The notes beneath the pieces were generated by a model. That model ran no database searches. It was not told the DNA's origin and worked only from the letters and a program-made list of their open reading frames with translations. A stretch of DNA of 64,000 nucleotides from the NCBI GenBank assembly GCA_963717145.1, contig OY970325.1, forward strand, positions 4,864,001 through 4,928,000, written 5' to 3'. The DNA comes from an uncultured Armatimonadetes bacterium. Its GTDB lineage: Bacteria > Armatimonadota > UBA5829 > DTJY01. Each line of letters opens with the position of its first letter. The stretch's first letter is position 1. A program made the position numbers and the translations under genes. Shown here in pieces: positions 1-64,000 of the stretch.

Positions 1-1
1 C

Positions 2-1228
2 CTGCACGGCGTCACCCGCCTCATCGGCTCGCAGACCGGCGTCATCTTCGAGGAGATGGGCTTCACGTATCTCGGCCCGATCGATGGACATGATATCGCC
101 CTCATGATGGAGATCCTGCGCGCCGTGAGGACCATGGACGAGCCGGTCGTGGTCCACGTCATCACGACCAAGGGCAAGGGTTACGAGCACGCGGAGAACG
201 ACTCCCGCACGTTCCACGGGACGCCGCCCTTCGAGATCACGAACGGCGAGGCTGAGCCGAGTTCCGGCGGCCAGACGTTCACCGATGCCTTTGCCGATGC
301 CCTGGTCGATCTCGCGGAGAAGGACGAGCGCATCGTTGGAATCACCGCCGCGATGCCGGATGGAACGGGGCTTACCAAATTCTCGGAGAGGTTCCCCGGG
401 CGGTTCTTCGATGTCGGTATCGCCGAGCCGCACGCGGTCACTTTCGCAGCCGGGTTGGCCGCATCAGGCCTTAGGCCGGTAGTGGCAGTCTACTCAACTT
501 TCCTTCAGCGCGCCTACGACCAGATCGTGCATGATGTCTGCCTGCAGAATCTGCCCGTGATCTTCGCCATCGACCGTGCCGGGCTCGTGGGCGAAGACGG
601 CCCGACTCACCACGGGGTCTTCGACCTCTCCTATCTGCGCCATGTACCCAATCTGGTGCTCGCCGCACCGTCGGATGTCATCGAGCTGAGGGCGATGCTC
701 GATCTGGCGGTCGCGCATCAGGGGCCCGTTGCGATTCGGTATCCACGCGGATCGAGCCCGATTCTGCCGAGCCATTCCGATATGAGCGGGCTCTCGATCG
801 GCATGTCGGAGCTGCTGGCGGATGGCGAAGACGTCTGCATCCTTGCGGTCGGCTCGATGGTCCATCCGTCGCTCAAGGCATGCCGGATCCTGGCGGAATC
901 GGGGGTCTCTGCGGCGCTGATCAACGCCAGGTTCGTGAAGCCGCTCGACTCAGAGGCCATCATCAGCGCCGCCCGGAAGTGCCGGCGACTGGTGCTCGTC
1001 GAGGAGAACTCGATCCACGGCGGGTTCGGCTCGGCGGTCATGGAGTTGCTCGCAGAGGCCGGAGTGAGCGGCGCAGAGGTTCGTCAGATCGGTCTGCCCG
1101 ACAAGTTCGCAGTCCACGGCAAGGTATCGATCCTCCGCGAACTCTACGGCCTCGATGCCGAGCACATCGCCGCAGTCGCCGCCGAACTGGTCGGCGCTCC
1201 AATAGCTGCTTCTTCCGAATCGGTCTGA
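2..1228 (+). CDS. dxs: 1-deoxy-D-xylulose-5-phosphate synthase, 5'-truncated by the window edge
   Basis: FEEMGFTYLGPIDGHD, TTKGKGY, ITAAMPDGTGL, DVGIAEPHAV, YSTFLQRAYDQ, DRAGLVGEDGPTHHG; frame is open from base 2. Confidence 0.96.
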   Translation: MHGVTRLIGSQTGVIFEEMGFTYLGPIDGHDIALMMEILRAVRTMDEPVVVHVITTKGKGYEHAENDSRTFHGTPPFEITNGEAEPSSGGQTFTDAFADALVDLAEKDERIVGITAAMPDGTGLTKFSERFPGRFFDVGIAEPHAVTFAAGLAASGLRPVVAVYSTFLQRAYDQIVHDVCLQNLPVIFAIDRAGLVGEDGPTHHGVFDLSYLRHVPNLVLAAPSDVIELRAMLDLAVAHQGPVAIRYPRGSSPILPSHSDMSGLSIGMSELLADGEDVCILAVGSMVHPSLKACRILAESGVSAALINARFVKPLDSEAIISAARKCRRLVLVEENSIHGGFGSAVMELLAEAGVSGAEVRQIGLPDKFAVHGKVSILRELYGLDAEHIAAVAAELVGAPIAASSESV

Positions 1229-1238
1229 AATCCGCATG

Positions 1239-1247
1239 TGGTATAAT
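1239..1247 (+). promoter_or_regulatory. Extended -10 promoter element upstream of the antitoxin
   Basis: TGGTATAAT 20 nt before the ATG at 1268; GAGGTG RBS follows. Confidence 0.5.
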
Positions 1248-1267
1248 GCTGGCAGAGGTGAAATCCC

Positions 1268-1504
1268 ATGGCCATAAGAATCCGCGCCCACTATGACGGC
1301 AAGACGATAGTTCCTGATGAGCCGATCGATGTACCGGTCGATCAGACGTTTGAGGCCGATCTGTATCTTGAGTCGAAAGAGCATGAAAACGATTTCGAGC
1401 GCAGGCGGGCTGCACTGCACAGAATAGCTGCGCGAGGCGTTCGCGGTGTTAGCATCCCGCTTGAGGCCCTTCGCAGAGAGAATCTGTATGAGGATCGTGG
1501 ATGA
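1268..1504 (+). CDS. Putative antitoxin (AF2212/DUF104-like)
   Basis: 78 aa with IRAHYDGKTIVPDEPID N-terminus; ATGA overlap with the downstream PIN gene. Confidence 0.7.
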   Translation: MAIRIRAHYDGKTIVPDEPIDVPVDQTFEADLYLESKEHENDFERRRAALHRIAARGVRGVSIPLEALRRENLYEDRG

Positions 1505-1953
1505 GGCTGCTTGCCGATACCAATATCCTGCTCCGATGGATAGAGAGCGACGATCCCGAACATGGATTGTGTGTCCAGGCAGTCGATGCCCTGCTCCGTC
1601 AGAAGGTCGATGTCTGCGTTTGCGCACAGGTGTTGGTGGAGTTCTGGGTTGTCGCGACACGACCTGTTGCCGTGAATGGCCTGGGGCTGACGGCAAGTCA
1701 GGCACGAGCCCGACTCGCCGAGACCGAGGAGACATTCAGCTTACTTCAGGAGCCATCGGATATAGCGAGACGATGGATCGACCTTGTGACTGCCCATTCG
1801 GTGCTGGGCAAGCAGGCACATGACGCCCGACTTGTGGCGCTCATGGCCGCTCATGATATCACCGAGCTTCTGACATTCAACGCTGCTGACTTCACTCGCT
1901 ATCCCGAAGTCACCCCCGTCACCCCGGCTGACGTGTTGAACCGCACTGCTTGA
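1501..1953 (+). CDS. vapC: PIN-domain VapC-type toxin
   Basis: LLADTNILL, QVLVEF, AHDARLVA and LLTFNAADF PIN motifs. Confidence 0.88.
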   Translation: MRLLADTNILLRWIESDDPEHGLCVQAVDALLRQKVDVCVCAQVLVEFWVVATRPVAVNGLGLTASQARARLAETEETFSLLQEPSDIARRWIDLVTAHSVLGKQAHDARLVALMAAHDITELLTFNAADFTRYPEVTPVTPADVLNRTA

Positions 1954-3550
1954 AGAGATCCACCAACTGCTCCGCCGTCACGAACACGTACTCGTTTCCA
2001 CATTTGTCCACCGCAGACTTGATCACCGACGGGCTGTAGGTCCAACTCAAAGCCATGATGCTGAGGAACCCGGGCCGTGTCGTCGGCGTTGATGCCCGGA
2101 TCTGTGCGGCCAGATACTCCGCCGGGTCGCCCTCAACGAGCCATCGGTTGAGCGTGTGGAATACCGGCGCGCGACCGGAATAGTGGTTCGCCCGGGTCAC
2201 ATCCAGTCCATCGAGCCTGCCGAAATCGGCCAGGATCGCCCGCAGTCCGGGAATGCCGTCCACGTACCGCTTGAACACCTTGCTGTCTTCATACTGGGGT
2301 CTCGCATGCCACGCGTCGGTATGCAGGGACACCATGTCCAGGTCGAGCCGCTTCATGCCGTCGGCGGTCTGATTCATGAACGCCCGCCAGACCTTCTCCG
2401 GATCGGCTACCTTCATGGCGTAGGCATGTGGCATCATATAGCCCACGCCGGACATCGAGCAGAAGAAGTAGTCGTTCGGTGTGGCGTGCTCGTAGTGCCA
2501 CTGAAGCACGTCCGGAAGCAGATCAGCGGTCGCCGGGCCGAGGCACCAGTTCATCGGGAACTTGCCCCGGTTCTCGTCCTGCCAGTGCTTGTACTGAACG
2601 CGCTGCCAGTACCAGGGCGCATCACCCGACTCGAACTGTGTGAGCATGACGTAGACCTTCGACCGATCGAGCTTCAGCCTGGGTGCGTGCTTTTGCCTGA
2701 ACACCTGCGCCGGCACGCGGACGCCGCTGTGCACCGATGCATTGCTCATCCAGTCGCTGACGATCGTGTACTTCGCCGACTCGCCGCCCAGGACCAGTCC
2801 CTGATACTCGGAGATGCCTGCCGCGTGCTCACCGGCGTACCAGAAGCCCAGGACGGGGATGTTGGTCGGCCACTTTGCGAGCGCCGCCCGAATGACCTGC
2901 ATCTCATCATCACTCGCGCCGCGCCGACCCTTGTCGTCCTTGCCGGCGGTCCAGAAGGTGAATATCCTGTGCTGGATCAGGTAGTCCCTGAGCCATGCGC
3001 CACCCGCATAGGGTTCGAGCGAACAGAGCGCGGCTTGGCTCAGCTTCGGGTAGAGGCTCTCGAGCGCCCAGGTGTACGCTTCGGTGTTCTTCTTCCACTT
3101 CCCGCGGAGGTCATGCGTGATCTCGAGCCCCGCACGTTCGGCGATCTCCGGGGTGCAGACCGCAACCTTGTGGACTCCCGAGAGCATGGTGGCAACGTTC
3201 ACGCTCGCGGCCAGATCGGGATCGATGATGACCGCTCCCTTGATTTCGTACCTGAAGAGCCTGGGGAGCGACCATGCATCGACCGGGCGAACGGTCCTGA
3301 TGTAGTTCTTCTCCCTGAGGTAGTCGAGCCAGAACTCATCCTGGCCGGCCTCCTGGCGCAGGAGATAGATGCGTGGCTTGCGCTGTGCGGTGATGCCCTG
3401 GATCGAGCTGAAGAAGATCTGCTCCTGGATGGTCATGCCGCGGGTATCGGCGACATAGAGGGTTCCAGAGGGTGCTACGCCTCTGGGGCAGATGGCGGCC
3501 TTGGATGCCGATGCGCCGACGATCAGGAGGGCGCAGAGAAGTCGTATCAT
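1919..3550 (-). CDS. Secreted GxGYxYP-domain protein (putative glycoside hydrolase)
   Basis: Signal peptide; SIQGIT..KPRIYL, LRDYLIQ, ESGDA, RGKFPMNW, SGVGYMMP. Confidence 0.75.
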   Translation of the reverse strand: MIRLLCALLIVGASASKAAICPRGVAPSGTLYVADTRGMTIQEQIFFSSIQGITAQRKPRIYLLRQEAGQDEFWLDYLREKNYIRTVRPVDAWSLPRLFRYEIKGAVIIDPDLAASVNVATMLSGVHKVAVCTPEIAERAGLEITHDLRGKWKKNTEAYTWALESLYPKLSQAALCSLEPYAGGAWLRDYLIQHRIFTFWTAGKDDKGRRGASDDEMQVIRAALAKWPTNIPVLGFWYAGEHAAGISEYQGLVLGGESAKYTIVSDWMSNASVHSGVRVPAQVFRQKHAPRLKLDRSKVYVMLTQFESGDAPWYWQRVQYKHWQDENRGKFPMNWCLGPATADLLPDVLQWHYEHATPNDYFFCSMSGVGYMMPHAYAMKVADPEKVWRAFMNQTADGMKRLDLDMVSLHTDAWHARPQYEDSKVFKRYVDGIPGLRAILADFGRLDGLDVTRANHYSGRAPVFHTLNRWLVEGDPAEYLAAQIRASTPTTRPGFLSIMALSWTYSPSVIKSAVDKCGNEYVFVTAEQLVDLFKQCGSTRQPG

Positions 3551-3595
3551 GGGGCGATCATAGCATCGACAGAGATGAGAGTCAATGCTGGCAGT

Positions 3596-4834
3596 CTACC
3601 AGTGCTCGGTGGGGAACACGAAGAGGTCCTTGCCGTGAGCTACCCGGATGAGTGGGTAGTGCTTCCCGGCTGGCTTGAAGAGAGACGCCGAGCCGCTGAG
3701 CCTCACCAGTTCACCCTCCTGCCTGTTGCCGATCTCTCCGACCACGCAGACTCCCGGCGATTCCATCCCGCTGTGTCGGCCGAAGCCGTCGTCCACCGTC
3801 ATCCATGAGTAATCGGCAGCCACAGCCGTGACCCTTCCGGTGATCCTCACATCGAGGCCGATGTTGTTCAGGCCGGTGCTCTCGGCGCATCCGACCTGCA
3901 TGCCGCTCGTCGCTCCGCCTCCCACTGCGCGGGTCGTCATGCCCAGCGGACTCGGAGCCGTGTCGGGGACCTGGCTGATGATCTGGAGCAGGTTGACGAC
4001 CCTCTCGCCGTCAGGATTGATGGCAAGAGTGCCGTAGAGGCTGATGGCCCGATCCCTGTAGCCTCCCAGTCCGCACACCGCGATCCCCGCAGACCGATCA
4101 GCCGTCTCGACATTGAACCGGTCAGAATGCTCGCGAGTGACGATCACGCCCGAGAGTAGGACATCTGTCCCAGATGCCGCTGACTTCGCATGTGCCACAT
4201 CATGTTCACGGGCCTCAGTGCACCAGATAACATCATCGATGTTGAAGCTGAAGACCGCTGCCGGATCGTTGTCCGAGAACAACTGCGCCTCCGTGAAGGG
4301 CACTTCCGACGCTATGCCGAGGAAGTAGACATCGTTGCCGTGTCCCAGCGAACTGAGCGGACTGGTGGCGCTGAGGGCTTCGGGCACGGGAACGTTGATG
4401 CGCATCCGCCAGAACGGGATCGCCGGAACGCCGGTCGGGCTCGGATTGCCTATCAGGTATAGCCCGAATGCATAGACAGGTCGAGAGAACGTGAAGGTCA
4501 CCGTGTCGCTGTTCCCGGCCAGGAACTGGTTGTCGGTCTGCGCCCCGAGTGAGTTCGGGGAGCTGTGAGGAGCGAACAGATTGGCGGCGATCGGCGTCAA
4601 ATGTTGCCAGCTTGCTCCATCAGAGGCAAGGCCGTCCGCCAGGATCGATGTGATCCCGCGAATGGACGAATCGGCTCCCGCGGCGAGGTCATCGAAGCTG
4701 ATAGTGTACTGGACATTGAACTCCCCGGTGTCGTGCCGGAACTCCTCGGGGTCGGTATATCCCGCCCGCCCGTACGCGAGGCCGAGCAGTGAAGCGAAGA
4801 ATATCAGAGTCAGTGCGATCGATCGGCATGCCAT
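3596..4834 (-). CDS. Secreted protein with a beta-rich N-domain and an OB-fold-like C-terminal domain
   Basis: Signal peptide; C-terminal AKSA..V..SGVIVT / PLGM..RAVGG / GLNNIGL.VRITGRVT / VDDG pattern. Confidence 0.65.
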   Translation of the reverse strand: MACRSIALTLIFFASLLGLAYGRAGYTDPEEFRHDTGEFNVQYTISFDDLAAGADSSIRGITSILADGLASDGASWQHLTPIAANLFAPHSSPNSLGAQTDNQFLAGNSDTVTFTFSRPVYAFGLYLIGNPSPTGVPAIPFWRMRINVPVPEALSATSPLSSLGHGNDVYFLGIASEVPFTEAQLFSDNDPAAVFSFNIDDVIWCTEAREHDVAHAKSAASGTDVLLSGVIVTREHSDRFNVETADRSAGIAVCGLGGYRDRAISLYGTLAINPDGERVVNLLQIISQVPDTAPSPLGMTTRAVGGGATSGMQVGCAESTGLNNIGLDVRITGRVTAVAADYSWMTVDDGFGRHSGMESPGVCVVGEIGNRQEGELVRLSGSASLFKPAGKHYPLIRVAHGKDLFVFPTEHW

Positions 4835-4850
4835 GTCGGGCCTCCTACGG

Positions 4851-5699
4851 TCAGTTCACAAGGTAGGCGAAGCTGTCCTGATAGACCGTGACAGTGGATC
4901 CGATGCTGTTGAGAATAGTTATGATGCAGATATCACCGTAGACGGGACAGGTGATAGGCATGGTGTTGGCCGACCAATTGACTGTTTTTGCGATCAGGTA
5001 GGCGCCTGACGGTGCGCGGAAGGAGATGCACGCCGTGAGACTTGCGGAAGCTGTATTCGCAACCAGGAGGAGTCTCACCTCATTGTAGCCGGCGCAGTCA
5101 ATCAGTGGTGACGTTCTACTACTACCCGTCGGTATCGATTGATCTGCAGCCCATAGCTGAACCGCTTTGTGCTTCGTGGGAGTATCCACCGCATTGGTTG
5201 TGGCGTCTATCTTCACCGTCGGCGAGTTCGACACGCTGACGCTGGGCGTGTTCGAGACAGTCACGCTCGGCGCGTTGGCGATGTTGACGTTGGGAGTGCC
5301 GTTGATCCCGACGTTCCACGGGCCGCTCTGGGCGACGGCGGGAGTACCGGTCAGTACGACGCTCCATGTGCCGCTCTGCGCCGCCTTCACGGTATTGGTG
5401 GTGGCATCTATCTTCACGGTATTGGTTGTCCCATCGATCTTGACAGTGTTGGTCGTGCCGTCGATCTTCACGGTCGGGCTGTTGGCGACGTTGAAGTTCG
5501 GGGTCCCCATGATGTTCACGTACCAGGCGTCCTTTTGGGTGGCCTGGACGATATTGTTGCCGCTTTCTATGCCCACCAACGGCTTGTTCGTGACCTCGAC
5601 CGGCGTGGTTCGAGATACGGCCCACAGTGGGGTGGCTCCGACCGCCGAAAGAATCGCAAGGCAAGCGATAAGTCGCATATGACGCTCGATGTTATGCAC
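4851..5699 (-). CDS. Secreted Thr/Asn/Val-rich repeat protein
   Basis: Signal peptide; tandem TVKID(G/A)TTN and N(S/T/A)P(T/S)V repeats; AGGAGAGG RBS before the GTG. Confidence 0.7.
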   Translation of the reverse strand: MHNIERHMRLIACLAILSAVGATPLWAVSRTTPVEVTNKPLVGIESGNNIVQATQKDAWYVNIMGTPNFNVANSPTVKIDGTTNTVKIDGTTNTVKIDATTNTVKAAQSGTWSVVLTGTPAVAQSGPWNVGINGTPNVNIANAPSVTVSNTPSVSVSNSPTVKIDATTNAVDTPTKHKAVQLWAADQSIPTGSSRTSPLIDCAGYNEVRLLLVANTASASLTACISFRAPSGAYLIAKTVNWSANTMPITCPVYGDICIITILNSIGSTVTVYQDSFAYLVN

Positions 5700-5891
5700 G
5701 TTCCTCTCCTGATGTGTGACGTGAGGCGCACGGATATTACGGACTCAGCGGTGCAAGAAACATGCCAACCATGTGAAAGTTTGAACAAACCGGCATTCTC
5801 ACCGGGTAGCGTCTTCGGAGTTTTGGCAGACAGGAAACTTCCCGCGTGGTGTCCAACGGTAGCATGACATCTCAACGAAGGAGACATCACC

Positions 5892-7178
5892 GTGGGCAAT
5901 CTGAGAGCAGGTATCGCACGAGCAGTCACCACCCCGCCGGAGGGCATCGACCTCTGCGGATATGCGGGCCGCATTCCCGGCAATGTCGGCGTCCATGACG
6001 ACCTCCAGGCGAAGGCGATCGTCCTCGAAGACGGCAAGACCAGGGCCGCGATCGTCACCATCGATGTCGTCGGCCTCAACGACCAGCAGGTCGCCTGGAT
6101 TCGACAGGAGGCGTCCGACAAGACCGGCATCCCGGAGGAGAACATCCTCGTCGGCGCATCGCACACTCACGCAGGACCGGCCTCCCAGACGATTCGAGCG
6201 TGCGGTAATGCCGTCGAAGGCTACGTCGGCAGCCTCCTGCGCTGGATCGTCGAGGTCATCGACGCCGCGTCGGAGAACCTCAGGCCGGTGAAGTTCGGGT
6301 TCGGCTCGGGGCAGTCGACCATGGCGATCAACCGCCGCCACTCGTCCGGGTCAGCGATCGATCTCGGCGAGAACCCCGAGGGCGCCGTGGACAGCGAGGT
6401 CGGTGTCTGGCACTTCACCGACGAGAGCGGCAAGCCGTTCGCGACCATCTTCAACTATGCGTGCCATGCGGTCGTCATGGGCGGCGACAACCGGCTCGTC
6501 TCGGCGGACTGGCCGGGCGTGACCCAGCGGCTGATCGAGGAGCGGGTCGGCGGCCAGGCGATGTTCCTCCAGGGCTGCTGCGGGAACACCAACCCTCGAT
6601 ATCGTGGCACATTCGAGGAGGTCGAGCGGGCAGGGGGCGAGGTCGCTGAGGCGGTGATCGGCGCGATACCGGGCATCAAGCTCACGGACGACGCCGAGAT
6701 CAGCATTGCGTCTGAGACTGTCGATCTCCCGCTCGAACCGCCGATGAGCCTGGAGGAAGCCGAGAAGACGATGCGCGACGCCGCGGAGAAGCTGGCCCAG
6801 GACATTCCGCTCTGGGAACAGCATATCGAGCAGGCGTATCACGACTGGGCCGAGATCATCATCGCTCGCGACGGCAAGGGCGACGAGAGCGTCCCGTTCG
6901 AGATTCAGCGCTTCACCCTCGATGGCGCGCACCTCGTGGGTCTTCCCGGCGAGGTCTTCGTCGACTATGCGCTCGCCATGAAGAAGATGCGCCCCAACGT
7001 GATGGTCTCCGGCTACACGAACGGCAATGTCGGCTACGTCCCGGCGAAGTACGCCTTCGCGGAGGGCGGCTACGAGGTCGATCTCGCGTATAAGCTCTAC
7101 GCCGAGCAGATGTTCAAGCCCGAGATCGAGGATGTCATCCTCGACGCGAGCGCGAGGCTGCTGGGGAAACACGAATAG
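5892..7178 (+). CDS. Neutral/alkaline ceramidase-like amidohydrolase
   Basis: VHDDLQAKA, ASHTHAGP, NYACHA, SADWPG, QGCCGN, LPGEVF, GYVP..AFAEGGYE. Confidence 0.8.
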   Translation: MGNLRAGIARAVTTPPEGIDLCGYAGRIPGNVGVHDDLQAKAIVLEDGKTRAAIVTIDVVGLNDQQVAWIRQEASDKTGIPEENILVGASHTHAGPASQTIRACGNAVEGYVGSLLRWIVEVIDAASENLRPVKFGFGSGQSTMAINRRHSSGSAIDLGENPEGAVDSEVGVWHFTDESGKPFATIFNYACHAVVMGGDNRLVSADWPGVTQRLIEERVGGQAMFLQGCCGNTNPRYRGTFEEVERAGGEVAEAVIGAIPGIKLTDDAEISIASETVDLPLEPPMSLEEAEKTMRDAAEKLAQDIPLWEQHIEQAYHDWAEIIIARDGKGDESVPFEIQRFTLDGAHLVGLPGEVFVDYALAMKKMRPNVMVSGYTNGNVGYVPAKYAFAEGGYEVDLAYKLYAEQMFKPEIEDVILDASARLLGKHE

Positions 7179-7565
7179 CACGAATGGACGAATAACGGGG
7201 ATAGCAAAACCAGAGAGTGGTCGTCCAAGGCTCTGTTGGCAACCCGATAGGTTATGCGCTTGCGATCACAGCACACGAATGGGCAGGGGAAACACGAATA
7301 GCACGAATGGGCGAATGAGGGGAAATCAAGACCAGAGAGTGGTCATCGGGAACTCTGTTGGTGACCAGATAGGTTATGCATATTCGATAGCGGCACACGA
7401 ATGGGGAAGCGAATGCAGGCCAATCGTATGCCTGGATTCGGACTCTCCATTCGTGTGCTGTTTTCGCGACAGCATAACCCATCTGCCAGCCGATAAGGCT
7501 TCGGATGCGCAATGCCTGGTCTCAATTCCCCCATATTCGTCCATTCGTCTGATTCGTGTTTCCCC
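7163..7565. repeat. Composite element: two tandem ~123-bp units plus one inverted copy
   Basis: GGGGAAACACGAATAGCACGAATGG at 7163 and 7286; inverted copy ending ..ATTCGTCTGATTCGTGTTTCCCC near 7565. Confidence 0.85.
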
Positions 7566-7589
7566 CTGCTCTGTGATATAATGACCGCC

Positions 7590-8405
7590 GTGAAGTTCGC
7601 CATCTGCAACGAGACATTCGAGGGCTGGGAGATCGAGGACATCTTCCGAACCGCGAAGGAGATCGGCTACGACGGAGTAGAGATCGCTCCGTTCACGCTC
7701 GCCGATTCGGTCGAGGAGATCACTCCTTCCCGCCGCAGGGAGATCGTTCAGTCGGCCGTCGACAACGGGATCGAGATCGTCGGCCTCCACTGGCTGCTGA
7801 TGAAGCCTGAGGGGCTCTACATCAACCATCCCGACGCGGAGATTCGTCGGCGCACGAGGGACTACCTCGACGCGCTGATCCGGTTCTGCGGCGACCTGGG
7901 CGGCAAGGTGCTGGTCTTCGGATCGCCGAAGCAGAGGAGCGTGCATCCCGATCTGACCTACGATCAAGCATGGGACTACGCCTGCGAGACCTTCGCCCAT
8001 TGTGCCGATACCGCCGAGGGAGTCGGCGCATACCTTTGCATAGAGGCGCTCGCGAAGCGTGAGACCGATTTCGTCAACACGATCACCGACGCCCTGCGCA
8101 TGGTCCGCGAGGTCGGCCATCCGAGCTTCCGGACGATGATCGACATCAAGGCGATCAGCGACGACGGCCGCCCGCTCCCGGCGATCATCGAGGAGGCGGA
8201 CGGCATGGCGATGCACGTCCACGTGAACGACGCGAGCGGCCGTGGACCGGGGGATGGCGATACGGATTTCGTTCCGATAGGGAAGGCCCTGAAGGGGATC
8301 GGCTACAATGGCTATTGTTCCGTCGAGGTCTTCGACTACGAGCCCGATCCGGTCACGATAGCACGAGACAGTCTGGCTCACCTGAGACGGACATTCGGAG
8401 AATAA
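7590..8405 (+). CDS. Sugar-phosphate isomerase/epimerase (TIM barrel, D-psicose 3-epimerase-like)
   Basis: (M)KFAICNETF, GYDGVEIAP, FGSPKQR, CIEAL, HVHVND, SVEVF; GTG start chosen by similarity to the family N-terminus. Confidence 0.85.
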   Translation: MKFAICNETFEGWEIEDIFRTAKEIGYDGVEIAPFTLADSVEEITPSRRREIVQSAVDNGIEIVGLHWLLMKPEGLYINHPDAEIRRRTRDYLDALIRFCGDLGGKVLVFGSPKQRSVHPDLTYDQAWDYACETFAHCADTAEGVGAYLCIEALAKRETDFVNTITDALRMVREVGHPSFRTMIDIKAISDDGRPLPAIIEEADGMAMHVHVNDASGRGPGDGDTDFVPIGKALKGIGYNGYCSVEVFDYEPDPVTIARDSLAHLRRTFGE

Positions 8406-8489
8406 CTCATACTCATACTCCTACTCATACTCATACTCGATCCGGTTTTTGAGTATGAGTATGAGTATGAGTAGGAGTATGAGTAGGAG
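8406..8489. repeat. Inverted hexamer tandem array (CTCATA)n ... (GAGTAT)n
   Basis: About 5-6 CTC(A/C)TA units, a 12-nt spacer, then about 6 reverse-complement units. Confidence 0.9.
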
Positions 8490-8501
8490 CGGGAGGCTCA
8501 T

Positions 8502-9881
8502 ATGCCCATACGATTCCTGAACACCATGACCCGCGAGAAGGACGAGTTCCGGCCGATCGACGACATGGCGGTCCGGCTCTACACGTGCGGGCCGACGGTC
8601 TACGACTACGCCCATATCGGCAACTGGCGGACCTACCTTTTCGAGGACCTCCTCCGCCGGCACCTCGAGTATCGCGGCTTCGAGGTCAAGCACGTGATGA
8701 ACCTCACGGACGTCGATGACAAGACGATCCGTGGCGCGAACACTCAGCATATCAGCCTGAACGAGTACACCGCGCCGTTCATCGAGGGGTTCTACGCGGA
8801 CCGTGACACGCTGAACGTCCTCCCGGCGCACGTCTATCCCCGCGCGACGGAGCACGTGCCCGAGATGATCGCGCTCATCAAGACGCTCCTCGACAAGGGG
8901 TTCGCGTACAAGGCCGACGACGGCTCGATCTACTTCGACATCTCCAAGTTCCCCGGCTACGGCAAGCTCTCCCACTTCCGCATGGACGAGCTGCGGTCAG
9001 GCGCGCGCGTCGCGTCCGATGAATACGAGAAGGCGCAGGTCTCCGATTTTGCGCTCTGGAAGGCATGGGACGAGGCGGACGGCAGCGTCTTCTGGGAGAC
9101 GGAACTCGGCAAGGGACGGCCCGGGTGGCACATCGAGTGCTCGGCCATGAGCAGCAAGTACCTCAGCCAGCCGTTCGACATCCACACCGGCGGCGTCGAC
9201 AACATCTTCCCGCATCACGAGAACGAGATCGCCCAGTCGGAGGCATCGTGCGGGTGCGCGTTCGTCAACTACTGGATGCACTCCGAGCACCTGCAGGTCG
9301 ATGGCCGCAAGATGAGCAAGTCGCTCGGCAACTTCTACACCCTGCGCGACGTGATCGCCAAGGGGTACGATCCGCTGGCGTTCAGATATCTCGGCATCTC
9401 GGCGCACTACAAGAGCAAGCTGAACTTCACCTGGCAGACGATGGACGCCGCGCAGACGACGATCGACAACCTCTATGATTTCATGGGCCGACTCGATCCA
9501 TCGAAGCCGACCGGGATGGAGGATGCGGTCGAGCGCGCGAAGAACGAGTTCGGAGAGGCGCTCGACGACGACCTGAACAGCCCGGTCGCGCTGGCGGCGA
9601 TCTTCAACCTGATCAGGGAGGTCAACACCCGAGGCGGTGGCGGCAAGGAAGTCTTCGATGCGATGGCTGACTTCGACCGCGTACTCGGCCTCCAACTCGT
9701 CGAGCGCTCGAAGCCGATGACGACGGAGATCCCTCCGGAGATCGAAGCGCTGATGGCCGAGCGCGAGAAGGCCCGCAAGGCGCGTGATTGGGCGAATTCA
9801 GACCGCATCCGCGACGAACTGTCCGCCGCCGGATATATCATCGAGGATACGCCCGACGGCGCTCGGGTGAAGCGGAAGTAG
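8502..9881 (+). CDS. cysS: Cysteine--tRNA ligase
   Basis: CGPTVYDYAHIGN, DFALWK, GRPGWHIECSAM, FPHHENEIAQ, KMSKSLGN. Confidence 0.98.
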   Translation: MPIRFLNTMTREKDEFRPIDDMAVRLYTCGPTVYDYAHIGNWRTYLFEDLLRRHLEYRGFEVKHVMNLTDVDDKTIRGANTQHISLNEYTAPFIEGFYADRDTLNVLPAHVYPRATEHVPEMIALIKTLLDKGFAYKADDGSIYFDISKFPGYGKLSHFRMDELRSGARVASDEYEKAQVSDFALWKAWDEADGSVFWETELGKGRPGWHIECSAMSSKYLSQPFDIHTGGVDNIFPHHENEIAQSEASCGCAFVNYWMHSEHLQVDGRKMSKSLGNFYTLRDVIAKGYDPLAFRYLGISAHYKSKLNFTWQTMDAAQTTIDNLYDFMGRLDPSKPTGMEDAVERAKNEFGEALDDDLNSPVALAAIFNLIREVNTRGGGGKEVFDAMADFDRVLGLQLVERSKPMTTEIPPEIEALMAEREKARKARDWANSDRIRDELSAAGYIIEDTPDGARVKRK

Positions 9882-9889
9882 TTTGGAGT

Positions 9890-9986
9890 GCGGAATCCGG
9901 TCTCAACCCACCGATCTCAGGCGACTCCGTCGCCGGCGGCCGGCGACGGAGTCGCCTGAGATCGGTGGGTTGAGACCGGATTCCGC
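9890..9986. repeat. Perfect 97-bp palindrome (48-bp arms, 1-nt centre)
   Basis: 9890-9937 is the exact reverse complement of 9939-9986. Confidence 0.95.
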
Positions 9987-10001
9987 CGAATGGAGGCATT
10001 C

Positions 10002-10703
10002 ATGCGAATCCTGGCAGTCGGGGCGCATCCCGACGACATCGAAATCCTGTGCGCGGGCACGCTCGCAAAGTACGCGAGTCAGGGCCATGAGATCGTCATG
10101 TGCCACGCCTGCACCGGCGACAAGGGCCATTTCCACATCCCCAACGAGGAGCTGGCGACGCTCCGACGCAAGGAGGCTCAACTCTCCGCGTCCCGGATCG
10201 GCGCCGAGAGCCTGTGCGTCGGCATCCCGGACTGCGAGATCTTCAACGACCGGCCGACGCTCGCGCTGTTCATTGATATGATCCGGACTGCCCGACCGGA
10301 CGTGATCATCACCCACTCGCCGACCGACTACATGCCCGATCATACCGTCACCGGCCAGTTGGTCTACGATGCGTCGTTCCATGCGACGCTCCCGAACTGG
10401 AAGACGACCATGCCGCCGCACGATAAGTGCCCGCCGGTCTATTACATGGACAACGTCGCCGGCGTCGATTTCCAGCCCGGGGAGTACGTGGATGTTACCG
10501 AGTTCATCGAGATGAAGAAGGCGATGATGGAGTGCCACCAGAGCCAGGTCGTCTGGCTCAAGGAGCACGATAACCTTGACATAACGGATTTCATCGCGAC
10601 GTGCGCGAAGTACCGAGGCATTCAGTGCGGAGTGCCGTTCGCCGAGGCGTTCCGGGTCTGCGACCGCTGGCCCCGCCTCCGCACCGAGCGGCTGTTACCA
10701 TAG
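10002..10703 (+). CDS. PIG-L/LmbE family deacetylase
   Basis: GAHPDDIE, RRKEA, RPDVIITHSPTDYMPDH; GGAGG RBS. Confidence 0.9.
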   Translation: MRILAVGAHPDDIEILCAGTLAKYASQGHEIVMCHACTGDKGHFHIPNEELATLRRKEAQLSASRIGAESLCVGIPDCEIFNDRPTLALFIDMIRTARPDVIITHSPTDYMPDHTVTGQLVYDASFHATLPNWKTTMPPHDKCPPVYYMDNVAGVDFQPGEYVDVTEFIEMKKAMMECHQSQVVWLKEHDNLDITDFIATCAKYRGIQCGVPFAEAFRVCDRWPRLRTERLLP

Positions 10704-10941
10704 AACACGGAAGCACGGAAGGGGAGGGAAACACAGAAGAATCTTTATGAGGAAACCAGGAATCAAGGAAGGCAGGAAGGGGAATGAGGGAGTGGGAGAA
10801 TGGGAGAGTGGGCGAATGGGCGAACTCCGTATCTCCCCTTCACCCTTTCCCCCATTCTCTCCTTCATGGATTCCTGAAATTCCTGGTTTCCTGATAAAGC
10901 CTTTTTCCGTGTTTCCGTGTTCGTTCTGTGTTTCTGTGTTC
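10703..10941. repeat. Nested imperfect inverted repeats (purine-rich left arm, pyrimidine-rich right arm)
   Basis: Outer AACACGGAA/AACACAGAA vs TTCCGTGTT/TTCTGTGTT; middle GGAAACCAGGAAT vs ATTCCTGGTTTCC; inner GGGAGAATGGG vs CCCATTCTC. Confidence 0.8.
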
Positions 10942-10965
10942 GATTTTGACTTAGGAGGAAGTATC

Positions 10966-12228
10966 ATGTCCGAGAAGCTCGCGATCAACGGGGGGACTCC
11001 CGTTCGAAACACACCGTTTGCACCGTGGCCGTATTTCTGGGACGAGGACAAGAAGGCCGTCATGGAGGTCCTCGACAGCGGGAAGGTCAACTACTGGACC
11101 GGGTTCCGCGGGATGGAATTCCAGAAGATGTACGCCGAGTTCTGCGGCGTGAAACATGCCATCATGGTCAATTCCGGCACGAGCGCCCTGCACGTCGCGC
11201 TCGCCGCGATCGAGATCGGGCCGGGCGACGAGGTCATCGTCCCGACCTACAGCTTCATCGCCACCGCCGCCGCCGTATTGCATCAGAACGGCGTCCCGAT
11301 CTTCGCCGATGTCGATGAGAAGACATGGAACATCGACCCCAAATCGGTCGAGTCGCTGATTACCGAGCGCACTAAGGCGATCATCGCCGTCCACCTCCAC
11401 GGCCATCCCGCCGACATGGATCCGATCAAGGCGATGGCCGCCAAGCGCGGCATCAAGGTCATCGAGGACGCCGCTCAGGCACACGGAGGCGAGTACAAGG
11501 GCAAGATGGTCGGAGGGCTCGGCGACATCGCCGCGTTCAGCTTCTGCCAGGACAAGATCATGACCACCGGCGGTGAGGGCGGCGCGGTCACGACCGCCGA
11601 TGACGACCTCGCGAGCATCGCCCGCAGCTTCAAGGATCACGGCTACTGGGAGGAGGAGCGCCGCGACCTCCTGCAGATGGAGGCGCTCTATCCATACATC
11701 CACCACCGCATGGGCTTCAACTACCGCATGACCGAGATGCAGAGCGTCATCGGCATCGAGTGCGTGAAGCGCCTCGCCTCATGGGTCGAGAAGCGCCGTG
11801 CGAACGCGCACTTCCTCTCCGCGCAGCTCGCGCAGATCCCGCAGGTCGAGCCGCCGTATGAGTCGCCGGACGTGAAGCACGCGTTCTACAAGTATGCGTT
11901 CAAGGTGAGGCCCGAGACGCTGACCTGCACGCGCGACGAGTTCATCCAGGCGCTCAGGGCCGAGGGAATCCCGTCCGCCGCCGGAGTCCCGCCCGAGAAC
12001 TACAAGGAGGAAGTCTTCCTCAAGCAGGTCGGGTATGGCAAGACCCCGTGCCCGTTCCAGTGCCCGTGGTACAAGGGGAAGGTGGATTACAACCAGGTCG
12101 CGTGCCCGACCGCGGTGAAGATCGGCGCGCAGACCGTCTGGCTGCTCGTCCACCCGACGCTCGGCGAGTCCGACATGTCCGACGCGGCCGAGGCGGTGGC
12201 GAAGATCGCATCGGCCTACGCTAAGTAG
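10966..12228 (+). CDS. DegT/DnrJ/EryC1/StrS family PLP aminotransferase
   Basis: NSGTSALH, GDEVIVP, IEDAAQAHG, FSFCQDKIMTTGGEGG, GFNYRMTE; AGGAGG RBS. Confidence 0.92.
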   Translation: MSEKLAINGGTPVRNTPFAPWPYFWDEDKKAVMEVLDSGKVNYWTGFRGMEFQKMYAEFCGVKHAIMVNSGTSALHVALAAIEIGPGDEVIVPTYSFIATAAAVLHQNGVPIFADVDEKTWNIDPKSVESLITERTKAIIAVHLHGHPADMDPIKAMAAKRGIKVIEDAAQAHGGEYKGKMVGGLGDIAAFSFCQDKIMTTGGEGGAVTTADDDLASIARSFKDHGYWEEERRDLLQMEALYPYIHHRMGFNYRMTEMQSVIGIECVKRLASWVEKRRANAHFLSAQLAQIPQVEPPYESPDVKHAFYKYAFKVRPETLTCTRDEFIQALRAEGIPSAAGVPPENYKEEVFLKQVGYGKTPCPFQCPWYKGKVDYNQVACPTAVKIGAQTVWLLVHPTLGESDMSDAAEAVAKIASAYAK

Positions 12229-12323
12229 AGGAAACATCCTGGCTAAGCGGGTGTGTCCCGTCCGCGGGTGCACACACAGGATGCTGAGGATTTCTGCACC
12301 GGCCAACCCTGTCTTGTGAGGAC

Positions 12324-12839
12324 GTGAGTCGTATGGCTGATATGCAAGACGAATGGAGAACCGTGTTGGTGACTCTACGGCGGCATTTCCTTCAGGGCGG
12401 AGCATCGACTGCATTGACCAGGAGTGGATTCGCGGGCGGCAAGACCTCATCCCTGGGTGTGCTTGATGGGGAGCAACTGTGGGGCTTGTACGCGATAGGC
12501 GCAACTCCGACCGGTAGCTGGTGGGAGGCACGATTCACGGATACCAAGGTGACAATAGTCGCTGTTGACAATCCTCTGCTCGTGATCACGTACGGCGATA
12601 TGTTCGACACCAGATCGTTGCCCGGCAAATCCATCCCGCCGATGAGTGGCGAAAGCGGTGGCGTCGAATTCCACTATGACGAGGCGACGATTCAGGGCCT
12701 GGAGGGAAGAACTTACCGGATAAGAGGCGCAGTGGACGAGGACGGTCTGAGGGATGTCTACCGCTGGCACAATCTGGTGAAAGCCGCGCATATTGATCGT
12801 CATCGCCACCAAACGGGGCAGCCTACTCCGCTGTACTAG
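12324..12839 (+). CDS. Hypothetical protein
   Basis: Longest ORF filling the gap between two plus-strand genes; no motif recognised, start uncertain. Confidence 0.4.
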   Translation: MSRMADMQDEWRTVLVTLRRHFLQGGASTALTRSGFAGGKTSSLGVLDGEQLWGLYAIGATPTGSWWEARFTDTKVTIVAVDNPLLVITYGDMFDTRSLPGKSIPPMSGESGGVEFHYDEATIQGLEGRTYRIRGAVDEDGLRDVYRWHNLVKAAHIDRHRHQTGQPTPLY

Positions 12840-12908
12840 CGGATAGGCTGGTCAGGGCAGAGGCCGTCTACCCGTCCCCCCGGTGGGACTGTACAGGAGG
12901 CATGAACC

Positions 12909-13925
12909 ATGGGACAGAAATTCGGAGCTGCCGTGTGGGGCGCGGGATGGGTCGCCGGCGAGCACATCCGCGCTTATGAGAACAATCCCCACTGTGAGAT
13001 GGTCGCCATCGGAAGTCGGAAGGCGGAGAGCGCGAAGAAGGCCGCCAAGACCGCCGGCCTCGAATGCGCCATCTACACCGACTACGACGAATTGATGGCG
13101 GACGAGCGCGTCAACATCGTCTCGATCTGCACGCCGAACCACCTCCACGCGGGCGAGACGATCAAGGCCGCGAACGCCGGGAAGCACATCCTCATCGAGA
13201 AGCCGGTCGCCCTCAACCTCGAGGACCTGATCGCCATGCGCGATGCCGTCCGGAAGGCCGGGGTCAAGACCGTCGTCAGCTTCGTGCTGAGGTGGAATCC
13301 GCTCTTCGAGTGCATCAAGGGCCTGCAGAAGACTCCCGCGCTCGGGAAGATCTTCCTCGCCGAGGTCGATTACTGGCACCCGCTCGGCCGCTGGTACATG
13401 GGGTACGACTGGGTGACGACTAAGGAATGCGGCGGGAGCATGCTCCTCTCGGCCGGATGCCACGCGGTCGATGCGATCCGGTATTTCATCGAGTCGGAGG
13501 TCACCGAGGTCACCGCCTACTCGAACAACGCCGGCCCGTGCGAGTATGACGCGAATATCATCGCGATCATGAAGTTCGAGAACGGCACGATCGGCAAGGT
13601 CTCCGCGAGCTGGGACATCCGGTCGCCTTACGTCTTCAACATCGAGCTGCTCGGCGATCACGGCACGCTGCGGAACAATCAGCTTTACTCGAAGGTGCTC
13701 CTGCCCGGCCAGACACGACCGATGGAGATACCGACGATCCTGCCGGACAGCGGCGACGTGACGCATCACCCGTTCCAGGGCGAGATCGATCATCTGGTGA
13801 ACTGCATCCTCACGGACACCGAGTCGCACGTGAACCTGGAGGATGCGGTCAAGACGCACGAGGTCTGCATCGCGGCGGACATCTCGGCGGCAGAGGGCCG
13901 CCCGGTCAAGCTGCCGTTGATCTGA
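12909..13925 (+). CDS. Gfo/Idh/MocA family oxidoreductase
   Basis: WGAGWVAGEH, ICTPNHLH, GKHILIEKP, GCHAVD. Confidence 0.92.
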   Translation: MGQKFGAAVWGAGWVAGEHIRAYENNPHCEMVAIGSRKAESAKKAAKTAGLECAIYTDYDELMADERVNIVSICTPNHLHAGETIKAANAGKHILIEKPVALNLEDLIAMRDAVRKAGVKTVVSFVLRWNPLFECIKGLQKTPALGKIFLAEVDYWHPLGRWYMGYDWVTTKECGGSMLLSAGCHAVDAIRYFIESEVTEVTAYSNNAGPCEYDANIIAIMKFENGTIGKVSASWDIRSPYVFNIELLGDHGTLRNNQLYSKVLLPGQTRPMEIPTILPDSGDVTHHPFQGEIDHLVNCILTDTESHVNLEDAVKTHEVCIAADISAAEGRPVKLPLI

Positions 13926-13940
13926 CCACACCGGATCACC

Positions 13941-14185
13941 ACGATGTTAGTGCCGGAGTTGTACTCCGGCACTCGAAACTAGATCGGGAGTTGCACTCCA
14001 TTCCGCCATGGGAGCGGGAGAACAACTCCCGGGTGCAGTTATGCGTGCCGGAGTGCAACTCCGGCACGAACGGTGGGTGGAGTTATGCGGGCCGGAGTCC
14101 AACTCCGGCCCGAACGGTGAAACCAACGATGTTAGTGCCGGAGTTGTACTCCGGCACTCGAAACTAGATCGGGAGTTGTACTCCC
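13941..14185. repeat. REP/REPIN array upstream of the RAYT
   Basis: Hairpins GTT(A/C)GTGCCGGAGT-TG(T/C)-ACTCCGGCAC in both orientations; a 60-bp block is repeated at 13941 and 14126. Confidence 0.9.
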
Positions 14186-14205
14186 ACCAACGCAACGCAA
14201 CGCAC

Positions 14206-14751
14206 ATGAGACGCTACCGAATCGCAGAACAAGGCATCATGCCGCACTTCATCACCAGCACCGTGGTGCGATGGCTTCCTATCTTCACGTCCGAGCCCTA
14301 TCTCAAGATCATCACCGACAGCCTGCAGTTCTGCCGGGAGAACAAGGGCCTGCTGGTTCATGGCTACGTCGTCATGCCGACGCACCTGCATCTGATTGGG
14401 TCAGCCGACGATCAGCATGATCTGTCGGGCACTATGCGCGATTTCCGACGTCACACATCCAAGGCGATTACGGCGCAGTTGGAGGCCGATGAAAACAGGC
14501 TTTTTCTGTACGTGTTGGGCAAGGCTGCGGAGGCACAGGGGAGAGCCGACACGAAGTACAAGGTGTGGTCGGATGATCTCCACCCTGAGTCGCTAGTGAG
14601 CGAGAAGTTCTTTCTGCAGAAGCTGAACTATATTCACGACAACCCGGTGCGGAAGGGCTTGGTGACTAGGCCGGAGCATTGGTGCTACTCGAGTGCGCGG
14701 GCGTGGATCGAGGAAGTGCCGGAGCCGATTGAGATCGATCTGCTCGGCTGA
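14206..14751 (+). CDS. REP-associated tyrosine transposase (RAYT, Y1 HUH)
   Basis: HFITSTVVRWLPIF, GYVVMPTHLHLI (HUH), RDFRRHTS, KLNYIHDNPVRKGLV..PEHW.YSSA; flanked by REPs. Confidence 0.9.
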   Translation: MRRYRIAEQGIMPHFITSTVVRWLPIFTSEPYLKIITDSLQFCRENKGLLVHGYVVMPTHLHLIGSADDQHDLSGTMRDFRRHTSKAITAQLEADENRLFLYVLGKAAEAQGRADTKYKVWSDDLHPESLVSEKFFLQKLNYIHDNPVRKGLVTRPEHWCYSSARAWIEEVPEPIEIDLLG

Positions 14752-14752
14752 G

Positions 14753-14952
14753 GGGGAGTACAACTCCCCGGTGGAGTGACGCGTGCCGGAGTGCAACTCC
14801 GGCACGAACGATGGTGGGTTACGTAAGGTTAGGGATGGAGTTGGACTCCATCCCTCAGAACTAGGCCCGGAGTTGTACTCCACGCTCCGTGGTGGTGGGA
14901 GTGCAACTCCCGGATTCAGTTACGCGTGCCGGAGTACAACTCCGGCACGAAC
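14753..14952. repeat. REP/REPIN array downstream of the RAYT
   Basis: GGAGT(A/G)CAACTCC and GGAGTTG(T/G)ACTCC hairpins; composite unit at 14828-14952. Confidence 0.9.
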
Positions 14953-14978
14953 GATAGGTTTGTTCAAAGGAGAGCATC

Positions 14979-16028
14979 ATGTCCACAGTCAAATGGGGCG
15001 TTATCGGCGCGGGGGGGATCGCGGATCGGCGGACGATTCCCGAGGGGATAGTGCCGGCGGAGAACTCGCAACTCGTCGCCGTCATGGACGTCGATGAGGC
15101 GCGGGTCAAGGAAGTGGCGGCGAAGTACGACGTGCCGAAGTGGTACACGTCAGACGCCGATCTGCTGAATGATCCAGCGGTCGAGGCGGTCTACATCGCC
15201 ACGCCGGTCAACGTCCACGTCGAGCAGGCCGTCGCCGCCGCCGGGAAGGGCAAGCACGTCCTCTGCGAGAAGCCGCTCGCCTTGACGCTCGATGAGAGCC
15301 GGCTGATCGTCGATGCGTGCAATTCGGCGGGGGTGAAGCTCAGCGTCGGCCTGATGATGCGATTCCACGCATGCCACCAGGCGATCAGGCGGATCATCGC
15401 CCAGGGTGAGATCGGCAAGCCGGTCATGGGACGCGCGCAACTGACATGCTGGTATCCGCAGATCCCCGGCGCATGGCGTCAGATCCCCGAATGCGGTGGA
15501 GGAGGCGCGCTGATGGACCTTGGCGTCCACACCGCCGACCTCCTGCGCTTCTTCCTCGGCGAGGTCGATGCCGTGACCGCGTTCGTCGATACCACCGTTC
15601 AGGACTACCCGGTGGATGACAGCGCCCTGATGCTCATGAAGTTCAAGTCCGGCGCTCAGGGAGTCGTCGAGAGCTACTTCAACATCCCGGATGCGGCCGC
15701 TCAGAACGCGCTCGAGGTCTACGGCACGAAGGGATGCATCCTCGCCAAGGGGACGATCGGCCAGGGATCGGAGGGCAGCTTCACGGTCCACTCCTCGGCC
15801 GAGGACAAGGGCTATGAGGCCGCTCAGACCCGGGATGCGAGCGGGATGGCGGTCCGAGTCGAGACCCCCGATCCGGTGAACATCTATCGCGCGGAGATCG
15901 AGTCGTTCGCCGACGCCATCCTCGACGACACCGATCCGATCATCAGCGCCGAGGAAGCGATCGCATCGTTCTCAGCGGTCCTCGCAGCATACAAGTCCTC
16001 CTGCCAGGGCCGGACGATCGAGCTGTAG
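14979..16028 (+). CDS. Gfo/Idh/MocA family oxidoreductase
   Basis: GVIGAGGIA, YIATP, GKHVLCEKP, GGGALMDLGVH. Confidence 0.92.
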   Translation: MSTVKWGVIGAGGIADRRTIPEGIVPAENSQLVAVMDVDEARVKEVAAKYDVPKWYTSDADLLNDPAVEAVYIATPVNVHVEQAVAAAGKGKHVLCEKPLALTLDESRLIVDACNSAGVKLSVGLMMRFHACHQAIRRIIAQGEIGKPVMGRAQLTCWYPQIPGAWRQIPECGGGGALMDLGVHTADLLRFFLGEVDAVTAFVDTTVQDYPVDDSALMLMKFKSGAQGVVESYFNIPDAAAQNALEVYGTKGCILAKGTIGQGSEGSFTVHSSAEDKGYEAAQTRDASGMAVRVETPDPVNIYRAEIESFADAILDDTDPIISAEEAIASFSAVLAAYKSSCQGRTIEL

Positions 16029-16038
16029 GCGACACAAC

Positions 16039-16258
16039 GTTAGGGATGGAGTTGTACTCCGTCCCTCAAGACTAGACCTGGAGTTGTACTCCATCTCCGG
16101 TGGTGGCGATGGGAGTGCAACTCCCTGGATTCAGTTATGCGGGCCGGAGTCCAACTCCGGCCCGAACGGTAGGTGCAGGCGGAGTACAACTCCGCGGTCA
16201 GTGGCGCGTGCTGGAGTACAACTCCAGCACGAACAGGTGGTACAACTCCAGCACGAAC
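16039..16258. repeat. Third REP/REPIN array of the same family
   Basis: Composite unit at 16039-16167 matches 13946-14071 and 14828-14952; extra GGAGTACAACTCC..GAAC copies follow. Confidence 0.88.
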
Positions 16259-16285
16259 GTAGGTGGCAGGGTGACGAGGGGAATC

Positions 16286-17311
16286 ATGAAACAAGTCTTC
16301 ATCGATGGCAGAGGGGATATCGTCGTGCGGGAGGTCGAGCCGCCTGAGATGGGCGAGAACGGCGTCCTCGTCGACACCGCCTACTCGGTCGTGAGCACCG
16401 GGACTGAGACGATGGGCATCAGGAGTCGGCGAAAGGACCCCAAGGCCGACCGGCCCGATCAGGCGACCGGGTACACCAACTCCGGCACGGTGATCGCGGT
16501 CGGGAAGAACGTCGAGAGTGAGTTCGCCGTGGGAGATCGGGTGGGGAACTACGGCGCTCCGTCTGCGTTCGGCGGGCACGTCGAGACCTGCTTCATCGGC
16601 CGAAACCTCGCCGTCAAGCTGCCCGAGAACGTGACACTCCAGGACGCCGCGTTCACCGGCCTCGGAGGGATTGCGATGCAGGCGGTCAGGCGCTCCGGCC
16701 TCACGTTCGGCGAAGTTGCCGTCGTCACAGGGCTCGGGGTGCTCGGCCAGATCATCGCGCGAATCTGCAAAGCGGTCGGGTACAAGACCATCGCCAGCGA
16801 CTTCCTCCCGGACCGCCTGAAGCTCGCCCAGAGCGCCGGGATTACCGCCATCAATGCTGCCGAGGATGTGATCTCGCATGCGAAGGACGCCTCCGACGGC
16901 CAGGGCGCCGATGCGGTGATCATCGTTGCCGCCACCGACTCCGCCGAGCCGATCACGCAGGCCCTGGACATGATCCGATTCGGGGGACGAATCGTCATGG
17001 TCGGCGTCACGAAGATGGAGATCGATCGCACGAAGTTCTTCGCGAAGGAAGCCGAGTTCGTCATCTCACGGGCCGCGGGTCCGGGCCGATACGACCCGAA
17101 CTACGAGCGTGAAGGCGTCGATATGCCGTATCCCTACGTCCGCTGGTCGGAGGGCCGCAACCTCCGCGAGTTCATCCGCATGCTCTCAGAGAAGCGAGTA
17201 CGGGTGGATGACCTCGTCAGCCACGAGTTCCCCGTGGAGCAGGCTGCGGACGCCTATGAGCAGATCCTCGAGCGCCCGAAGGAAACCCTCGGCGTTTTGT
17301 TGAAGTACTGA
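16286..17311 (+). CDS. Zinc-binding-type (MDR) dehydrogenase
   Basis: SVVSTGTE, GYTNSGTV, GLGVLGQ, GADAVII, SRAAGPGRYD.NYE..G.D. Confidence 0.85.
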   Translation: MKQVFIDGRGDIVVREVEPPEMGENGVLVDTAYSVVSTGTETMGIRSRRKDPKADRPDQATGYTNSGTVIAVGKNVESEFAVGDRVGNYGAPSAFGGHVETCFIGRNLAVKLPENVTLQDAAFTGLGGIAMQAVRRSGLTFGEVAVVTGLGVLGQIIARICKAVGYKTIASDFLPDRLKLAQSAGITAINAAEDVISHAKDASDGQGADAVIIVAATDSAEPITQALDMIRFGGRIVMVGVTKMEIDRTKFFAKEAEFVISRAAGPGRYDPNYEREGVDMPYPYVRWSEGRNLREFIRMLSEKRVRVDDLVSHEFPVEQAADAYEQILERPKETLGVLLKY

Positions 17312-17328
17312 CTTGCGCTGCCGATGAT

Positions 17329-17427
17329 GTCCCCCTTTAGAAGGGGGACCGGCCTCTGGGCCGAGGGGGTCTCCGTGTGCGAACCTCCCCCGGCCTGCTG
17401 GCCGGCCCCTCCTTCGTAAGGAGGGGC
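17329..17427. repeat. Paired GC-rich hairpin element
   Basis: GTCCCCCTTTAGAAGGGGGAC ... GCCCCTCCTTCGTAAGGAGGGGC, with an inner imperfect inverted repeat. Confidence 0.75.
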
Positions 17428-17462
17428 GCAGACAGAGATGTCTCCCCGCCAAAGGTGAAAGT

Positions 17463-19910
17463 GTGCCCCTGACTAGGAAACTGCTAACCGTAATACTGCT
17501 GTCCCTGCTGGTCGCATCGAGCGCGTTCGCCGCCGAACAGCTCACCCTGAAGGTCTACAAGCTGCCCCTCAAGGAAGCCCGAAGCGTTCCGGACAAGGCG
17601 AACTGGGCGATCGTCCAACGGTTCATGGAGCTTCATCCCAACATCAAGTTGGAGGGCTTCCAGGGGATCACGGCCGCCGGGCTCGATATGGAGGTCGGAC
17701 CGCTCCTCGCGATGGCCGGTGGGGTCGCGCCTGATGTCCTCTACGTCAATTTCCGCATCTCCGACAGCTACATCCAGCAGCAGTTCCTCTATCCGCTCGA
17801 CGAGTACGTCGAGGAATGGGCGAAGGAAGAGGACCTCTCCGAGCACATCTACGGGCCGGTGTGGAAAGTCATCAAGCGCGAGGGCCACATCTGGGCGATC
17901 CCCTATCAGACCTACGTCATGGCGCTCCAGTATCGCAAAGACCTCTTTCGCGAGGCCGGGCTCGATCCCGACCACCCGCCGAAGGACTGGGATGAGCTGT
18001 ACGAGTATGCGCAGAAGCTGACCATTCCGGAGAAGGGTCAGTACGGGATGGCGATCTTCTCCGGACCGCATGCCGCGTGGTGGTGGATCGACTTCCTCTG
18101 GTCAGCCGGCGGTGAGGCGGTCGCCGAGGACAAGGATGGCAACTGGAAGGCGGTCTTCAACGACGAGGCCGCAGTCACAGCGCTGAAGTTCTACCAGAAG
18201 CTCGGGCGCGAGAAATGGAGCCGCGATGGCAAGACCTACACCGGCGTCGCATACCGGGATACCGACTATGCGAAGCTCTGGGCGCTCGGCAAGATCGGCA
18301 TCGTCTTCGGCTACATGAACGACCAGATGATGTCCGGCGTGAACCCGAACCTGATCGGAATCGCGCCGATGCCTCTCGGTCCGACGGGTAAGCGCGGGAA
18401 CGAGCTGAACTGCGCGATGATGGGGATCAACTCCCAGTGCAAGGACAAGCGCATCCGGGATGCCGCCTGGGAGTACATCAAGTTTTGGGCGAGCGATGAG
18501 GCGATCCGCGTGCGCTGCAAGGTCTACACCGAGTCGGGATTCGGCAAGTTCATCGCGCCGAAGTACCTCAAAAAGTATGGCTACACTCAATACCTCCGCC
18601 AGGTCCCGAAGGGCTGGGCCGAGACCCTCGAAGAGGCGCTCCGATCCGGCCGCCCGGAGCCTTACGGGCGCAACTGCGAGAACATCTACTCCGAGATGAC
18701 TCCTCCGCTCGACGCCGCGTGGCTCAAGGGCGATCTGAACCTCAAGCAGGAACTCGACAAGGCGGTCGCCCACTGCAACGAGAAACTCATGGGCGTGATC
18801 GACCCGAAGGTGCTAGAGTTCCGACGCCGGGTCGCGCTCGTTGTCGTCATAGTCCTGATGATCATGTTCACCCTTGTGTTCCGCCATGTCATCAAGAGCT
18901 TCACCCGCGACTACGAGTCAGGCCACGACAAGAAGCTGGACCGCGCGAAGAAGCCGTCGAGAGCCGTGATACGTCGCACGATTATCGCGTTCCTGCTGAT
19001 GGCCCCCGCGCTCATTTCCGTCGCTATCTGGGCATACTACCCGCTCGCGCGCGGCTCGCTCATGGCGTTCCAGGACTTCCGGATCATTGCGGGCACCAAG
19101 TGGGTCGGGCTCGACAACTTCAGCGAGGTGCTGTTCACGCCACAGGTCTGGAAGTCATTCATGAACAGCGTCATCTTCATGCTGCTCAGCCTCGGACTGG
19201 GATTCTGCGGGCCTATCATCCTCGCGCTCATCCTCCACGAGATCCCACGCGGCAAGATACTCTTCCGCACGCTGTATTATCTCCCGGCGGTCACGACCGG
19301 CCTGGTCATCATGTTCCTGTGGAAGTTCTTCTACAGCCCGAGTCCGGCCGGCCTGCTCAACCGCCTGCTCGCGAGCTTCAACGATCTGATCCTGGCGCAC
19401 ATCAACTCGGCGCTGGCGTGGCTTCACGTCCCGGCGCAGATACCCATGTTCAGCGCGCAGACCTGGCTAGGAGACCCGAAGCTGGCGATGCTCTGCGTGA
19501 TCATGCCGATCATCTGGGCGCACGTCGGGCCGGGATGCATCATCTACCTGGCGGCGCTGAAGGGCGTCCCGGAGGATGTCTACGAGGCGGCGGACCTCGA
19601 TGGCGCGGGTGTGCTGCACAAGATCTGGCATATCACGATCCCGTTCCTTCGCCCGCTGATCATCATCAACTTCGTCGGCGCATTCATCGCCGCATTCCGA
19701 TCGTTCGACTTCATATTCGTCATGACGGGCGGCGGCCCGATGTACTCCACACACGTCGCCGGGCTCGAAATCTGGTACAACGCGTTCCTGTACCTCAAGT
19801 TCGGCTATGCGGTTGCGATGGCGTGGCTGCTCGGCTCGCTCGTCGTCGGATTCACTGTGTTCCAGCTTAGGATTCTCTCCCGCCTGCAGTTCAAGACCGC
19901 GGGAGCGTAG
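17463..19910 (+). CDS. Fused carbohydrate ABC substrate-binding protein + permease
   Basis: Signal peptide; SBP motifs (AGGVAPDV, YRKDLF.EAG, PKDWDEL) followed by TM helices, WVGLDNF and the EAA loop DVYEAADLDGAG. Confidence 0.9.
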   Translation: MPLTRKLLTVILLSLLVASSAFAAEQLTLKVYKLPLKEARSVPDKANWAIVQRFMELHPNIKLEGFQGITAAGLDMEVGPLLAMAGGVAPDVLYVNFRISDSYIQQQFLYPLDEYVEEWAKEEDLSEHIYGPVWKVIKREGHIWAIPYQTYVMALQYRKDLFREAGLDPDHPPKDWDELYEYAQKLTIPEKGQYGMAIFSGPHAAWWWIDFLWSAGGEAVAEDKDGNWKAVFNDEAAVTALKFYQKLGREKWSRDGKTYTGVAYRDTDYAKLWALGKIGIVFGYMNDQMMSGVNPNLIGIAPMPLGPTGKRGNELNCAMMGINSQCKDKRIRDAAWEYIKFWASDEAIRVRCKVYTESGFGKFIAPKYLKKYGYTQYLRQVPKGWAETLEEALRSGRPEPYGRNCENIYSEMTPPLDAAWLKGDLNLKQELDKAVAHCNEKLMGVIDPKVLEFRRRVALVVVIVLMIMFTLVFRHVIKSFTRDYESGHDKKLDRAKKPSRAVIRRTIIAFLLMAPALISVAIWAYYPLARGSLMAFQDFRIIAGTKWVGLDNFSEVLFTPQVWKSFMNSVIFMLLSLGLGFCGPIILALILHEIPRGKILFRTLYYLPAVTTGLVIMFLWKFFYSPSPAGLLNRLLASFNDLILAHINSALAWLHVPAQIPMFSAQTWLGDPKLAMLCVIMPIIWAHVGPGCIIYLAALKGVPEDVYEAADLDGAGVLHKIWHITIPFLRPLIIINFVGAFIAAFRSFDFIFVMTGGGPMYSTHVAGLEIWYNAFLYLKFGYAVAMAWLLGSLVVGFTVFQLRILSRLQFKTAGA

Positions 19911-19915
19911 GAGGA

Positions 19916-19977
19916 ATGGTTGATGGTTTATGGTTAATGGCGGACCGGCTCCCCACTAACCATGAACCATCAACCAT
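19916..19977. repeat. Inverted heptamer array (ATGGTTN)n ... (NAACCAT)n
   Basis: ATGGTTG ATGGTTT ATGGTTA vs TAACCAT GAACCAT CAACCAT. Confidence 0.8.
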
Positions 19978-19984
19978 AGGTTTG

Positions 19985-20082
19985 AGATGCTTCGGTAGCA
20001 GAGGCCTGGCGGCGCTGCCGAAGCCCTTCTGATCTAGTCGATGCTTCGGCAGCGCCGCCAGGCCTCTGCTACCGAAGCATCT
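19985..20082. repeat. REPIN-like doublet, 40-bp perfect inverted repeat
   Basis: 19985-20024 is the reverse complement of 20043-20082; each arm is itself a hairpin (GCTTCGG..CCGAAGC). Confidence 0.92.
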
Positions 20083-20096
20083 GGGTTGGGTTTCCC

Positions 20097-21949
20097 ATGC
20101 CAATTATCTCCGTCATCGGTCGAAAACAGAGGAAGGTCCGGGTGCTCATCGCCGCGCTGTACGTCATATTGACGCTCGGCGCGCTGACGATGGTCTACCC
20201 GTTTCTGCTGATGGTCTCGACCTCGTTCACCAGTCCGGTCGATCAGAACGAGTTCAAGGTCGTCCCGCGCTACTTCTACGACGAGGCGAGCCTCTACCGC
20301 AAGTACGTCGAGGCGAAGTACGACGAGGACATCGTCTATTACAACATCGCATTGGGCACGGACCTTGCGACGTTCGAGGAACTCGAGCCGCCTGAGGGGA
20401 TCAACCGCCGGTTCGTCGCTGAATGGCGCGAGTTCAAGGGCACTCTCCCGCTCGACTACACGACTCTGGCGCACTCCAACTCCCTCTCGAAGCTCACGCC
20501 GGAGATGCTGGTCGACTACCGGGCGTTCCTGAGGAAGAAGTTCCGCGGCGACCTCGACAAGCTCAACAAGGACTACAAGGAAGCCAACGAGACCTGGCTC
20601 GAACCCGGGATGCCGATCGAGGACTGGACGATGCGCAACTTCAGCCCCGAGCGCACGCCGAAGTACCGCGACTTCCTGGTGTTCAAGGCCGCCCGGCCCG
20701 TGCGCTACCTGACGACTGTGTCGGTGGACGGCCTCTTCCAGGACTACCTGCGCCTCACGTGCGGCAAGCTCGATGCGATCAACAGGGGGCTCGGGCTCGC
20801 GTGTGCGAACCGGGCGGATGTCCATATGCCCGCACGAAAGCCCGGCGGACCGTTCGGCCCGATCTGGGAGGAGTACATCCGCAAGGAGTGCCCGGTCCAT
20901 TTCGTCCATATCGATCCGGGTGCGACGGACGACTACGATGCCTTTATCAAGCGGAAGTATGTGGATTTCGCCGCATACAACCGTGCGTACAAGACGAACA
21001 TCGCCTCCTTCGCCGAGGTATCGTTCTCCCCGAGAGCGCCTGAAGCGGGCATGGCGCTCGTCGACTGGGTCGAGTTCCTGGAAGACGCCGCGCCGATCGA
21101 GATGGTCGAGTTGCGGAGTCCCGAGGTCCTGTTCCGCCAACATGTGGCGAGGAAATACGGCTCGCCCGACCGGATGAACGAGGCGCTTGGGTTGAAGGTT
21201 GCGTCATTCGAGCAGGTGGCGCCTCCGTATGCCGAGAACAACCTGCTCGAACTGCGAGAGAACCGCGGCCCGATCCGGCGGGAGTTCATCTCCCGCAACT
21301 ACCGCGAGGTGCTGGAGTACATCGCGCTGCACGGACGGGCGCTCATGAACACGGCCATCCTGTGCCTCGGTATGGTGCTCGCGGTGCTGCTGGTCAATCC
21401 GCTCTGCGCCTATGCCCTTTCGCGGTTCAATCTGCGCTCGACGTACAAGATCCTGCTCTTCCTGCTCGCGACTATGGCCTTCCCGGCGGAGGTCTCGGCG
21501 ATCCCGAGCTTCCTGCTGATCAAGGACCTGCATCTGCTCGGCACATACTGGGCAATCATCCTTCCGGCGCTTGCGAGCGGGTACTCGGTCTTTCTGCTCA
21601 AGGGATTCTTCGACAGCTTGCCGACGGAGCTGTACGAAGCGGCGATGATCGATGGCGCGACCGAGATGCAGATGTACTGGAAGATCACGATCCAGCTATC
21701 GAAGCCGGTGCTCGCGGTCATCGCGCTCGGCACATTCACCGCGGCATACGGATCGTTCATGTGGGCGTTCCTCGTGCTGCAGAACCCGAAGATGTGGACG
21801 CTGATGGTCTGGCTCTATCAGATGCAGATCTGGCGCCGCAGTTCCTGGTCTACGCGGCCCTCGTGCTGACGGCGATCCCGACGCTTCTGGTCTTCATCTT
21901 CTGCCAAAACGTGATCATGCGAGGAATCATCATCCCCTCGGAGAAGTAA
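20097..21949 (+). CDS. Carbohydrate ABC permease (MalG-like) with a large extracytoplasmic insert; apparent 1-nt frameshift near 21832
   Basis: MVYPFLLM, AYALSR, FLLKGFFDSLPTELYEAAMIDGA; adding one G in TGGCG joins ..QMQIW to APQFLVYAALVLTAIPTLLVFIFCQNVIMRGI. Confidence 0.88.
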
Positions 21950-21954
21950 GGCAT

Positions 21955-22056
21955 GGAACACAGATAACACAGATAGCGGAGGATGGGATAGATGAAATGC
22001 CGATTTTGATTCTGGACATCCGTTTCATCCTCTGCCATCTGTTTCATCTGTGTTCC
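21955..22056. repeat. ACACAGAT-type imperfect inverted repeat
   Basis: GGAACACAGATAACACAGATAGCGGAGGATG vs CATCCTCTGCCATCTGTTTCATCTGTGTTCC. Confidence 0.8.
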
Positions 22057-22067
22057 AAGGATATGCC

Positions 22068-23078
22068 ATGGACGTCGGTAAGCTTCCGCACAGACTGCTG
22101 GCTGAGATGCTCTCGAAGGTCGAACTCGATGGGCGAGTGATCGTCGGGCCGGGGATCGGCATCGACGCCGCCGTGATCGAGTTCGGCGACCGTCTGCTCG
22201 TCACCAAGACCGACCCGATCACCTTCGCTACCGACCTCATCGGTTGGTACGCCGTCAACATCAACGCCAACGACATCGCCTCGATGGGCGCGGATCCGAA
22301 GTGGTTCATGGCGACGATCCTGCTTCCGACGACCTGCGAGCCTTCGGATGTCGAGGCGATCTTCGACCAGATTACCTCCGCCTGTCGCGACCTGGGGATC
22401 ACTCTCGTCGGCGGCCACACGGAGATCACCCACGACCTGGATCGGCCGATCGTCGTCGGATGCATGCTCGGCGAGACCGACCGCTCCCGGCTCGTGACCG
22501 CGAGCGGCGCCGGGGTGGGGGACGACATCTTCCTGACGAAGGGGATCGCGGTCGAGGGCACGTCGCTCCTCGCGCGTGAGGCCGGCGACCGGCTGAGGGA
22601 GATGGGGTTCACGCCCGAGTTCCTCGATCGGTGCGCGAAACTACTGTTCGAGCCGGGGGTCAGCGTCGTGAGGGATGCTCGGATCGCGACTGAGGCGGTC
22701 ACGGTGAACTCGATGCACGACCCAACCGAGGGCGGGCTGGCGACCGGGCTGATGGAGATCGCGGAGGCGTCCGGCCTGGGATTGGAGGTCGATCGGGAGG
22801 CGATCCCGGTCCTGCCGGAGACTCAATCGCTCTGCCGGGAGTTGGGGCTCGACCCGCTCGGGCTGATCGCGTCCGGCTCGCTGCTCCTGACCGTCTCCCC
22901 GGCGGATACCCCTCGACTGCTCGAGGCATTCGGCCAGGCGGGAATCACTGCCAACGTCATCGGTCGCATGATGCCCCGCGACCACGGCCTCAAGATGCGC
23001 ACGTCCGCAGGCGTGATCGACCTGCCCTCGTTCCCACGGGATGAGATCGCGCGGTTCTTCGACGAGCAAGCGCTGTAG
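22068..23078 (+). CDS. AIR synthase (PurM/HypE/ThiL-like) family protein
   Basis: GPGIGIDAA, TDPITF, NANDIASMGA, GGHTEIT, MHDPTEGGL, LIASGSLL. Confidence 0.88.
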   Translation: MDVGKLPHRLLAEMLSKVELDGRVIVGPGIGIDAAVIEFGDRLLVTKTDPITFATDLIGWYAVNINANDIASMGADPKWFMATILLPTTCEPSDVEAIFDQITSACRDLGITLVGGHTEITHDLDRPIVVGCMLGETDRSRLVTASGAGVGDDIFLTKGIAVEGTSLLAREAGDRLREMGFTPEFLDRCAKLLFEPGVSVVRDARIATEAVTVNSMHDPTEGGLATGLMEIAEASGLGLEVDREAIPVLPETQSLCRELGLDPLGLIASGSLLLTVSPADTPRLLEAFGQAGITANVIGRMMPRDHGLKMRTSAGVIDLPSFPRDEIARFFDEQAL

Positions 23079-23139
23079 AGGCGTGCCTTGTGCCGCCCGG
23101 CGCTGTGGTATCGGGCGGCACAAGGCACGCCCCTACAGC
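23072..23139. repeat. GTAG-type REP doublet between convergent genes; possible bidirectional terminator
   Basis: GCTGTAGAGGCGTGCCTTGTGCCGCCCG vs CGGGCGGCACAAGGCACGCCCCTACAGC (28 bp, 1 mismatch). Confidence 0.88.
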
Positions 23140-24323
23140 CCCTTATCTCTTACCGCTTCCACCTCGGCAGTCGCACGGCTCGGCATCAGGGTGAAGTGGC
23201 ACTGGCCTGCGCCGACCGCCATCGGGGTGAATGCCTTCGCCTGCGACGTGTACCCGGGCGCAGAGGCGATCAGCACATACGGCCTGGGATCGAGTTCCGA
23301 GAGCAGGAACCTCCCCGCTGCGTCCGATATCGAGCGCGCGGCCTCGTCCTTAGAATCCACCTTCACCTCGGCGCCCTGGAGCGGCAGCCCTGTCGAGACG
23401 TCGATCACCGTTCCCGAGATGCTGATCGCGGGCGGCTTGACCGTCGTCCCTGCCCCAATCCCGTTCGCCTGGAAGGGGACGGCAGGCAACTGGGTCGCGC
23501 AGGACGGGCAGAACACCCAATCCGGACGGATCGGCGACTGGCATTTCGGGCACGTCGCCTCTGCCTCGGAGCCGCAGAATGGGCAGCGCTTCAGCCCGAC
23601 AGGAAGGTCCGCGCCGCACTTCGGGCACGCCCGCGGATCGGGGTAGCGGATCACCAGGTAGGTCACGAGCCCGACGACGTTCGTCAGGAGTGTAAGAAGT
23701 GCCCACGGGATCGGCTCCATCCGCCGCCAGGATGCGTCGAGATATACCCACCAGGGTACCAGTATCCAGTAACCAGCGAAGGAGAGCACGAGGAAGAACG
23801 CGACGAACCCCATTCCGGTATCCGCAAAGAGCATGCCGAACAGGGAAGTCACACCGAGAGCGATTGCAATGGCCCTGGTCGTGTTCTTGGCTTGCTCTAC
23901 CGGTGCTCGCATGAGCGAATCCGCCAGGCTCGTGTACGCTCGGTTGAGGGCATTGGTCACCCGTCCCGTCATGTGCCGCGTCCCACAGATTGGGCACGCC
24001 TGAGCCGTACTCAGCAATCGGTTACCGCACTGAGTGCAGATGGCTGCGGTTGGCTCCGCCGTCAGTACATAGACCAATAGGGCGAGGGGTGCTGCGGCGA
24101 GACCGAAGACCGTCCATGCGACGACCCTGCGTCCGCACTGAGACGCATCCACCGCAATCCATGTCGCTGTCAGAATCCAGCCCACCACTATGAGGAACGG
24201 GCCCATCCCATCGCCGGCGTCAGGTAGTGTCACTGCCGTGATGAGCCCGAGCACCCATGCGGCAATCGCGATGGTCCCGAGTATCGCCTTCCGGCGCAGC
24301 ATAGTCAATTCATGTTCATTCAT
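23133..24323 (-). CDS. Membrane protein with zinc ribbons and a C-terminal carboxypeptidase-regulatory-like domain
   Basis: TM helices with WxxxDA motifs; CxxC pairs (CTQC/CPIC, CPKC/CPFC/CPKC/CPSC); ISGTVID..TG.PL.GA.V. Confidence 0.8.
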   Translation of the reverse strand: MNEHELTMLRRKAILGTIAIAAWVLGLITAVTLPDAGDGMGPFLIVVGWILTATWIAVDASQCGRRVVAWTVFGLAAAPLALLVYVLTAEPTAAICTQCGNRLLSTAQACPICGTRHMTGRVTNALNRAYTSLADSLMRAPVEQAKNTTRAIAIALGVTSLFGMLFADTGMGFVAFFLVLSFAGYWILVPWWVYLDASWRRMEPIPWALLTLLTNVVGLVTYLVIRYPDPRACPKCGADLPVGLKRCPFCGSEAEATCPKCQSPIRPDWVFCPSCATQLPAVPFQANGIGAGTTVKPPAISISGTVIDVSTGLPLQGAEVKVDSKDEAARSISDAAGRFLLSELDPRPYVLIASAPGYTSQAKAFTPMAVGAGQCHFTLMPSRATAEVEAVRDKGL

Positions 24324-24359
24324 CGGTGTATCCTATGGCATCCGTCGCGGATTGGGCCC

Positions 24360-24440
24360 GTAGCCTAGCCCCTTGTGGGCGTTCGTCTCCCCGTAGCCTG
24401 GGGCTTCATGCCCGTTCGGCGCCCACAAGGGGTAGGCTAC
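24360..24440. repeat. GTAG-type REP doublet
   Basis: GTAGCCTAGCCCCTTGTGGGCG vs CGCCCACAAGGGGTAGGCTAC. Confidence 0.8.
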
Positions 24441-26007
24441 ACGACAGACTCGGCGGGCTCGACAGTGAAGTCCAGCGTAACCTGCTGTCCGGGCGTAACC
24501 TCGGCCAGGCGGGTCTGATGCTTGAACCCGACCGCGTCCACCGCGACCGTATACGGACCCGCTGGGATGTTCTCCAGCACGAATCCGCCCTCAGCGCCGG
24601 TCAGGGCCGAGCGGTCGAGGCGGCTCGAGTCGATGCAGACGCGCACCCCGGCGATAGGCCTCGCAGTGCCTCGCTCGATGACCCGGCCGATGATCCTGGA
24701 GGGCAGCGCCCTCAGGTTGAGTTGCACCGATTCCGGCGCTTCACCGATATCGAGTTCGGCCTCAGCGGGCTCGTAGCCTGCTCTGGTCACCGTGATCGTG
24801 TATCTTCCGCTTCGAAGCTTGCGCGCCTCGAAGACGCCTGCCACGCTGGTGATGCCGTCGACCTTGGCGAGCCGGCCGGTCACCGAGACGCGTGCATTCG
24901 GCATCGGAGCGCCGGTCTCGGTATCGAGCACCGTGACGCACAGGTTTGCCCTCGTGCTCTCCATCAACCGGGAGGCAAGAGGCTCACCGGCACTCCTGGG
25001 CGTGATCGTCTCCAACACATGCGTGGGCGACACGTTACAGACCGGGCAGTACTGCCAGCCGGGTCTCATCCGGGTCTGGCAGACCGGGCACCGGCCCATC
25101 AGGGTGACGCCGCACGCCGGGCATCGGATGTACTTTCCCAGCACCTCCTCACCGCAGTTAGGGCAGGGATACGCTCCCGGCAGCCTTGCCAAAAGATATG
25201 CCCCGAGCCCGATCACGTTGGTGATCGCCACGAGCGCGCCCCATGCGAACGGCCTCATTCCCCGCCGGTAAGCATCCATTCCGACCCAGATCGGGAGCAG
25301 CGCCAGATACAGAAGGAACGCGAAGAGACTGGCCCAGCGTAGTTCCAGTATCACCATCCTGTCTAGAGTCTGGTGAGGCATATCCATTGCGACCCGGCGG
25401 TCGGTCTGCACCACAGCCAGGATGCCTATGGCCTGGCCACTGTCGTTCTTGATCCTGGCCAGGTAGACCTTCCCGGCGTTCTCGGTATACTTGTTGACCT
25501 CACCGACGAATGTGGACGTCCAATACGGGTACGTGTCGCCGGCCGAATCGTCCCATTGGCCGTCCGCCTCGGATCGAGGGCTGTCCAGTATATCCTCGAT
25601 CGGCCGACCGAACGGGAACACCTTGCCGACCAGTGGCTTGGGACTCGCTGACACAACTCGGCCGTTTTCGTCAAGCACGGCGGCCGCGACGACGTTGCGG
25701 TGATCATCTGACTCAAGAATGCTCGGACTTGACATTGCCCTGACTGCAGCGTCCCATCCAGTATAGATCGTTACGGGCTCGGCCTGCTGCTTGACGTACG
25801 TGTCGAGAATCGCATTGTCCGACGCATCGAGGCCCCCTGGGCGATCGGTCTGACGATTCCCTGAAGGTCAGGATCAGGGAAGCGGTAGACGGTCGCTCCG
25901 TTCCAGAACGGCTCCACCATGATGTAGGTGCTGCCGACGAGCAAGCCGATCGCCGTCAAGAACGAGAGCAGGCACAGCCATCCGATAAGTGTCTTGGCAA
26001 TACGCAT
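24437..26007 (-). CDS. Membrane protein with extracytoplasmic domain, double zinc ribbon and two carboxypeptidase-regulatory-like domains; apparent frameshift in the C5 run at 25833-25837
   Basis: One extra G joins ..RPIAQG to GLDASDNAILDTYVKQQAEPVTIYTGWDAAVRAMSSP; CPNC/CPAC/CPVC/CPVC; G.Y.ITV.RAGY. Confidence 0.75.
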
Positions 26008-26019
26008 GGTCTACACCCC

Positions 26020-26511
26020 CTACCTCTTAAAGGTCATCCCGTTGAGCGGCCTGCGCCGGGCGGTGACCATGATCGGCACAAAGGAAGTGACGAAGATGAT
26101 CGTGACCGCAATCGCTACCAGCCTCAGCGAGCCGAGCGGGCTCGTAATCGCGACTACATCGATCCGTCCCGTCAACTGCAGGGCGAGGACCGACACCATG
26201 ACTGCAAACACGATCACCGAGGCAAACGCGAACCCGAGGAACGCGTATACCGTGCGCGGGCTGACGCGTTCCATCGCCGGCCTGCATATCGGCACGGCGG
26301 CGAGCGCCTTCGCCAGCGCCCGGGACTCGGCGAGTGTCGGGCGGAGAGTCGGCGCGTCGCCGATCAGGCTCACGAGCGCCCGGTACTCCTCCAGCGCGGC
26401 AGAGCAGTCGTCACATCGGTCGATGTGATGCTCGACCGCCTCGACCTCGTGTGTCGCCAGGTCGCCGGTGACGTATGCCGCAAGCATCTGCTCGCATCTC
26501 TCGCAGTTCAT
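26020..26511 (-). CDS. Zinc-binding anti-sigma factor (zf-HC2) with two TM helices
   Basis: MNCERC..L.AYV.GDL..HIDRCDDC (Hx3Cx2C); overlaps the sigma stop codon. Confidence 0.88.
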   Translation of the reverse strand: MNCERCEQMLAAYVTGDLATHEVEAVEHHIDRCDDCSAALEEYRALVSLIGDAPTLRPTLAESRALAKALAAVPICRPAMERVSPRTVYAFLGFAFASVIVFAVMVSVLALQLTGRIDVVAITSPLGSLRLVAIAVTIIFVTSFVPIMVTARRRPLNGMTFKR

Positions 26512-27224
26512 ATCCGCCCCTCGCTTTCCGGAGGCCGAAGCTCCCCTCGGAGCTTCTTCAGAGCAAAGTGTATCCAGGATTTGACCGTGCCCGACGGCGC
26601 GCCCATCACCTGTGCGATCTCGTCATAGGTCAGGTCGTGCCGGAAGCGGAGCATCACGGCGGATCTCTGAGCTTCCGGCAGTTGGTCGACGGCGTCCCAC
26701 ATCTCCGAGGCCGCCATCCGATCCGCCACCGTGGTTTCCATCGTGGTGACCGCCCGGTTTTTCGCCTCCATCAGCATCTCCATGGCGTCCATCTCGGATA
26801 CCAGGGACTCTTTCCGTACGTTTCGGCGGCGGAAGTCGTCGCGGATGAGGTTCATGGCGATCGTGTAGAGCCAGGTCTTGAACGACGACTTGCGCTGGAA
26901 GGTGGATGCGGCCTCGATGACCCGCACGAACGCCATCTGAGCGATGTCCGCCGCCCGATCCCGATCGCTCAGGTGGCGATACGCGAAGTCGAGGAGCTTG
27001 CTGTGGTATCTGGAGACGAGAATATCCATCGCGCGCCTGTTTCCGCAGGCGCACAAAGACATCAGCTCTTCGTCTGCGAGGTTGATCACGCGCTGATCAC
27101 TCCTGTCAGCTCTCTCCAGCAGTATCTGGCGTATTGGGTTGCGCAACCGTTGAGCGGACAGCCGCCCCAGGATGCTCGTCTGTTCCATGATACCGACCTC
27201 GTTGATCGCTGTCAAACCTGTCAC
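26508..27224 (-). CDS. ECF RNA polymerase sigma factor
   Basis: AADIAQMAF, FKTWLYTIAMN, LPEAQR, LTYDEIA.VMG..GTVKS; start uncertain. Confidence 0.92.
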   Translation of the reverse strand: MTGLTAINEVGIMEQTSILGRLSAQRLRNPIRQILLERADRSDQRVINLADEELMSLCACGNRRAMDILVSRYHSKLLDFAYRHLSDRDRAADIAQMAFVRVIEAASTFQRKSSFKTWLYTIAMNLIRDDFRRRNVRKESLVSEMDAMEMLMEAKNRAVTTMETTVADRMAASEMWDAVDQLPEAQRSAVMLRFRHDLTYDEIAQVMGAPSGTVKSWIHFALKKLRGELRPPESEGRI

Positions 27225-28444
27225 TCATACCTCAGTGCCACTGCCGGGGTCACCCGGGTCGCAAGCCACGCGGGCACTACCGACACCAGCAGGCTGAGCC
27301 CAAGAGTCGTCGTAAGGGACGCCCGGACCCAGTAGCTCAAGAACGGCAGGATAAGCCCCGTCATGCTGGTGAACTTGGCGATCAGTAGCGCCGAGAGCCC
27401 GATGCCGATCCCCCACGCCGCGATCGCCACCATCGACGCCTCGGCCGCAAACTGCATGACGATCTCGCCCCTCCGCGCTCCGAGCGCTCGCCGGAGTCCG
27501 ATCTCCTGGATGCGCTCCGACAGGGCGACGAGGGTCATGTTCAGCAGCGACATCAGCGCTATCGAGAGCGTCAATCCTCCTATCATGCCGAGGACCATGC
27601 GTGCGACACTCGTGTTTCTCTCCCAGTTCTCGTATTCACCTTCGACGGTTGCCACCGCGTATCCTGGATTCGGGTTTACCATCGATGCCTGCATGCCAAG
27701 CTTCTTGCCGCCTGCCAGCGCATCTTTCGGGCTTGGGTAGTAGACACGAACGATCGATGAACCAGGGATACTTCCACGTTCGAGCACCTCCTCGGCCGTC
27801 TTGAAGGGCATCACCACCTGGCCAAGATCGCCGATCTGCCAGGAATATACATGGAGTTTGCTACTTCCATCCGTATCGAACGTGCCAACGATTTTGAGTC
27901 GGCAGCCGTTCAAAGTAAGCGGCCTGCCGATCGGATCCGACGACCCGGTAAGCCGGAGGAGCCAGTTCTTCGAGATGAGGCAGACCATGTCCCCGTTCCG
28001 TATCTCCCGAGCCGTGAAGTCTCGACCCATCGCGACCTGGTAGTCTCGGAGATAGGGCTGCTCACCGCTCGATGCCACCTTCGTCGCAATGTTGACCGAG
28101 AGCCGCTGCTTGTCTTCACCGACATCCAGCGTGTACTTGCGGTAGAGAGCGGTGCCCAGGATGCTCTTGTCCCTGTTGCGTATCCCGGCGGCAATGAGCC
28201 TTGCTTCCTCCAGTGACACGACTTTCGTGCCGCGAGGTCCCTGGCCGTGAATCATCAGAGCCGCCTCACTTCGCTGTGTTGGAGTCCATGCCTGCGGACC
28301 GGTATTCAGTTGGCGCTCACCAAGTGAGGTGAAGGCCATCAGCGCGACCACTCCCAGGCTGACGGACATCACTGTAAGTCCCAGCCTCATCGGATGGTGG
28401 AAGGCGGCTGTGATTCCGGACTGAATGTTGCGGGTGAACCTCAT
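27221..28444 (-). CDS. MacB/FtsX-type ABC permease
   Basis: GRDFT, PIGR, NMTLVALSERIQEIGLRRALGARRGEI..QF..EA, P..ALRYE. Confidence 0.88.
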   Translation of the reverse strand: MRFTRNIQSGITAAFHHPMRLGLTVMSVSLGVVALMAFTSLGERQLNTGPQAWTPTQRSEAALMIHGQGPRGTKVVSLEEARLIAAGIRNRDKSILGTALYRKYTLDVGEDKQRLSVNIATKVASSGEQPYLRDYQVAMGRDFTAREIRNGDMVCLISKNWLLRLTGSSDPIGRPLTLNGCRLKIVGTFDTDGSSKLHVYSWQIGDLGQVVMPFKTAEEVLERGSIPGSSIVRVYYPSPKDALAGGKKLGMQASMVNPNPGYAVATVEGEYENWERNTSVARMVLGMIGGLTLSIALMSLLNMTLVALSERIQEIGLRRALGARRGEIVMQFAAEASMVAIAAWGIGIGLSALLIAKFTSMTGLILPFLSYWVRASLTTTLGLSLLVSVVPAWLATRVTPAVALRYE

Positions 28445-28453
28445 CGCAGTCTC

Positions 28454-29704
28454 CTACCCCCGTGCCCCGGAGGCGATCGCCTCAGCCGGCCTGAGCCTCG
28501 ACGCATAGATCGCAGCGTTCACTCCGCCGATCACGCCGATAAGGACGACGAACGCCACTCCCGTCAGGATCTCCGGCATGTAGGTCATCGCATCGAACTT
28601 CACTGCTGCCTGCCGATCGCCCATATACACGAGAAACGTCGCCAGCGCGACTCCGATTCCTCCGCCGAACAAGCAGAGCATGATGGACTCCGCGAGCACC
28701 TGCGATACGATGTCCCTCGCGGTGGCGCCCACTGCCCGGCGGATGCCGAACTCCCTCCTGCGCTCGGTCACGGAGACCAGCATGACGTTGACGACCCCGG
28801 CCGCCGCCGCGATCACCATCATGATGCCGGTCATTGCGATCACCAGCAGAATGCTGCGCGCGATCTTCGGCATCACGAACGCCGACGCGGCGAATCCTGC
28901 CTCGATCGGCCCGATGCGCTTGGAGAGCAGATCATCGATTTCGCGGGCGGCCCGATTCTCGTCGCGTGGAAGCACCTCAACCCGACGGTAAGTGTGACCG
29001 GAAAAGCTCTCCGCGGCCAGGCGCGGAACGTGGATGCTGGTGTTGGCGTTGGAGACTGGCTGCGGACTTCGATCCTCGGATTCACTTTCGACCATTGTCT
29101 TGGCGGAACTGAGCTTGGTGACGCCGATGACTCTAAAATCCTGGCCTGCCATGCTGATCGCGCGGCCGATGGGATCCGTCTTGCCCACAAGTGTGCCGAC
29201 TCCGTCTTTGCTGACCAGGCATACCCGGTCGCCCCTCCGCTGCTCCTCCCTGGTGAACATGCGTCCCTTCACAACGGCGAAATACCCCATATCGAGGCCG
29301 CAGATAATCGGGCTGATCGTGTTGTCCGTGGCGATCACCGGCCATGACGGCGCTGTTTTCTCGCCACATTTGACGTTCTCGACATCGAGGCCGAGCCAGA
29401 CGATGACCTCTCGGACGTTGGGGAGCTTACGGAGCGCCGCCACATCGGCATCGGTGAGATACATGCGAGCGACACGCCTCCCCGCGGCCAACTCCTCCTT
29501 ACTCTGGCTCACCATGATGCGGATCGTGATGTTCTCGAACTTGCGCCTGATCTGCAGGTTGCGGAGGTCTTCATGCCGGATGATCAGCACTCCGGCGGCG
29601 ACACAGGTCGCTGAGATCCCCACGCCGATCATCGCCAGGACCGAACGCAGTCTCCGCCGCCAGATCGACTTCCATGCTGTTCCGATGGTGTCCCTGAATC
29701 TCAC
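28454..29704 (-). CDS. MacB/FtsX-type ABC permease
   Basis: RSVLAMIGVGI, GRMFT, GVVNVMLVSVTERRREFGIRRAVGA. Confidence 0.9.
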   Translation of the reverse strand: MRFRDTIGTAWKSIWRRRLRSVLAMIGVGISATCVAAGVLIIRHEDLRNLQIRRKFENITIRIMVSQSKEELAAGRRVARMYLTDADVAALRKLPNVREVIVWLGLDVENVKCGEKTAPSWPVIATDNTISPIICGLDMGYFAVVKGRMFTREEQRRGDRVCLVSKDGVGTLVGKTDPIGRAISMAGQDFRVIGVTKLSSAKTMVESESEDRSPQPVSNANTSIHVPRLAAESFSGHTYRRVEVLPRDENRAAREIDDLLSKRIGPIEAGFAASAFVMPKIARSILLVIAMTGIMMVIAAAAGVVNVMLVSVTERRREFGIRRAVGATARDIVSQVLAESIMLCLFGGGIGVALATFLVYMGDRQAAVKFDAMTYMPEILTGVAFVVLIGVIGGVNAAIYASRLRPAEAIASGARG

Positions 29705-30402
29705 GATGTCACCCTTACCGAATCCTGGTCGATCAGGCCGTCCCGCAGGCTGACGATCCGGTGTGCACGGTCGGCGATGCTCTGATCGTGGGTCACCATC
29801 ACCAGCGTGATCCCCCGCTCTTCGTGCAGCGTTTGAAGCAGGTCCATGATCTCGCCGCCCCGTCTGCTGTCGAGGTTTCCGGTCGGCTCGTCGGCCAGGA
29901 TGACCGACGGGTCGTTCACCAGCGCTCGGGCGATCGCGACTCTCTGCTGTTCACCGCCGGAGAGTTCGCTCGGGCGGTGGCGCATCCGATCTTGCAGGCC
30001 GACCATCGTCAGGGCGGCCTCGGCCTTCTGCCGTCGCTCTTTCTTCGAAAGGCCCGCGTAGACCAATGGGACCATGGCATTCTCGATCGCCGACACGCGT
30101 GGGAGCATATTGTAGGATTGGAAGATGAAGCCGAGTTCGCGGTTGCGAATGTCGCTGCGACGCCGATCGGTGAGCCGGGCGACCTCCTGGCCGTTGAGCT
30201 TGTAGGAGCCGCGACTAGGCCAGTCGAGGCATCCGAGCACGTTCAGGAGCGTCGTCTTCCCCGATCCCGACGGTCCCATGATCGCAACCATCTCACCCCT
30301 GCCGATTTCCAGGGAGAGTCCCTGGAGCGCGAGCACCGGCACTCGTCCCATCTGATATGTTTTCGTTATGTCTCGCAGACTGATCAGGCTCTCGTCTTCC
30401 AT
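29701..30402 (-). CDS. ABC ATP-binding protein (LolD/MacB-like)
   Basis: GPSGSGKT, LSGGEQQRVAIARAL, ILADEPTGNLD, VTHD. Confidence 0.96.
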   Translation of the reverse strand: MEDESLISLRDITKTYQMGRVPVLALQGLSLEIGRGEMVAIMGPSGSGKTTLLNVLGCLDWPSRGSYKLNGQEVARLTDRRRSDIRNRELGFIFQSYNMLPRVSAIENAMVPLVYAGLSKKERRQKAEAALTMVGLQDRMRHRPSELSGGEQQRVAIARALVNDPSVILADEPTGNLDSRRGGEIMDLLQTLHEERGITLVMVTHDQSIADRAHRIVSLRDGLIDQDSVRVTS

Positions 30403-30529
30403 TCAAACTTCCTCCACGATTCTTCTCACCAGTTTAGACGCACACCCCGCCACGATCGTTGAGTGCGGCTATTCGTGTTTCTGCTCGTTATGCTACAATG
30501 CAGCGAACACCTGACACGGGAGCGCATCC

Positions 30530-32998
30530 ATGTCTGACATCCTCGAACGCTCGAAGGTCAAACACATATACATCATCCAGCTCTCACATCTCGACATCGG
30601 CTTCACGGGCACTCAGTGCGAGGTGGCCCAGATCTCCGCCGAGACCATCAACCGGGCGATCGAGTTCTGTCACGAACACCCTGACTACAAGTGGACGATC
30701 GAGAGCATCTGGCAGCTCAAGCAGTGGACGGCAGGGAAGAGCCCAGAGCATATCGGTGAACTCGTCAGCTTGGTGAAGGCCGGGCGGATCGGCCTGACCG
30801 CCGGGTACGCCGGGATACTGAGCGCCACCATGGGCGCGGAGGAGTTCTGTCGGTCGCTCTACCCGGCGGAGAAGCTCAGGCGCGAGTATGGCGTCACCAT
30901 CGAGACGATCATCCAGAACGACATCCCCGGCTACTCGTGGGCCTACCCGCAAATACTGGCGAAGAGCGGCGTCAAGCACTTCGTAACCGGCACGAACCAC
31001 TTCATCGGCAAGGGCGCGGAGATTCCCTGGCAGGACCGTCCGTTTTGGTGGGAAGGGCCTGACGGCAGCCGAGTCCTGACCTACATCTGCCATGATCCCG
31101 GCATCAACGAGAGCGGATACCTCCACGGGTTTTGGGAGCACGGCTGGGGCCCCGGTGGACGGGCCGAGCAGACCGTCCCCGAGATGCTCGAACGCCTGGA
31201 GGATGCCGGCTACCCGCACGATTCCGTCCTCATTATGTCCGGCACTGGTGACAACGCCAACACGTTCATCGGAATGGTCGAAGGCGCGCGGGAATGGAAC
31301 TCGAAGCACTCGACGCCGACGATGATCATCTGCACGCCCGATGAGTTCTTCGCCCACCTCAGGGAGGAGAACGCCGGCCCATACCCCGTGTATCGCGGCG
31401 ACTGGTCCGGGCTTTGGGACCAGAACGCTCAGGTCGTCCCGTACGGCGTCTCGCTCTCCCGCCGGGTCCACGACGAGCTTCCTCAGGCCGAGGCGCTCGC
31501 GTCTTTCGCGGGCGTTTTCGGCCTCAAGGCGTACCCGAAGGCCGACCTCGATACCGCATGGGAGAACGTCATCACCTTCGACGAGCACTCCGGGGGCGGC
31601 GGCTGGCCCGGCACTCTCACCCCGGAGCAGACCGCCGAGGGGAATGTCGTCGCGCTCGGGCACGCGCAGACCGCGCTCGATCGTACATCGAGCGTTCACC
31701 ACGCCTCACTCGAAGCGATCTCGTCCTCGGTGCGCATCGAGGAGGACGGCATCCTCGTCTGGAATCCGACGGCGCATTCCCGATCCGACGTCGTCCGCAC
31801 CGGCGATCTCATCATCCGAGCCGACGACCTGCCGGGCCTCGGGTATAGGTCCTATATGTCCCATACGTCCCATGATCCCGGCGTCGCCGCAGTCCCCAAC
31901 TCACTCGAGAACGAGCACCTCCGCCTCGAAGTCGGCCCGGACGGCATGGTCGCGAGCATCAGGGACAAGCGGACGGGCCGCGAACTGGTCGACGGCGGGT
32001 CCAAGTACGGCTTCGGTCAGCTCGTTCAGGCGACGAAGCTCTCCTCAGACTCTCTGCCGTTCAATCAGCCTGAGATCAAGGCGGGCCAGAGCCATCCACT
32101 CGCCGCGAGCCTCATCATCGAGGACGCGCAGTGCCCGCTGAGGCGGACCGAGATCACTCTCCTCGCCGGGGAGCCGATCGTCCGCTTCCGGCACACATTC
32201 GACATGACGCGCACGTCTCACAGGACATACGACGAAGGCCCGATCAGGTACGACGTCGCCTATCCGCTCGACATTCTCAATGGCAAGCTCGCATTCGACA
32301 CGCCCGCGGGGATGCTCGACCCCGACCTCGACTTCATGCCCAAAGCCCACCACATAATCAACGTCCACCACGGCGGTGATGTCAGCGGCGATGAGTGCGG
32401 AGTGGCCTTCGCATCCCCTGAGGCGTTCATGTGGGAGTTCGGCGGCATCAACGGCCTCTGGGGCACTGCCATCCCGCCGGAATCGACGCCGCTGATGATG
32501 CGGCTGCTCAGCAAGCACGACGAGGCCAGCTACAAGGAAGGCATCGGCCCGGTCGTCACCGAGCCCGGCGCGCCCCAGGAGCGCATCTACGAGGCCGTCT
32601 TCATGCTTCACTCGGGCGATGATCCATCGGCGGTCAGGCGGTTCATGCTCGACGAAGCGAATCCGCTCGTCGCCGTCCCAATCAGCGCGAATCCGAAGGG
32701 AATCCTTCCGGAATCCGGGCAGTTCCTCCATGTGGACGGCAAGGACATCGTGCTTCTGACGCTGAAACAGGCTGAAGACGGCGATGGTTACATCATGCGC
32801 CTGATGGAGACCAGCGGCTCGGAGTCGGATGTGACGATCAGGCCCGGACTGCTGACCATCGCCAACCCGTGGCTTGTCGACAACGTCGAGCGCCCGATCC
32901 GTGCCCTGACGCTCGATCATGGGCAGGTGAAACTTACTCTCCGCCCCAGGGAGATCGTGACGATCAGATTCAACTTGGAGGTTCACACATGCGACTAG
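30530..32998 (+). CDS. Glycoside hydrolase family 38-like (alpha-mannosidase-related)
   Basis: SHLDIGFT, NDIPGYSW, PFWWEGPDGSRVL, FDEH, LENEHL, LKQAEDGDGYIMRL.E. Confidence 0.82.
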   Translation: MSDILERSKVKHIYIIQLSHLDIGFTGTQCEVAQISAETINRAIEFCHEHPDYKWTIESIWQLKQWTAGKSPEHIGELVSLVKAGRIGLTAGYAGILSATMGAEEFCRSLYPAEKLRREYGVTIETIIQNDIPGYSWAYPQILAKSGVKHFVTGTNHFIGKGAEIPWQDRPFWWEGPDGSRVLTYICHDPGINESGYLHGFWEHGWGPGGRAEQTVPEMLERLEDAGYPHDSVLIMSGTGDNANTFIGMVEGAREWNSKHSTPTMIICTPDEFFAHLREENAGPYPVYRGDWSGLWDQNAQVVPYGVSLSRRVHDELPQAEALASFAGVFGLKAYPKADLDTAWENVITFDEHSGGGGWPGTLTPEQTAEGNVVALGHAQTALDRTSSVHHASLEAISSSVRIEEDGILVWNPTAHSRSDVVRTGDLIIRADDLPGLGYRSYMSHTSHDPGVAAVPNSLENEHLRLEVGPDGMVASIRDKRTGRELVDGGSKYGFGQLVQATKLSSDSLPFNQPEIKAGQSHPLAASLIIEDAQCPLRRTEITLLAGEPIVRFRHTFDMTRTSHRTYDEGPIRYDVAYPLDILNGKLAFDTPAGMLDPDLDFMPKAHHIINVHHGGDVSGDECGVAFASPEAFMWEFGGINGLWGTAIPPESTPLMMRLLSKHDEASYKEGIGPVVTEPGAPQERIYEAVFMLHSGDDPSAVRRFMLDEANPLVAVPISANPKGILPESGQFLHVDGKDIVLLTLKQAEDGDGYIMRLMETSGSESDVTIRPGLLTIANPWLVDNVERPIRALTLDHGQVKLTLRPREIVTIRFNLEVHTCD

Positions 32999-34749
32999 CC
33001 GCTATTCTACTGCTGACTATGCTTATCGTTTCCGAATCCCTCGCCCGAGATCTGGAGATATCCCACGCCTATTACCGAGATACGAACGCCAGCCTGCATC
33101 TCTTCCTGGCGAACCACGGCAATGAGCCGGTGTCGATACTGCCACCTGTCGTCGATGGTCAGGACTGCGCCACCCTCGGCAGGGATGGCCTCCACATTAC
33201 AAACGTCCTCTGGTTCCGAAGCCGTCCGAATCCCATTCCGCCCGGTGGGATCGCCGACCTGACGATCACCCTGGCCCTTCCGACCGACAAACCGGTGACC
33301 GTCGAACTGACTACGTCGTCCGGGCAGAAGCTTCGGAAGGTCATCCGATGTGTGCCGGAGCCGATCCGTTTCCAGGCCGTCCGGTTCAGCGCGGACCTGC
33401 GGACCGTGGATGTCTACGTCCGCACGACTGAGGCCCTGCGCCGGATACGTATGGACGGCACCGATGTCGGCAGATCGGGTGAGAGCCTCGACGGCCTCGC
33501 GTTTACTCGAATCAGGCTGAAAGAGCCGCTCGCGCCGAACTCATTCCACGTCTTCGAAGTCGAGGCCGAGGGAGGAGCATCTACCGCGTGTCAGATCCGC
33601 GCGATCCCCGCCGAATTCCTGATCGGCGTCTATGGCAGCCCGAGTCCCGAGGCAATCGCCGATTGGGCGAAGCACGGCCTCAACCATTACCTGTCGTTCG
33701 GCGGAGTCTCGACAGACCTCCTGGATACGTTCGCCGAGCACAAGATCAGCGTCGGGGCGAAATACATCCCCGAGCACCTGGTGGACCGTACCGCCGGCAA
33801 GGTCTCCATCTATGATGAAGAGAAAGCCAAGTCCGCGCTGGATGCCGTCATCGACAAGCCGAGCCTGCTCTACCACCATCTCGTGGACGAGCCGGATGTC
33901 TCCGACTACTACGTGAACCACACGCTCGGCGCGAGCGGGATGGAGCTTATCGCGCGCGACGAGTTCTACGAGCGAAACGATCCCGGGCGCTACACCTTCG
34001 TTCAGCTCGACAACACCTTCCGGCCCAGGAACTACCGAGTCTATGGAGAGAGCGCCGATCTGCTGGCGACGCACAGGTATTCCCTCGGCAGCTATCTCAA
34101 GAGCGAGGCGGGCGAGACGACGGTCAAGCGCCTGCCCTTCTTCGAGGACATGGTCGAGACGTTACGACTTCTTCGCGGTGCTACTGAGCCTAAGCCGTTC
34201 TTCATGGTGCCCCAGTTCTTCAACCTCGGGCCGGGCCGCGCGGGACGTCCGCCGACCATCGAGGAGATGCGCCTCCAGTGCTACACCATGGTCGCAGGCG
34301 GCGCTCGCGGGCTGATTCACTACATATTCTCCGGCTCGACAGGCGGCGGTGAAGGCGGGCGAACTCCGGCTCTCTGGGACGCTATGACCGGCCTCCATCA
34401 GGAGCTTGCCGGCGTCGGCGAGATCGTCGGTTCCGGTACGCCCGCGCCCGCCAATTGGGTGAAATGCAGTTCCGCGAACGTGCTGGCGACTGGGCTGCTC
34501 TGCGGGGACGAGATGGCGGTCGTGTTCATCAATCTCAGTCACCGCTCGTCGCTCCATAGCTTCACCGCGATCTCGGTGCGAGACTTCACGGTAAGAGTGC
34601 GCATCCCGCCGTGGATCGAGGCCTCGGATCTGGAGGTCCGTCTCGCGGACACCGGGGATCCGATTGGGGCCACGATCGAAGGCGACACCTTGAGCTTCAC
34701 GGTCGATGAAGTGACCGATGCTCGATGCGTTCTGCTCTTACGGAAGTGA
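32989..34749 (+). CDS. Secreted hypothetical protein with a possible TIM-barrel glycoside-hydrolase-like C-domain
   Basis: Signal peptide; GGAGG RBS; LVDEPD, PT.EEMRLQCY..VAGGARGLI.Y. Confidence 0.65.
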   Translation: MRLAAILLLTMLIVSESLARDLEISHAYYRDTNASLHLFLANHGNEPVSILPPVVDGQDCATLGRDGLHITNVLWFRSRPNPIPPGGIADLTITLALPTDKPVTVELTTSSGQKLRKVIRCVPEPIRFQAVRFSADLRTVDVYVRTTEALRRIRMDGTDVGRSGESLDGLAFTRIRLKEPLAPNSFHVFEVEAEGGASTACQIRAIPAEFLIGVYGSPSPEAIADWAKHGLNHYLSFGGVSTDLLDTFAEHKISVGAKYIPEHLVDRTAGKVSIYDEEKAKSALDAVIDKPSLLYHHLVDEPDVSDYYVNHTLGASGMELIARDEFYERNDPGRYTFVQLDNTFRPRNYRVYGESADLLATHRYSLGSYLKSEAGETTVKRLPFFEDMVETLRLLRGATEPKPFFMVPQFFNLGPGRAGRPPTIEEMRLQCYTMVAGGARGLIHYIFSGSTGGGEGGRTPALWDAMTGLHQELAGVGEIVGSGTPAPANWVKCSSANVLATGLLCGDEMAVVFINLSHRSSLHSFTAISVRDFTVRVRIPPWIEASDLEVRLADTGDPIGATIEGDTLSFTVDEVTDARCVLLLRK

Positions 34750-34755
34750 GGGGCG

Positions 34756-35763
34756 ATGACCGCATCCGTATCGGTCCTCATGCCTGCATACAACGCCGCG
34801 GACACGATCCGTCAGGCCGTGACGAGCCTCCAGCGTCAGACCCTCGCCGACTTCGAGGTCGTCGCGGTGGACGACGGCTCGACCGACGGCACGGGTGACA
34901 TTCTCGATGAGCTGGCGCTCGATGACACGCGCATCAGGCCGGTCCATCTCCCGCACTCGGGGCTGATTGAGGCGCTCAATGCCGGAATCAAGCGGTGCGG
35001 CGCAGACCTCATCGCCCGCATGGACGCCGATGACATATGCCACCCTGAGCGCGTGAGGCTTCAGGTCGAGTACATGCGCGATCATCCTGATGTAAGCGTA
35101 TGCGGGTGCCTGGTCCGCTCGTTTCCCAGGAATGTGATCCGAGAGGGCTTCCTCCGCTACGAGGCGTGGCTGAACTCCCTCACCACGCACGACCAGATCG
35201 CGCGCGACTTCTTCGTCGAGAGCCCGCTCGCCCACCCCAGCGTCATGATGCGGGCGTCCGACCTGCGAGCGATCGGGGGGTACCGGGAGATGGGCTGGCC
35301 GGAGGACTACGACCTCTGGCTGCGGTTCTTCATGGCGGACAAGCGTTTCGGCAAGGTGGCGCGGACTCTCCTCTTCTGGCGCGAAACGCCCGGGCGGCTC
35401 ACGTTCACGGATTCTCGCTACTCGCTCGAGAACTTCGTACGGGCGAAGGCACACTTCCTGGCGATACTGATTCAGGCCAAGAACCGGCCGCTGATCGTCT
35501 GGGGCGCAGGAATGATGGGCCGCCGACTGACGAAGCACCTCGTCCGGGAGGGTATCCAGCCGATCGCGGTGGTTGACATCGACCCGCGCAAGATCGGCCG
35601 GACGATGCGAGGATCTCCGATCATCCCGCCGGAACAGCTTGCAGGTCATCCGAACGCATTCGTCATCGTCGCAGTGGGATCGGAGGGCGCGCGGGAGATC
35701 ATTCGCGCCAGGCTGAACGCGATGGGCCGAATCGAAGTGGAAGATCACCTCTGTGCTGCGTAG
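34756..35763 (+). CDS. Glycosyltransferase family 2
   Basis: SVLMPAYNA, VDDGSTD, ARMDADD, HPSVM, EDYDLWLR; C-terminal Rossmann-like WGAG. Confidence 0.92.
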   Translation: MTASVSVLMPAYNAADTIRQAVTSLQRQTLADFEVVAVDDGSTDGTGDILDELALDDTRIRPVHLPHSGLIEALNAGIKRCGADLIARMDADDICHPERVRLQVEYMRDHPDVSVCGCLVRSFPRNVIREGFLRYEAWLNSLTTHDQIARDFFVESPLAHPSVMMRASDLRAIGGYREMGWPEDYDLWLRFFMADKRFGKVARTLLFWRETPGRLTFTDSRYSLENFVRAKAHFLAILIQAKNRPLIVWGAGMMGRRLTKHLVREGIQPIAVVDIDPRKIGRTMRGSPIIPPEQLAGHPNAFVIVAVGSEGAREIIRARLNAMGRIEVEDHLCAA

Positions 35764-35801
35764 CCCGGGTTGCTCATGATATGTTCAGAGGGCGTGCGCT
35801 C

Positions 35802-35880
35802 TGTCATTCTGAGCGAAGTGACGAATCTGGCGAGAGCATACCTCAAGAACGCCGGATTCTTCACTTCGCTCAGAATGACA
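35802..35880. repeat. GTCATTCTGAGCGAAG-type palindromic element
   Basis: TGTCATTCTGAGCGAAGTGA (35802-35821) vs TCACTTCGCTCAGAATGACA (35861-35880), perfect 20 bp. Confidence 0.9.
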
Positions 35881-35947
35881 CGGATGATCCGGGCTAGCAG
35901 ACTGAAGAATCGGGACGATTCCTCCGAAATTCCTGGGTGGTAAGGTA

Positions 35948-37309
35948 CGTGTTGCCTCATTTAACTTTGTTACCGAAACGCCATTCGTTGCGTCATTGAT
36001 AATGTTACCAAGTAGTGTGTTCAAGTATGTCAGATCGGCTCTTGATCGCCGCTCAGGGCCGCGCCTTGCTCGCTTTCGATCTGTCTTTGTTCGGCATCCT
36101 GTCAAGCTTTGATGATAGCCTGTGGATGCGTCTTAGTAGCTCCACCGGGTTCGTCGCTCTACGTTCTTTATCGAGGCGATCCTTTGCTTCATCGTCAAGC
36201 CATCCTTCAACACTTATCAGCTTGCGGTACGGCGTCATCGCAGGCTCATAGCGTTTGATCACTTTACTCCCAATCCGCTCCTTTTCTTTAAGACGCATCA
36301 TGGGCTGACAGAAGTTGTGATACGCCACGATCAGCGGATATATCGCCTTTAGTACCGCAAGCTGCTCGTCCGTCTCGAATCGCCGGTAACCTATAAACTG
36401 CCGGACTACGCTCCAGTTCTTCTGCTCTACATGACATTGATCGTTCTTCTTGTAAGGCCGACTGCGCGTAAACGTGATCCTGTGCGCTCGACAGTACTTG
36501 TTCATGTGATGGTTGATGAACTCGCCGCCGTTGTCGGTATCTATGCCTCTGACTGCAAACGGTGCGCTCTTGGACGCGGACTGCACCGCAAGCACGGTTC
36601 CGTGCTCCCCTCGGCCTTTCATTCCATCAAGCGCTACCCATCCGGTCGCTACATCAGTCATAGTCAAAGTATACAGGAACTCTCCGCTCCCGTCACCTCC
36701 GCAATGACCCACCAAGTCCATCTCGAAGAACCCAGGCTCAGCTTCATCCCAGTCGGCAAACGTCCTCACCGGGATCTGAGACCGAAGCAGTGTCCCCGGC
36801 TTTGTTAAGGTCCTCCCTGTTAGCGATAGGGCAGACCGCTCCTTCTTCATCAACCTGTCGATGCTCGACGCGCTGATCGAGTTAAGCAGCCTCTCTTCTT
36901 CTGGTGTAACCGTTATCTCCCCGAATGACTCCAGTATGGGTAGAAACTCAGTCAGAAACGGCTGCAGACGCTTACCGCACGCGTAGAAACTCGCAGCCCA
37001 GAGTGTCTTCAGCTTGTGGGCTATCGGCTCGTATTTCGACTTCCTTGCGCGTCTCACTGGACTCCTCGCTGGTGGAACTCCTTTCGCGAACAGCCTCACC
37101 AGCGACTTCCTGTGGTAACCGGTCAATCCCTGGACTTCACTCAATACCAGCTTCTTCTCCGATTTGGTGGCTTTGCCATATTCTTTGCGTTTGCGCCTCA
37201 CGACTTCTCTTACGGATGCAGTTGTCATCTTCTCCATGCCTCAGTTTCGGTAACATTCTTATCTGAGGCAACGTTTCCGTTTCGGTAACATCGTTCGTGA
37301 AGCAATTCG
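35948..37309 (-). mobile_element. Insertion sequence with rve-type DDE transposase, doubled subterminal inverted repeats and 5-bp TSD
   Basis: AGGTA at 35943-35947 and 37310-37314; each end has two copies of TTGCNTCA-N-TGTTACC(GAAA) in inverted orientation. Confidence 0.85.
36053..37237 (-). CDS. Integrase-core (rve) DDE transposase
   Basis: TGYHRKSL, PGFFEMDLVGHCG, IDTDNGGEF, FTRSRPYKKNDQCHVEQKN. Confidence 0.9.
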   Translation of the reverse strand: MEKMTTASVREVVRRKRKEYGKATKSEKKLVLSEVQGLTGYHRKSLVRLFAKGVPPARSPVRRARKSKYEPIAHKLKTLWAASFYACGKRLQPFLTEFLPILESFGEITVTPEEERLLNSISASSIDRLMKKERSALSLTGRTLTKPGTLLRSQIPVRTFADWDEAEPGFFEMDLVGHCGGDGSGEFLYTLTMTDVATGWVALDGMKGRGEHGTVLAVQSASKSAPFAVRGIDTDNGGEFINHHMNKYCRAHRITFTRSRPYKKNDQCHVEQKNWSVVRQFIGYRRFETDEQLAVLKAIYPLIVAYHNFCQPMMRLKEKERIGSKVIKRYEPAMTPYRKLISVEGWLDDEAKDRLDKERRATNPVELLRRIHRLSSKLDRMPNKDRSKASKARP

Positions 37310-37314
37310 AGGTA

Positions 37315-37343
37315 TAGACAACACGCAGGAATCGTGCTATAAT
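37315..37343 (+). promoter_or_regulatory. Sigma70-type promoter of tRNA-Asn
   Basis: TAGACA - 17 nt - TATAAT, with TG extension. Confidence 0.7.
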
Positions 37344-37391
37344 TCCATGGCTGGCAGGGATCAGCATTCATACCTGCCAATCCGTCGATGC

Positions 37392-37464
37392 TCCTCGGTA
37401 GCTCAATCGGCAGAGCACTTGGCTGTTAACCAGGGGGTTCGTGGTTCGAGTCCACGCCGGGGAG
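37392..37464 (+). tRNA. tRNA-Asn(GTT), no encoded CCA
   Basis: Acceptor stem TCCTCGG/CCGGGGA, D arm GCTCAATCGGCAGAGC, anticodon loop CTGTTAA, T loop GGTTCGAGTCC. Confidence 0.96.
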
Positions 37465-39026
37465 CTCAACCTTTACGTACTGGACAACATCAGCACCATC
37501 TTCCCGCGCATAGAACTCGAATTCGACCGTCTTATCCTTCTGCACCACGGCTTTCTTCAGGATGAAGTCCACCAGGTGTTCCTTCTCTTCCTCCGTGCAG
37601 CCCGGAAACACAGTTGCGAACTCAGCGAAGACCTGCTGAGCCGCCTCTGCATCCACCGAGTCTGGCTTTGCCTCCTTCAGCCTGGTGCGAACGATGTTCA
37701 GTTGAGCCTTGATGGTGGCAAGCACATTCTCCAGTTCCGCAAGGCGCGTCTGGACTGATGTGCTAGCAAGGCCCTGCTCTATTGCACTCATGACGTTGCC
37801 GAGTTTGACCTCGACTTCCTTGCCACGTTGGACGAGGGCTTTCTCCTCCACCTCTATCTGCTCGGTGTTCTCGTCCGTCATGCATGCTTGAGCCGCAGCC
37901 CCCTCTATGAGCGTCCGATCCTCGGCTAACTTAGCGACAGTATCGCAGAACATCTCCTCTATGATGTCGGCATTCATTCGCCGAATATCGCAGTCGATCC
38001 CCCGGTACCTGCCGGTTCGGTAGCACTCATAGTATGGGGTATAGCCTTTCTTGCGGCGGGGATGATTCGTCGATCTTGGCACAAGGCGGCAGCCGCAATC
38101 GCCGCAGTAGATCTTGCCGACTAGATAGTAGCCATGAGGACTATCGATCCGGGGATGCCTGAATCCATCAGCGAACAAGCCCTGAACGAGATCAAAGACA
38201 TCGGCATCCACGATGGCAGGATGCGTACCCTCGACGCGTATCCCGTCATAGTTCAGTTCGCCCAGGTACACGCGGTTTCTCAGGATGTAGTCAACCTTCT
38301 GCCTGGACCATTCGCTGACCACGTCTTTGGTAGCATTCCGAAACTTGGGGCGCTTAGTCTGGGCTCCCAGGGCTATCAACCTGTCTCTCACAGCCCCAAG
38401 GCATTTGGTCTCAAGATAGGTCTCAAACATCAGTCTAACGATTGACGCCTCCCTTTCATTCGGAATGAGCTTCCCATCGAGTACATCATAGCCTAAGGCC
38501 AAATTGCCACCCGGCCATCTTCCCTGTCGGACCATTGCGGTCATCTTGTCTCTCGTTCTCTCTGCGACCATCTCGCGTTCGAGTTCGGCGAAGGTCAGAG
38601 CGATATTCCGCATAGCCCGTCCCATCGCGGTTGAGGTATCGAACTGCTCCTTGACCGAGATGAAGCTGACGCCATACTGCTCGAAGGTACGGTCGAGGTC
38701 AAAGAAGTCCGAAGGGACCTGGTGATCCGGTCCAGCTTGTAGGTCACCACCACGTCGAACTTCCCCATCTGGCAGTCCGCGAGAAGAGACTGTAGTCCGG
38801 GACGGTTTGTGTCCTTTCCGGAGAACCCGCCGTCCTCATAGAAGGCGACGATCTCCCAGTCGGGATGGACCGCTTGGATGTAGTTCCGAACGTAGTCCTT
38901 CTGAGACTCCAACGTGCTGTAGTCGCCCTCACTCTGCTCCACGGTCGAACAACGGCCATACGACACTGCTCGAACAACGCCCTTTCGCTCCATGTTGGCG
39001 CCACGCTTGGGTACTCTCTTGCGCAT
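37426..39026 (-). CDS. Large serine recombinase 1; apparent 1-nt frameshift near 38709
   Basis: YGRCST, DGGFSGKDTNRPGL, YKLDRITRS; one added G gives RSLRDFFDLDRTFEQYGVSFISVKEQFDTSTAMGR; recombinase domain, CGDCG zinc ribbon, coiled coil. Confidence 0.9.
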
Positions 39027-39027
39027 C

Positions 39028-40812
39028 TTATACTGCCTCCCCTTCTTCGGGCCAATCCAGGATGCCGAGCTCTCGCACTCGCTCCAGCGCCGTCCTCAGG
39101 CTGTCGCCGCCAACTATTCGCCATATCCGCATCCTCATATACACCACCGCTTGGACTCCTATGCCCATTAGCTTGGCTGTCTCTTCGCCGCCGTATCCAT
39201 CTACCAGCAATTGCAGGCACTCCATCTGCCGCTTGGTCGGAGGCGTTAGTCCAAGCGCCGTAGCTCGATGGGAGTAGTTGGGCGATGCCAGATGCTGGCA
39301 TGCCTTGAGAAGCATGAGCGGCGATGGGTCATCCGGGGCCAGTAAGCCGAGCGAGGCGGCCTTGGCTATTGCAGCTTCGCTACAGTGTGCTCCGAGCTTC
39401 ACCCGGATCCGGGCACGCCTGCCCGACACCGTCGATTCCGGAACACACAGTTCTTCCGCTATCTCAGGATCGGTCTTGCCGGCAGCCATCGCCTTGAGCA
39501 CCAGCATCTCCTGTGACTTGAGTGCACAGGCGTCCTCCTTTGGCTTGCCCCAGCGACCATCGAGTGGAAGGCAGTGCGCCCAGTCGGACAAGTACGGCTT
39601 GATCTTCTCAATGGCTTCCTCCAGTGATGTAACACCCAAGCCAACTATCGCATCCCTGCGATGCCTCTTTACGGTGCCAACCTTGACATTCCATCTGGCC
39701 GCGATCTGCGCGTTACTGTATCCATCGGCGGCGAGAGCGAGATAGGCCAACTGCCTGCGCCCCACGGGCGGCTTCTTGATGCCGTTCCTGGCCCGCTCCC
39801 ATTGCGAGTGCACCGGAAGCGTGAAATGGATCTCGTCGATGAACCTGATCTTAAGCTTGATCAGTGTCACGCTGTCCATGCGGCGGACTCGGATATGTTC
39901 TATCAGCATCTCGTAGACGGCACGGCGTTCTTTGGGAAGCATGGCCGACCACATAGTGGGGAAGTCGCGAAGCAGTTGTACGGCTCGGGACTGCTGGGCC
40001 TCCAGTGTCTCCAACCTGACGTGCACATTCTCCAACTCGGACAGGCGCGTGGTGATGAACGTCTTGCGGTCCGATACGGCCCTATCGTAGGCTGTCAGGG
40101 TGTCTAGCGATACCTCGTCCCTGGCAAACGCCCTGGAAAGCTCCTCCTTCTTGGAGTCAATCCTGGTAAGCTCAGACCGGAGACTCTCGGCTTCTGAATC
40201 GTGATCCTGGGGCAGCCGTTCCAGGATATCCTTTGCTACGGTCTCCGCTTTGTCCAGGACGAGCGGGTCTTGAGCGATCTTCATGATCTCGTGGTCGATT
40301 CGAGGCTCCAAGAACCCCGCAGGTATGTAAGGTCTCGACGCACATGGTATGCCGTGTCGCCGTGTATCCTCGCATCTGTACCCTCTGTAAGGGCCGTTGG
40401 GATGGACGATCCTCATTCGACCGCCGGATTCGTCGCAATACGTCAGCCGCGCGAGAGGGGCCTCCGCGCAAGACTCCGTTCTCGGCCCGAAATGCTTCCT
40501 TTTCTTCATCTCCTCCTGAATCTGGTAGTACACCGCTTCGTCGTAGATGCGGTTCTCGTGGTGTCTACCTGCTATGCATTTGCCGCCATGGCGGATCAAC
40601 CCCGCATTGAGAGGATTGCGTAGTATGCTCCGGACTACGTTCGGATGCCATCTTGGGCCACCCTTTGGGGCGGGGACTCCCTGCTGCTCCAATTCCCGGC
40701 AGATGTCAAGAAGCCCCAGCCCCCTCAGGTATGAATTGGCTATCTGGCGGATCACAGGTGTCTCTCGTTCATCAGGAGCGATACCCGGTCGGCGACTGGA
40801 GTTATTCATCAT
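39028..40812 (-). CDS. Serine recombinase 2, C-terminal part (recombinase, zinc ribbon, coiled coil) fused to three LuxR-type HTH domains
   Basis: W..VVRSILRNP..AG, G.H..I.DE..Y, LARLTYCDESGG.M, YRC; then ADGYSNAQIA..GTVKRH, AAGKTDPEIA..STVSGR, VDGYGGEETA..QAVVYM. Confidence 0.82.
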   Translation of the reverse strand: MMNNSSRRPGIAPDERETPVIRQIANSYLRGLGLLDICRELEQQGVPAPKGGPRWHPNVVRSILRNPLNAGLIRHGGKCIAGRHHENRIYDEAVYYQIQEEMKKRKHFGPRTESCAEAPLARLTYCDESGGRMRIVHPNGPYRGYRCEDTRRHGIPCASRPYIPAGFLEPRIDHEIMKIAQDPLVLDKAETVAKDILERLPQDHDSEAESLRSELTRIDSKKEELSRAFARDEVSLDTLTAYDRAVSDRKTFITTRLSELENVHVRLETLEAQQSRAVQLLRDFPTMWSAMLPKERRAVYEMLIEHIRVRRMDSVTLIKLKIRFIDEIHFTLPVHSQWERARNGIKKPPVGRRQLAYLALAADGYSNAQIAARWNVKVGTVKRHRRDAIVGLGVTSLEEAIEKIKPYLSDWAHCLPLDGRWGKPKEDACALKSQEMLVLKAMAAGKTDPEIAEELCVPESTVSGRRARIRVKLGAHCSEAAIAKAASLGLLAPDDPSPLMLLKACQHLASPNYSHRATALGLTPPTKRQMECLQLLVDGYGGEETAKLMGIGVQAVVYMRMRIWRIVGGDSLRTALERVRELGILDWPEEGEAV

Positions 40813-41383
40813 CCACCTCCCTTGCAGTTCGCCGCCAGCCGAAGCCGACCTGGCCGGTCGGATAGCCGTCCTCACGCCTTCTTGCCATCGCGGCTTTGAC
40901 ATTCTCTGCCGTGATATCCGAGAAGAGCTCGGCTGCCAATATGAGAATACCGGCGGCGAAACGACCCATCGAACGGCTTGTATCGATGCTATCCTGAACT
41001 GATATCAGCGTGACGTCGTACTTCAGGATATAGTCCTGTAAGAACTCATGCCAGACCCTGGCGTTGCGGCTCAACCTGTCGAGTCGCCAGAAGATGACTA
41101 CCGATACCTCCCCGTCGGCTATTGCCTGGACGAGCGCCGATAGACCCGGCCTGACGTTCTTTGCTGGCGATCCCGGCTTGGCGAAGCCGAGCTTTCCGCT
41201 GTAACCCTCATCAGCGAATACCTTGGCAGTGTAGTTGCCGGGCCCGAAGACGCGGTCCAGGTATTCACGGCATACTCGCTCTTGTTGCTCAAGAGAATAT
41301 CCGAAGTCCGCCTGTTCCGATGTGCTTACGCGGATTGGTATGCCAACCGAGGGTTGGCTACTTTCGTGTGCCAAAGACTTCAA
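40802..41383 (-). CDS. Serine recombinase 2, catalytic (resolvase) N-terminal part
   Basis: IRVSTSEQ, SLEQQ, DEGYSG, RPGL, WRLDRLSRN, IDTS..MGR; AAAGGAG RBS before the TTG. Confidence 0.88.
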   Translation of the reverse strand: MKSLAHESSQPSVGIPIRVSTSEQADFGYSLEQQERVCREYLDRVFGPGNYTAKVFADEGYSGKLGFAKPGSPAKNVRPGLSALVQAIADGEVSVVIFWRLDRLSRNARVWHEFLQDYILKYDVTLISVQDSIDTSRSMGRFAAGILILAAELFSDITAENVKAAMARRREDGYPTGQVGFGWRRTAREVDDE

Positions 41384-41813
41384 TTCCGGTTACTCCTTTC
41401 AGGTATTCGTGTGCACTTCGAATCACTCGCTGTTCGGCTGCAAAGATCAGGGAGCAGCCATGATTCTCGATGACATTCACAAGAAACTCGAGGCACAGAG
41501 CAAAGCGTCGAGCAATTCTATCCAAGCGGTGCACTATGACCACCTGGATCTCCCCCGTGGCCACGGCGGCAGCGAGGGCCGAAAGCCCCGGGCGGGCGTT
41601 GTCTTGGCACCGTTCAGGAACGGTAGAGCCTCGGTTTCCACCGAACCCGTCGTCGGTGTACACCTTGACCTGATAGCCTCCGGGACCGTACGCTTGGTCC
41701 AGGAAGTCGAGGCACACTCGCTCTTGGTCGACCAGAGAGCTTGCGTCGCCCAAACTCGCTGTTCGCCAGTACGGGCCCACACTGTCCAGGTTTTCGCTTT
41801 CAGAATTTTCCAT
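41358..41813 (-). CDS. Stand-alone resolvase-like domain with degenerate catalytic motif
   Basis: YWRTAS in place of YxRVS; SLVDQERVC, DDGFGG, RPGLSAL, HRLDRIAR; clear paralogue of 40802-41383. Confidence 0.75.
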   Translation of the reverse strand: MENSESENLDSVGPYWRTASLGDASSLVDQERVCLDFLDQAYGPGGYQVKVYTDDGFGGNRGSTVPERCQDNARPGLSALAAAVATGEIQVVIVHRLDRIARRFALCLEFLVNVIENHGCSLIFAAEQRVIRSAHEYLKGVTGIEVFGTRK

Positions 41814-41941
41814 CAGAACCTTCTCCTTCATAATACTACTTGGCGGCTTGTTTGTCAACACTTGACTATATATTACAACAAACGCCCGCTGTTTGATTCA
41901 AGAATGTGGCTTTACTGAGTGCATGAAGCCTGCTGTAATGA

Positions 41942-42067
41942 TTACTGCCGAGGTTCGATGACCCTTGGCTTGTCTCGCTGTCTAATGAGTCTGACAGCGA
42001 CCTGTGCTAGCAGTCTCGCCAAGCGTGCGTACAGCTCCGACTGACTATCCGGTACGCTACTGCTCAC
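41942..42067 (-). CDS. Small hypothetical protein (41 aa)
   Basis: AGGAGGGGGG RBS and GTG start; overlaps the stop of the upstream small ORF. Confidence 0.4.
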   Translation of the reverse strand: MSSSVPDSQSELYARLARLLAQVAVRLIRQRDKPRVIEPRQ

Positions 42068-42218
42068 TGCTCTCACCCCCCTCCTGTGCCTTCCGGGCCT
42101 CCAGGCGTTTCTTAGCCCGAAGGAGAATCTCCAGAGCACGGGCGTAGCGCTCGACGGCGTCTGGTGTCGGAACATACTTGATTGTTGCGGTGTATCCGCC
42201 TCGCGGCTTTCTGCCCAT
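42057..42218 (-). CDS. Small basic hypothetical protein (53 aa)
   Basis: MGRKPRGGYTATIKYVPTPDAVERYARALEILL..; same strand as, and upstream of, the recombinases. Confidence 0.5.
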   Translation of the reverse strand: MGRKPRGGYTATIKYVPTPDAVERYARALEILLRAKKRLEARKAQEGGESSEQ

Positions 42219-42240
42219 GATGACCCCACCGCCGGCTGAC

Positions 42241-42284
42241 AAACAAAAACCGCCGGCCACTACCCAAAGAATAGCGACCGGCGG
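42241..42284 (-). terminator. Intrinsic terminator-like hairpin
   Basis: Minus strand CCGCCGGTCGCTA-loop-TAGTGGCCGGCGG followed by TTTTTGTTT. Confidence 0.65.
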
Positions 42285-42344
42285 ATGGGGTGCCTCGACA
42301 ACGCTAGTGTGCACGCTAGCGTTGCCGATTTTTTGTTATAGGGT

Positions 42345-43355
42345 CTACAGGTTCAGCGATTCCCAGTCCCTCCTCAGTGTTCTCTCGTCTCGGCGGAAGA
42401 TGCCAGCATCGATCTCTTCTGCGGGATATCGATCGAGAAGGCTTTGGACCATCTCCACTATCAGACTCGGCGCATGCATCCGTCGGGCGACGTGCTGAAC
42501 TCGCACAGCATGATTCATCTGTGACTCGCCAGACGCCATTGCCTGTCGTATCTCTGAAGCGAGGCTTGCCCAATAGCTGAACTCATTGATCACTTGGATT
42601 ACGGAGTATCCGGCATCCCGCAGTTGTCGTAGCATCTCACGTCTGTGCTGCAGAAGCTCCGTAGTCTTCGATCCGCGAAACGTACGCGGGAGCTTGCTAA
42701 GTTGGATACCGTACTTAGCCCTGAGCCCGGATAGTTCACCAGTAACTTCCCGTATCGGCCGATTTCCAAATGGCGAGGTCGTGTTGACGTCGTTGGAGAG
42801 TATGGTAGCTACGCGGTTGATGTCTCCGTACCTGTATAGAGGTGTCCAGCCGTATTCCGGCAGGACAGGTGTAGGCAGCCGTTGGCGTTCCCTTTCGGTG
42901 GTTGTGCGCCAAACTAGCATCCCGAACCAGTACTCCCCGAGATCGGGCGGGGGATGAAGGCGCAGGCTGCCATCGTCGGCCATTGCATCATATGCCGCCT
43001 CCCAACTCCGGTCAATGGCTGTGAACTCCCTGTCCATACGCTCCGGATCGTAGCCGAAGACATCGCTGGCGGCTAGTCTGATGCGGCATATCTGATCGCG
43101 CTTGATCCAGCAGACCGGATGCACTTCGCCCGTCTTGGCCAAACGGGCCAGAATATGGAACGGATAGTTCAGAAACCAGATCCAGTCTTCATCTACCATC
43201 TCTCTCAGGTGCGTGGGAACACTAGCCTTAGTGAGCTGGATCTGATACTCCACGTATTGGGCTGCAGGATGACGATCTCCAAGTTCCTTGCTCAGTTGCT
43301 GTGCGAAATCCTGGGCCATTATCAGCTCATGGGGTCTGTCAGGCATGGGTGTCAT
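42345..43355 (-). CDS. Hypothetical protein, possibly with a C-terminal HTH
   Basis: 336-aa uninterrupted ORF ending ..DERTLRRDWESL. Confidence 0.6.
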   Translation of the reverse strand: MTPMPDRPHELIMAQDFAQQLSKELGDRHPAAQYVEYQIQLTKASVPTHLREMVDEDWIWFLNYPFHILARLAKTGEVHPVCWIKRDQICRIRLAASDVFGYDPERMDREFTAIDRSWEAAYDAMADDGSLRLHPPPDLGEYWFGMLVWRTTTERERQRLPTPVLPEYGWTPLYRYGDINRVATILSNDVNTTSPFGNRPIREVTGELSGLRAKYGIQLSKLPRTFRGSKTTELLQHRREMLRQLRDAGYSVIQVINEFSYWASLASEIRQAMASGESQMNHAVRVQHVARRMHAPSLIVEMVQSLLDRYPAEEIDAGIFRRDERTLRRDWESLNL

Positions 43356-43516
43356 CGTTTTACATCCTGGTGCTAAGCATCACCAATCTAGGGGTCTACT
43401 TTCCAGTCCCAATGCCTGCGGTGGCAGATACCTTCCAGCGCCGAGCTGTGAGCCAAGCGGTGGTTGATCGACCACGGGCTGCTACAGCATAGTAGAACAG
43501 GAAGGTGGTAGCGCTC

Positions 43517-43807
43517 TCATACGTGACGCTCAGATTGGGCCGCTGCCCCCTCAAGTAGCCAGCATGTAGAGCATTCCAGGGCGTCGGCTAGAGCCAGTAC
43601 TTCCAGATCAGAAACGAGCCTTGATCCGTTTTCGATGCGTGAGATATCCTGCCAAGCCGGGTTCCACATTCCGTTTGTGGCACGGGCGACTCGGGCACAG
43701 AGTTCATCCTGGACAATCCCAAGGTGATGACGGCGGTCCCTTACACGAGGGCCCACCTGGTTCATCTTCCCTTCACTGGTTCTAAGTCGAGCACCGCCAC
43801 GAGGCAT
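43517..43807 (-). CDS. XRE-family HTH regulator
   Basis: VGPRVRDRR..LG..QDEL, ISRIENGSR.V.D.E..ALADAL. Confidence 0.82.
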   Translation of the reverse strand: MPRGGARLRTSEGKMNQVGPRVRDRRHHLGIVQDELCARVARATNGMWNPAWQDISRIENGSRLVSDLEVLALADALECSTCWLLEGAAAQSERHV

Positions 43808-43809
43808 CT

Positions 43810-45405
43810 CTAGCAGCCTGTCTGAGAATTCCCCGCTATGTGGGTGAGTTTCCCATCTGCGGGGTCGCGCTGGCTGCTGTTCGATAGTGTTTTTCGCCGG
43901 ATTTCCGGCGAGGGTCTGTAAAGACCCCTTGTACCTTGATAATCAGCCTGATCCAGGTCATATATCTACGTATCGAAGATCGATTTCCGGTCGCCGTATC
44001 GGTATAGCTTCAGCATGTTGTGCCCAAGACACGCAAGCGTCCACTCCGACTTCGCTTTCGCAAGGCCTCGGAGTAGGAAGCCTCGGAAGTTCCGTGCGCT
44101 CTTGATCTGGCCGAACACCGGCTCTACCGTCTCCTTCCGCCTCCCGTAGATCTTTCGGCCAAGAGGAGTCAAGAGCTTTGCTCTCTGGCGATCTGCGGCG
44201 GATTGCTTTGCCGGATCAAGGCAGGAAGGCGCCGTCGGCTCTTTGCCATGACGTTGTCTGTCAGGCGGTATATAAGCGTCGATCCCTTGCTGCTCGACCA
44301 TCTCTATGTTGTCGCTGCTGAAGTATCCGGCATCGGCGGATAGTTCTTCCGGTTTCTTTCCGGTGTTCTCCTTGATTGCCTCGATCATGTCACTAAGATG
44401 CGGTGAGTCCGCTGCCTGGTTCGTGAGATCACACGCCACTACAATCTGATGATCTGCGTCTACCGCAGCTTGTCCGTTGTATGCCTGCACGAAGGCTTTC
44501 TTTGCGTCCTTCATTATCCGGCTTTCCGGGTCTGTGAAGTTCCGCTGTGCCTTCCCTTCCGGCTCTGTCTTTACGGGCCCCGGCTCTCTGCCGCGAGGCT
44601 TCTTCCCGGATGCTTCCTGCTCCGCCTTCTCTTGGGCTCGCATCGCTTCTTCGGCTGATGCTCGCTCTTTGGCCTCGCGCTCCAGCGCTTCTTTTGCTTC
44701 CCTGATCTTGGCGAGCCGCTTCTCTCTGGTTGCGAGTTCCTCCGGGAGTTCGTCTCCTCGGCGGTCAAGACCATATTCCGCGTCTTCCTGGTCGTCCACA
44801 GAAAGACCCTTCGCAAGGAGCGCCTCGATCTCAGCCTGAAGCTCTTTTTCTTTCTCGACCATCCGAGAGTAGCTCATGGCGGAGTGCTTGCTTGCGTTGG
44901 CAAGCAGCTTTGTTCCGTCTATGGCTATGTGTTTCATCGACACAAGCCCGGCGCTTGCGCATAGCCTGAGCACTTGCACAAACAGGTCCGCAAGGGACTT
45001 GAGATGCCTCTTCCTGAACTCGCTTATCGTGCGGAAGTCGGGATGATTTCCTGCCGCAAGCACCCGGAAGGCTACATCTTCATACGTGGCCAGGGAGAGC
45101 TTTCGAGATGAATACACTCCCCGGCACAAACCGTAGAATATGATCTTTGTAAGCATTGCCGGATGGAACGGCGGCGCTCCTCGGGCCTCTTTCTCGTATG
45201 AGGCGTATATCGCGGAAAGGTCGAGTCCGTCTACGACATCGCTCACAAAGTATGCGAGATGTCCTTGGGGAAGCCACTCCGAGATCGACGGCGGCATCAA
45301 GAATATCTGGTCGGGTTGATAAGGAAGGTATGGCTTGCTCATACCAGTATTTTACTATATATCTGGCACCTTGTGCCAGAGGTTATTTCGTGGACAGGCT
45401 GCTAG
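43810..45405 (-). mobile_element. IS1182-family element
   Basis: CTAGCAGCCTGTC (43810-43822) and GACAGGCTGCTAG (45393-45405), i.e. inverted repeats including flanking CTAG. Confidence 0.9.
43966..45342 (-). CDS. IS1182 family transposase
   Basis: HLAYFV, GAPPFHP, SSRKL, PDFRTISEFR, IDGTK..ANASK, TDPESRIM, ADAGY, RKETVEPVFGQIK. Confidence 0.95.
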   Translation of the reverse strand: MSKPYLPYQPDQIFLMPPSISEWLPQGHLAYFVSDVVDGLDLSAIYASYEKEARGAPPFHPAMLTKIIFYGLCRGVYSSRKLSLATYEDVAFRVLAAGNHPDFRTISEFRKRHLKSLADLFVQVLRLCASAGLVSMKHIAIDGTKLLANASKHSAMSYSRMVEKEKELQAEIEALLAKGLSVDDQEDAEYGLDRRGDELPEELATREKRLAKIREAKEALEREAKERASAEEAMRAQEKAEQEASGKKPRGREPGPVKTEPEGKAQRNFTDPESRIMKDAKKAFVQAYNGQAAVDADHQIVVACDLTNQAADSPHLSDMIEAIKENTGKKPEELSADAGYFSSDNIEMVEQQGIDAYIPPDRQRHGKEPTAPSCLDPAKQSAADRQRAKLLTPLGRKIYGRRKETVEPVFGQIKSARNFRGFLLRGLAKAKSEWTLACLGHNMLKLYRYGDRKSIFDT

Positions 45406-47799
45406 GGCATCGAGAACGAATACACAGGGGGCGGTGCCATCATGGCGAAGAATATCACAAGTGGCAATGCCGAAGAGGGGGCGCAGGATACTCAGGTCCT
45501 CCTCAGGTACATTGTGCATGATCTCATCAATATCAACGCCTTTGTCCACAAAGTCAGCGAAATTGGAGAACGCACCCTGTATTGCCGCTCCAGGCACGTA
45601 GAATACTGTCTGGAGTTTCTGGTCGATTGCAGGGTATACCGCCGTTGACTTTCCGAAACCAAACTCCCCCAGGAGAACTGTGATTCGTCTTCTCTTGTCA
45701 CCAAAGAGCACGGATGCAGGATCAGCTACGAAGGAATCGCCAATCTCAATCCTCTCAAGCTTATTGGGACCAACGACTACCAGGCATTCGCGCAATGGAA
45801 CCTCGGAGATCGGTTCGTATCCTGGAAAGGCCTCGATACCTGGCCTTTTGCCGGGAGACGAAGCCTGTTCCTGCAGGAATGCCTTTACCTGTTGCTTGGC
45901 GGTCTCAAATATGGTCCGCGGTATGATATCACGATACCACACCTCAGCAGTCTCAGCTTTTCCAGACTCCATGAGCTGACTCATCAGGCGGACGAGCTCG
46001 TCACGAATGTCCGCGCTATGTACATTCCGATTCAGTACAAGGACGTACCTCCTGGCCCGGAAGGGGCTCTTCATGAAGGAGTTGACAGACTTCCTGCAGT
46101 TGGCGACCTGTCTGATGCCTACCTCCTGGTCTGTCACTTTGAAGCCCTTGCACTGTATGACCAGAGGGAACGGCTGACTATCCGACCAGGATATGTAGTC
46201 AACTCCAGAGTTATCCAGGGGTGGAACTCCTCAGAGTGGGTAGAGCACGTCTCAGGCAGCCCTTGCCGCGTGCTCAATCCGAGCCAGTTCGCCACTCAGG
46301 AGGGCGGTTCTCACCGCGAGCACTGCATCTGCCCCATCCTTTGTCCACCGCATCCCGGCTTGCTTTAGCCTCTGGCTCACTATCACCTTGCACGCTGATT
46401 CCACCGGACCGCTGCCTATCATCATCCCCTTGGCCCTGTATGCCGGGTAGTTCATGTACTTCCGGTACTTCCTGAAGTCCCATCTCCAGCCGAAGTGCTT
46501 CTTGTTCCTCTTTGCCCCGAGCCTTGCGCCGCTTCATGGCTCTGAGTAGACTCCCAGGTCCCTTCTCCTTGAGCTTCCGGCAGTGCTCATTTGCCCAGCG
46601 CTTCCCTTTGGGACTTCCCTCTCCATAGAGCGCCCGCGCCAAGTTGTGTATGTGCTCGCAGGCATGCCAGTAGTCGATGATCTTGATGCTCTCCGGCAGA
46701 TGATCCCTGACCTCTCTCCATATCCAATCTGCTCCGTCAGCGATGACTATCCGCTCTTTTGCAGTACCGTAGCCGGCTTGCATTGCCCAGGTGTATACCC
46801 GTCTCCCGAACTCTTCGCTCTTCTCTTGTGCCGCTATGTAGCGCGAGTTCGTGACTGTGTCCGTGTCTTTGCCTGCAGCCGGAACGCCTTCGTATACCAC
46901 CATAGCCTTGATGTCATGCCACTGGCCATCGGTGTGCGCTTTGGCCGCGTCTATGCCAATGTAGAGCCTCTGTGGCGTCGCCTCGCAGGAGACCTCTTCA
47001 CCTGTGTCTACCGCAGAGATGATCGCTTCCTGCTCCTCTCGGCGGAGGCATTCCCCAACATCCCGGACTATCTCTTCTTCGCTGCTCTCTTCGATCGCAA
47101 TACCCGTGGTTCGCTCGATCAGCCTTGCGGCTGCTTCATATGGAAGCGCGGCGCAGATCGAGGCCGTGAGTTCTTTCACGCTGGCGGTCCATACTCTCTC
47201 GGACAGCCCCTGCTCGCGGTCCCATGGAATGTAACCCTGCCCGCAGTGGTCGCAGCGGTAATATGCCCGGCTTACCTCTGCATCTCCGTGCAACGTCCGC
47301 ACAAAGCGCTTTCGGTATCCCTTGAACCTGGCCAGTCTGCCGCATTCGCACTCTATCCGAACGCCTCTGTAGGTGGGCTTTCCGCTCATCTTTCCGGCAA
47401 CCTCACTCATCATTGCGCCGGCGATCTGGCGCGCCAGGATCTGAATACGCTCCTCGGCTGACCCCAAGTCCGCGCAATCGATGTAGCTGCGGGCAAAGTC
47501 GCGAGCGGCCTCAAGGAGGGAGTCTGTGTGCAAAAGTGTAAGCCTTCTCTGGGAGTCTCCTTTCGGAATGTTTGTCCTTCAACAAACCGTTACCGACTAT
47601 TACAGGAGACTCCTTCCTTACTTGCTACCCACTCAACGCGAATGCACCCGTTATCCAGAGTAGCTAGATCGGTGCACTCAACGATTCCAGGAAAGGCCAA
47701 GCGTAGGTAAGGTCCGACACCTCGCTGGAAATGATGTCCCTCAAGAGAACTCAAAACATTTCCGATCTGTATGATCTGAGCTTTTGCCTGCCAAGTCAT
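45402..47799 (-). pseudogene. Mrr-like restriction endonuclease fused to a NACHT/STAND-like NTPase; split by ISKra4 and truncated by IS1182
   Basis: Removing ISKra4 and one TSD copy gives ..LSSLEGHHFQ..LATLDNSGVDY..VIQCKG..; Walker A LLGEFGFGKST; ends at Walker B VFVLDAL. Confidence 0.75.
46219..47649 (-). mobile_element. ISKra4-family element copy 1 with 9-bp TSD; transposase frameshifted near 46478
   Basis: GTTATCCAG at 46210-46218 and 47650-47658; ends GGGTG..GAGTGGGTAG; IADGADWIW, IDYWHA; the GSGPVESACK tail is in another frame. Confidence 0.92.
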
Positions 47800-48365
47800 A
47801 GTGGTGTCATCACGGAATCCGTCGTCCCATGCTCGCGAATCAGGTGAACCGTTGGGTGTACAGTAGGGATTGTCAAGGTTATCCAACAGCACATCTGATC
47901 GGCTTCACCTTGCTTCTAGTATCCGGTCACTCAACTCCTCAATCCCACGTACATTCCGCCCTCGGACGCTTTGTTCCTGCAGCAATAAGAGTCACGAACT
48001 CATCCGGGGCTGACCTAAGCTCTGCCATAATCGAAGGCACGGTGTATATGTTGGGATCCGGTCGAAGAATACCAACCCCGAATGCTTCCGTGCGCAGAAT
48101 ACCGGGGCTCAGAGAAGACGCAGAAGGAAAGCCAGAAAGCAAGGACAAGAGCCAGGTGATGACCGGATCGCAGTCGTCATTGGGGGGTATTACTCGCCCA
48201 CAGAGGCCACCGCATTGATGTAAGTGATCTCTTCTCCCCGAGCGTTGAGCACGATCTGCTCGTCTTACGGCTGGTGACGGCAAACCGACTGTCTCAGCAG
48301 AGAACAGACGATAGAGTCTCTGCTGCGGGCCGTCCCAGAGCACCGGAGGGCAGACATCGGTGGGG

Positions 48366-48495
48366 GGCTTGGTGCTGTCCCAGCACGATGCCGATCAGTT
48401 CTTCTCTTGACAGGCAGCCGAGATCGTCACAACCGATCATTCGACAGCCGATCCTGGGGTACCTCCTCAGATCATCAATGATCGTGAGCTCTTGC
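48366..48495 (-). pseudogene. Degenerate left-end fragment of the IS66-like element
   Basis: Reverse complement GCAAGAGCTCACGATCATTGAT..TCAAGAGAAGAACTGATCGGCATCGT matches 49885-50015. Confidence 0.8.
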
Positions 48496-48778
48496 AGCGA
48501 CAAATCAGGGCTGACCTGTCTAATGTGGTAGTGTGTCTTGATACTACTTGAAATTGGAGTATAGTAATGCTAATTATTACAGCGTGAAGGCTGGCCACTG
48601 CATAGCACTATAGCCATCATGCCTGATTCGGGTCTTTTTGGGTGAAACTACCTTTGACACGGAGTTATCCGCCACCGGCAGGATCATGTCCGGCTTCGCT
48701 CGTCAGCGTAAGCCCGACTCGATCGGAAAAAAACGGCCTGCGCTTTTCGGAGGAAACTATGGTACAATACATCGTTAC

Positions 48779-49291
48779 ATGAAGCGGCTGCGGATAGGGA
48801 TAGATGATGGGTCAAAGCCAATGATTGAAAGGATGGCAGACATCTTGGCAGGAGTACGAGAGATCGCACAGAGTGATCTAGTGGAGATTGCGGAATTTGA
48901 GAAGGATATCTCGTTGATCTCCTTTGGCCATGAAGCGGTCACCGACCTCGATTTCCATATGCGCAAGCTGGAGACGGCCATGGCGAAGGAGCACGCAGGA
49001 ATGCTGGTGCTTGACCACGATGGGGAGATCTGCGGATGGCTCTGGATGACCGCAAAGCGGAATTCCGTCACAAACGAGAAGTATGTCAATTTCAGGAGTT
49101 TCTATATCAAAGAAGCCTACCGGGGCACGGAATACACGAAGGTCTTGTTCGATGCAGGCATGGCCTTCAGCAGAAATACCGGCGCAAAGCGCATTGTCGG
49201 CAAAGTACATGCAAGCAACCTGCCGATGCGCGTCCTGTACAAATCTTATCAATTCGAACCGACGCATATCACCATGGAGTATACGTTTTGA
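48779..49291 (+). CDS. GNAT family N-acetyltransferase
   Basis: GEICGWLW, FYIKEAYRG, VHASNLPM..LYKSYQF; start uncertain. Confidence 0.8.
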   Translation: MKRLRIGIDDGSKPMIERMADILAGVREIAQSDLVEIAEFEKDISLISFGHEAVTDLDFHMRKLETAMAKEHAGMLVLDHDGEICGWLWMTAKRNSVTNEKYVNFRSFYIKEAYRGTEYTKVLFDAGMAFSRNTGAKRIVGKVHASNLPMRVLYKSYQFEPTHITMEYTF

Positions 49292-49394
49292 ATGTCTAGA
49301 TCTGCGAAGCCCCACCCAGTACCTGTCAGACTCAGGGAACTCCCCTCTGAATCAGCGTACACGCAACGTACCCAGTCTTGGATGGAGCGAGCGC

Positions 49395-49638
49395 GGTATG
49401 GTGGGGGATAATGGTCTTGGCATACAATCTGCATGCGGCCAAGATACACCTGGCGCTGCCGAAGGTGCTTGTAAAGAAGCGGGTCAAGGCGGTTCGGTTT
49501 GCGTTGATAGACGCATCCGGTCGGATAGTGGAGCACGGACGGCAGCTATACGTGAGGCTTGCGAAGGGTCATTCCGCGCTCATCTGGCTTCTGGAGATAC
49601 GCCGCAAGGTAGGGATGCTGACTCCCTGCGAAACATAG
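49395..49638 (+). pseudogene. C-terminal relic of an IS1380-like transposase
   Basis: AVWW.IMVLAYNL..KRVKAVRFALI...GRIVEHGRQL.VRL resembles IS1380 C-termini; no N-terminal part present. Confidence 0.6.
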
Positions 49639-49884
49639 GCGAAGGCTGGCAGACTAACCAAAGCCATCGGATGCGCCCGAAGAGAGGGTGCGGGGAGTAG
49701 TCATGCCTCAACCAGCCGGGAAAGCAACATCCGACCAGCCCGAGGCTCTGCTGCATGCACATCGGACGGCTGAAGACATAACGATCCGGCATTGACGGCC
49801 ATGATCATCGCAAAAAACGAGTTCATGCCGGCCCAAATGACACAGCGCCCGGATCTGGTGGAGGATCAGGGGCCTTGCGGCGAC

Positions 49885-51361
49885 GTAAGAGTTCACGATC
49901 ATTGATAGTCTGAGCAGGAACCTTGGAGCGGACTGTCGAATGGCAGGTTGTGAACGATCTCGGCAACCTATCAAGAGAAGAACTGATCGGCATCGTCCTG
50001 GAGCAGCACCAGGCCGTCCTGGAATTGCGTGAAGGCGTGGACACCCTCACCGAACGCGTCCGAGCGCTTGAGAAGGAGAATGAAGAACTCCGGTCCAAGC
50101 TCGGTGGCGGCGGCAGGACGATACCTGCCTTTGTGAAGGCAAACCGGCCCGAGCGCAAGAAGAAGGATCGCAAGAAGCGGCAGAAGTCGTTTGCACGGCT
50201 GAGGGAGACTCCGACTGAGATCGTGGATCACGCGCTCGACACCTGTCCCGACTGCGGAAGGAAGCTCTCGGGCGGCACGGTGCATCACAGCCGGCAGGTG
50301 ATCGAGATACCGGTGATGCCGGTCAGGATCATCGAGCACCTGGTGATCGGACGGTACTGCGGAGTCTGCCACAAGATACACGTGCCGAAGCTCGACCTCT
50401 CCGAAGAGGTGGTCGGGACACACCGGGTGGGCATCCGGCTGATGAGCCTGGTGAGCTATCTCCACACTGTGTGCAGAATGCCGGTTGAGCGTGTGCAGAA
50501 GCTTCTGGAGTCGCTCTACGGTCTGCATCTCGGGCTCGGAGAGATCGCGAAGATACTCCAGAAGGTGGCCTCCATGGGCAAGCCGGAGGTAGAGAAACTT
50601 CTGCAAGCAGTCAGAGGAAGCCCTACGGTGAACGCGGATGAGACCGGCTGGCGGGAAGATGGGAAGAACGGATACATCTGGAGCTTCACGACGCCACGCG
50701 TGCGCTACTTCGTCCGAAACAAGAGTCGGAGCGGCCAGGTCGCAAAAGACGTGCTGGGAGAGGACTACGAGGGTGTAGTCGTAAGCGACTTCTACTGCGG
50801 CTACAACGTGCTGCTCGGTTGGCATCAGCGGTGTTGGGTGCACTACCTGCGGGACTTGCGAACGCTCGTCGAGGCGAACCCTGACAAGAGAGGGGTAGCA
50901 GTCTGGGCCGGCAAGGTCAAGGCCGTTTACAGGCGCGCGAAGGCATTTTCGGGCGATGATTCGAAGGCCCGGCAGAAGCGGCGAATCGCATTCGAGGACG
51001 AGTTGCTTCGACTCGCCAGACCATATGTGAAGCGGGATGTTCCGCAGAGGATACTCGCTGAGCGGATCGAGAGATTCCTGCCGGAGCTGTTTGTCTTCGT
51101 AGAATGTCCGGAAGTACCAAGCGAGAACAATGCGGCCGAGCGAGCGATCCGGCCTGCGGTAACAGCTCGCAAGATCAGCGGCGGCACACGATCGGCCAAG
51201 GGATCTGAGACCCGCATGGCGCTGATGAGTCTATTCGGAACCTGGCACTTGCGTGGTGAAGATGCGATGGAGTCATGTTGGCGAATGCTCGCGGGCGTTC
51301 CTCAGACACTCGCGACCGATCCAGCCTGACAACTTCACTATCAACGATCGTGAACTCTTAT
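49885..51361 (+). mobile_element. IS66-family element (single-ORF type)
   Basis: GTAAGAGTTCACGATCATTGATAGT vs ACTATCAACGATCGTGAACTCTTAT inverted ends; no TSD seen. Confidence 0.88.
49923..51329 (+). CDS. IS66 family transposase
   Basis: Coiled coil, CPDCG..CGVC, NADETGW, VSDFY, QRCWVH..RD, ENNAAERAIRP; start uncertain. Confidence 0.93.
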   Translation: MERTVEWQVVNDLGNLSREELIGIVLEQHQAVLELREGVDTLTERVRALEKENEELRSKLGGGGRTIPAFVKANRPERKKKDRKKRQKSFARLRETPTEIVDHALDTCPDCGRKLSGGTVHHSRQVIEIPVMPVRIIEHLVIGRYCGVCHKIHVPKLDLSEEVVGTHRVGIRLMSLVSYLHTVCRMPVERVQKLLESLYGLHLGLGEIAKILQKVASMGKPEVEKLLQAVRGSPTVNADETGWREDGKNGYIWSFTTPRVRYFVRNKSRSGQVAKDVLGEDYEGVVVSDFYCGYNVLLGWHQRCWVHYLRDLRTLVEANPDKRGVAVWAGKVKAVYRRAKAFSGDDSKARQKRRIAFEDELLRLARPYVKRDVPQRILAERIERFLPELFVFVECPEVPSENNAAERAIRPAVTARKISGGTRSAKGSETRMALMSLFGTWHLRGEDAMESCWRMLAGVPQTLATDPA

Positions 51362-51369
51362 TCATCTGA

Positions 51370-52802
51370 GGGTGCATTCGCGTTGAGTGGGTAGCAAGTA
51401 AGGAAGGAGTCTCCTGTAATAGTCGGTAATGGTTTGTTGAAGGACAAACATTCCGAAAGGAGACTCCCAGAGAATGCTTACACTTTTGCACACAGACTCC
51501 CTCCTTCAGGCCGCTCGCGACTTTGCGCGCAGCTACATCGATTGCACGGACTTAGGGTCAGCCGAGGAGCGTATTCAGATCCTGGCGCGTCAGATTGCCG
51601 GCGCAATGATGAGTGAGGTTGCCGCCAAGATGAGCGGAAAGCCCACCTACAAGGGTGTTGGGATAGAATGCGAATGCGGCAGACTGGCCAGGTTCAAGGG
51701 ATACCGGAAACGCTTCATTCGGACTTTGCACGGAGACATAGAGGTCGAGAGGTCATACTACCGTTGCGACCATTGCAGGCGGGGCTACATTCCATGGGAC
51801 CGCGAGCAGGGGCTGTCCGAGAGAGTATGGACCGCCAGAGTGAAGGAACTCACCGCCTCGATCTGCGCCGCGCTTCCATATGAAGCAGCCGCAAGGCTGA
51901 TCGAGCGAACCACGGGTATTGCGATCGAAGAGAGCAGCGAAGAAGAGATAGTCCGGGATGTTGGGGAATGCCTCCGCCGAGAGGAGCAGGAAGCGATCAT
52001 CTCTGTGGTAGACACAGGTGAAGAGGTCTCCTGCGAGGCGACGCCACAGAGGCTCTACATTGGCATAGACGCGGCCAAAGCGCACACCGATGGCCAGTGG
52101 CATGACATCAAGACCATGGTGGTATACGAAGGCGTTCCGGCTGCAGGCAAAGACACGGATACCGTCACCAACTCGCGCTACATAGCGGCGCAAGAGACGA
52201 GCGACGAGTTCGGGAGACGGGTATACACCAGAGCACTGCAAGCCGGCTATGACGGGGCAAAAGAGCGTATAGTGATCGCCGACGGCGCAGACTGGATATG
52301 GAGAGAGGTCAGGAATCATCTGCCGGAGAGCATCAAGATCATCGACTACTGGCATGCCTGTGAGCACATATACGGCTTGGCGCGGACACTCTACGGAGAG
52401 GGGAATCCCAAAGGGAAGCGCTGGGCAAACGAACACTGCCGGAAGCTTAAAGAGAAGGGGCCGGGGAGTCTGCTTAGAGCCATGAAGCGGCGCAGAGCAC
52501 GAAACGATTCTGAGAGGGAAGCGCTTCGGATCGAGACAGGCTACTTCAGAAAGTACCGCAAGTACATGAACTACCCGGCATACAGGGCCAAGGGGATGAT
52601 GATAGGCAGCGGTCCGGTGGAAGCGGCGTGCAAGGTGATAGTAGGCCAGAGGTTAAAGCAAGCCGGGATGCGATGGACGAAGGACGGCGCAGATGCAGTG
52701 CTCGCGGTGAGAACTGCCCTCCTAAGCGGCGAACTGGCTCGGATCGAGCACGCAGCACGTGCCGCCTGAGCCGTGCTCTACCCACTCTGAGGAATTCCAC
52801 CC
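51370..52802 (+). mobile_element. ISKra4-family element copy 2
   Basis: GGGTGCATTCGCGTTGAGTGGGTAG ... CTACCCACTCTGAGGAATTCCACCC; same ends as copy 1; no TSD. Confidence 0.92.
51474..52769 (+). CDS. ISKra4 family transposase (intact)
   Basis: CECG..RSYYRCDHC, YIGID, IADGADWIW, IDYWHACEH, IGSGPVEAACK, RLKQAGMRW. Confidence 0.93.
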   Translation: MLTLLHTDSLLQAARDFARSYIDCTDLGSAEERIQILARQIAGAMMSEVAAKMSGKPTYKGVGIECECGRLARFKGYRKRFIRTLHGDIEVERSYYRCDHCRRGYIPWDREQGLSERVWTARVKELTASICAALPYEAAARLIERTTGIAIEESSEEEIVRDVGECLRREEQEAIISVVDTGEEVSCEATPQRLYIGIDAAKAHTDGQWHDIKTMVVYEGVPAAGKDTDTVTNSRYIAAQETSDEFGRRVYTRALQAGYDGAKERIVIADGADWIWREVRNHLPESIKIIDYWHACEHIYGLARTLYGEGNPKGKRWANEHCRKLKEKGPGSLLRAMKRRRARNDSEREALRIETGYFRKYRKYMNYPAYRAKGMMIGSGPVEAACKVIVGQRLKQAGMRWTKDGADAVLAVRTALLSGELARIEHAARAA

Positions 52803-53011
52803 GGCTCCAACATATGGCTTGACCTGTTACCACTTCAGGTGTTATGATAATGCATTCTCGCACCAATGACGTCCTGCAGTCTGCCATTGGCGCGTCCATC
52901 GCCGCATGCAGCCTCACCACCAAACCGCTCGTGTGGCGAAGGCCTGCTGCAGGGTATTCTTGGTTCTCTAATGCTTACAAGTAAGTGCTAACTTATGGGA
53001 GCGATCTCAAT

Positions 53012-53278
53012 ATGCGGCATCGATTACTGCATGCCATTCGACAGGTTGTCGATCCATATCAACAGCCAACCGTCACCTTGGATGACAAGTTTGACCAGCT
53101 GGGCCTCAATTCTGTGACATTGGTCAGATTGATCGTCTTGGTCGAAAAGGAGTTCGATATCATATTCCGAGACGAAGATCTGCAGATGATTGATTTTGAG
53201 TCTGGAAGAAGTCTCCTGGAGTATATTGAGAAGGAAAGGGCTGCGACGAATAACCGTAAGAATAGGCCCATGAAGTAG
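53012..53278 (+). CDS. Acyl/peptidyl carrier protein
   Basis: LGLNSVTLVRLIVLVEKEFDI.F.DEDL. Confidence 0.82.
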   Translation: MRHRLLHAIRQVVDPYQQPTVTLDDKFDQLGLNSVTLVRLIVLVEKEFDIIFRDEDLQMIDFESGRSLLEYIEKERAATNNRKNRPMK

Positions 53279-53301
53279 CGGGGCAGAGGAAGGTAGCTAT
53301 C

Positions 53302-54417
53302 GTGACGAGTGGATCTACTCTGGAAGGCTATACCAGCAGGCGGGGAGAGATCTGTTTTCTCGCCTCCATGGCCGATATGTTGTCGTACCTGGGAAGCCCA
53401 GTTACTGAGGATATTCTCTTTGCGATGGGGGTCGGGCTGGACTTCCGTTTTGGTCTAATCATCGGCGAGAAGATGCCCCGTTCCCGGCAACGACAGCGCT
53501 TGAAGGTCTGTTGTGTCGATACCATGGCAAACCTGTGCGATTGGGTGCACATTTGTCGCACCTATGGCGTTAATCTGGCACAGCGCGAGTTCTCGGCATT
53601 GCAGGAAATGCAAGATTGCTGTCGTGAGGAATTACGCATGGCTCGACCCGTGCTCATCTCAGTCGATATCTACTACCTTGGTTACCACCCCAGTGTGAGC
53701 AAGGTGCATGCCGGCCATACGGTCGTGTTGTGTGGGATGGATTTGGCTGCCGGGACGGCATGGATCGCCGATAACCATACCGCAACGTTGGCATCAAACA
53801 CGTTTGCTGGAACGATCCCAATCTCCGACTTAATGAAGGCGATCGATCTTCGGAAGACGGATTCCTCCCTGACTGCCATATGCTGGACGATGCATCCTGT
53901 TGCAGACGCCAGGCCTTTCCTGATTTCAGAAGTTCCTATGCAACTTCAGCGCTCGGGCGCTGCCATTCTTGCTGGCGGCAAAGATGGCCGACTTTACCGT
54001 GGTGGAGATGCATTCCGCCAACTGGCCGAGTATCTGAATGACCTGGCCGTGGCAGTGCCCACACAAGCGTGGTCGGAAAAACTCCGTGGGTTGCATATGT
54101 CGATCACGGGACTCGGGGGCCCAGTTCCCACCCGCAGCCTGTTCGCGCGGTTCTTGGGTAGAATGTATGCGGAGAAAGCCATTTGCCTTAAGCCTGGTCT
54201 CGATGAATCATATGCACGGATAAGCCAGGAATGGCGCATATTGTCGACGCTGTTACTGAAAGCGGCCTCAACCGATGAATCGGAGTGCGTACGACGTGCT
54301 GCCGGACGTCTGGCAGCGGTTACTGAAGAAGAGGAGCGATTGGCAAGAATGCTCTGCGAGGTGTCGGTGGATCTGAGAGACGATCACATCGCTGCAACCT
54401 TGGCATGCCCTGATTAA
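53302..54417 (+). CDS. BtrH-like protein (papain-fold aminoacyl transferase/hydrolase)
   Basis: N-terminal Cys (EICF), EDILFAMG.GL.F, PVLISVDIYYLGYH, HAGHTVVLCG.D. Confidence 0.75.
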   Translation: MTSGSTLEGYTSRRGEICFLASMADMLSYLGSPVTEDILFAMGVGLDFRFGLIIGEKMPRSRQRQRLKVCCVDTMANLCDWVHICRTYGVNLAQREFSALQEMQDCCREELRMARPVLISVDIYYLGYHPSVSKVHAGHTVVLCGMDLAAGTAWIADNHTATLASNTFAGTIPISDLMKAIDLRKTDSSLTAICWTMHPVADARPFLISEVPMQLQRSGAAILAGGKDGRLYRGGDAFRQLAEYLNDLAVAVPTQAWSEKLRGLHMSITGLGGPVPTRSLFARFLGRMYAEKAICLKPGLDESYARISQEWRILSTLLLKAASTDESECVRRAAGRLAAVTEEEERLARMLCEVSVDLRDDHIAATLACPD

Positions 54418-54438
54418 GACAAGAGGTGGACACAAACC

Positions 54439-54717
54439 ATGAATTACAACGAAAAGATTGCTGCCGTCGAAGACACAATTGCCAACATCTTCACGGAATT
54501 TCTGCGCCTATCCGAGCGGGAAGATGCCAGTCAGGTACCTCATCTTGATACATACAGCCTGAACTCCATAGACGCGCTTGAGGTGCTGCTGCGCGTCGAG
54601 AAGGAATTCGGCATCGAGATTGCAGATGAGGATCTCAATGCCGATCTACTTACGAATCAGCATAGCCTGGCAGCCTACGTTGTTCGCTGCCTGGCCGAAA
54701 CACAACGCAACGAGTAG
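54439..54717 (+). CDS. Acyl/peptidyl carrier protein
   Basis: SLNSIDALEVLLRVEKEFGIEIADEDL; GAGGTGG RBS. Confidence 0.85.
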   Translation: MNYNEKIAAVEDTIANIFTEFLRLSEREDASQVPHLDTYSLNSIDALEVLLRVEKEFGIEIADEDLNADLLTNQHSLAAYVVRCLAETQRNE

Positions 54718-54765
54718 CTCCGGTATGCTGGAATCTGCTGATGGTATTCCAGCGGGGAATGCACG

Positions 54766-56457
54766 ATGTACATACTAGGTCTTGGTGGTTCTGACCACGA
54801 CGTGTCTGCGGCCCTCCTAGAAAACGATCGAATCGTATGCGCAATCGAGGAGGAACGCGTCAGCAGAATGAAGTACGGGTTGGGCGGAAATCTATTGCTC
54901 GGTCAGGCCCGCAGACATGTTCTGAGCGAGGCTAGACTCCGGTTAGACCAAGTTGATATGGTAGTAGTGGACGACATATTACCCAAGACTGCAACCTTCA
55001 CGGTGCGTGGCCATAATGTACACCTTGTCAATCATCATCTGCTACACGCCGCGAGTGCGTTCTACCCATCACCTTTCGAAGCCGCTGCCATTCTGATCGT
55101 CGACGGTGCAGGATCGCTGATCGAGTATCGGGGCAAGAGGGGTATTGAGTGCCTTACGTATGCCTATGGCACCGGCAATACCATCCACACCCTTGACAAG
55201 ATCATCGGAGAGAAATACCATATCGCACCGCTCGGATACTCTACGCCCTATCAAAAAGGCGATCCGGATAATTCGCTCGGGTACTTCTACAGGCTCATCT
55301 CCCACTATTGTGGTTTCAACTATGTCAACACCGAGCACTTCTTCTTCACGGAGGACGGGAAGACGATGGGGCTGGCTCCCTATGGCTCTGATGCGTACTG
55401 GCCACTCATTCGCCCATTTGTCGACCTGTTAGATGAGGGTCAAATCCGCATTGATCTGCGTTCTGGCGAGTTTGAGCAAGTCCTAGAGAGTATTGTCCGG
55501 GAATCGCTGGGTGCAGAAGATGATTTGACGCGACGTGCTGATCTGGCGTGGGCAGGGCAGAAGGTCCTCGAGGAAGCACTGGTTCATGCAGCGCGCTACC
55601 TTTATACGAAAACGCAGTGTCCGTACCTGTGTATCGCCGGCGGCGTAGGGCTAAACAGTGTTGCCAACGGCAAGATTCTTGTGGACACGCCCTTCGAAGA
55701 GATCTTTGTGCAACCTGCCAGTGGTGATGGCGGCACCTCTCTTGGTGCGGCACTATGGGGTTACTATGGTATCCAGGGGCATGAACGCAAGTCCACTGAT
55801 CGGCTCATAATGCGCAATGCTTATCTTGGGCGAGAGTATCGGGAAGACGAGATAATGGAAGCCTTGCGCCAGTTCCCATCCATACAATGGGAACTACTCG
55901 AGGATCTGCCCGCCACCACAGCACGTTTGATCGTCGATGGCAAGATAGTCGGGATGTTCCAAGGAGGTTCTGAGTTCGGTCCGAGAGCCCTTGGACATAG
56001 GAGCATTCTCGCAAATCCGATGCTGCCCGGAATGAAGGATCATCTGAACAACCGCGTCAAGTTCCGCGAGCCCTTCCGCCCATTTGCCCCCGCAGTCTTG
56101 TTCGAGCACCAGGCAGATTACTTCGAGATTAGGCAATATACGCCATTCATGCTGATTGTTGCTGAGGTCAAGCCCGAGAAGCGGTTCGCCATTCCCGCCG
56201 TCACACACGTTGACGGTACGGCTCGCGTCCAGAGCGTATCCAAAGAAGATCATGGCGTCTTCTACGACGTGATACATGCGTTCTACGAGATCACAGGTGT
56301 ACCCATCGTTCTCAACACTTCCTTCAACGTAAAAGGAGAACCGATAGTCGAGAGCCCGGTGGACGCGCTGAAATGCTTTCTCGGAACCGGTATCGATAAC
56401 CTGGTGCTGGGACCCTACCTTGTAAACAAGTCGCCTGGCAGCGATGAGGCGATCTAA
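54766..56457 (+). CDS. Carbamoyltransferase (CmcH/NodU/TobZ family)
   Basis: HDVSAALL, EEERVSR.K, HHLLHAASAF, GKTMGLAPYG, AGGVGLN, EFGPRALG.RSIL, KFREPFRPFAP, HVDGTARVQ, LNTSFN. Confidence 0.95.
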   Translation: MYILGLGGSDHDVSAALLENDRIVCAIEEERVSRMKYGLGGNLLLGQARRHVLSEARLRLDQVDMVVVDDILPKTATFTVRGHNVHLVNHHLLHAASAFYPSPFEAAAILIVDGAGSLIEYRGKRGIECLTYAYGTGNTIHTLDKIIGEKYHIAPLGYSTPYQKGDPDNSLGYFYRLISHYCGFNYVNTEHFFFTEDGKTMGLAPYGSDAYWPLIRPFVDLLDEGQIRIDLRSGEFEQVLESIVRESLGAEDDLTRRADLAWAGQKVLEEALVHAARYLYTKTQCPYLCIAGGVGLNSVANGKILVDTPFEEIFVQPASGDGGTSLGAALWGYYGIQGHERKSTDRLIMRNAYLGREYREDEIMEALRQFPSIQWELLEDLPATTARLIVDGKIVGMFQGGSEFGPRALGHRSILANPMLPGMKDHLNNRVKFREPFRPFAPAVLFEHQADYFEIRQYTPFMLIVAEVKPEKRFAIPAVTHVDGTARVQSVSKEDHGVFYDVIHAFYEITGVPIVLNTSFNVKGEPIVESPVDALKCFLGTGIDNLVLGPYLVNKSPGSDEAI

Positions 56458-56460
56458 TGG

Positions 56461-56925
56461 ATGATAGCGACCTGGATTGGCGGCCGACCGAGTACGGAGT
56501 ATCTATATCCCAACCTGCTCTGCAATCTGGCGTGTGCCATGAGCTATGCCGGCGGACACCATGACAGTCACTTGAAGGTTGTATTCGATCCTATACGCGG
56601 GTGTCAGACTCTCCGGGATGGCCTCATCATCTCGACAACCGGCATGGTCAGGGGCTGTACTGCCACGGTTTTCGGCAGATGATTGCTACGTCGGAAATGC
56701 CAGAAGGGAGCCATGGGGGTCCTATGTAAACGTCTCATCTATATATGAGGGTGGCTAAAGGATCGGGAAACGTCCCTCAAAACCAAGGAGACTTGCTCTT
56801 CCTGTGCCTATTGGAACTCGTGCCCAGGTGGGTGCCCCGCCGTTGCATACCAATATCATGGATTCCTCGATAGTGCCGATCCAACTTGTAGACAGGGTGA
56901 TATCTGTATGTCAGCTCCACCCTAG
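56461..56925 (+). pseudogene. Frameshifted SPASM-domain relic of a radical SAM enzyme
   Basis: Read across frames: GCQ..IISTTGMVRGC..YVGNA..CSSCAYWNSCPGGCPAVAY..G..DSADPTC; no CxxxCxxC core seen. Confidence 0.7.
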
Positions 56926-57099
56926 TACCTAGTTGCGGAAGTTCCTGACATCAAATGTGGCTGAGTTCACGCTCAATAGTGGCATTTTCATCAGCAATGG
57001 ATTTGCGCAACTTACTACTAGGCAGACCATCTTCAAGAAACTATGACGTCGCCCTGACCATACCCACCGTGGGGTAGAATCAGGGATAGCAGGTGGAAC

Positions 57100-60000
57100 G
57101 TGACCAAGCATCCTTTGTCTAACCAACAACGCCGCATCTATAGCCTGGCGAAACTCCAACCAACTAGTTCTATGTGGAACGCCGGCTTCTTTGAGAGGTA
57201 TGAAGGCACATTCGACGTTGAATGCTTGCGGCAGTCAGTAGGGCATCTTGTACGCAAACACACGATACTACGCGTTAGAGTTGATGAGAGTGATGGCAAA
57301 GTGCCCTGTTGTGTGGATGGCGGTTATTCAGTATCCCAGTTATTCACGCATATCCCACTGCATGCAAGTGCGACAGGTGTGAGCGATGAACAGATTCGGC
57401 GCATGTGCATTGCCGAGATCTGCCAACCATTTGACCTGGAACAGGGGCCACTGTTTCGATGCAAGTTGTTGACGACCGAGCCCCATGAAGCATACTTCAT
57501 CGCGGTGATTCATCATGTGATCAGCGACTTCCTCTCGGCCCGTACTATCAAGCGAGAGTTGATTTCGGTATACAACCACTTGTATACCGGTGGGCAGATC
57601 CGTGATTCACATGTCGCCCAATATTCAGATTACATTGTGCATCAGCAAGCTGATCGTCGGGCACAAGAGCTTGACCGTCATTACTGGGCATCGCAGTACC
57701 AGAAACCAGTGCCGCCATTGAACCTGCCTACGGATTATCCTCGACCGCCAATCCCGTCGTATATGGGCGACTATGAGGAGTTTACACTGGATAAGCGTTT
57801 GCATGAGCGGCTGAATGCATTTGCCATCAGGCATCGGCTGCCGTTGTCAACTGTGTTGTTGGCAAACTTCTACCTGTTGTTGTCCCGGCATAGCGGAGAG
57901 CAGGATATTGCCGTCGGGATCCACTACTCGAAACGGCACTGCTACGGATTCGACTTTGATCACACAGTCGGGAATTTCGTCCACACTCTCCCCGTGCGAA
58001 TCTCGTATGATCGGGCTGGACGCAGTGTACTGGATTGCGTGCAGAGAATAGGCACGTGCCTGGACGAAGCCTACTCGCATCATAACAGTCCCTTTGATCA
58101 TATGGTTAGTGCGATCGGGTCGGCAGAGGATGCTTTGCAGGTCTCGCCATACCAGGCTGAATTCAACTTTATTAGCACTAGTGGAGCAGAAGATCAGGAG
58201 TCCTTCCTAGGCCTCCAGCTTCACTTCATGGATGACCAAGTGAACACATCAGCACAGGCGGATATCGGATTGCATGTCGTCAATTTCAAGAATGGGCTCG
58301 TGTCGAGTGAAATGAAGCTAATAGTATTGTATGCAACTGATCTGTTTACCCAGAAACACATCGCTAGGATGGTCAGACAGTTTATCCATATTCTGTCGCA
58401 GGTGGTTCAGTCACCGGATGCCAGCCTAGCGTCCATCAGCCTGATTGACGACGCGGAATTTGACCAGGTTATCAGACGATTTAACGACACTGGCTACTCG
58501 TATCCCACGGGCCGGCTCATTTCGGAGTTGATCGAAGAAGCTGCCAGGCAGTATCCAGGCAACACTGCACTTGTGTGTGAAGACGATAGGTTGACGTATC
58601 AGCAACTCGTATCGAAGGTGAACTGTCGGGCGGCATATCTTCACGACCGGGGGTTCGGTCCCGGGATGGTAGCTGGCATACTGCTGGGGGCTTCTATAGA
58701 GGCGCTAATATGGTTGCTAGCTGTACTCCATGCCGGGGGAGTGTACCTACCCTTAGATCCGATGCATCCGAAAGAGCGCTTATCTTTCATGCTGAAAGAC
58801 TCCGGCGCATCATTGCTTCTGACAAGAAGCCTCTTTCTCTCAGAGGCTGCCCTATATGCCGGGGAAGTGGTCTGCATAGACACCGTGAGAGACAACCCAA
58901 GGCATCTCGACCCAGTCAAGCTGCTATCAGCATCCACCGATGCGGCATGTCTCATTTATGTCTCAGGATCCGCCGGAACTCCCAACGCGACTCTGATCTC
59001 GCATCGTGCGATACTGAACCTTGTCTTTGGCATCAGGGATATTATACCATTCTCCCAGGGGAAGTGCATGCTGTGCAGTGCGCCACATGTGTCTCATAGG
59101 TTCATATTGGAATCGTTGATCCCGCTGTCGCAGGGGATGAAGGTTGTCATAGCAACGGTTGAGCAGCAACAAGGATCCGAACGCCTTGCCGAAGTCATCG
59201 CTCGCAATAACGTCGAGATGATACAGGCCGTTCCGTCGCAGATGCAACTGATTGTTGAGACGGAGGCCTATTGCCTGGCGAATCTATCTGAGATACTGGT
59301 CGGTGGAGAGGTGCTCTCGGCTGAGTTGTTCGAAGCTCTGTCCGGTGCTACGTCTGCAACAATATATCACACGTATGGACTCACGGAGGCCACCGGCTGC
59401 TGCACGGTGAAATGCGTCAGGAATAAGGAAGACCTCACCATCGGTCGCCCCATCGCAAACACTGCGGTGTATGTTCTGGATGCCCAACTAAGGCCAATGC
59501 CGGTAGGGACGCCTGGCGAGTTGTTCATCGGCGGACACGGGCTGGCTATCGGCTATCTGAACCGGAGTGCACTGACTGCAGCCAGCTTTCTCCCCAATCC
59601 CTTTTCACCAGGTGGGTATATCTACCGCACTGGCGATCTTGCGCGCTGGAAGGACAACGGTGAGATTGAATACATTGGTCGCATCGATAACCAGGTAAAG
59701 GTCCGAGGCTTCAGAGTCGAACTTGGTGAGATAGAGTCAGTGCTGTCAGAGCATGCCGATGTGAGAGAGGCAGTGGTGATAGCCAGGGAAGACAGTCCTG
59801 GAGACAAGAGACTAGTGGCCTATGTAGTTATGGCAAAAGCAAGTCAGACCTCAACACTGTCACTCCGATCTTTTCTTAGGGGAAGATTGCCCCATTACAT
59901 GATTCCTTCGTCGTTTGTTGTGTCCGACGAACTGCCCTGCACTCCGGGTGGAGACGTTGATAGAAAGAGACTCCTATTACTAGGTGGTGACATGATGCTC

Positions 60001-60249
60001 GCCGGACTAGGCTATATTCCTCCGACCAGTCTGGTTGAGAAAGCCATTGCAGCAGTGTTCCAGGATGTCCTTGGCGTTGAGAGGGTTGGGCTGAGGGATA
60101 CGTTTTTCGATCTTGGAGGGCACTCACTGTCTGCTCTCACTGTGATCTCGAGAATCCACGACGCCTTAGGGGTACAGATTCCTCCGATTAGACTCTTTAC
60201 CCGGAATCTTGGACAGATTGCTGAGGAATGTGCACAGATCGGCAAGTAG
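57100..60249 (+). CDS. Single-module NRPS (C-A-T) with degenerate adenylation motifs
   Basis: HHVISD; YRTGDLAR, GRIDNQVKVRGFRVELGEIE; FFDLGGHSL; A3, A4 and A10 altered. Confidence 0.92.
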   Translation: MTKHPLSNQQRRIYSLAKLQPTSSMWNAGFFERYEGTFDVECLRQSVGHLVRKHTILRVRVDESDGKVPCCVDGGYSVSQLFTHIPLHASATGVSDEQIRRMCIAEICQPFDLEQGPLFRCKLLTTEPHEAYFIAVIHHVISDFLSARTIKRELISVYNHLYTGGQIRDSHVAQYSDYIVHQQADRRAQELDRHYWASQYQKPVPPLNLPTDYPRPPIPSYMGDYEEFTLDKRLHERLNAFAIRHRLPLSTVLLANFYLLLSRHSGEQDIAVGIHYSKRHCYGFDFDHTVGNFVHTLPVRISYDRAGRSVLDCVQRIGTCLDEAYSHHNSPFDHMVSAIGSAEDALQVSPYQAEFNFISTSGAEDQESFLGLQLHFMDDQVNTSAQADIGLHVVNFKNGLVSSEMKLIVLYATDLFTQKHIARMVRQFIHILSQVVQSPDASLASISLIDDAEFDQVIRRFNDTGYSYPTGRLISELIEEAARQYPGNTALVCEDDRLTYQQLVSKVNCRAAYLHDRGFGPGMVAGILLGASIEALIWLLAVLHAGGVYLPLDPMHPKERLSFMLKDSGASLLLTRSLFLSEAALYAGEVVCIDTVRDNPRHLDPVKLLSASTDAACLIYVSGSAGTPNATLISHRAILNLVFGIRDIIPFSQGKCMLCSAPHVSHRFILESLIPLSQGMKVVIATVEQQQGSERLAEVIARNNVEMIQAVPSQMQLIVETEAYCLANLSEILVGGEVLSAELFEALSGATSATIYHTYGLTEATGCCTVKCVRNKEDLTIGRPIANTAVYVLDAQLRPMPVGTPGELFIGGHGLAIGYLNRSALTAASFLPNPFSPGGYIYRTGDLARWKDNGEIEYIGRIDNQVKVRGFRVELGEIESVLSEHADVREAVVIAREDSPGDKRLVAYVVMAKASQTSTLSLRSFLRGRLPHYMIPSSFVVSDELPCTPGGDVDRKRLLLLGGDMMLAGLGYIPPTSLVEKAIAAVFQDVLGVERVGLRDTFFDLGGHSLSALTVISRIHDALGVQIPPIRLFTRNLGQIAEECAQIGK

Positions 60250-60472
60250 ACAGGTATGGCAAGCCTGCATTGTGCTCTCGCCGGTCCCTCCGGCACAAAG
60301 GCTAGGTTGCCCTCAGATATCGACTCCGTAGGCAGAAGGTCAGTTTCCTGGTCATCCACCGGCGGTTCCAATCGCTCCAGCTCGGCCTCAACTGAGATAG
60401 CGGGTTCGATGAGCCGGCCGAGATAGGTGCCAGTGTCGATCTCGCCCCAATGCCATCTGATACCAGTGCTTA

Positions 60473-62392
60473 CTATATGGTACCAGCGGGCACTTTTCCG
60501 GGTGGCACCACGGATGGCATGGGACGGAGTGGGAGTTCCAGCAGTGCGCAGCCGGTGCTGTAGATCAGGGGAAGATACTCATTCCGATGGGTCAGCTGCA
60601 CGTCATCTGTTATGCGAACTTCCCAGCGTGGGGCTTCGTCGCTTCGCCTGATATCGGTCGGCGATTGAACCGCGGAGGGGCACCCAACTGGTGTGGCTGG
60701 GCTTTCCGGTTGCGAGGGCTCGCCATTGACGATGGTCACGCCCTCGGCGATCTCCTCAATAGTGTCGGCCGCGATCGTGAATGCATGCTTGTTAGAGGCT
60801 TCCCCTTCACAGACCCACCCAGTGCGTGCCAGGAAATCAGCGGCTGGCAGGTTGCGCTCAGTGGGTTGGAATTCCACCGTAATGACCGCGATCCCGTGAT
60901 CTTCACAGTAGCTCTTGAGAAAGGTGAGCATGGCATCCTCGATGGCGCGTCCCAATACGCGGCAACTCAACAGGAATGTGTTCAGATACATGATCCTGCC
61001 ACGTGTCTCCGCAATGATGGCACCTACCAGGCCATAGGCGCCAAAGCGATCGATCACGCTGATGCTCCAACCGACCCACCCCGGCGCGATGAGCTGATGC
61101 CGGATCTCTTCTTCTGTCCGCTTGTGGGGGCGCAGATTGAACTGATTGGTCCGCTGAGTCAGCTGTGCTATCCGCCGCAATTGTTCCTCCTGGATCGGTT
61201 GAATATAGACCTGGAGGTTGAGGTTGGCAAGGAAGTCCGCCAGAGTACCGGTTGTCGCCTTCAAGCGCTGCCTTTCCTGCTCGCGGGTGTACATCACCGT
61301 CCGTTGCCGATCCTCTTCTGTCACTGTCAGGGCATCGAATGCCCATACATGAGCGAGGAAGAGCGGGATCTGCGCGTGATCCTCGGGAAGTTGCAGGGTC
61401 AGAACCTCCGGGCAGTGCTTCATCACCTCGGCGCACTCAAGTGGACTATCGTCGAGGAACACGAAGCTAGCGAGCCCGAGCTGTAGTGCTTCAGCCAGTG
61501 CTTGGAGATTTGCGGATTTGGCGTCCCAGTTGATGCGCCAGCCAACCAAGTGCTTGCGGGAGAGCACCATATCTGTGTGGTCATTGAATACCCTCCAGAC
61601 ATCGTCTTCCATGTTCTTGCTGCACAGTGCGAGTAGGAAACCTCGATCATGCTGCGAGAGCAGGAATTGCTGAAGATATCGGTACGGTGTGTCGATAGTG
61701 ACACCATTAACACCATCTTCGCTACAGACGCCGTTCCAGAGCGTATTGTCGCAATCCACCACGATTACCTTGAATGGGTGTTGGCGGTGGATGCCGCGCA
61801 CTATGCGGGTGATAGCTGTGCCCAACGCGGCGTAGTACATCTCGGTGAACGGCATGTGTCCCGCCACATCCGCAGTGCGGTCAAACACCGCCGGGATCTG
61901 ATATAACTGGGTCAACGCCATGCCGTCGACCACGAAGACATGATCCATTTGCGCGAGGTCGTGCCGCCAGTGGGCGTTGAGCAACTCTAGGCACTCCGCG
62001 ACCGATGGCTCCAAGTATGGCGAGACTGGAAAGAGGCCGACGCAGTACGGCACACGCTTGGGCGTGTGCTGAAACAGTGTGACGAACTCGGTATAGAGTT
62101 CCTCGAGCAGACGACACTGCTGGGCGGGTGGCGCGTTGTTGAACCTGAGCCAATCCTCGAAACGGACCAGCAACACGTTTACCCCCGTATTGGTTGCAAG
62201 CAGGCTCGTCGCGTCCATGAGCTGCTGGTGTACCTGGTGGTAGGGGGCAAAACGCACCTCGATCTCCTCGCCGAAGCGCGCACCCCACGAGGTGATGTAC
62301 TCACCAATGGGTTCAGCGGTGAACGTGGCGCTCACCACCACGCAGAGCGGCACCGGCGTTCTGAAATCCAGGCAATTCGTTGTAGGGTTCAT
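60473..62392 (-). CDS. FkbH-like HAD-IIIC glyceryl transferase/phosphatase
   Basis: SATFTAEP, VVDCDNTLW.GV, LCSKN, INW..KS.NL, FLDDSP.EC, QLTQRTNQFN, DRFG.YGLVG, LLSCRVLGR. Confidence 0.92.
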   Translation of the reverse strand: MNPTTNCLDFRTPVPLCVVVSATFTAEPIGEYITSWGARFGEEIEVRFAPYHQVHQQLMDATSLLATNTGVNVLLVRFEDWLRFNNAPPAQQCRLLEELYTEFVTLFQHTPKRVPYCVGLFPVSPYLEPSVAECLELLNAHWRHDLAQMDHVFVVDGMALTQLYQIPAVFDRTADVAGHMPFTEMYYAALGTAITRIVRGIHRQHPFKVIVVDCDNTLWNGVCSEDGVNGVTIDTPYRYLQQFLLSQHDRGFLLALCSKNMEDDVWRVFNDHTDMVLSRKHLVGWRINWDAKSANLQALAEALQLGLASFVFLDDSPLECAEVMKHCPEVLTLQLPEDHAQIPLFLAHVWAFDALTVTEEDRQRTVMYTREQERQRLKATTGTLADFLANLNLQVYIQPIQEEQLRRIAQLTQRTNQFNLRPHKRTEEEIRHQLIAPGWVGWSISVIDRFGAYGLVGAIIAETRGRIMYLNTFLLSCRVLGRAIEDAMLTFLKSYCEDHGIAVITVEFQPTERNLPAADFLARTGWVCEGEASNKHAFTIAADTIEEIAEGVTIVNGEPSQPESPATPVGCPSAVQSPTDIRRSDEAPRWEVRITDDVQLTHRNEYLPLIYSTGCALLELPLRPMPSVVPPGKVPAGTI

Positions 62393-62727
62393 TCACCTCA
62401 CCGCCGGACAGCTTGCACATCCTGCGGTGCGGGTGGTGCTACTGTCCTATCTGCACAGATGATCTCACACGTATCGGGCCGTGAAACTCCGCTGGGGAGT
62501 TTGAGCAACCTGGATCTCCCCGAGCCTCTTGGCACGAGGATTACGGTGCCCTCTTCCTATATCCCTTGATCAGACCGAGCCCTCTCCACGATGCTATCGA
62601 TTGGATAAGTGCTTGTGCGCCCGCGCCATTCTCCTGTAGTGCTTGAAGACGGAGACGATATAACCGAGTGGCCGCGAGTCGTAGATACTTGTCGAGGCCT
62701 ATGCTGTCGGTTCATGAATGATCCTTT

Positions 62728-63981
62728 CTAGTGCGGCGTGGCGGTACGTTTGCGCAGTTCAAATGATTGCCCGTGACATGCAGGACAACTGGCTGCTTTC
62801 AGTGCCTCGATTGTCTTGATCTCCTGCGTGGTCCCGACTTCAATAAGTAGCTGGCAGCTCATGCAGCGGTAGGAGCGTACCGTGCACCTTAGTTCCCCGG
62901 TATAGATGGCACCCTCGAATGCTTCCTTCACCATCGGTGAAGTCTTGCTGGTGGTGTGCAGAATCATCATCTGCCCGGTGCCAGCAATAATCCCTGCGCC
63001 CTCGTACTGGCTGAAACGTGGAATCACCTCGGTGATGATCAGGCCCATATCGAGCAAGGACCGCTGCATGTTCAGCGTGAATCCCGGTGGCTTGTGGGCA
63101 AAGGAGAAGAAGACTGCAAGGTCTGGTTGCTGTTTCAAGGCTTCAATGCCACGCGAGAGGAACAGCTCCATGCCGGGAAGGGTGTAGGGAGGATCCGTAA
63201 GGAAACAGTCGTATTGGTCCTGTAGCACATCTGGCAACGGTTGCCGCACATCAACGGTCTGGCAATCGATCGGCAACCCCAGCATTTGTGCGGCATGCGA
63301 GATGTATGCGGTGAACCGTGAATCGATATCCAGCACCGTAATGACGCCGGTTCTGCCGGTGCGTTCTGGGATGACCTTCTTAAGCAATACTCCGAGTGAT
63401 ATGCTCACCAGATCATCATCGCCAATGCATAGGATGCGTTTGCCAACCAGCGATCCATGTTGGAGGCAGAGGACGGCCCGCCGAAGGCTGGTCTCTATAG
63501 TGCATTTCGACTGATCGATGGACACGTCCACCTGGGGACGCTCGGCGAAGATCTGCGCTAACACGGGCTGCTCGCTGGCAAAGTCATGCGCCATGTCCCA
63601 GGTGCCGTTCTTGAAGCGGGTATACTGCGGGATATCGAGGCCGGCGTACCCTAGGGTACGCTCGACGTAAACTCTGCCTTGATGCGTCAGGATGGTGCCG
63701 TTGCCCTGAGCAGCAACCAATCCCCGTTTCTTGAGTTCGTTCTTGATCGCGGCGATCACCGGCACGGGCAGCAGCACCTTGAGTGCAAGCTCTTTGGTTG
63801 AGAGACCGGTGTTGAGCATCAGAGAGAGCATGATATTCTCCAGTACAACAGTGCCCTCCTGCAGCTTCACTGCATGGGCGACATCCTGCAACATATCTTC
63901 CACTGGTGTCTCCTCTAGGTTGAACTCGAAGTGTTGGCTGATATGGAACCTGTCGCTGCGTGGAACGTGACAGGAGTACAT
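62728..63981 (-). CDS. BpsA-like (bis-aminopropyl spermidine synthase family) protein with N-terminal wHTH and C-terminal zinc ribbon
   Basis: RP..D..IDQ..CT.ET..RR, IGDDDLVS, LDIDSR, TDPPYT..G..LFLSRG; CMSC..CPAC; start uncertain. Confidence 0.8.
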   Translation of the reverse strand: MYSCHVPRSDRFHISQHFEFNLEETPVEDMLQDVAHAVKLQEGTVVLENIMLSLMLNTGLSTKELALKVLLPVPVIAAIKNELKKRGLVAAQGNGTILTHQGRVYVERTLGYAGLDIPQYTRFKNGTWDMAHDFASEQPVLAQIFAERPQVDVSIDQSKCTIETSLRRAVLCLQHGSLVGKRILCIGDDDLVSISLGVLLKKVIPERTGRTGVITVLDIDSRFTAYISHAAQMLGLPIDCQTVDVRQPLPDVLQDQYDCFLTDPPYTLPGMELFLSRGIEALKQQPDLAVFFSFAHKPPGFTLNMQRSLLDMGLIITEVIPRFSQYEGAGIIAGTGQMMILHTTSKTSPMVKEAFEGAIYTGELRCTVRSYRCMSCQLLIEVGTTQEIKTIEALKAASCPACHGQSFELRKRTATPH

Positions 63982-64000
63982 ACCGATGCGTCAGTTTTGA

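Follow-up and report, generated by a model that had tools for sequence, protein, structure and literature searches.

Two adjacent minus-strand genes in the window (the whole stretch of DNA analysed here, 64,000 nucleotides long) divide between them the domains of one large serine recombinase (LSR). Gene B carries the Resolvase catalytic domain, and gene C carries the recombinase domain, zinc ribbon and coiled coil, followed by three LuxR-type helix-turn-helix (HTH) units. The division is conserved, both genes are under purifying selection, and relatives exist in which the two parts form a single chain. The most probable explanation, in our judgement, is that C is the DNA-binding subunit of an LSR split by gene fission and B its catalytic part, the pair forming the two-piece recombinase of an integrative element. 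It counts against this explanation that a covalent tether joins the catalytic domain to the rest of the protein in the serine recombinases known so far; we know of no natural one that is untethered. The features of the locus, with the evidence for each, are listed here in order of position.

37392..37465, plus strand: tRNA-Asn (GTT), at the edge of a low-GC island (ARAGORN)
37426..39026, minus strand: genes D and E, one canonical large serine recombinase, broken (Pfam on both pieces)
39028..40812, minus strand: gene C, putative DNA-binding subunit (ORF with Pfam matches, homologues, model and fold matches)
39055..39252, minus strand: degenerate LuxR-like HTH unit 3 of C, residues 520-585 (GerE 18.7 bits, E 1.3e-03)
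39340..39528, minus strand: LuxR/GerE-type HTH unit 2 of C, residues 428-490 (GerE 36.1 bits, E 4.9e-09)
39565..39774, minus strand: LuxR/GerE-type HTH unit 1 of C, residues 346-415 (GerE 33.9 bits, E 2.4e-08)
39790..40452, minus strand: zinc-ribbon domain of C with inserted coiled coil (Pfam PF13408; model; Foldseek matches to 4kis, Bxb1 and PhiC31)
40465..40797, minus strand: recombinase domain of C, residues about 5-115 (Pfam PF07508; model)
40802..40820, minus strand: B/C junction, with GGAGG at 40820-40816, the C start ATG ATG at 40812-40807 and the B stop TAA at 40804-40802
40802..41383, minus strand: gene B, predicted catalytic subunit, 193 aa (Pfam PF00239, E 6.6e-25; homologues; model)
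41358..41813, minus strand: ORF A, degenerate truncated paralogue of B (Pfam Resolvase at residues 4-102 of 145)
41830..41858, minus strand: sigma-70-type candidate promoter TTGACA-17-TATTAT (consensus scan, 11 of 12 matches)

Domain content of genes B and C

The ORF of gene C runs from an ATG at 40812 (594 aa) or 40809 (593 aa) to a stop at 39028. Pfam identifies in it Recombinase PF07508 (E 3.2e-14), Zn_ribbon_recom PF13408 (E 3.7e-06) and, in two stretches, GerE PF00196 (E 4e-21); the Resolvase catalytic domain is absent from the ORF in the same scan. A sequence-only reading of this DNA had called the ORF a large serine recombinase and had quoted LuxR motifs, which are indeed present in its translation. 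The recombinase domain, zinc ribbon and coiled coil bear out part of that description, while the catalytic domain (PF00239) sits on the separate ORF at 40802..41383; what the reading overlooked is that the protein has no catalytic domain and is one half of a conserved two-gene split. In the AlphaFold2 model of C (51-row alignment; mean pLDDT 90.9), the front part matches the LSR-DNA complexes 9y66, 9dxh, 4kis, PhiC31 and Bxb1 by Foldseek (E 2e-08 to 1e-03), and the order of recombinase domain followed by zinc ribbon is also backed by fold matches to 4kis, 9y66 and 9iu2. The coiled coil is predicted by the model as long helices at residues 203-229 and 235-289 (39943-40203) with pLDDT above 89, and the model aligns over 326-390 columns with LSR chains that contain a coiled coil.

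Single-unit scans of the tail were read against the Pfam GerE PF00196 gathering cut-off of 23.5 bits, which units 1 and 2 exceed and unit 3 falls below. The model contains three four-helix units, at residues 351-413, 432-486 and 526-581; the helices of unit 1 lie at 351-361, 366-373, 377-391 and 396-413, and those of unit 3 are modelled at pLDDT about 96. The dN/dS values of units 1-3 are 0.30, 0.33 and 0.11 (0.105 for unit 3), all below 0.35. Despite its sub-cut-off GerE score, unit 3 is thus, as modelled, a confidently predicted four-helix unit, and it is strongly conserved. Matched as a whole, the tail finds LuxR-type HTHs in Foldseek, namely DegU 7x1k (TM 0.82 on the target), RhlR, LasR and CviR, at E 0.02-0.1, and it is missing from the solved LSRs in the Foldseek set that the C model matches. 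The proposal of three C-terminal LuxR/GerE-like units, for which Pfam and structure prediction had been named as checks, is borne out by Pfam for units 1 and 2 and by the predicted structure for all three, unit 3 being recognised by model and conservation; all three Pfam families sought occur in C. The possibility that the tail might be a read-through artefact absent from homologues fails, the tail being kept in homologues. The roles suggested for it, extra DNA-site recognition or regulation, remain plausible. A search of 35500-48500 for repeats as candidate recombination or HTH sites gave only IS terminal repeats and one coding similarity between the coiled coils of C and E.

Gene B comprises a Resolvase fold, an alpha-E helix and a disordered GFGW arm, and Pfam finds Resolvase only. 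Its putative nucleophile is S20, in the motif RVSTSEQ. Among 18 aligned rows, R18, D58, R78, R100, D102, R103 and R106 do not vary, and at least 90% of the rows have S20. The model of B matches the catalytic domain of TP901-1 integrase, 3bvp, in fold (E 2.7e-11), with residues 178-193 forming the disordered C-terminal arm. A predicted B-C complex (score 0.19, mark 0.32) counts neither for nor against association.

Conservation of the split and fused relatives

Six loci were compared: the window, L001, L002, L003, L004 and L010. In all of them the stop codon of B lies 7-14 nt past the ATG of C, the frame of C is +1 relative to B, and 6-8 nt before that ATG there is a Shine-Dalgarno-like motif; in the window, B overlaps the start of C by 8-11 nt. 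With B and C in different frames and a stop between them at every locus, the pair is not the one polypeptide expected of an LSR. C is whole at three of the six loci, frameshifted in L004 and L010, and runs off the contig end in L003. One independent metagenome contig covers 40224-40894, junction included, without gaps or indels. No RNA data set was listed among the public runs that match this DNA. Four public sequencing runs each contained only 5-7% of the sampled words, the matching sequence coming from relatives and not from this strain. All 16 close homologues of B are 186-215 aa long (58-86% identity) and carry Resolvase only, and all five close homologues of C, which lack PF00239, are 592-595 aa long (43-79% identity). 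For B, dN/dS comes to 0.11-0.12, and for C to 0.20. Judged from these sequence comparisons, the split of the recombinase into B and C is not an error, because the six loci share the same offset with Shine-Dalgarno motif and ATG, the homologue lengths are kept, and dN/dS is 0.11-0.20.

A profile search of genome contigs with the B alignment gave 54 loci, among which our own HMM screen found the B-C pair in L010 only; the others are mostly small serine recombinases of ~200 aa, with some longer Resolvase-bearing ORFs that have no tail. In viral contigs the B search kept 80 loci of 84, all at 36% identity or less. The C alignment found no relative in genome contigs and no match in viral contigs, and C was found in none of 40 relatives of the host genome at E <= 1e-20. 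The nearest clusters in the ESM Atlas score 0.84, below 0.9, and are hence only a lead; they hold proteins of 305-374 aa with Recombinase, mostly with a zinc ribbon and mostly without Resolvase.

Fused forms are found in metagenomes. P0052 (815 aa) and P0053 (784 aa) are single chains with three tail units, 32-34% identical to C and 40% to B; in P0052, B aligns to residues 14-183 (40% identity) and C to residues 195-771 (34% identity). Tail units were counted more widely with our own unit HMMs, built from six sequences. Of 150 cluster representatives 109 are full-length, and 84 of these 109 bear at least one unit, so the tail is not a one-off fusion. Pfam Resolvase, Recombinase and GerE occur together in 8 of 10 proteins checked, one of the eight being P0053, with GerE below cut-off. 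The wider clade consists of LSRs of about 680-820 aa with GerE tails of one to four HTH units. None of the fused relatives is characterised, and one is named merely 'site-specific DNA recombinase' by its source. A word-index search with P0052 returned itself and ordinary LSRs at 31% identity or less, and nothing else.

The locus, the proposed enzyme and its alternatives

The candidate promoter lies upstream of ORF A, B and C, and its sequence is conserved in L001. ORF A is 38% identical to B, has RTAS in place of the RVST of B, and is missing the alpha-E half; its counterpart in L001 is shortened to 90 aa by a stop codon. On the other side, D/E (23% identical to C) starts right after the stop of C and has a 1-nt deletion near 38709-38713, where contigs of relatives have one base more, at 38709 or 38711; the homologue in L002 has the extra base and is intact past the deletion point, its ORF running off the contig end. 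The last 13 codons of D/E overlap the 3' half of tRNA-Asn. GC content drops from 0.62 to 0.54-0.58 right of about 36000, and IS elements are abundant in the island. In a search for the far end of the island, the last 23 nt of the tRNA-Asn occurred once in the window, no second copy was found there or in the genome, and no att sites were identified; genome-wide matches of 78-80% to positions 4-62 only of the tRNA region are taken, from their sequence, for other tRNA genes. The order of B, C, second LSR and tRNA recurs in an Armatimonadia MAG, at a tRNA-Gln. The neighbour of the B-C pair is an LSR in the window, L002 and L010; since L001 has tyrosine recombinases in place of the second LSR, the partner of the pair is not fixed. 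With D/E frameshifted, ORF A degenerate and the island full of IS elements, the B-C module may be inactive in this genome.

Under the gene-fission explanation, the ancestor would have been a single-chain recombinase that already had the tail, a form that is still extant in the fused relatives. B holds the catalytic domain, alpha-E helix and minor-groove arm, ending where ordinary enzymes have the domain linker, and C starts from its own Shine-Dalgarno motif and ATG, 8-11 nt before the stop of B. Two further proteins, P0091 and P0135, begin at this linker as well and may be products of independent fissions. The two would share one operon with the decayed paralogue ORF A and the second, ordinary LSR D/E, placed with tRNA-Asn where an integrative island begins. 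If their translation is coupled, B and C may come together on DNA to form an enzyme in two pieces: dimers of C would recognise the site via their recombinase and zinc-ribbon domains, B would supply serine S20 and the rotating tetramer core, and the HTH array would either recognise additional DNA at the flanks or link the enzyme to regulation. A further-reaching possibility, somewhat less likely than not, is that an untethered catalytic subunit B is recruited non-covalently to DNA-bound C, with the three-HTH array reading accessory DNA beside the crossover, in an arm-site-like or res-like fashion.

It is possible, if rather unlikely, that C is instead a domesticated, catalysis-free DNA-binding protein, which would either regulate the island or assist the neighbouring integrase in an architectural or directionality role, with B separate or weakly acting. 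C indeed has no catalytic domain and ends in three domains typical of transcription factors; its neighbour varies between an LSR and a tyrosine recombinase; and LSR coiled coils are a known target of directionality control. Against such a role, B precedes C with overlapping stop and start at all six loci, the fused relatives that share the tail are recombinases with all their domains, and the catalytic residues of B are kept at a dN/dS of 0.11-0.12, a sign that selection for catalysis continues and that B and C are inherited together.

We regard it as quite improbable that programmed +1 ribosomal frameshifting fuses B and C into a recombinase of ~780 aa, in the manner of prfB and with GGAGG as the stimulator. 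The +1 position of C at six of six loci, the Shine-Dalgarno-like motif just upstream of the overlap, and a C frame that in the window is open for 31 codons upstream of the ATG would all fit such a mechanism. The loci share no common slippery codon, however: the last codons of B are GAA TAA, GTC TAG, CTC TGA, GGA TGA, ACC TAA and AAG TAG, so that the junction codons differ in the six loci, and none re-pairs in +1. Moreover, the ATG stands at proper Shine-Dalgarno spacing at all six, and in L001 a TAA in the C frame five codons before the ATG leaves as shift zone only AGG GAG GAG TCA AAT GTC. It seems extremely improbable that the split arose by sequencing error, or that a single-chain recombinase has recently decayed to a pseudogene here, and that the module is now a dead relic. 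The 1-nt deletion of the adjacent D/E in the same assembly, the IS-rich island and the degenerate ORF A fit this account, but the split recurs in five other loci at 43-82% protein identity, the 16 B and five C database homologues are of constant length, dN/dS is 0.11-0.20, and the separate metagenome contig is ungapped across the junction. For the family, the account is largely refuted.

Novelty and comparison with known systems

A full-text search of the main text of openly accessible literature turned up neither an LSR that carries a LuxR/GerE tail nor a serine recombinase that is split in nature, and a split recombinase half ending in three LuxR-type domains appears to be undescribed. Serine recombinases are thought to need the covalent link between catalytic core and DNA-binding part, and retargeting by zinc-finger, TALE and Cas9 fusions relies on that link; to our knowledge, a catalytic module in trans has so far been approached by engineering only via covalent fusion. 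If B and C are a conserved natural two-polypeptide enzyme, the covalent link would be dispensable, and the pair would offer a natural model for a catalytic module in trans. Separately, a large clade of serine integrases, apparently unstudied, has between one and four LuxR-type HTH domains following the zinc ribbon. Model integrases use simple att sites of 40-50 bp; if the HTH tails read DNA, this clade would recognise its sites and control directionality in a different way. If the pair is inactive, the finding would be a point of annotation, namely that such ORF pairs should not be merged or called pseudogenes.

Several co-oriented serine recombinase genes at the edge of an element, as seen here, also occur as CcrA/CcrB of SCCmec and as the serine-integrase triplets of Streptococcus ICEs. 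Unlike B and C, each of those recombinases is complete in a single chain and has no HTH tail. The Streptococcus ICE triplets insert in protein-coding genes, not in tRNA genes (PMC4701971). With the NCBIfam models CcrA, CcrB and CcrC the scores are 26-67 bits, where the cut-offs are 700-900. Among named recombinase models, XisF, which excises the fdxN element in Anabaena, gives the highest score with both B and C, and with 69 and 41 bits against its cut-off of 375 they are not members; 69 bits, against cut-offs of 375-900, is the best score of either protein as an equivalog of XisF or of the Ccr enzymes.

With LuxR/NarL/GerE proteins (DegU, RhlR, LasR, CviR, NarL) the tail of C has the four-helix HTH fold in common, and it differs from them in that three units stand in tandem where one half of a recombinase ends, accompanied by neither a receiver nor a ligand-binding domain. 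Compared with the LSRs of phages and mobile elements (A118/LI integrase 4kis, the SPbeta-type 9y66 and 9dxh, PhiC31, Bxb1 and TP901-1), the domain order is the same if B and C are read jointly, at identities to the solved chains of 13-18% for C and 12-29% for B; those enzymes are one polypeptide where B and C are two, and C has about 250 extra C-terminal residues, which make up the three LuxR-type HTH units. The fused P0052 and P0053 share with B and C their domains, domain order and three tail units, and differ in being single chains with the catalytic domain attached.

Domains of genes B and C

Gene C was borne out at its proposed position with all three quoted motifs present in its translation, and a Pfam scan found Recombinase (E 3.2e-14), Zn_ribbon_recom (E 3.7e-06) and GerE (E 4e-21, in two stretches) domains in it, with no Resolvase domain. 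The catalytic domain is instead on gene B, directly upstream (Resolvase, E 6.6e-25), so the premise of the sequence-only reading that gene C is a single-chain large serine recombinase (LSR) was wrong.

Features of the B/C operon and its tRNA side
41858-41830, minus: predicted sigma-70-like promoter TTGACA-17-TATTAT, preceding ORF A and kept in L001
40802..41383, minus: gene B, catalytic domain, 193 aa
40820-40816, minus: GGAGG before the gene C start
40812-40807, minus: gene C start, ATG ATG, in the +1 frame (one base on) relative to gene B
40804-40802, minus: gene B stop, TAA
ATG 40812 or adjoining ATG 40809 to stop 39028, minus: gene C, 594 or 593 aa
38595..39026, minus: D, first piece of a canonical LSR, directly past the gene C stop
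37426..38625, minus: E, second piece of the same LSR
37392-37465, plus: tRNA-Asn

The sequence-only reading had proposed three LuxR-type HTH units at the C-terminus. Scanned singly against GerE (cut-off 23.5 bits), units 1 and 2 scored above the cut-off (33.9 and 36.1 bits) and unit 3 below it (18.7 bits). In an AlphaFold2 model (51 aligned sequences, mean pLDDT 90.9), three four-helix units (residues 351-413, 432-486 and 526-581) follow the recombinase domain, the zinc ribbon and a coiled coil of two long helices. In Foldseek, 330-390 columns of the front matched LSR-DNA complexes with solved structures (9y66, 9dxh, 4kis, PhiC31, Bxb1; E 2e-08 to 1e-03), and the tail matched the LuxR-type HTH proteins DegU, RhlR, LasR and CviR (E 0.02-0.1). 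From the Pfam unit scores, the model and the Foldseek matches together, the LuxR-type tail is therefore real and unit 3 is a divergent member of the LuxR/GerE-type units; as a whole, the earlier observation is partly confirmed and its interpretation partly supported.

The gene B model comprises a resolvase fold and an alpha-E helix, with residues 178-193 as a disordered GFGW arm, and its top fold match is the catalytic domain of TP901-1 integrase (3bvp, E 2.7e-11). On P0052, a metagenomic single-chain relative of 815 aa, gene B aligns to residues 14-183 (40% identity) and gene C to residues 195-771 (34% identity, all three tail units included), successive stretches that place the break within the linker joining the catalytic part to the recombinase domain.

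ORF A, with RTAS where B has RVST, is a gene B paralogue that has been truncated, and it looks like a decaying duplicate given that a stop codon shortens it to 90 aa in L001, the metagenome contig with the closest relative. The D/E frame is one base short near 38709-38713 relative to the homologue in contig L002, which is intact through here; relatives' contigs from two independent runs carry the extra base, and its loss may have happened in the genome or only in the assembly. Identity between gene C and E is only 23%.

Conservation of the split and competing explanations

The five close homologues of gene C, at 43-79% identity over 98-100% coverage, all fall within 592-595 aa, share its start point and have no Resolvase domain, and all 16 of gene B (58-86% identity) are 186-215 aa with Resolvase only. 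Across 18 aligned gene B rows, R18, D58, R78, R100, D102, R103 and R106 never vary, and S20 is present in 90% or more. DNA was readable at six loci, namely the window, three contigs including the junction (L001, L003, L004), L002, which contributes only the last codons of gene B there, and an Armatimonadia MAG (L010). At all six, the gene B stop lies 7-14 nt past the gene C ATG, gene C reads in the +1 frame, and its ATG has a Shine-Dalgarno-like motif 6-8 nt 5′ of it, a layout typical of translational coupling. Compared with L001 or L003, the window gives a dN/dS of 0.11-0.12 for gene B and 0.20 for gene C (front 0.15; units 1, 2 and 3, 0.30, 0.33 and 0.11), and a short-read contig from another metagenome spans 40224-40894 with 28 substitutions and no gaps. 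The split is conserved and not an error.

B and C are two co-inherited, selected genes that jointly hold the full LSR domain set and an HTH array. Beside this, an artefact or dead relic is highly improbable; the frameshifts of gene C in L004 and L010 do count against a uniformly healthy family. Programmed +1 frameshifting would fuse B and C across the frame offset, but the junction codons vary between loci, none allowing +1 re-pairing, and in L001 a TAA interrupts the C frame five codons 5′ of the ATG; independent initiation therefore fits better, and we regard frameshifting as quite improbable. Both explanations are less likely than the main rival, in which gene C, with its missing Resolvase domain, has become either a regulator with no catalytic role or a partner, for architecture or directionality, of the integrase next to it, itself an unlikely reading in our judgement.

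We consider it fairly probable that C is the DNA-binding half and B the catalytic half of one LSR. As two halves, B and C would assemble, probably on DNA, as a two-piece recombinase: B would supply S20 and the alpha-E helices, the recombinase and zinc-ribbon domains of C would place it on half-sites, its coiled coil would govern synapsis, as in known enzymes, and the three HTH units would bind extra flanking DNA or link the enzyme to gene regulation. As a whole, this two-piece mechanism, DNA-reading tail included, is a tentative proposal, possible rather than probable. The finding would gain interest if the two halves were shown to work together.

Genomic setting of the B/C locus

The last 13 codons of E (37426-37465) are the complement of the tRNA-Asn 3′ half, and L010 carries B, C and a second LSR in the same order, with a homologous recombinase frame running into tRNA-Gln; from these two cases, the integrase C-terminus appears to rely on the target-tRNA junction. 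The same architecture, which the sequence-only reading had suggested looking for beside tRNAs in other genomes, has a tRNA setting at L010 and not at L001 (4774-8427), a locus with neither a second serine recombinase nor a tRNA. There, two tyrosine recombinase genes follow the B-C pair, with an RNase P RNA gene at 8066-8427, about 3.3 kb from the pair. Just upstream of tRNA-Asn in the window sits an IS bounded by terminal inverted repeats of 29 nt (35951-37272) and encoding an rve-domain transposase (36053..37237), and a promoter-like site is predicted on the tRNA-Asn side at 37315-37343.

From about 36000 to the window end, GC falls from 0.62 to 0.52-0.58, and this stretch carries several transposases and an NRPS module. 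Gene C is missing from all 40 relatives of the host genome, which fits horizontal acquisition. A transposase cluster occupies 43810-52769, and a secondary-metabolite-like gene set within the low-GC island (53302-63981) also encodes a BtrH_N protein, a carbamoyltransferase and a BpsA_C-domain protein.

Features of the low-GC island
43810-45405: DDE_Tnp_1/DUF772 element with inverted repeats
46274..47533 and 51474..52769: two UPF0236-family genes
49923..51329: IS66-family gene
57100..60249: NRPS module (C-A-T)

Upstream of the operon, two small ORFs (41942-42314; one begins MGRKPRGGYTATIKY, one ends SELYARLARLLAQVAVRLIRQRD) are conserved with L001 in DNA and protein, have no Pfam or NCBIfam match, and may encode small factors for DNA binding or directionality. 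Another ORF upstream of the module (42345-43355, 336 aa), also with no Pfam or NCBIfam match, has a strong terminator-like hairpin after it (42284-42250).

The tail-bearing clade and known recombinases

At E <= 1e-3, an exhaustive phmmer search with gene C retrieved 2215 cluster representatives (44 at E <= 1e-30), and the 150 listed were screened with HMMs from gene B, the gene C front and the three tail units. Complete single-chain recombinases (B-like domain plus front) make up 109 of these 150, and among the matches listed 84 of the 109 bear one or more tail units at E <= 1e-2, or 63 at the stricter E <= 1e-4. The 84 have one unit in 39 cases, two in 33, three in 11 and four in 1, counts that are approximate, the tail-unit HMMs being built from six sequences only. 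The doubt that the fusion might be absent from homologues is answered by these relatives.

A front without a B-like domain occurs in 31 of the 150 listed representatives, nine of them at least 480 aa long and starting at the linker; three of the nine (P0005, P0049, P0050) represent the window's own split family, and the rest may be either additional split forms or fragments from gene calling. Neither part was found in 10 of the 150. When ten proteins were checked with Pfam, eight matched Resolvase, Recombinase and GerE (GerE falling below the cut-off in P0053, a fused form), and the other two were split forms without Resolvase. P0091 and P0135, distant relatives (~25% identity, roughly 500 aa) without a catalytic domain, start exactly with the PFGW/GW linker motif; they may stem from separate fission events at this position or be fragments from gene calling. 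With the same HMMs, P0149 (2854 aa), P0186 (6566 aa) and P0191 (3836 aa) show 5-12 tandem units like the LuxR-type tail units; arrays of such HTH therefore also exist outside recombinases.

No characterised member of the tail-bearing clade was found, and a full-text literature search returned nothing on a LuxR/GerE tail of an LSR or on a natural split. On the favoured reading, B and C are a naturally split LSR, and the clade with LuxR-type tails to which it belongs is undescribed as far as these searches reach; the closest named models are XisF, CcrC, CcrB and CcrA, and B and C score far below the cut-offs of all four.
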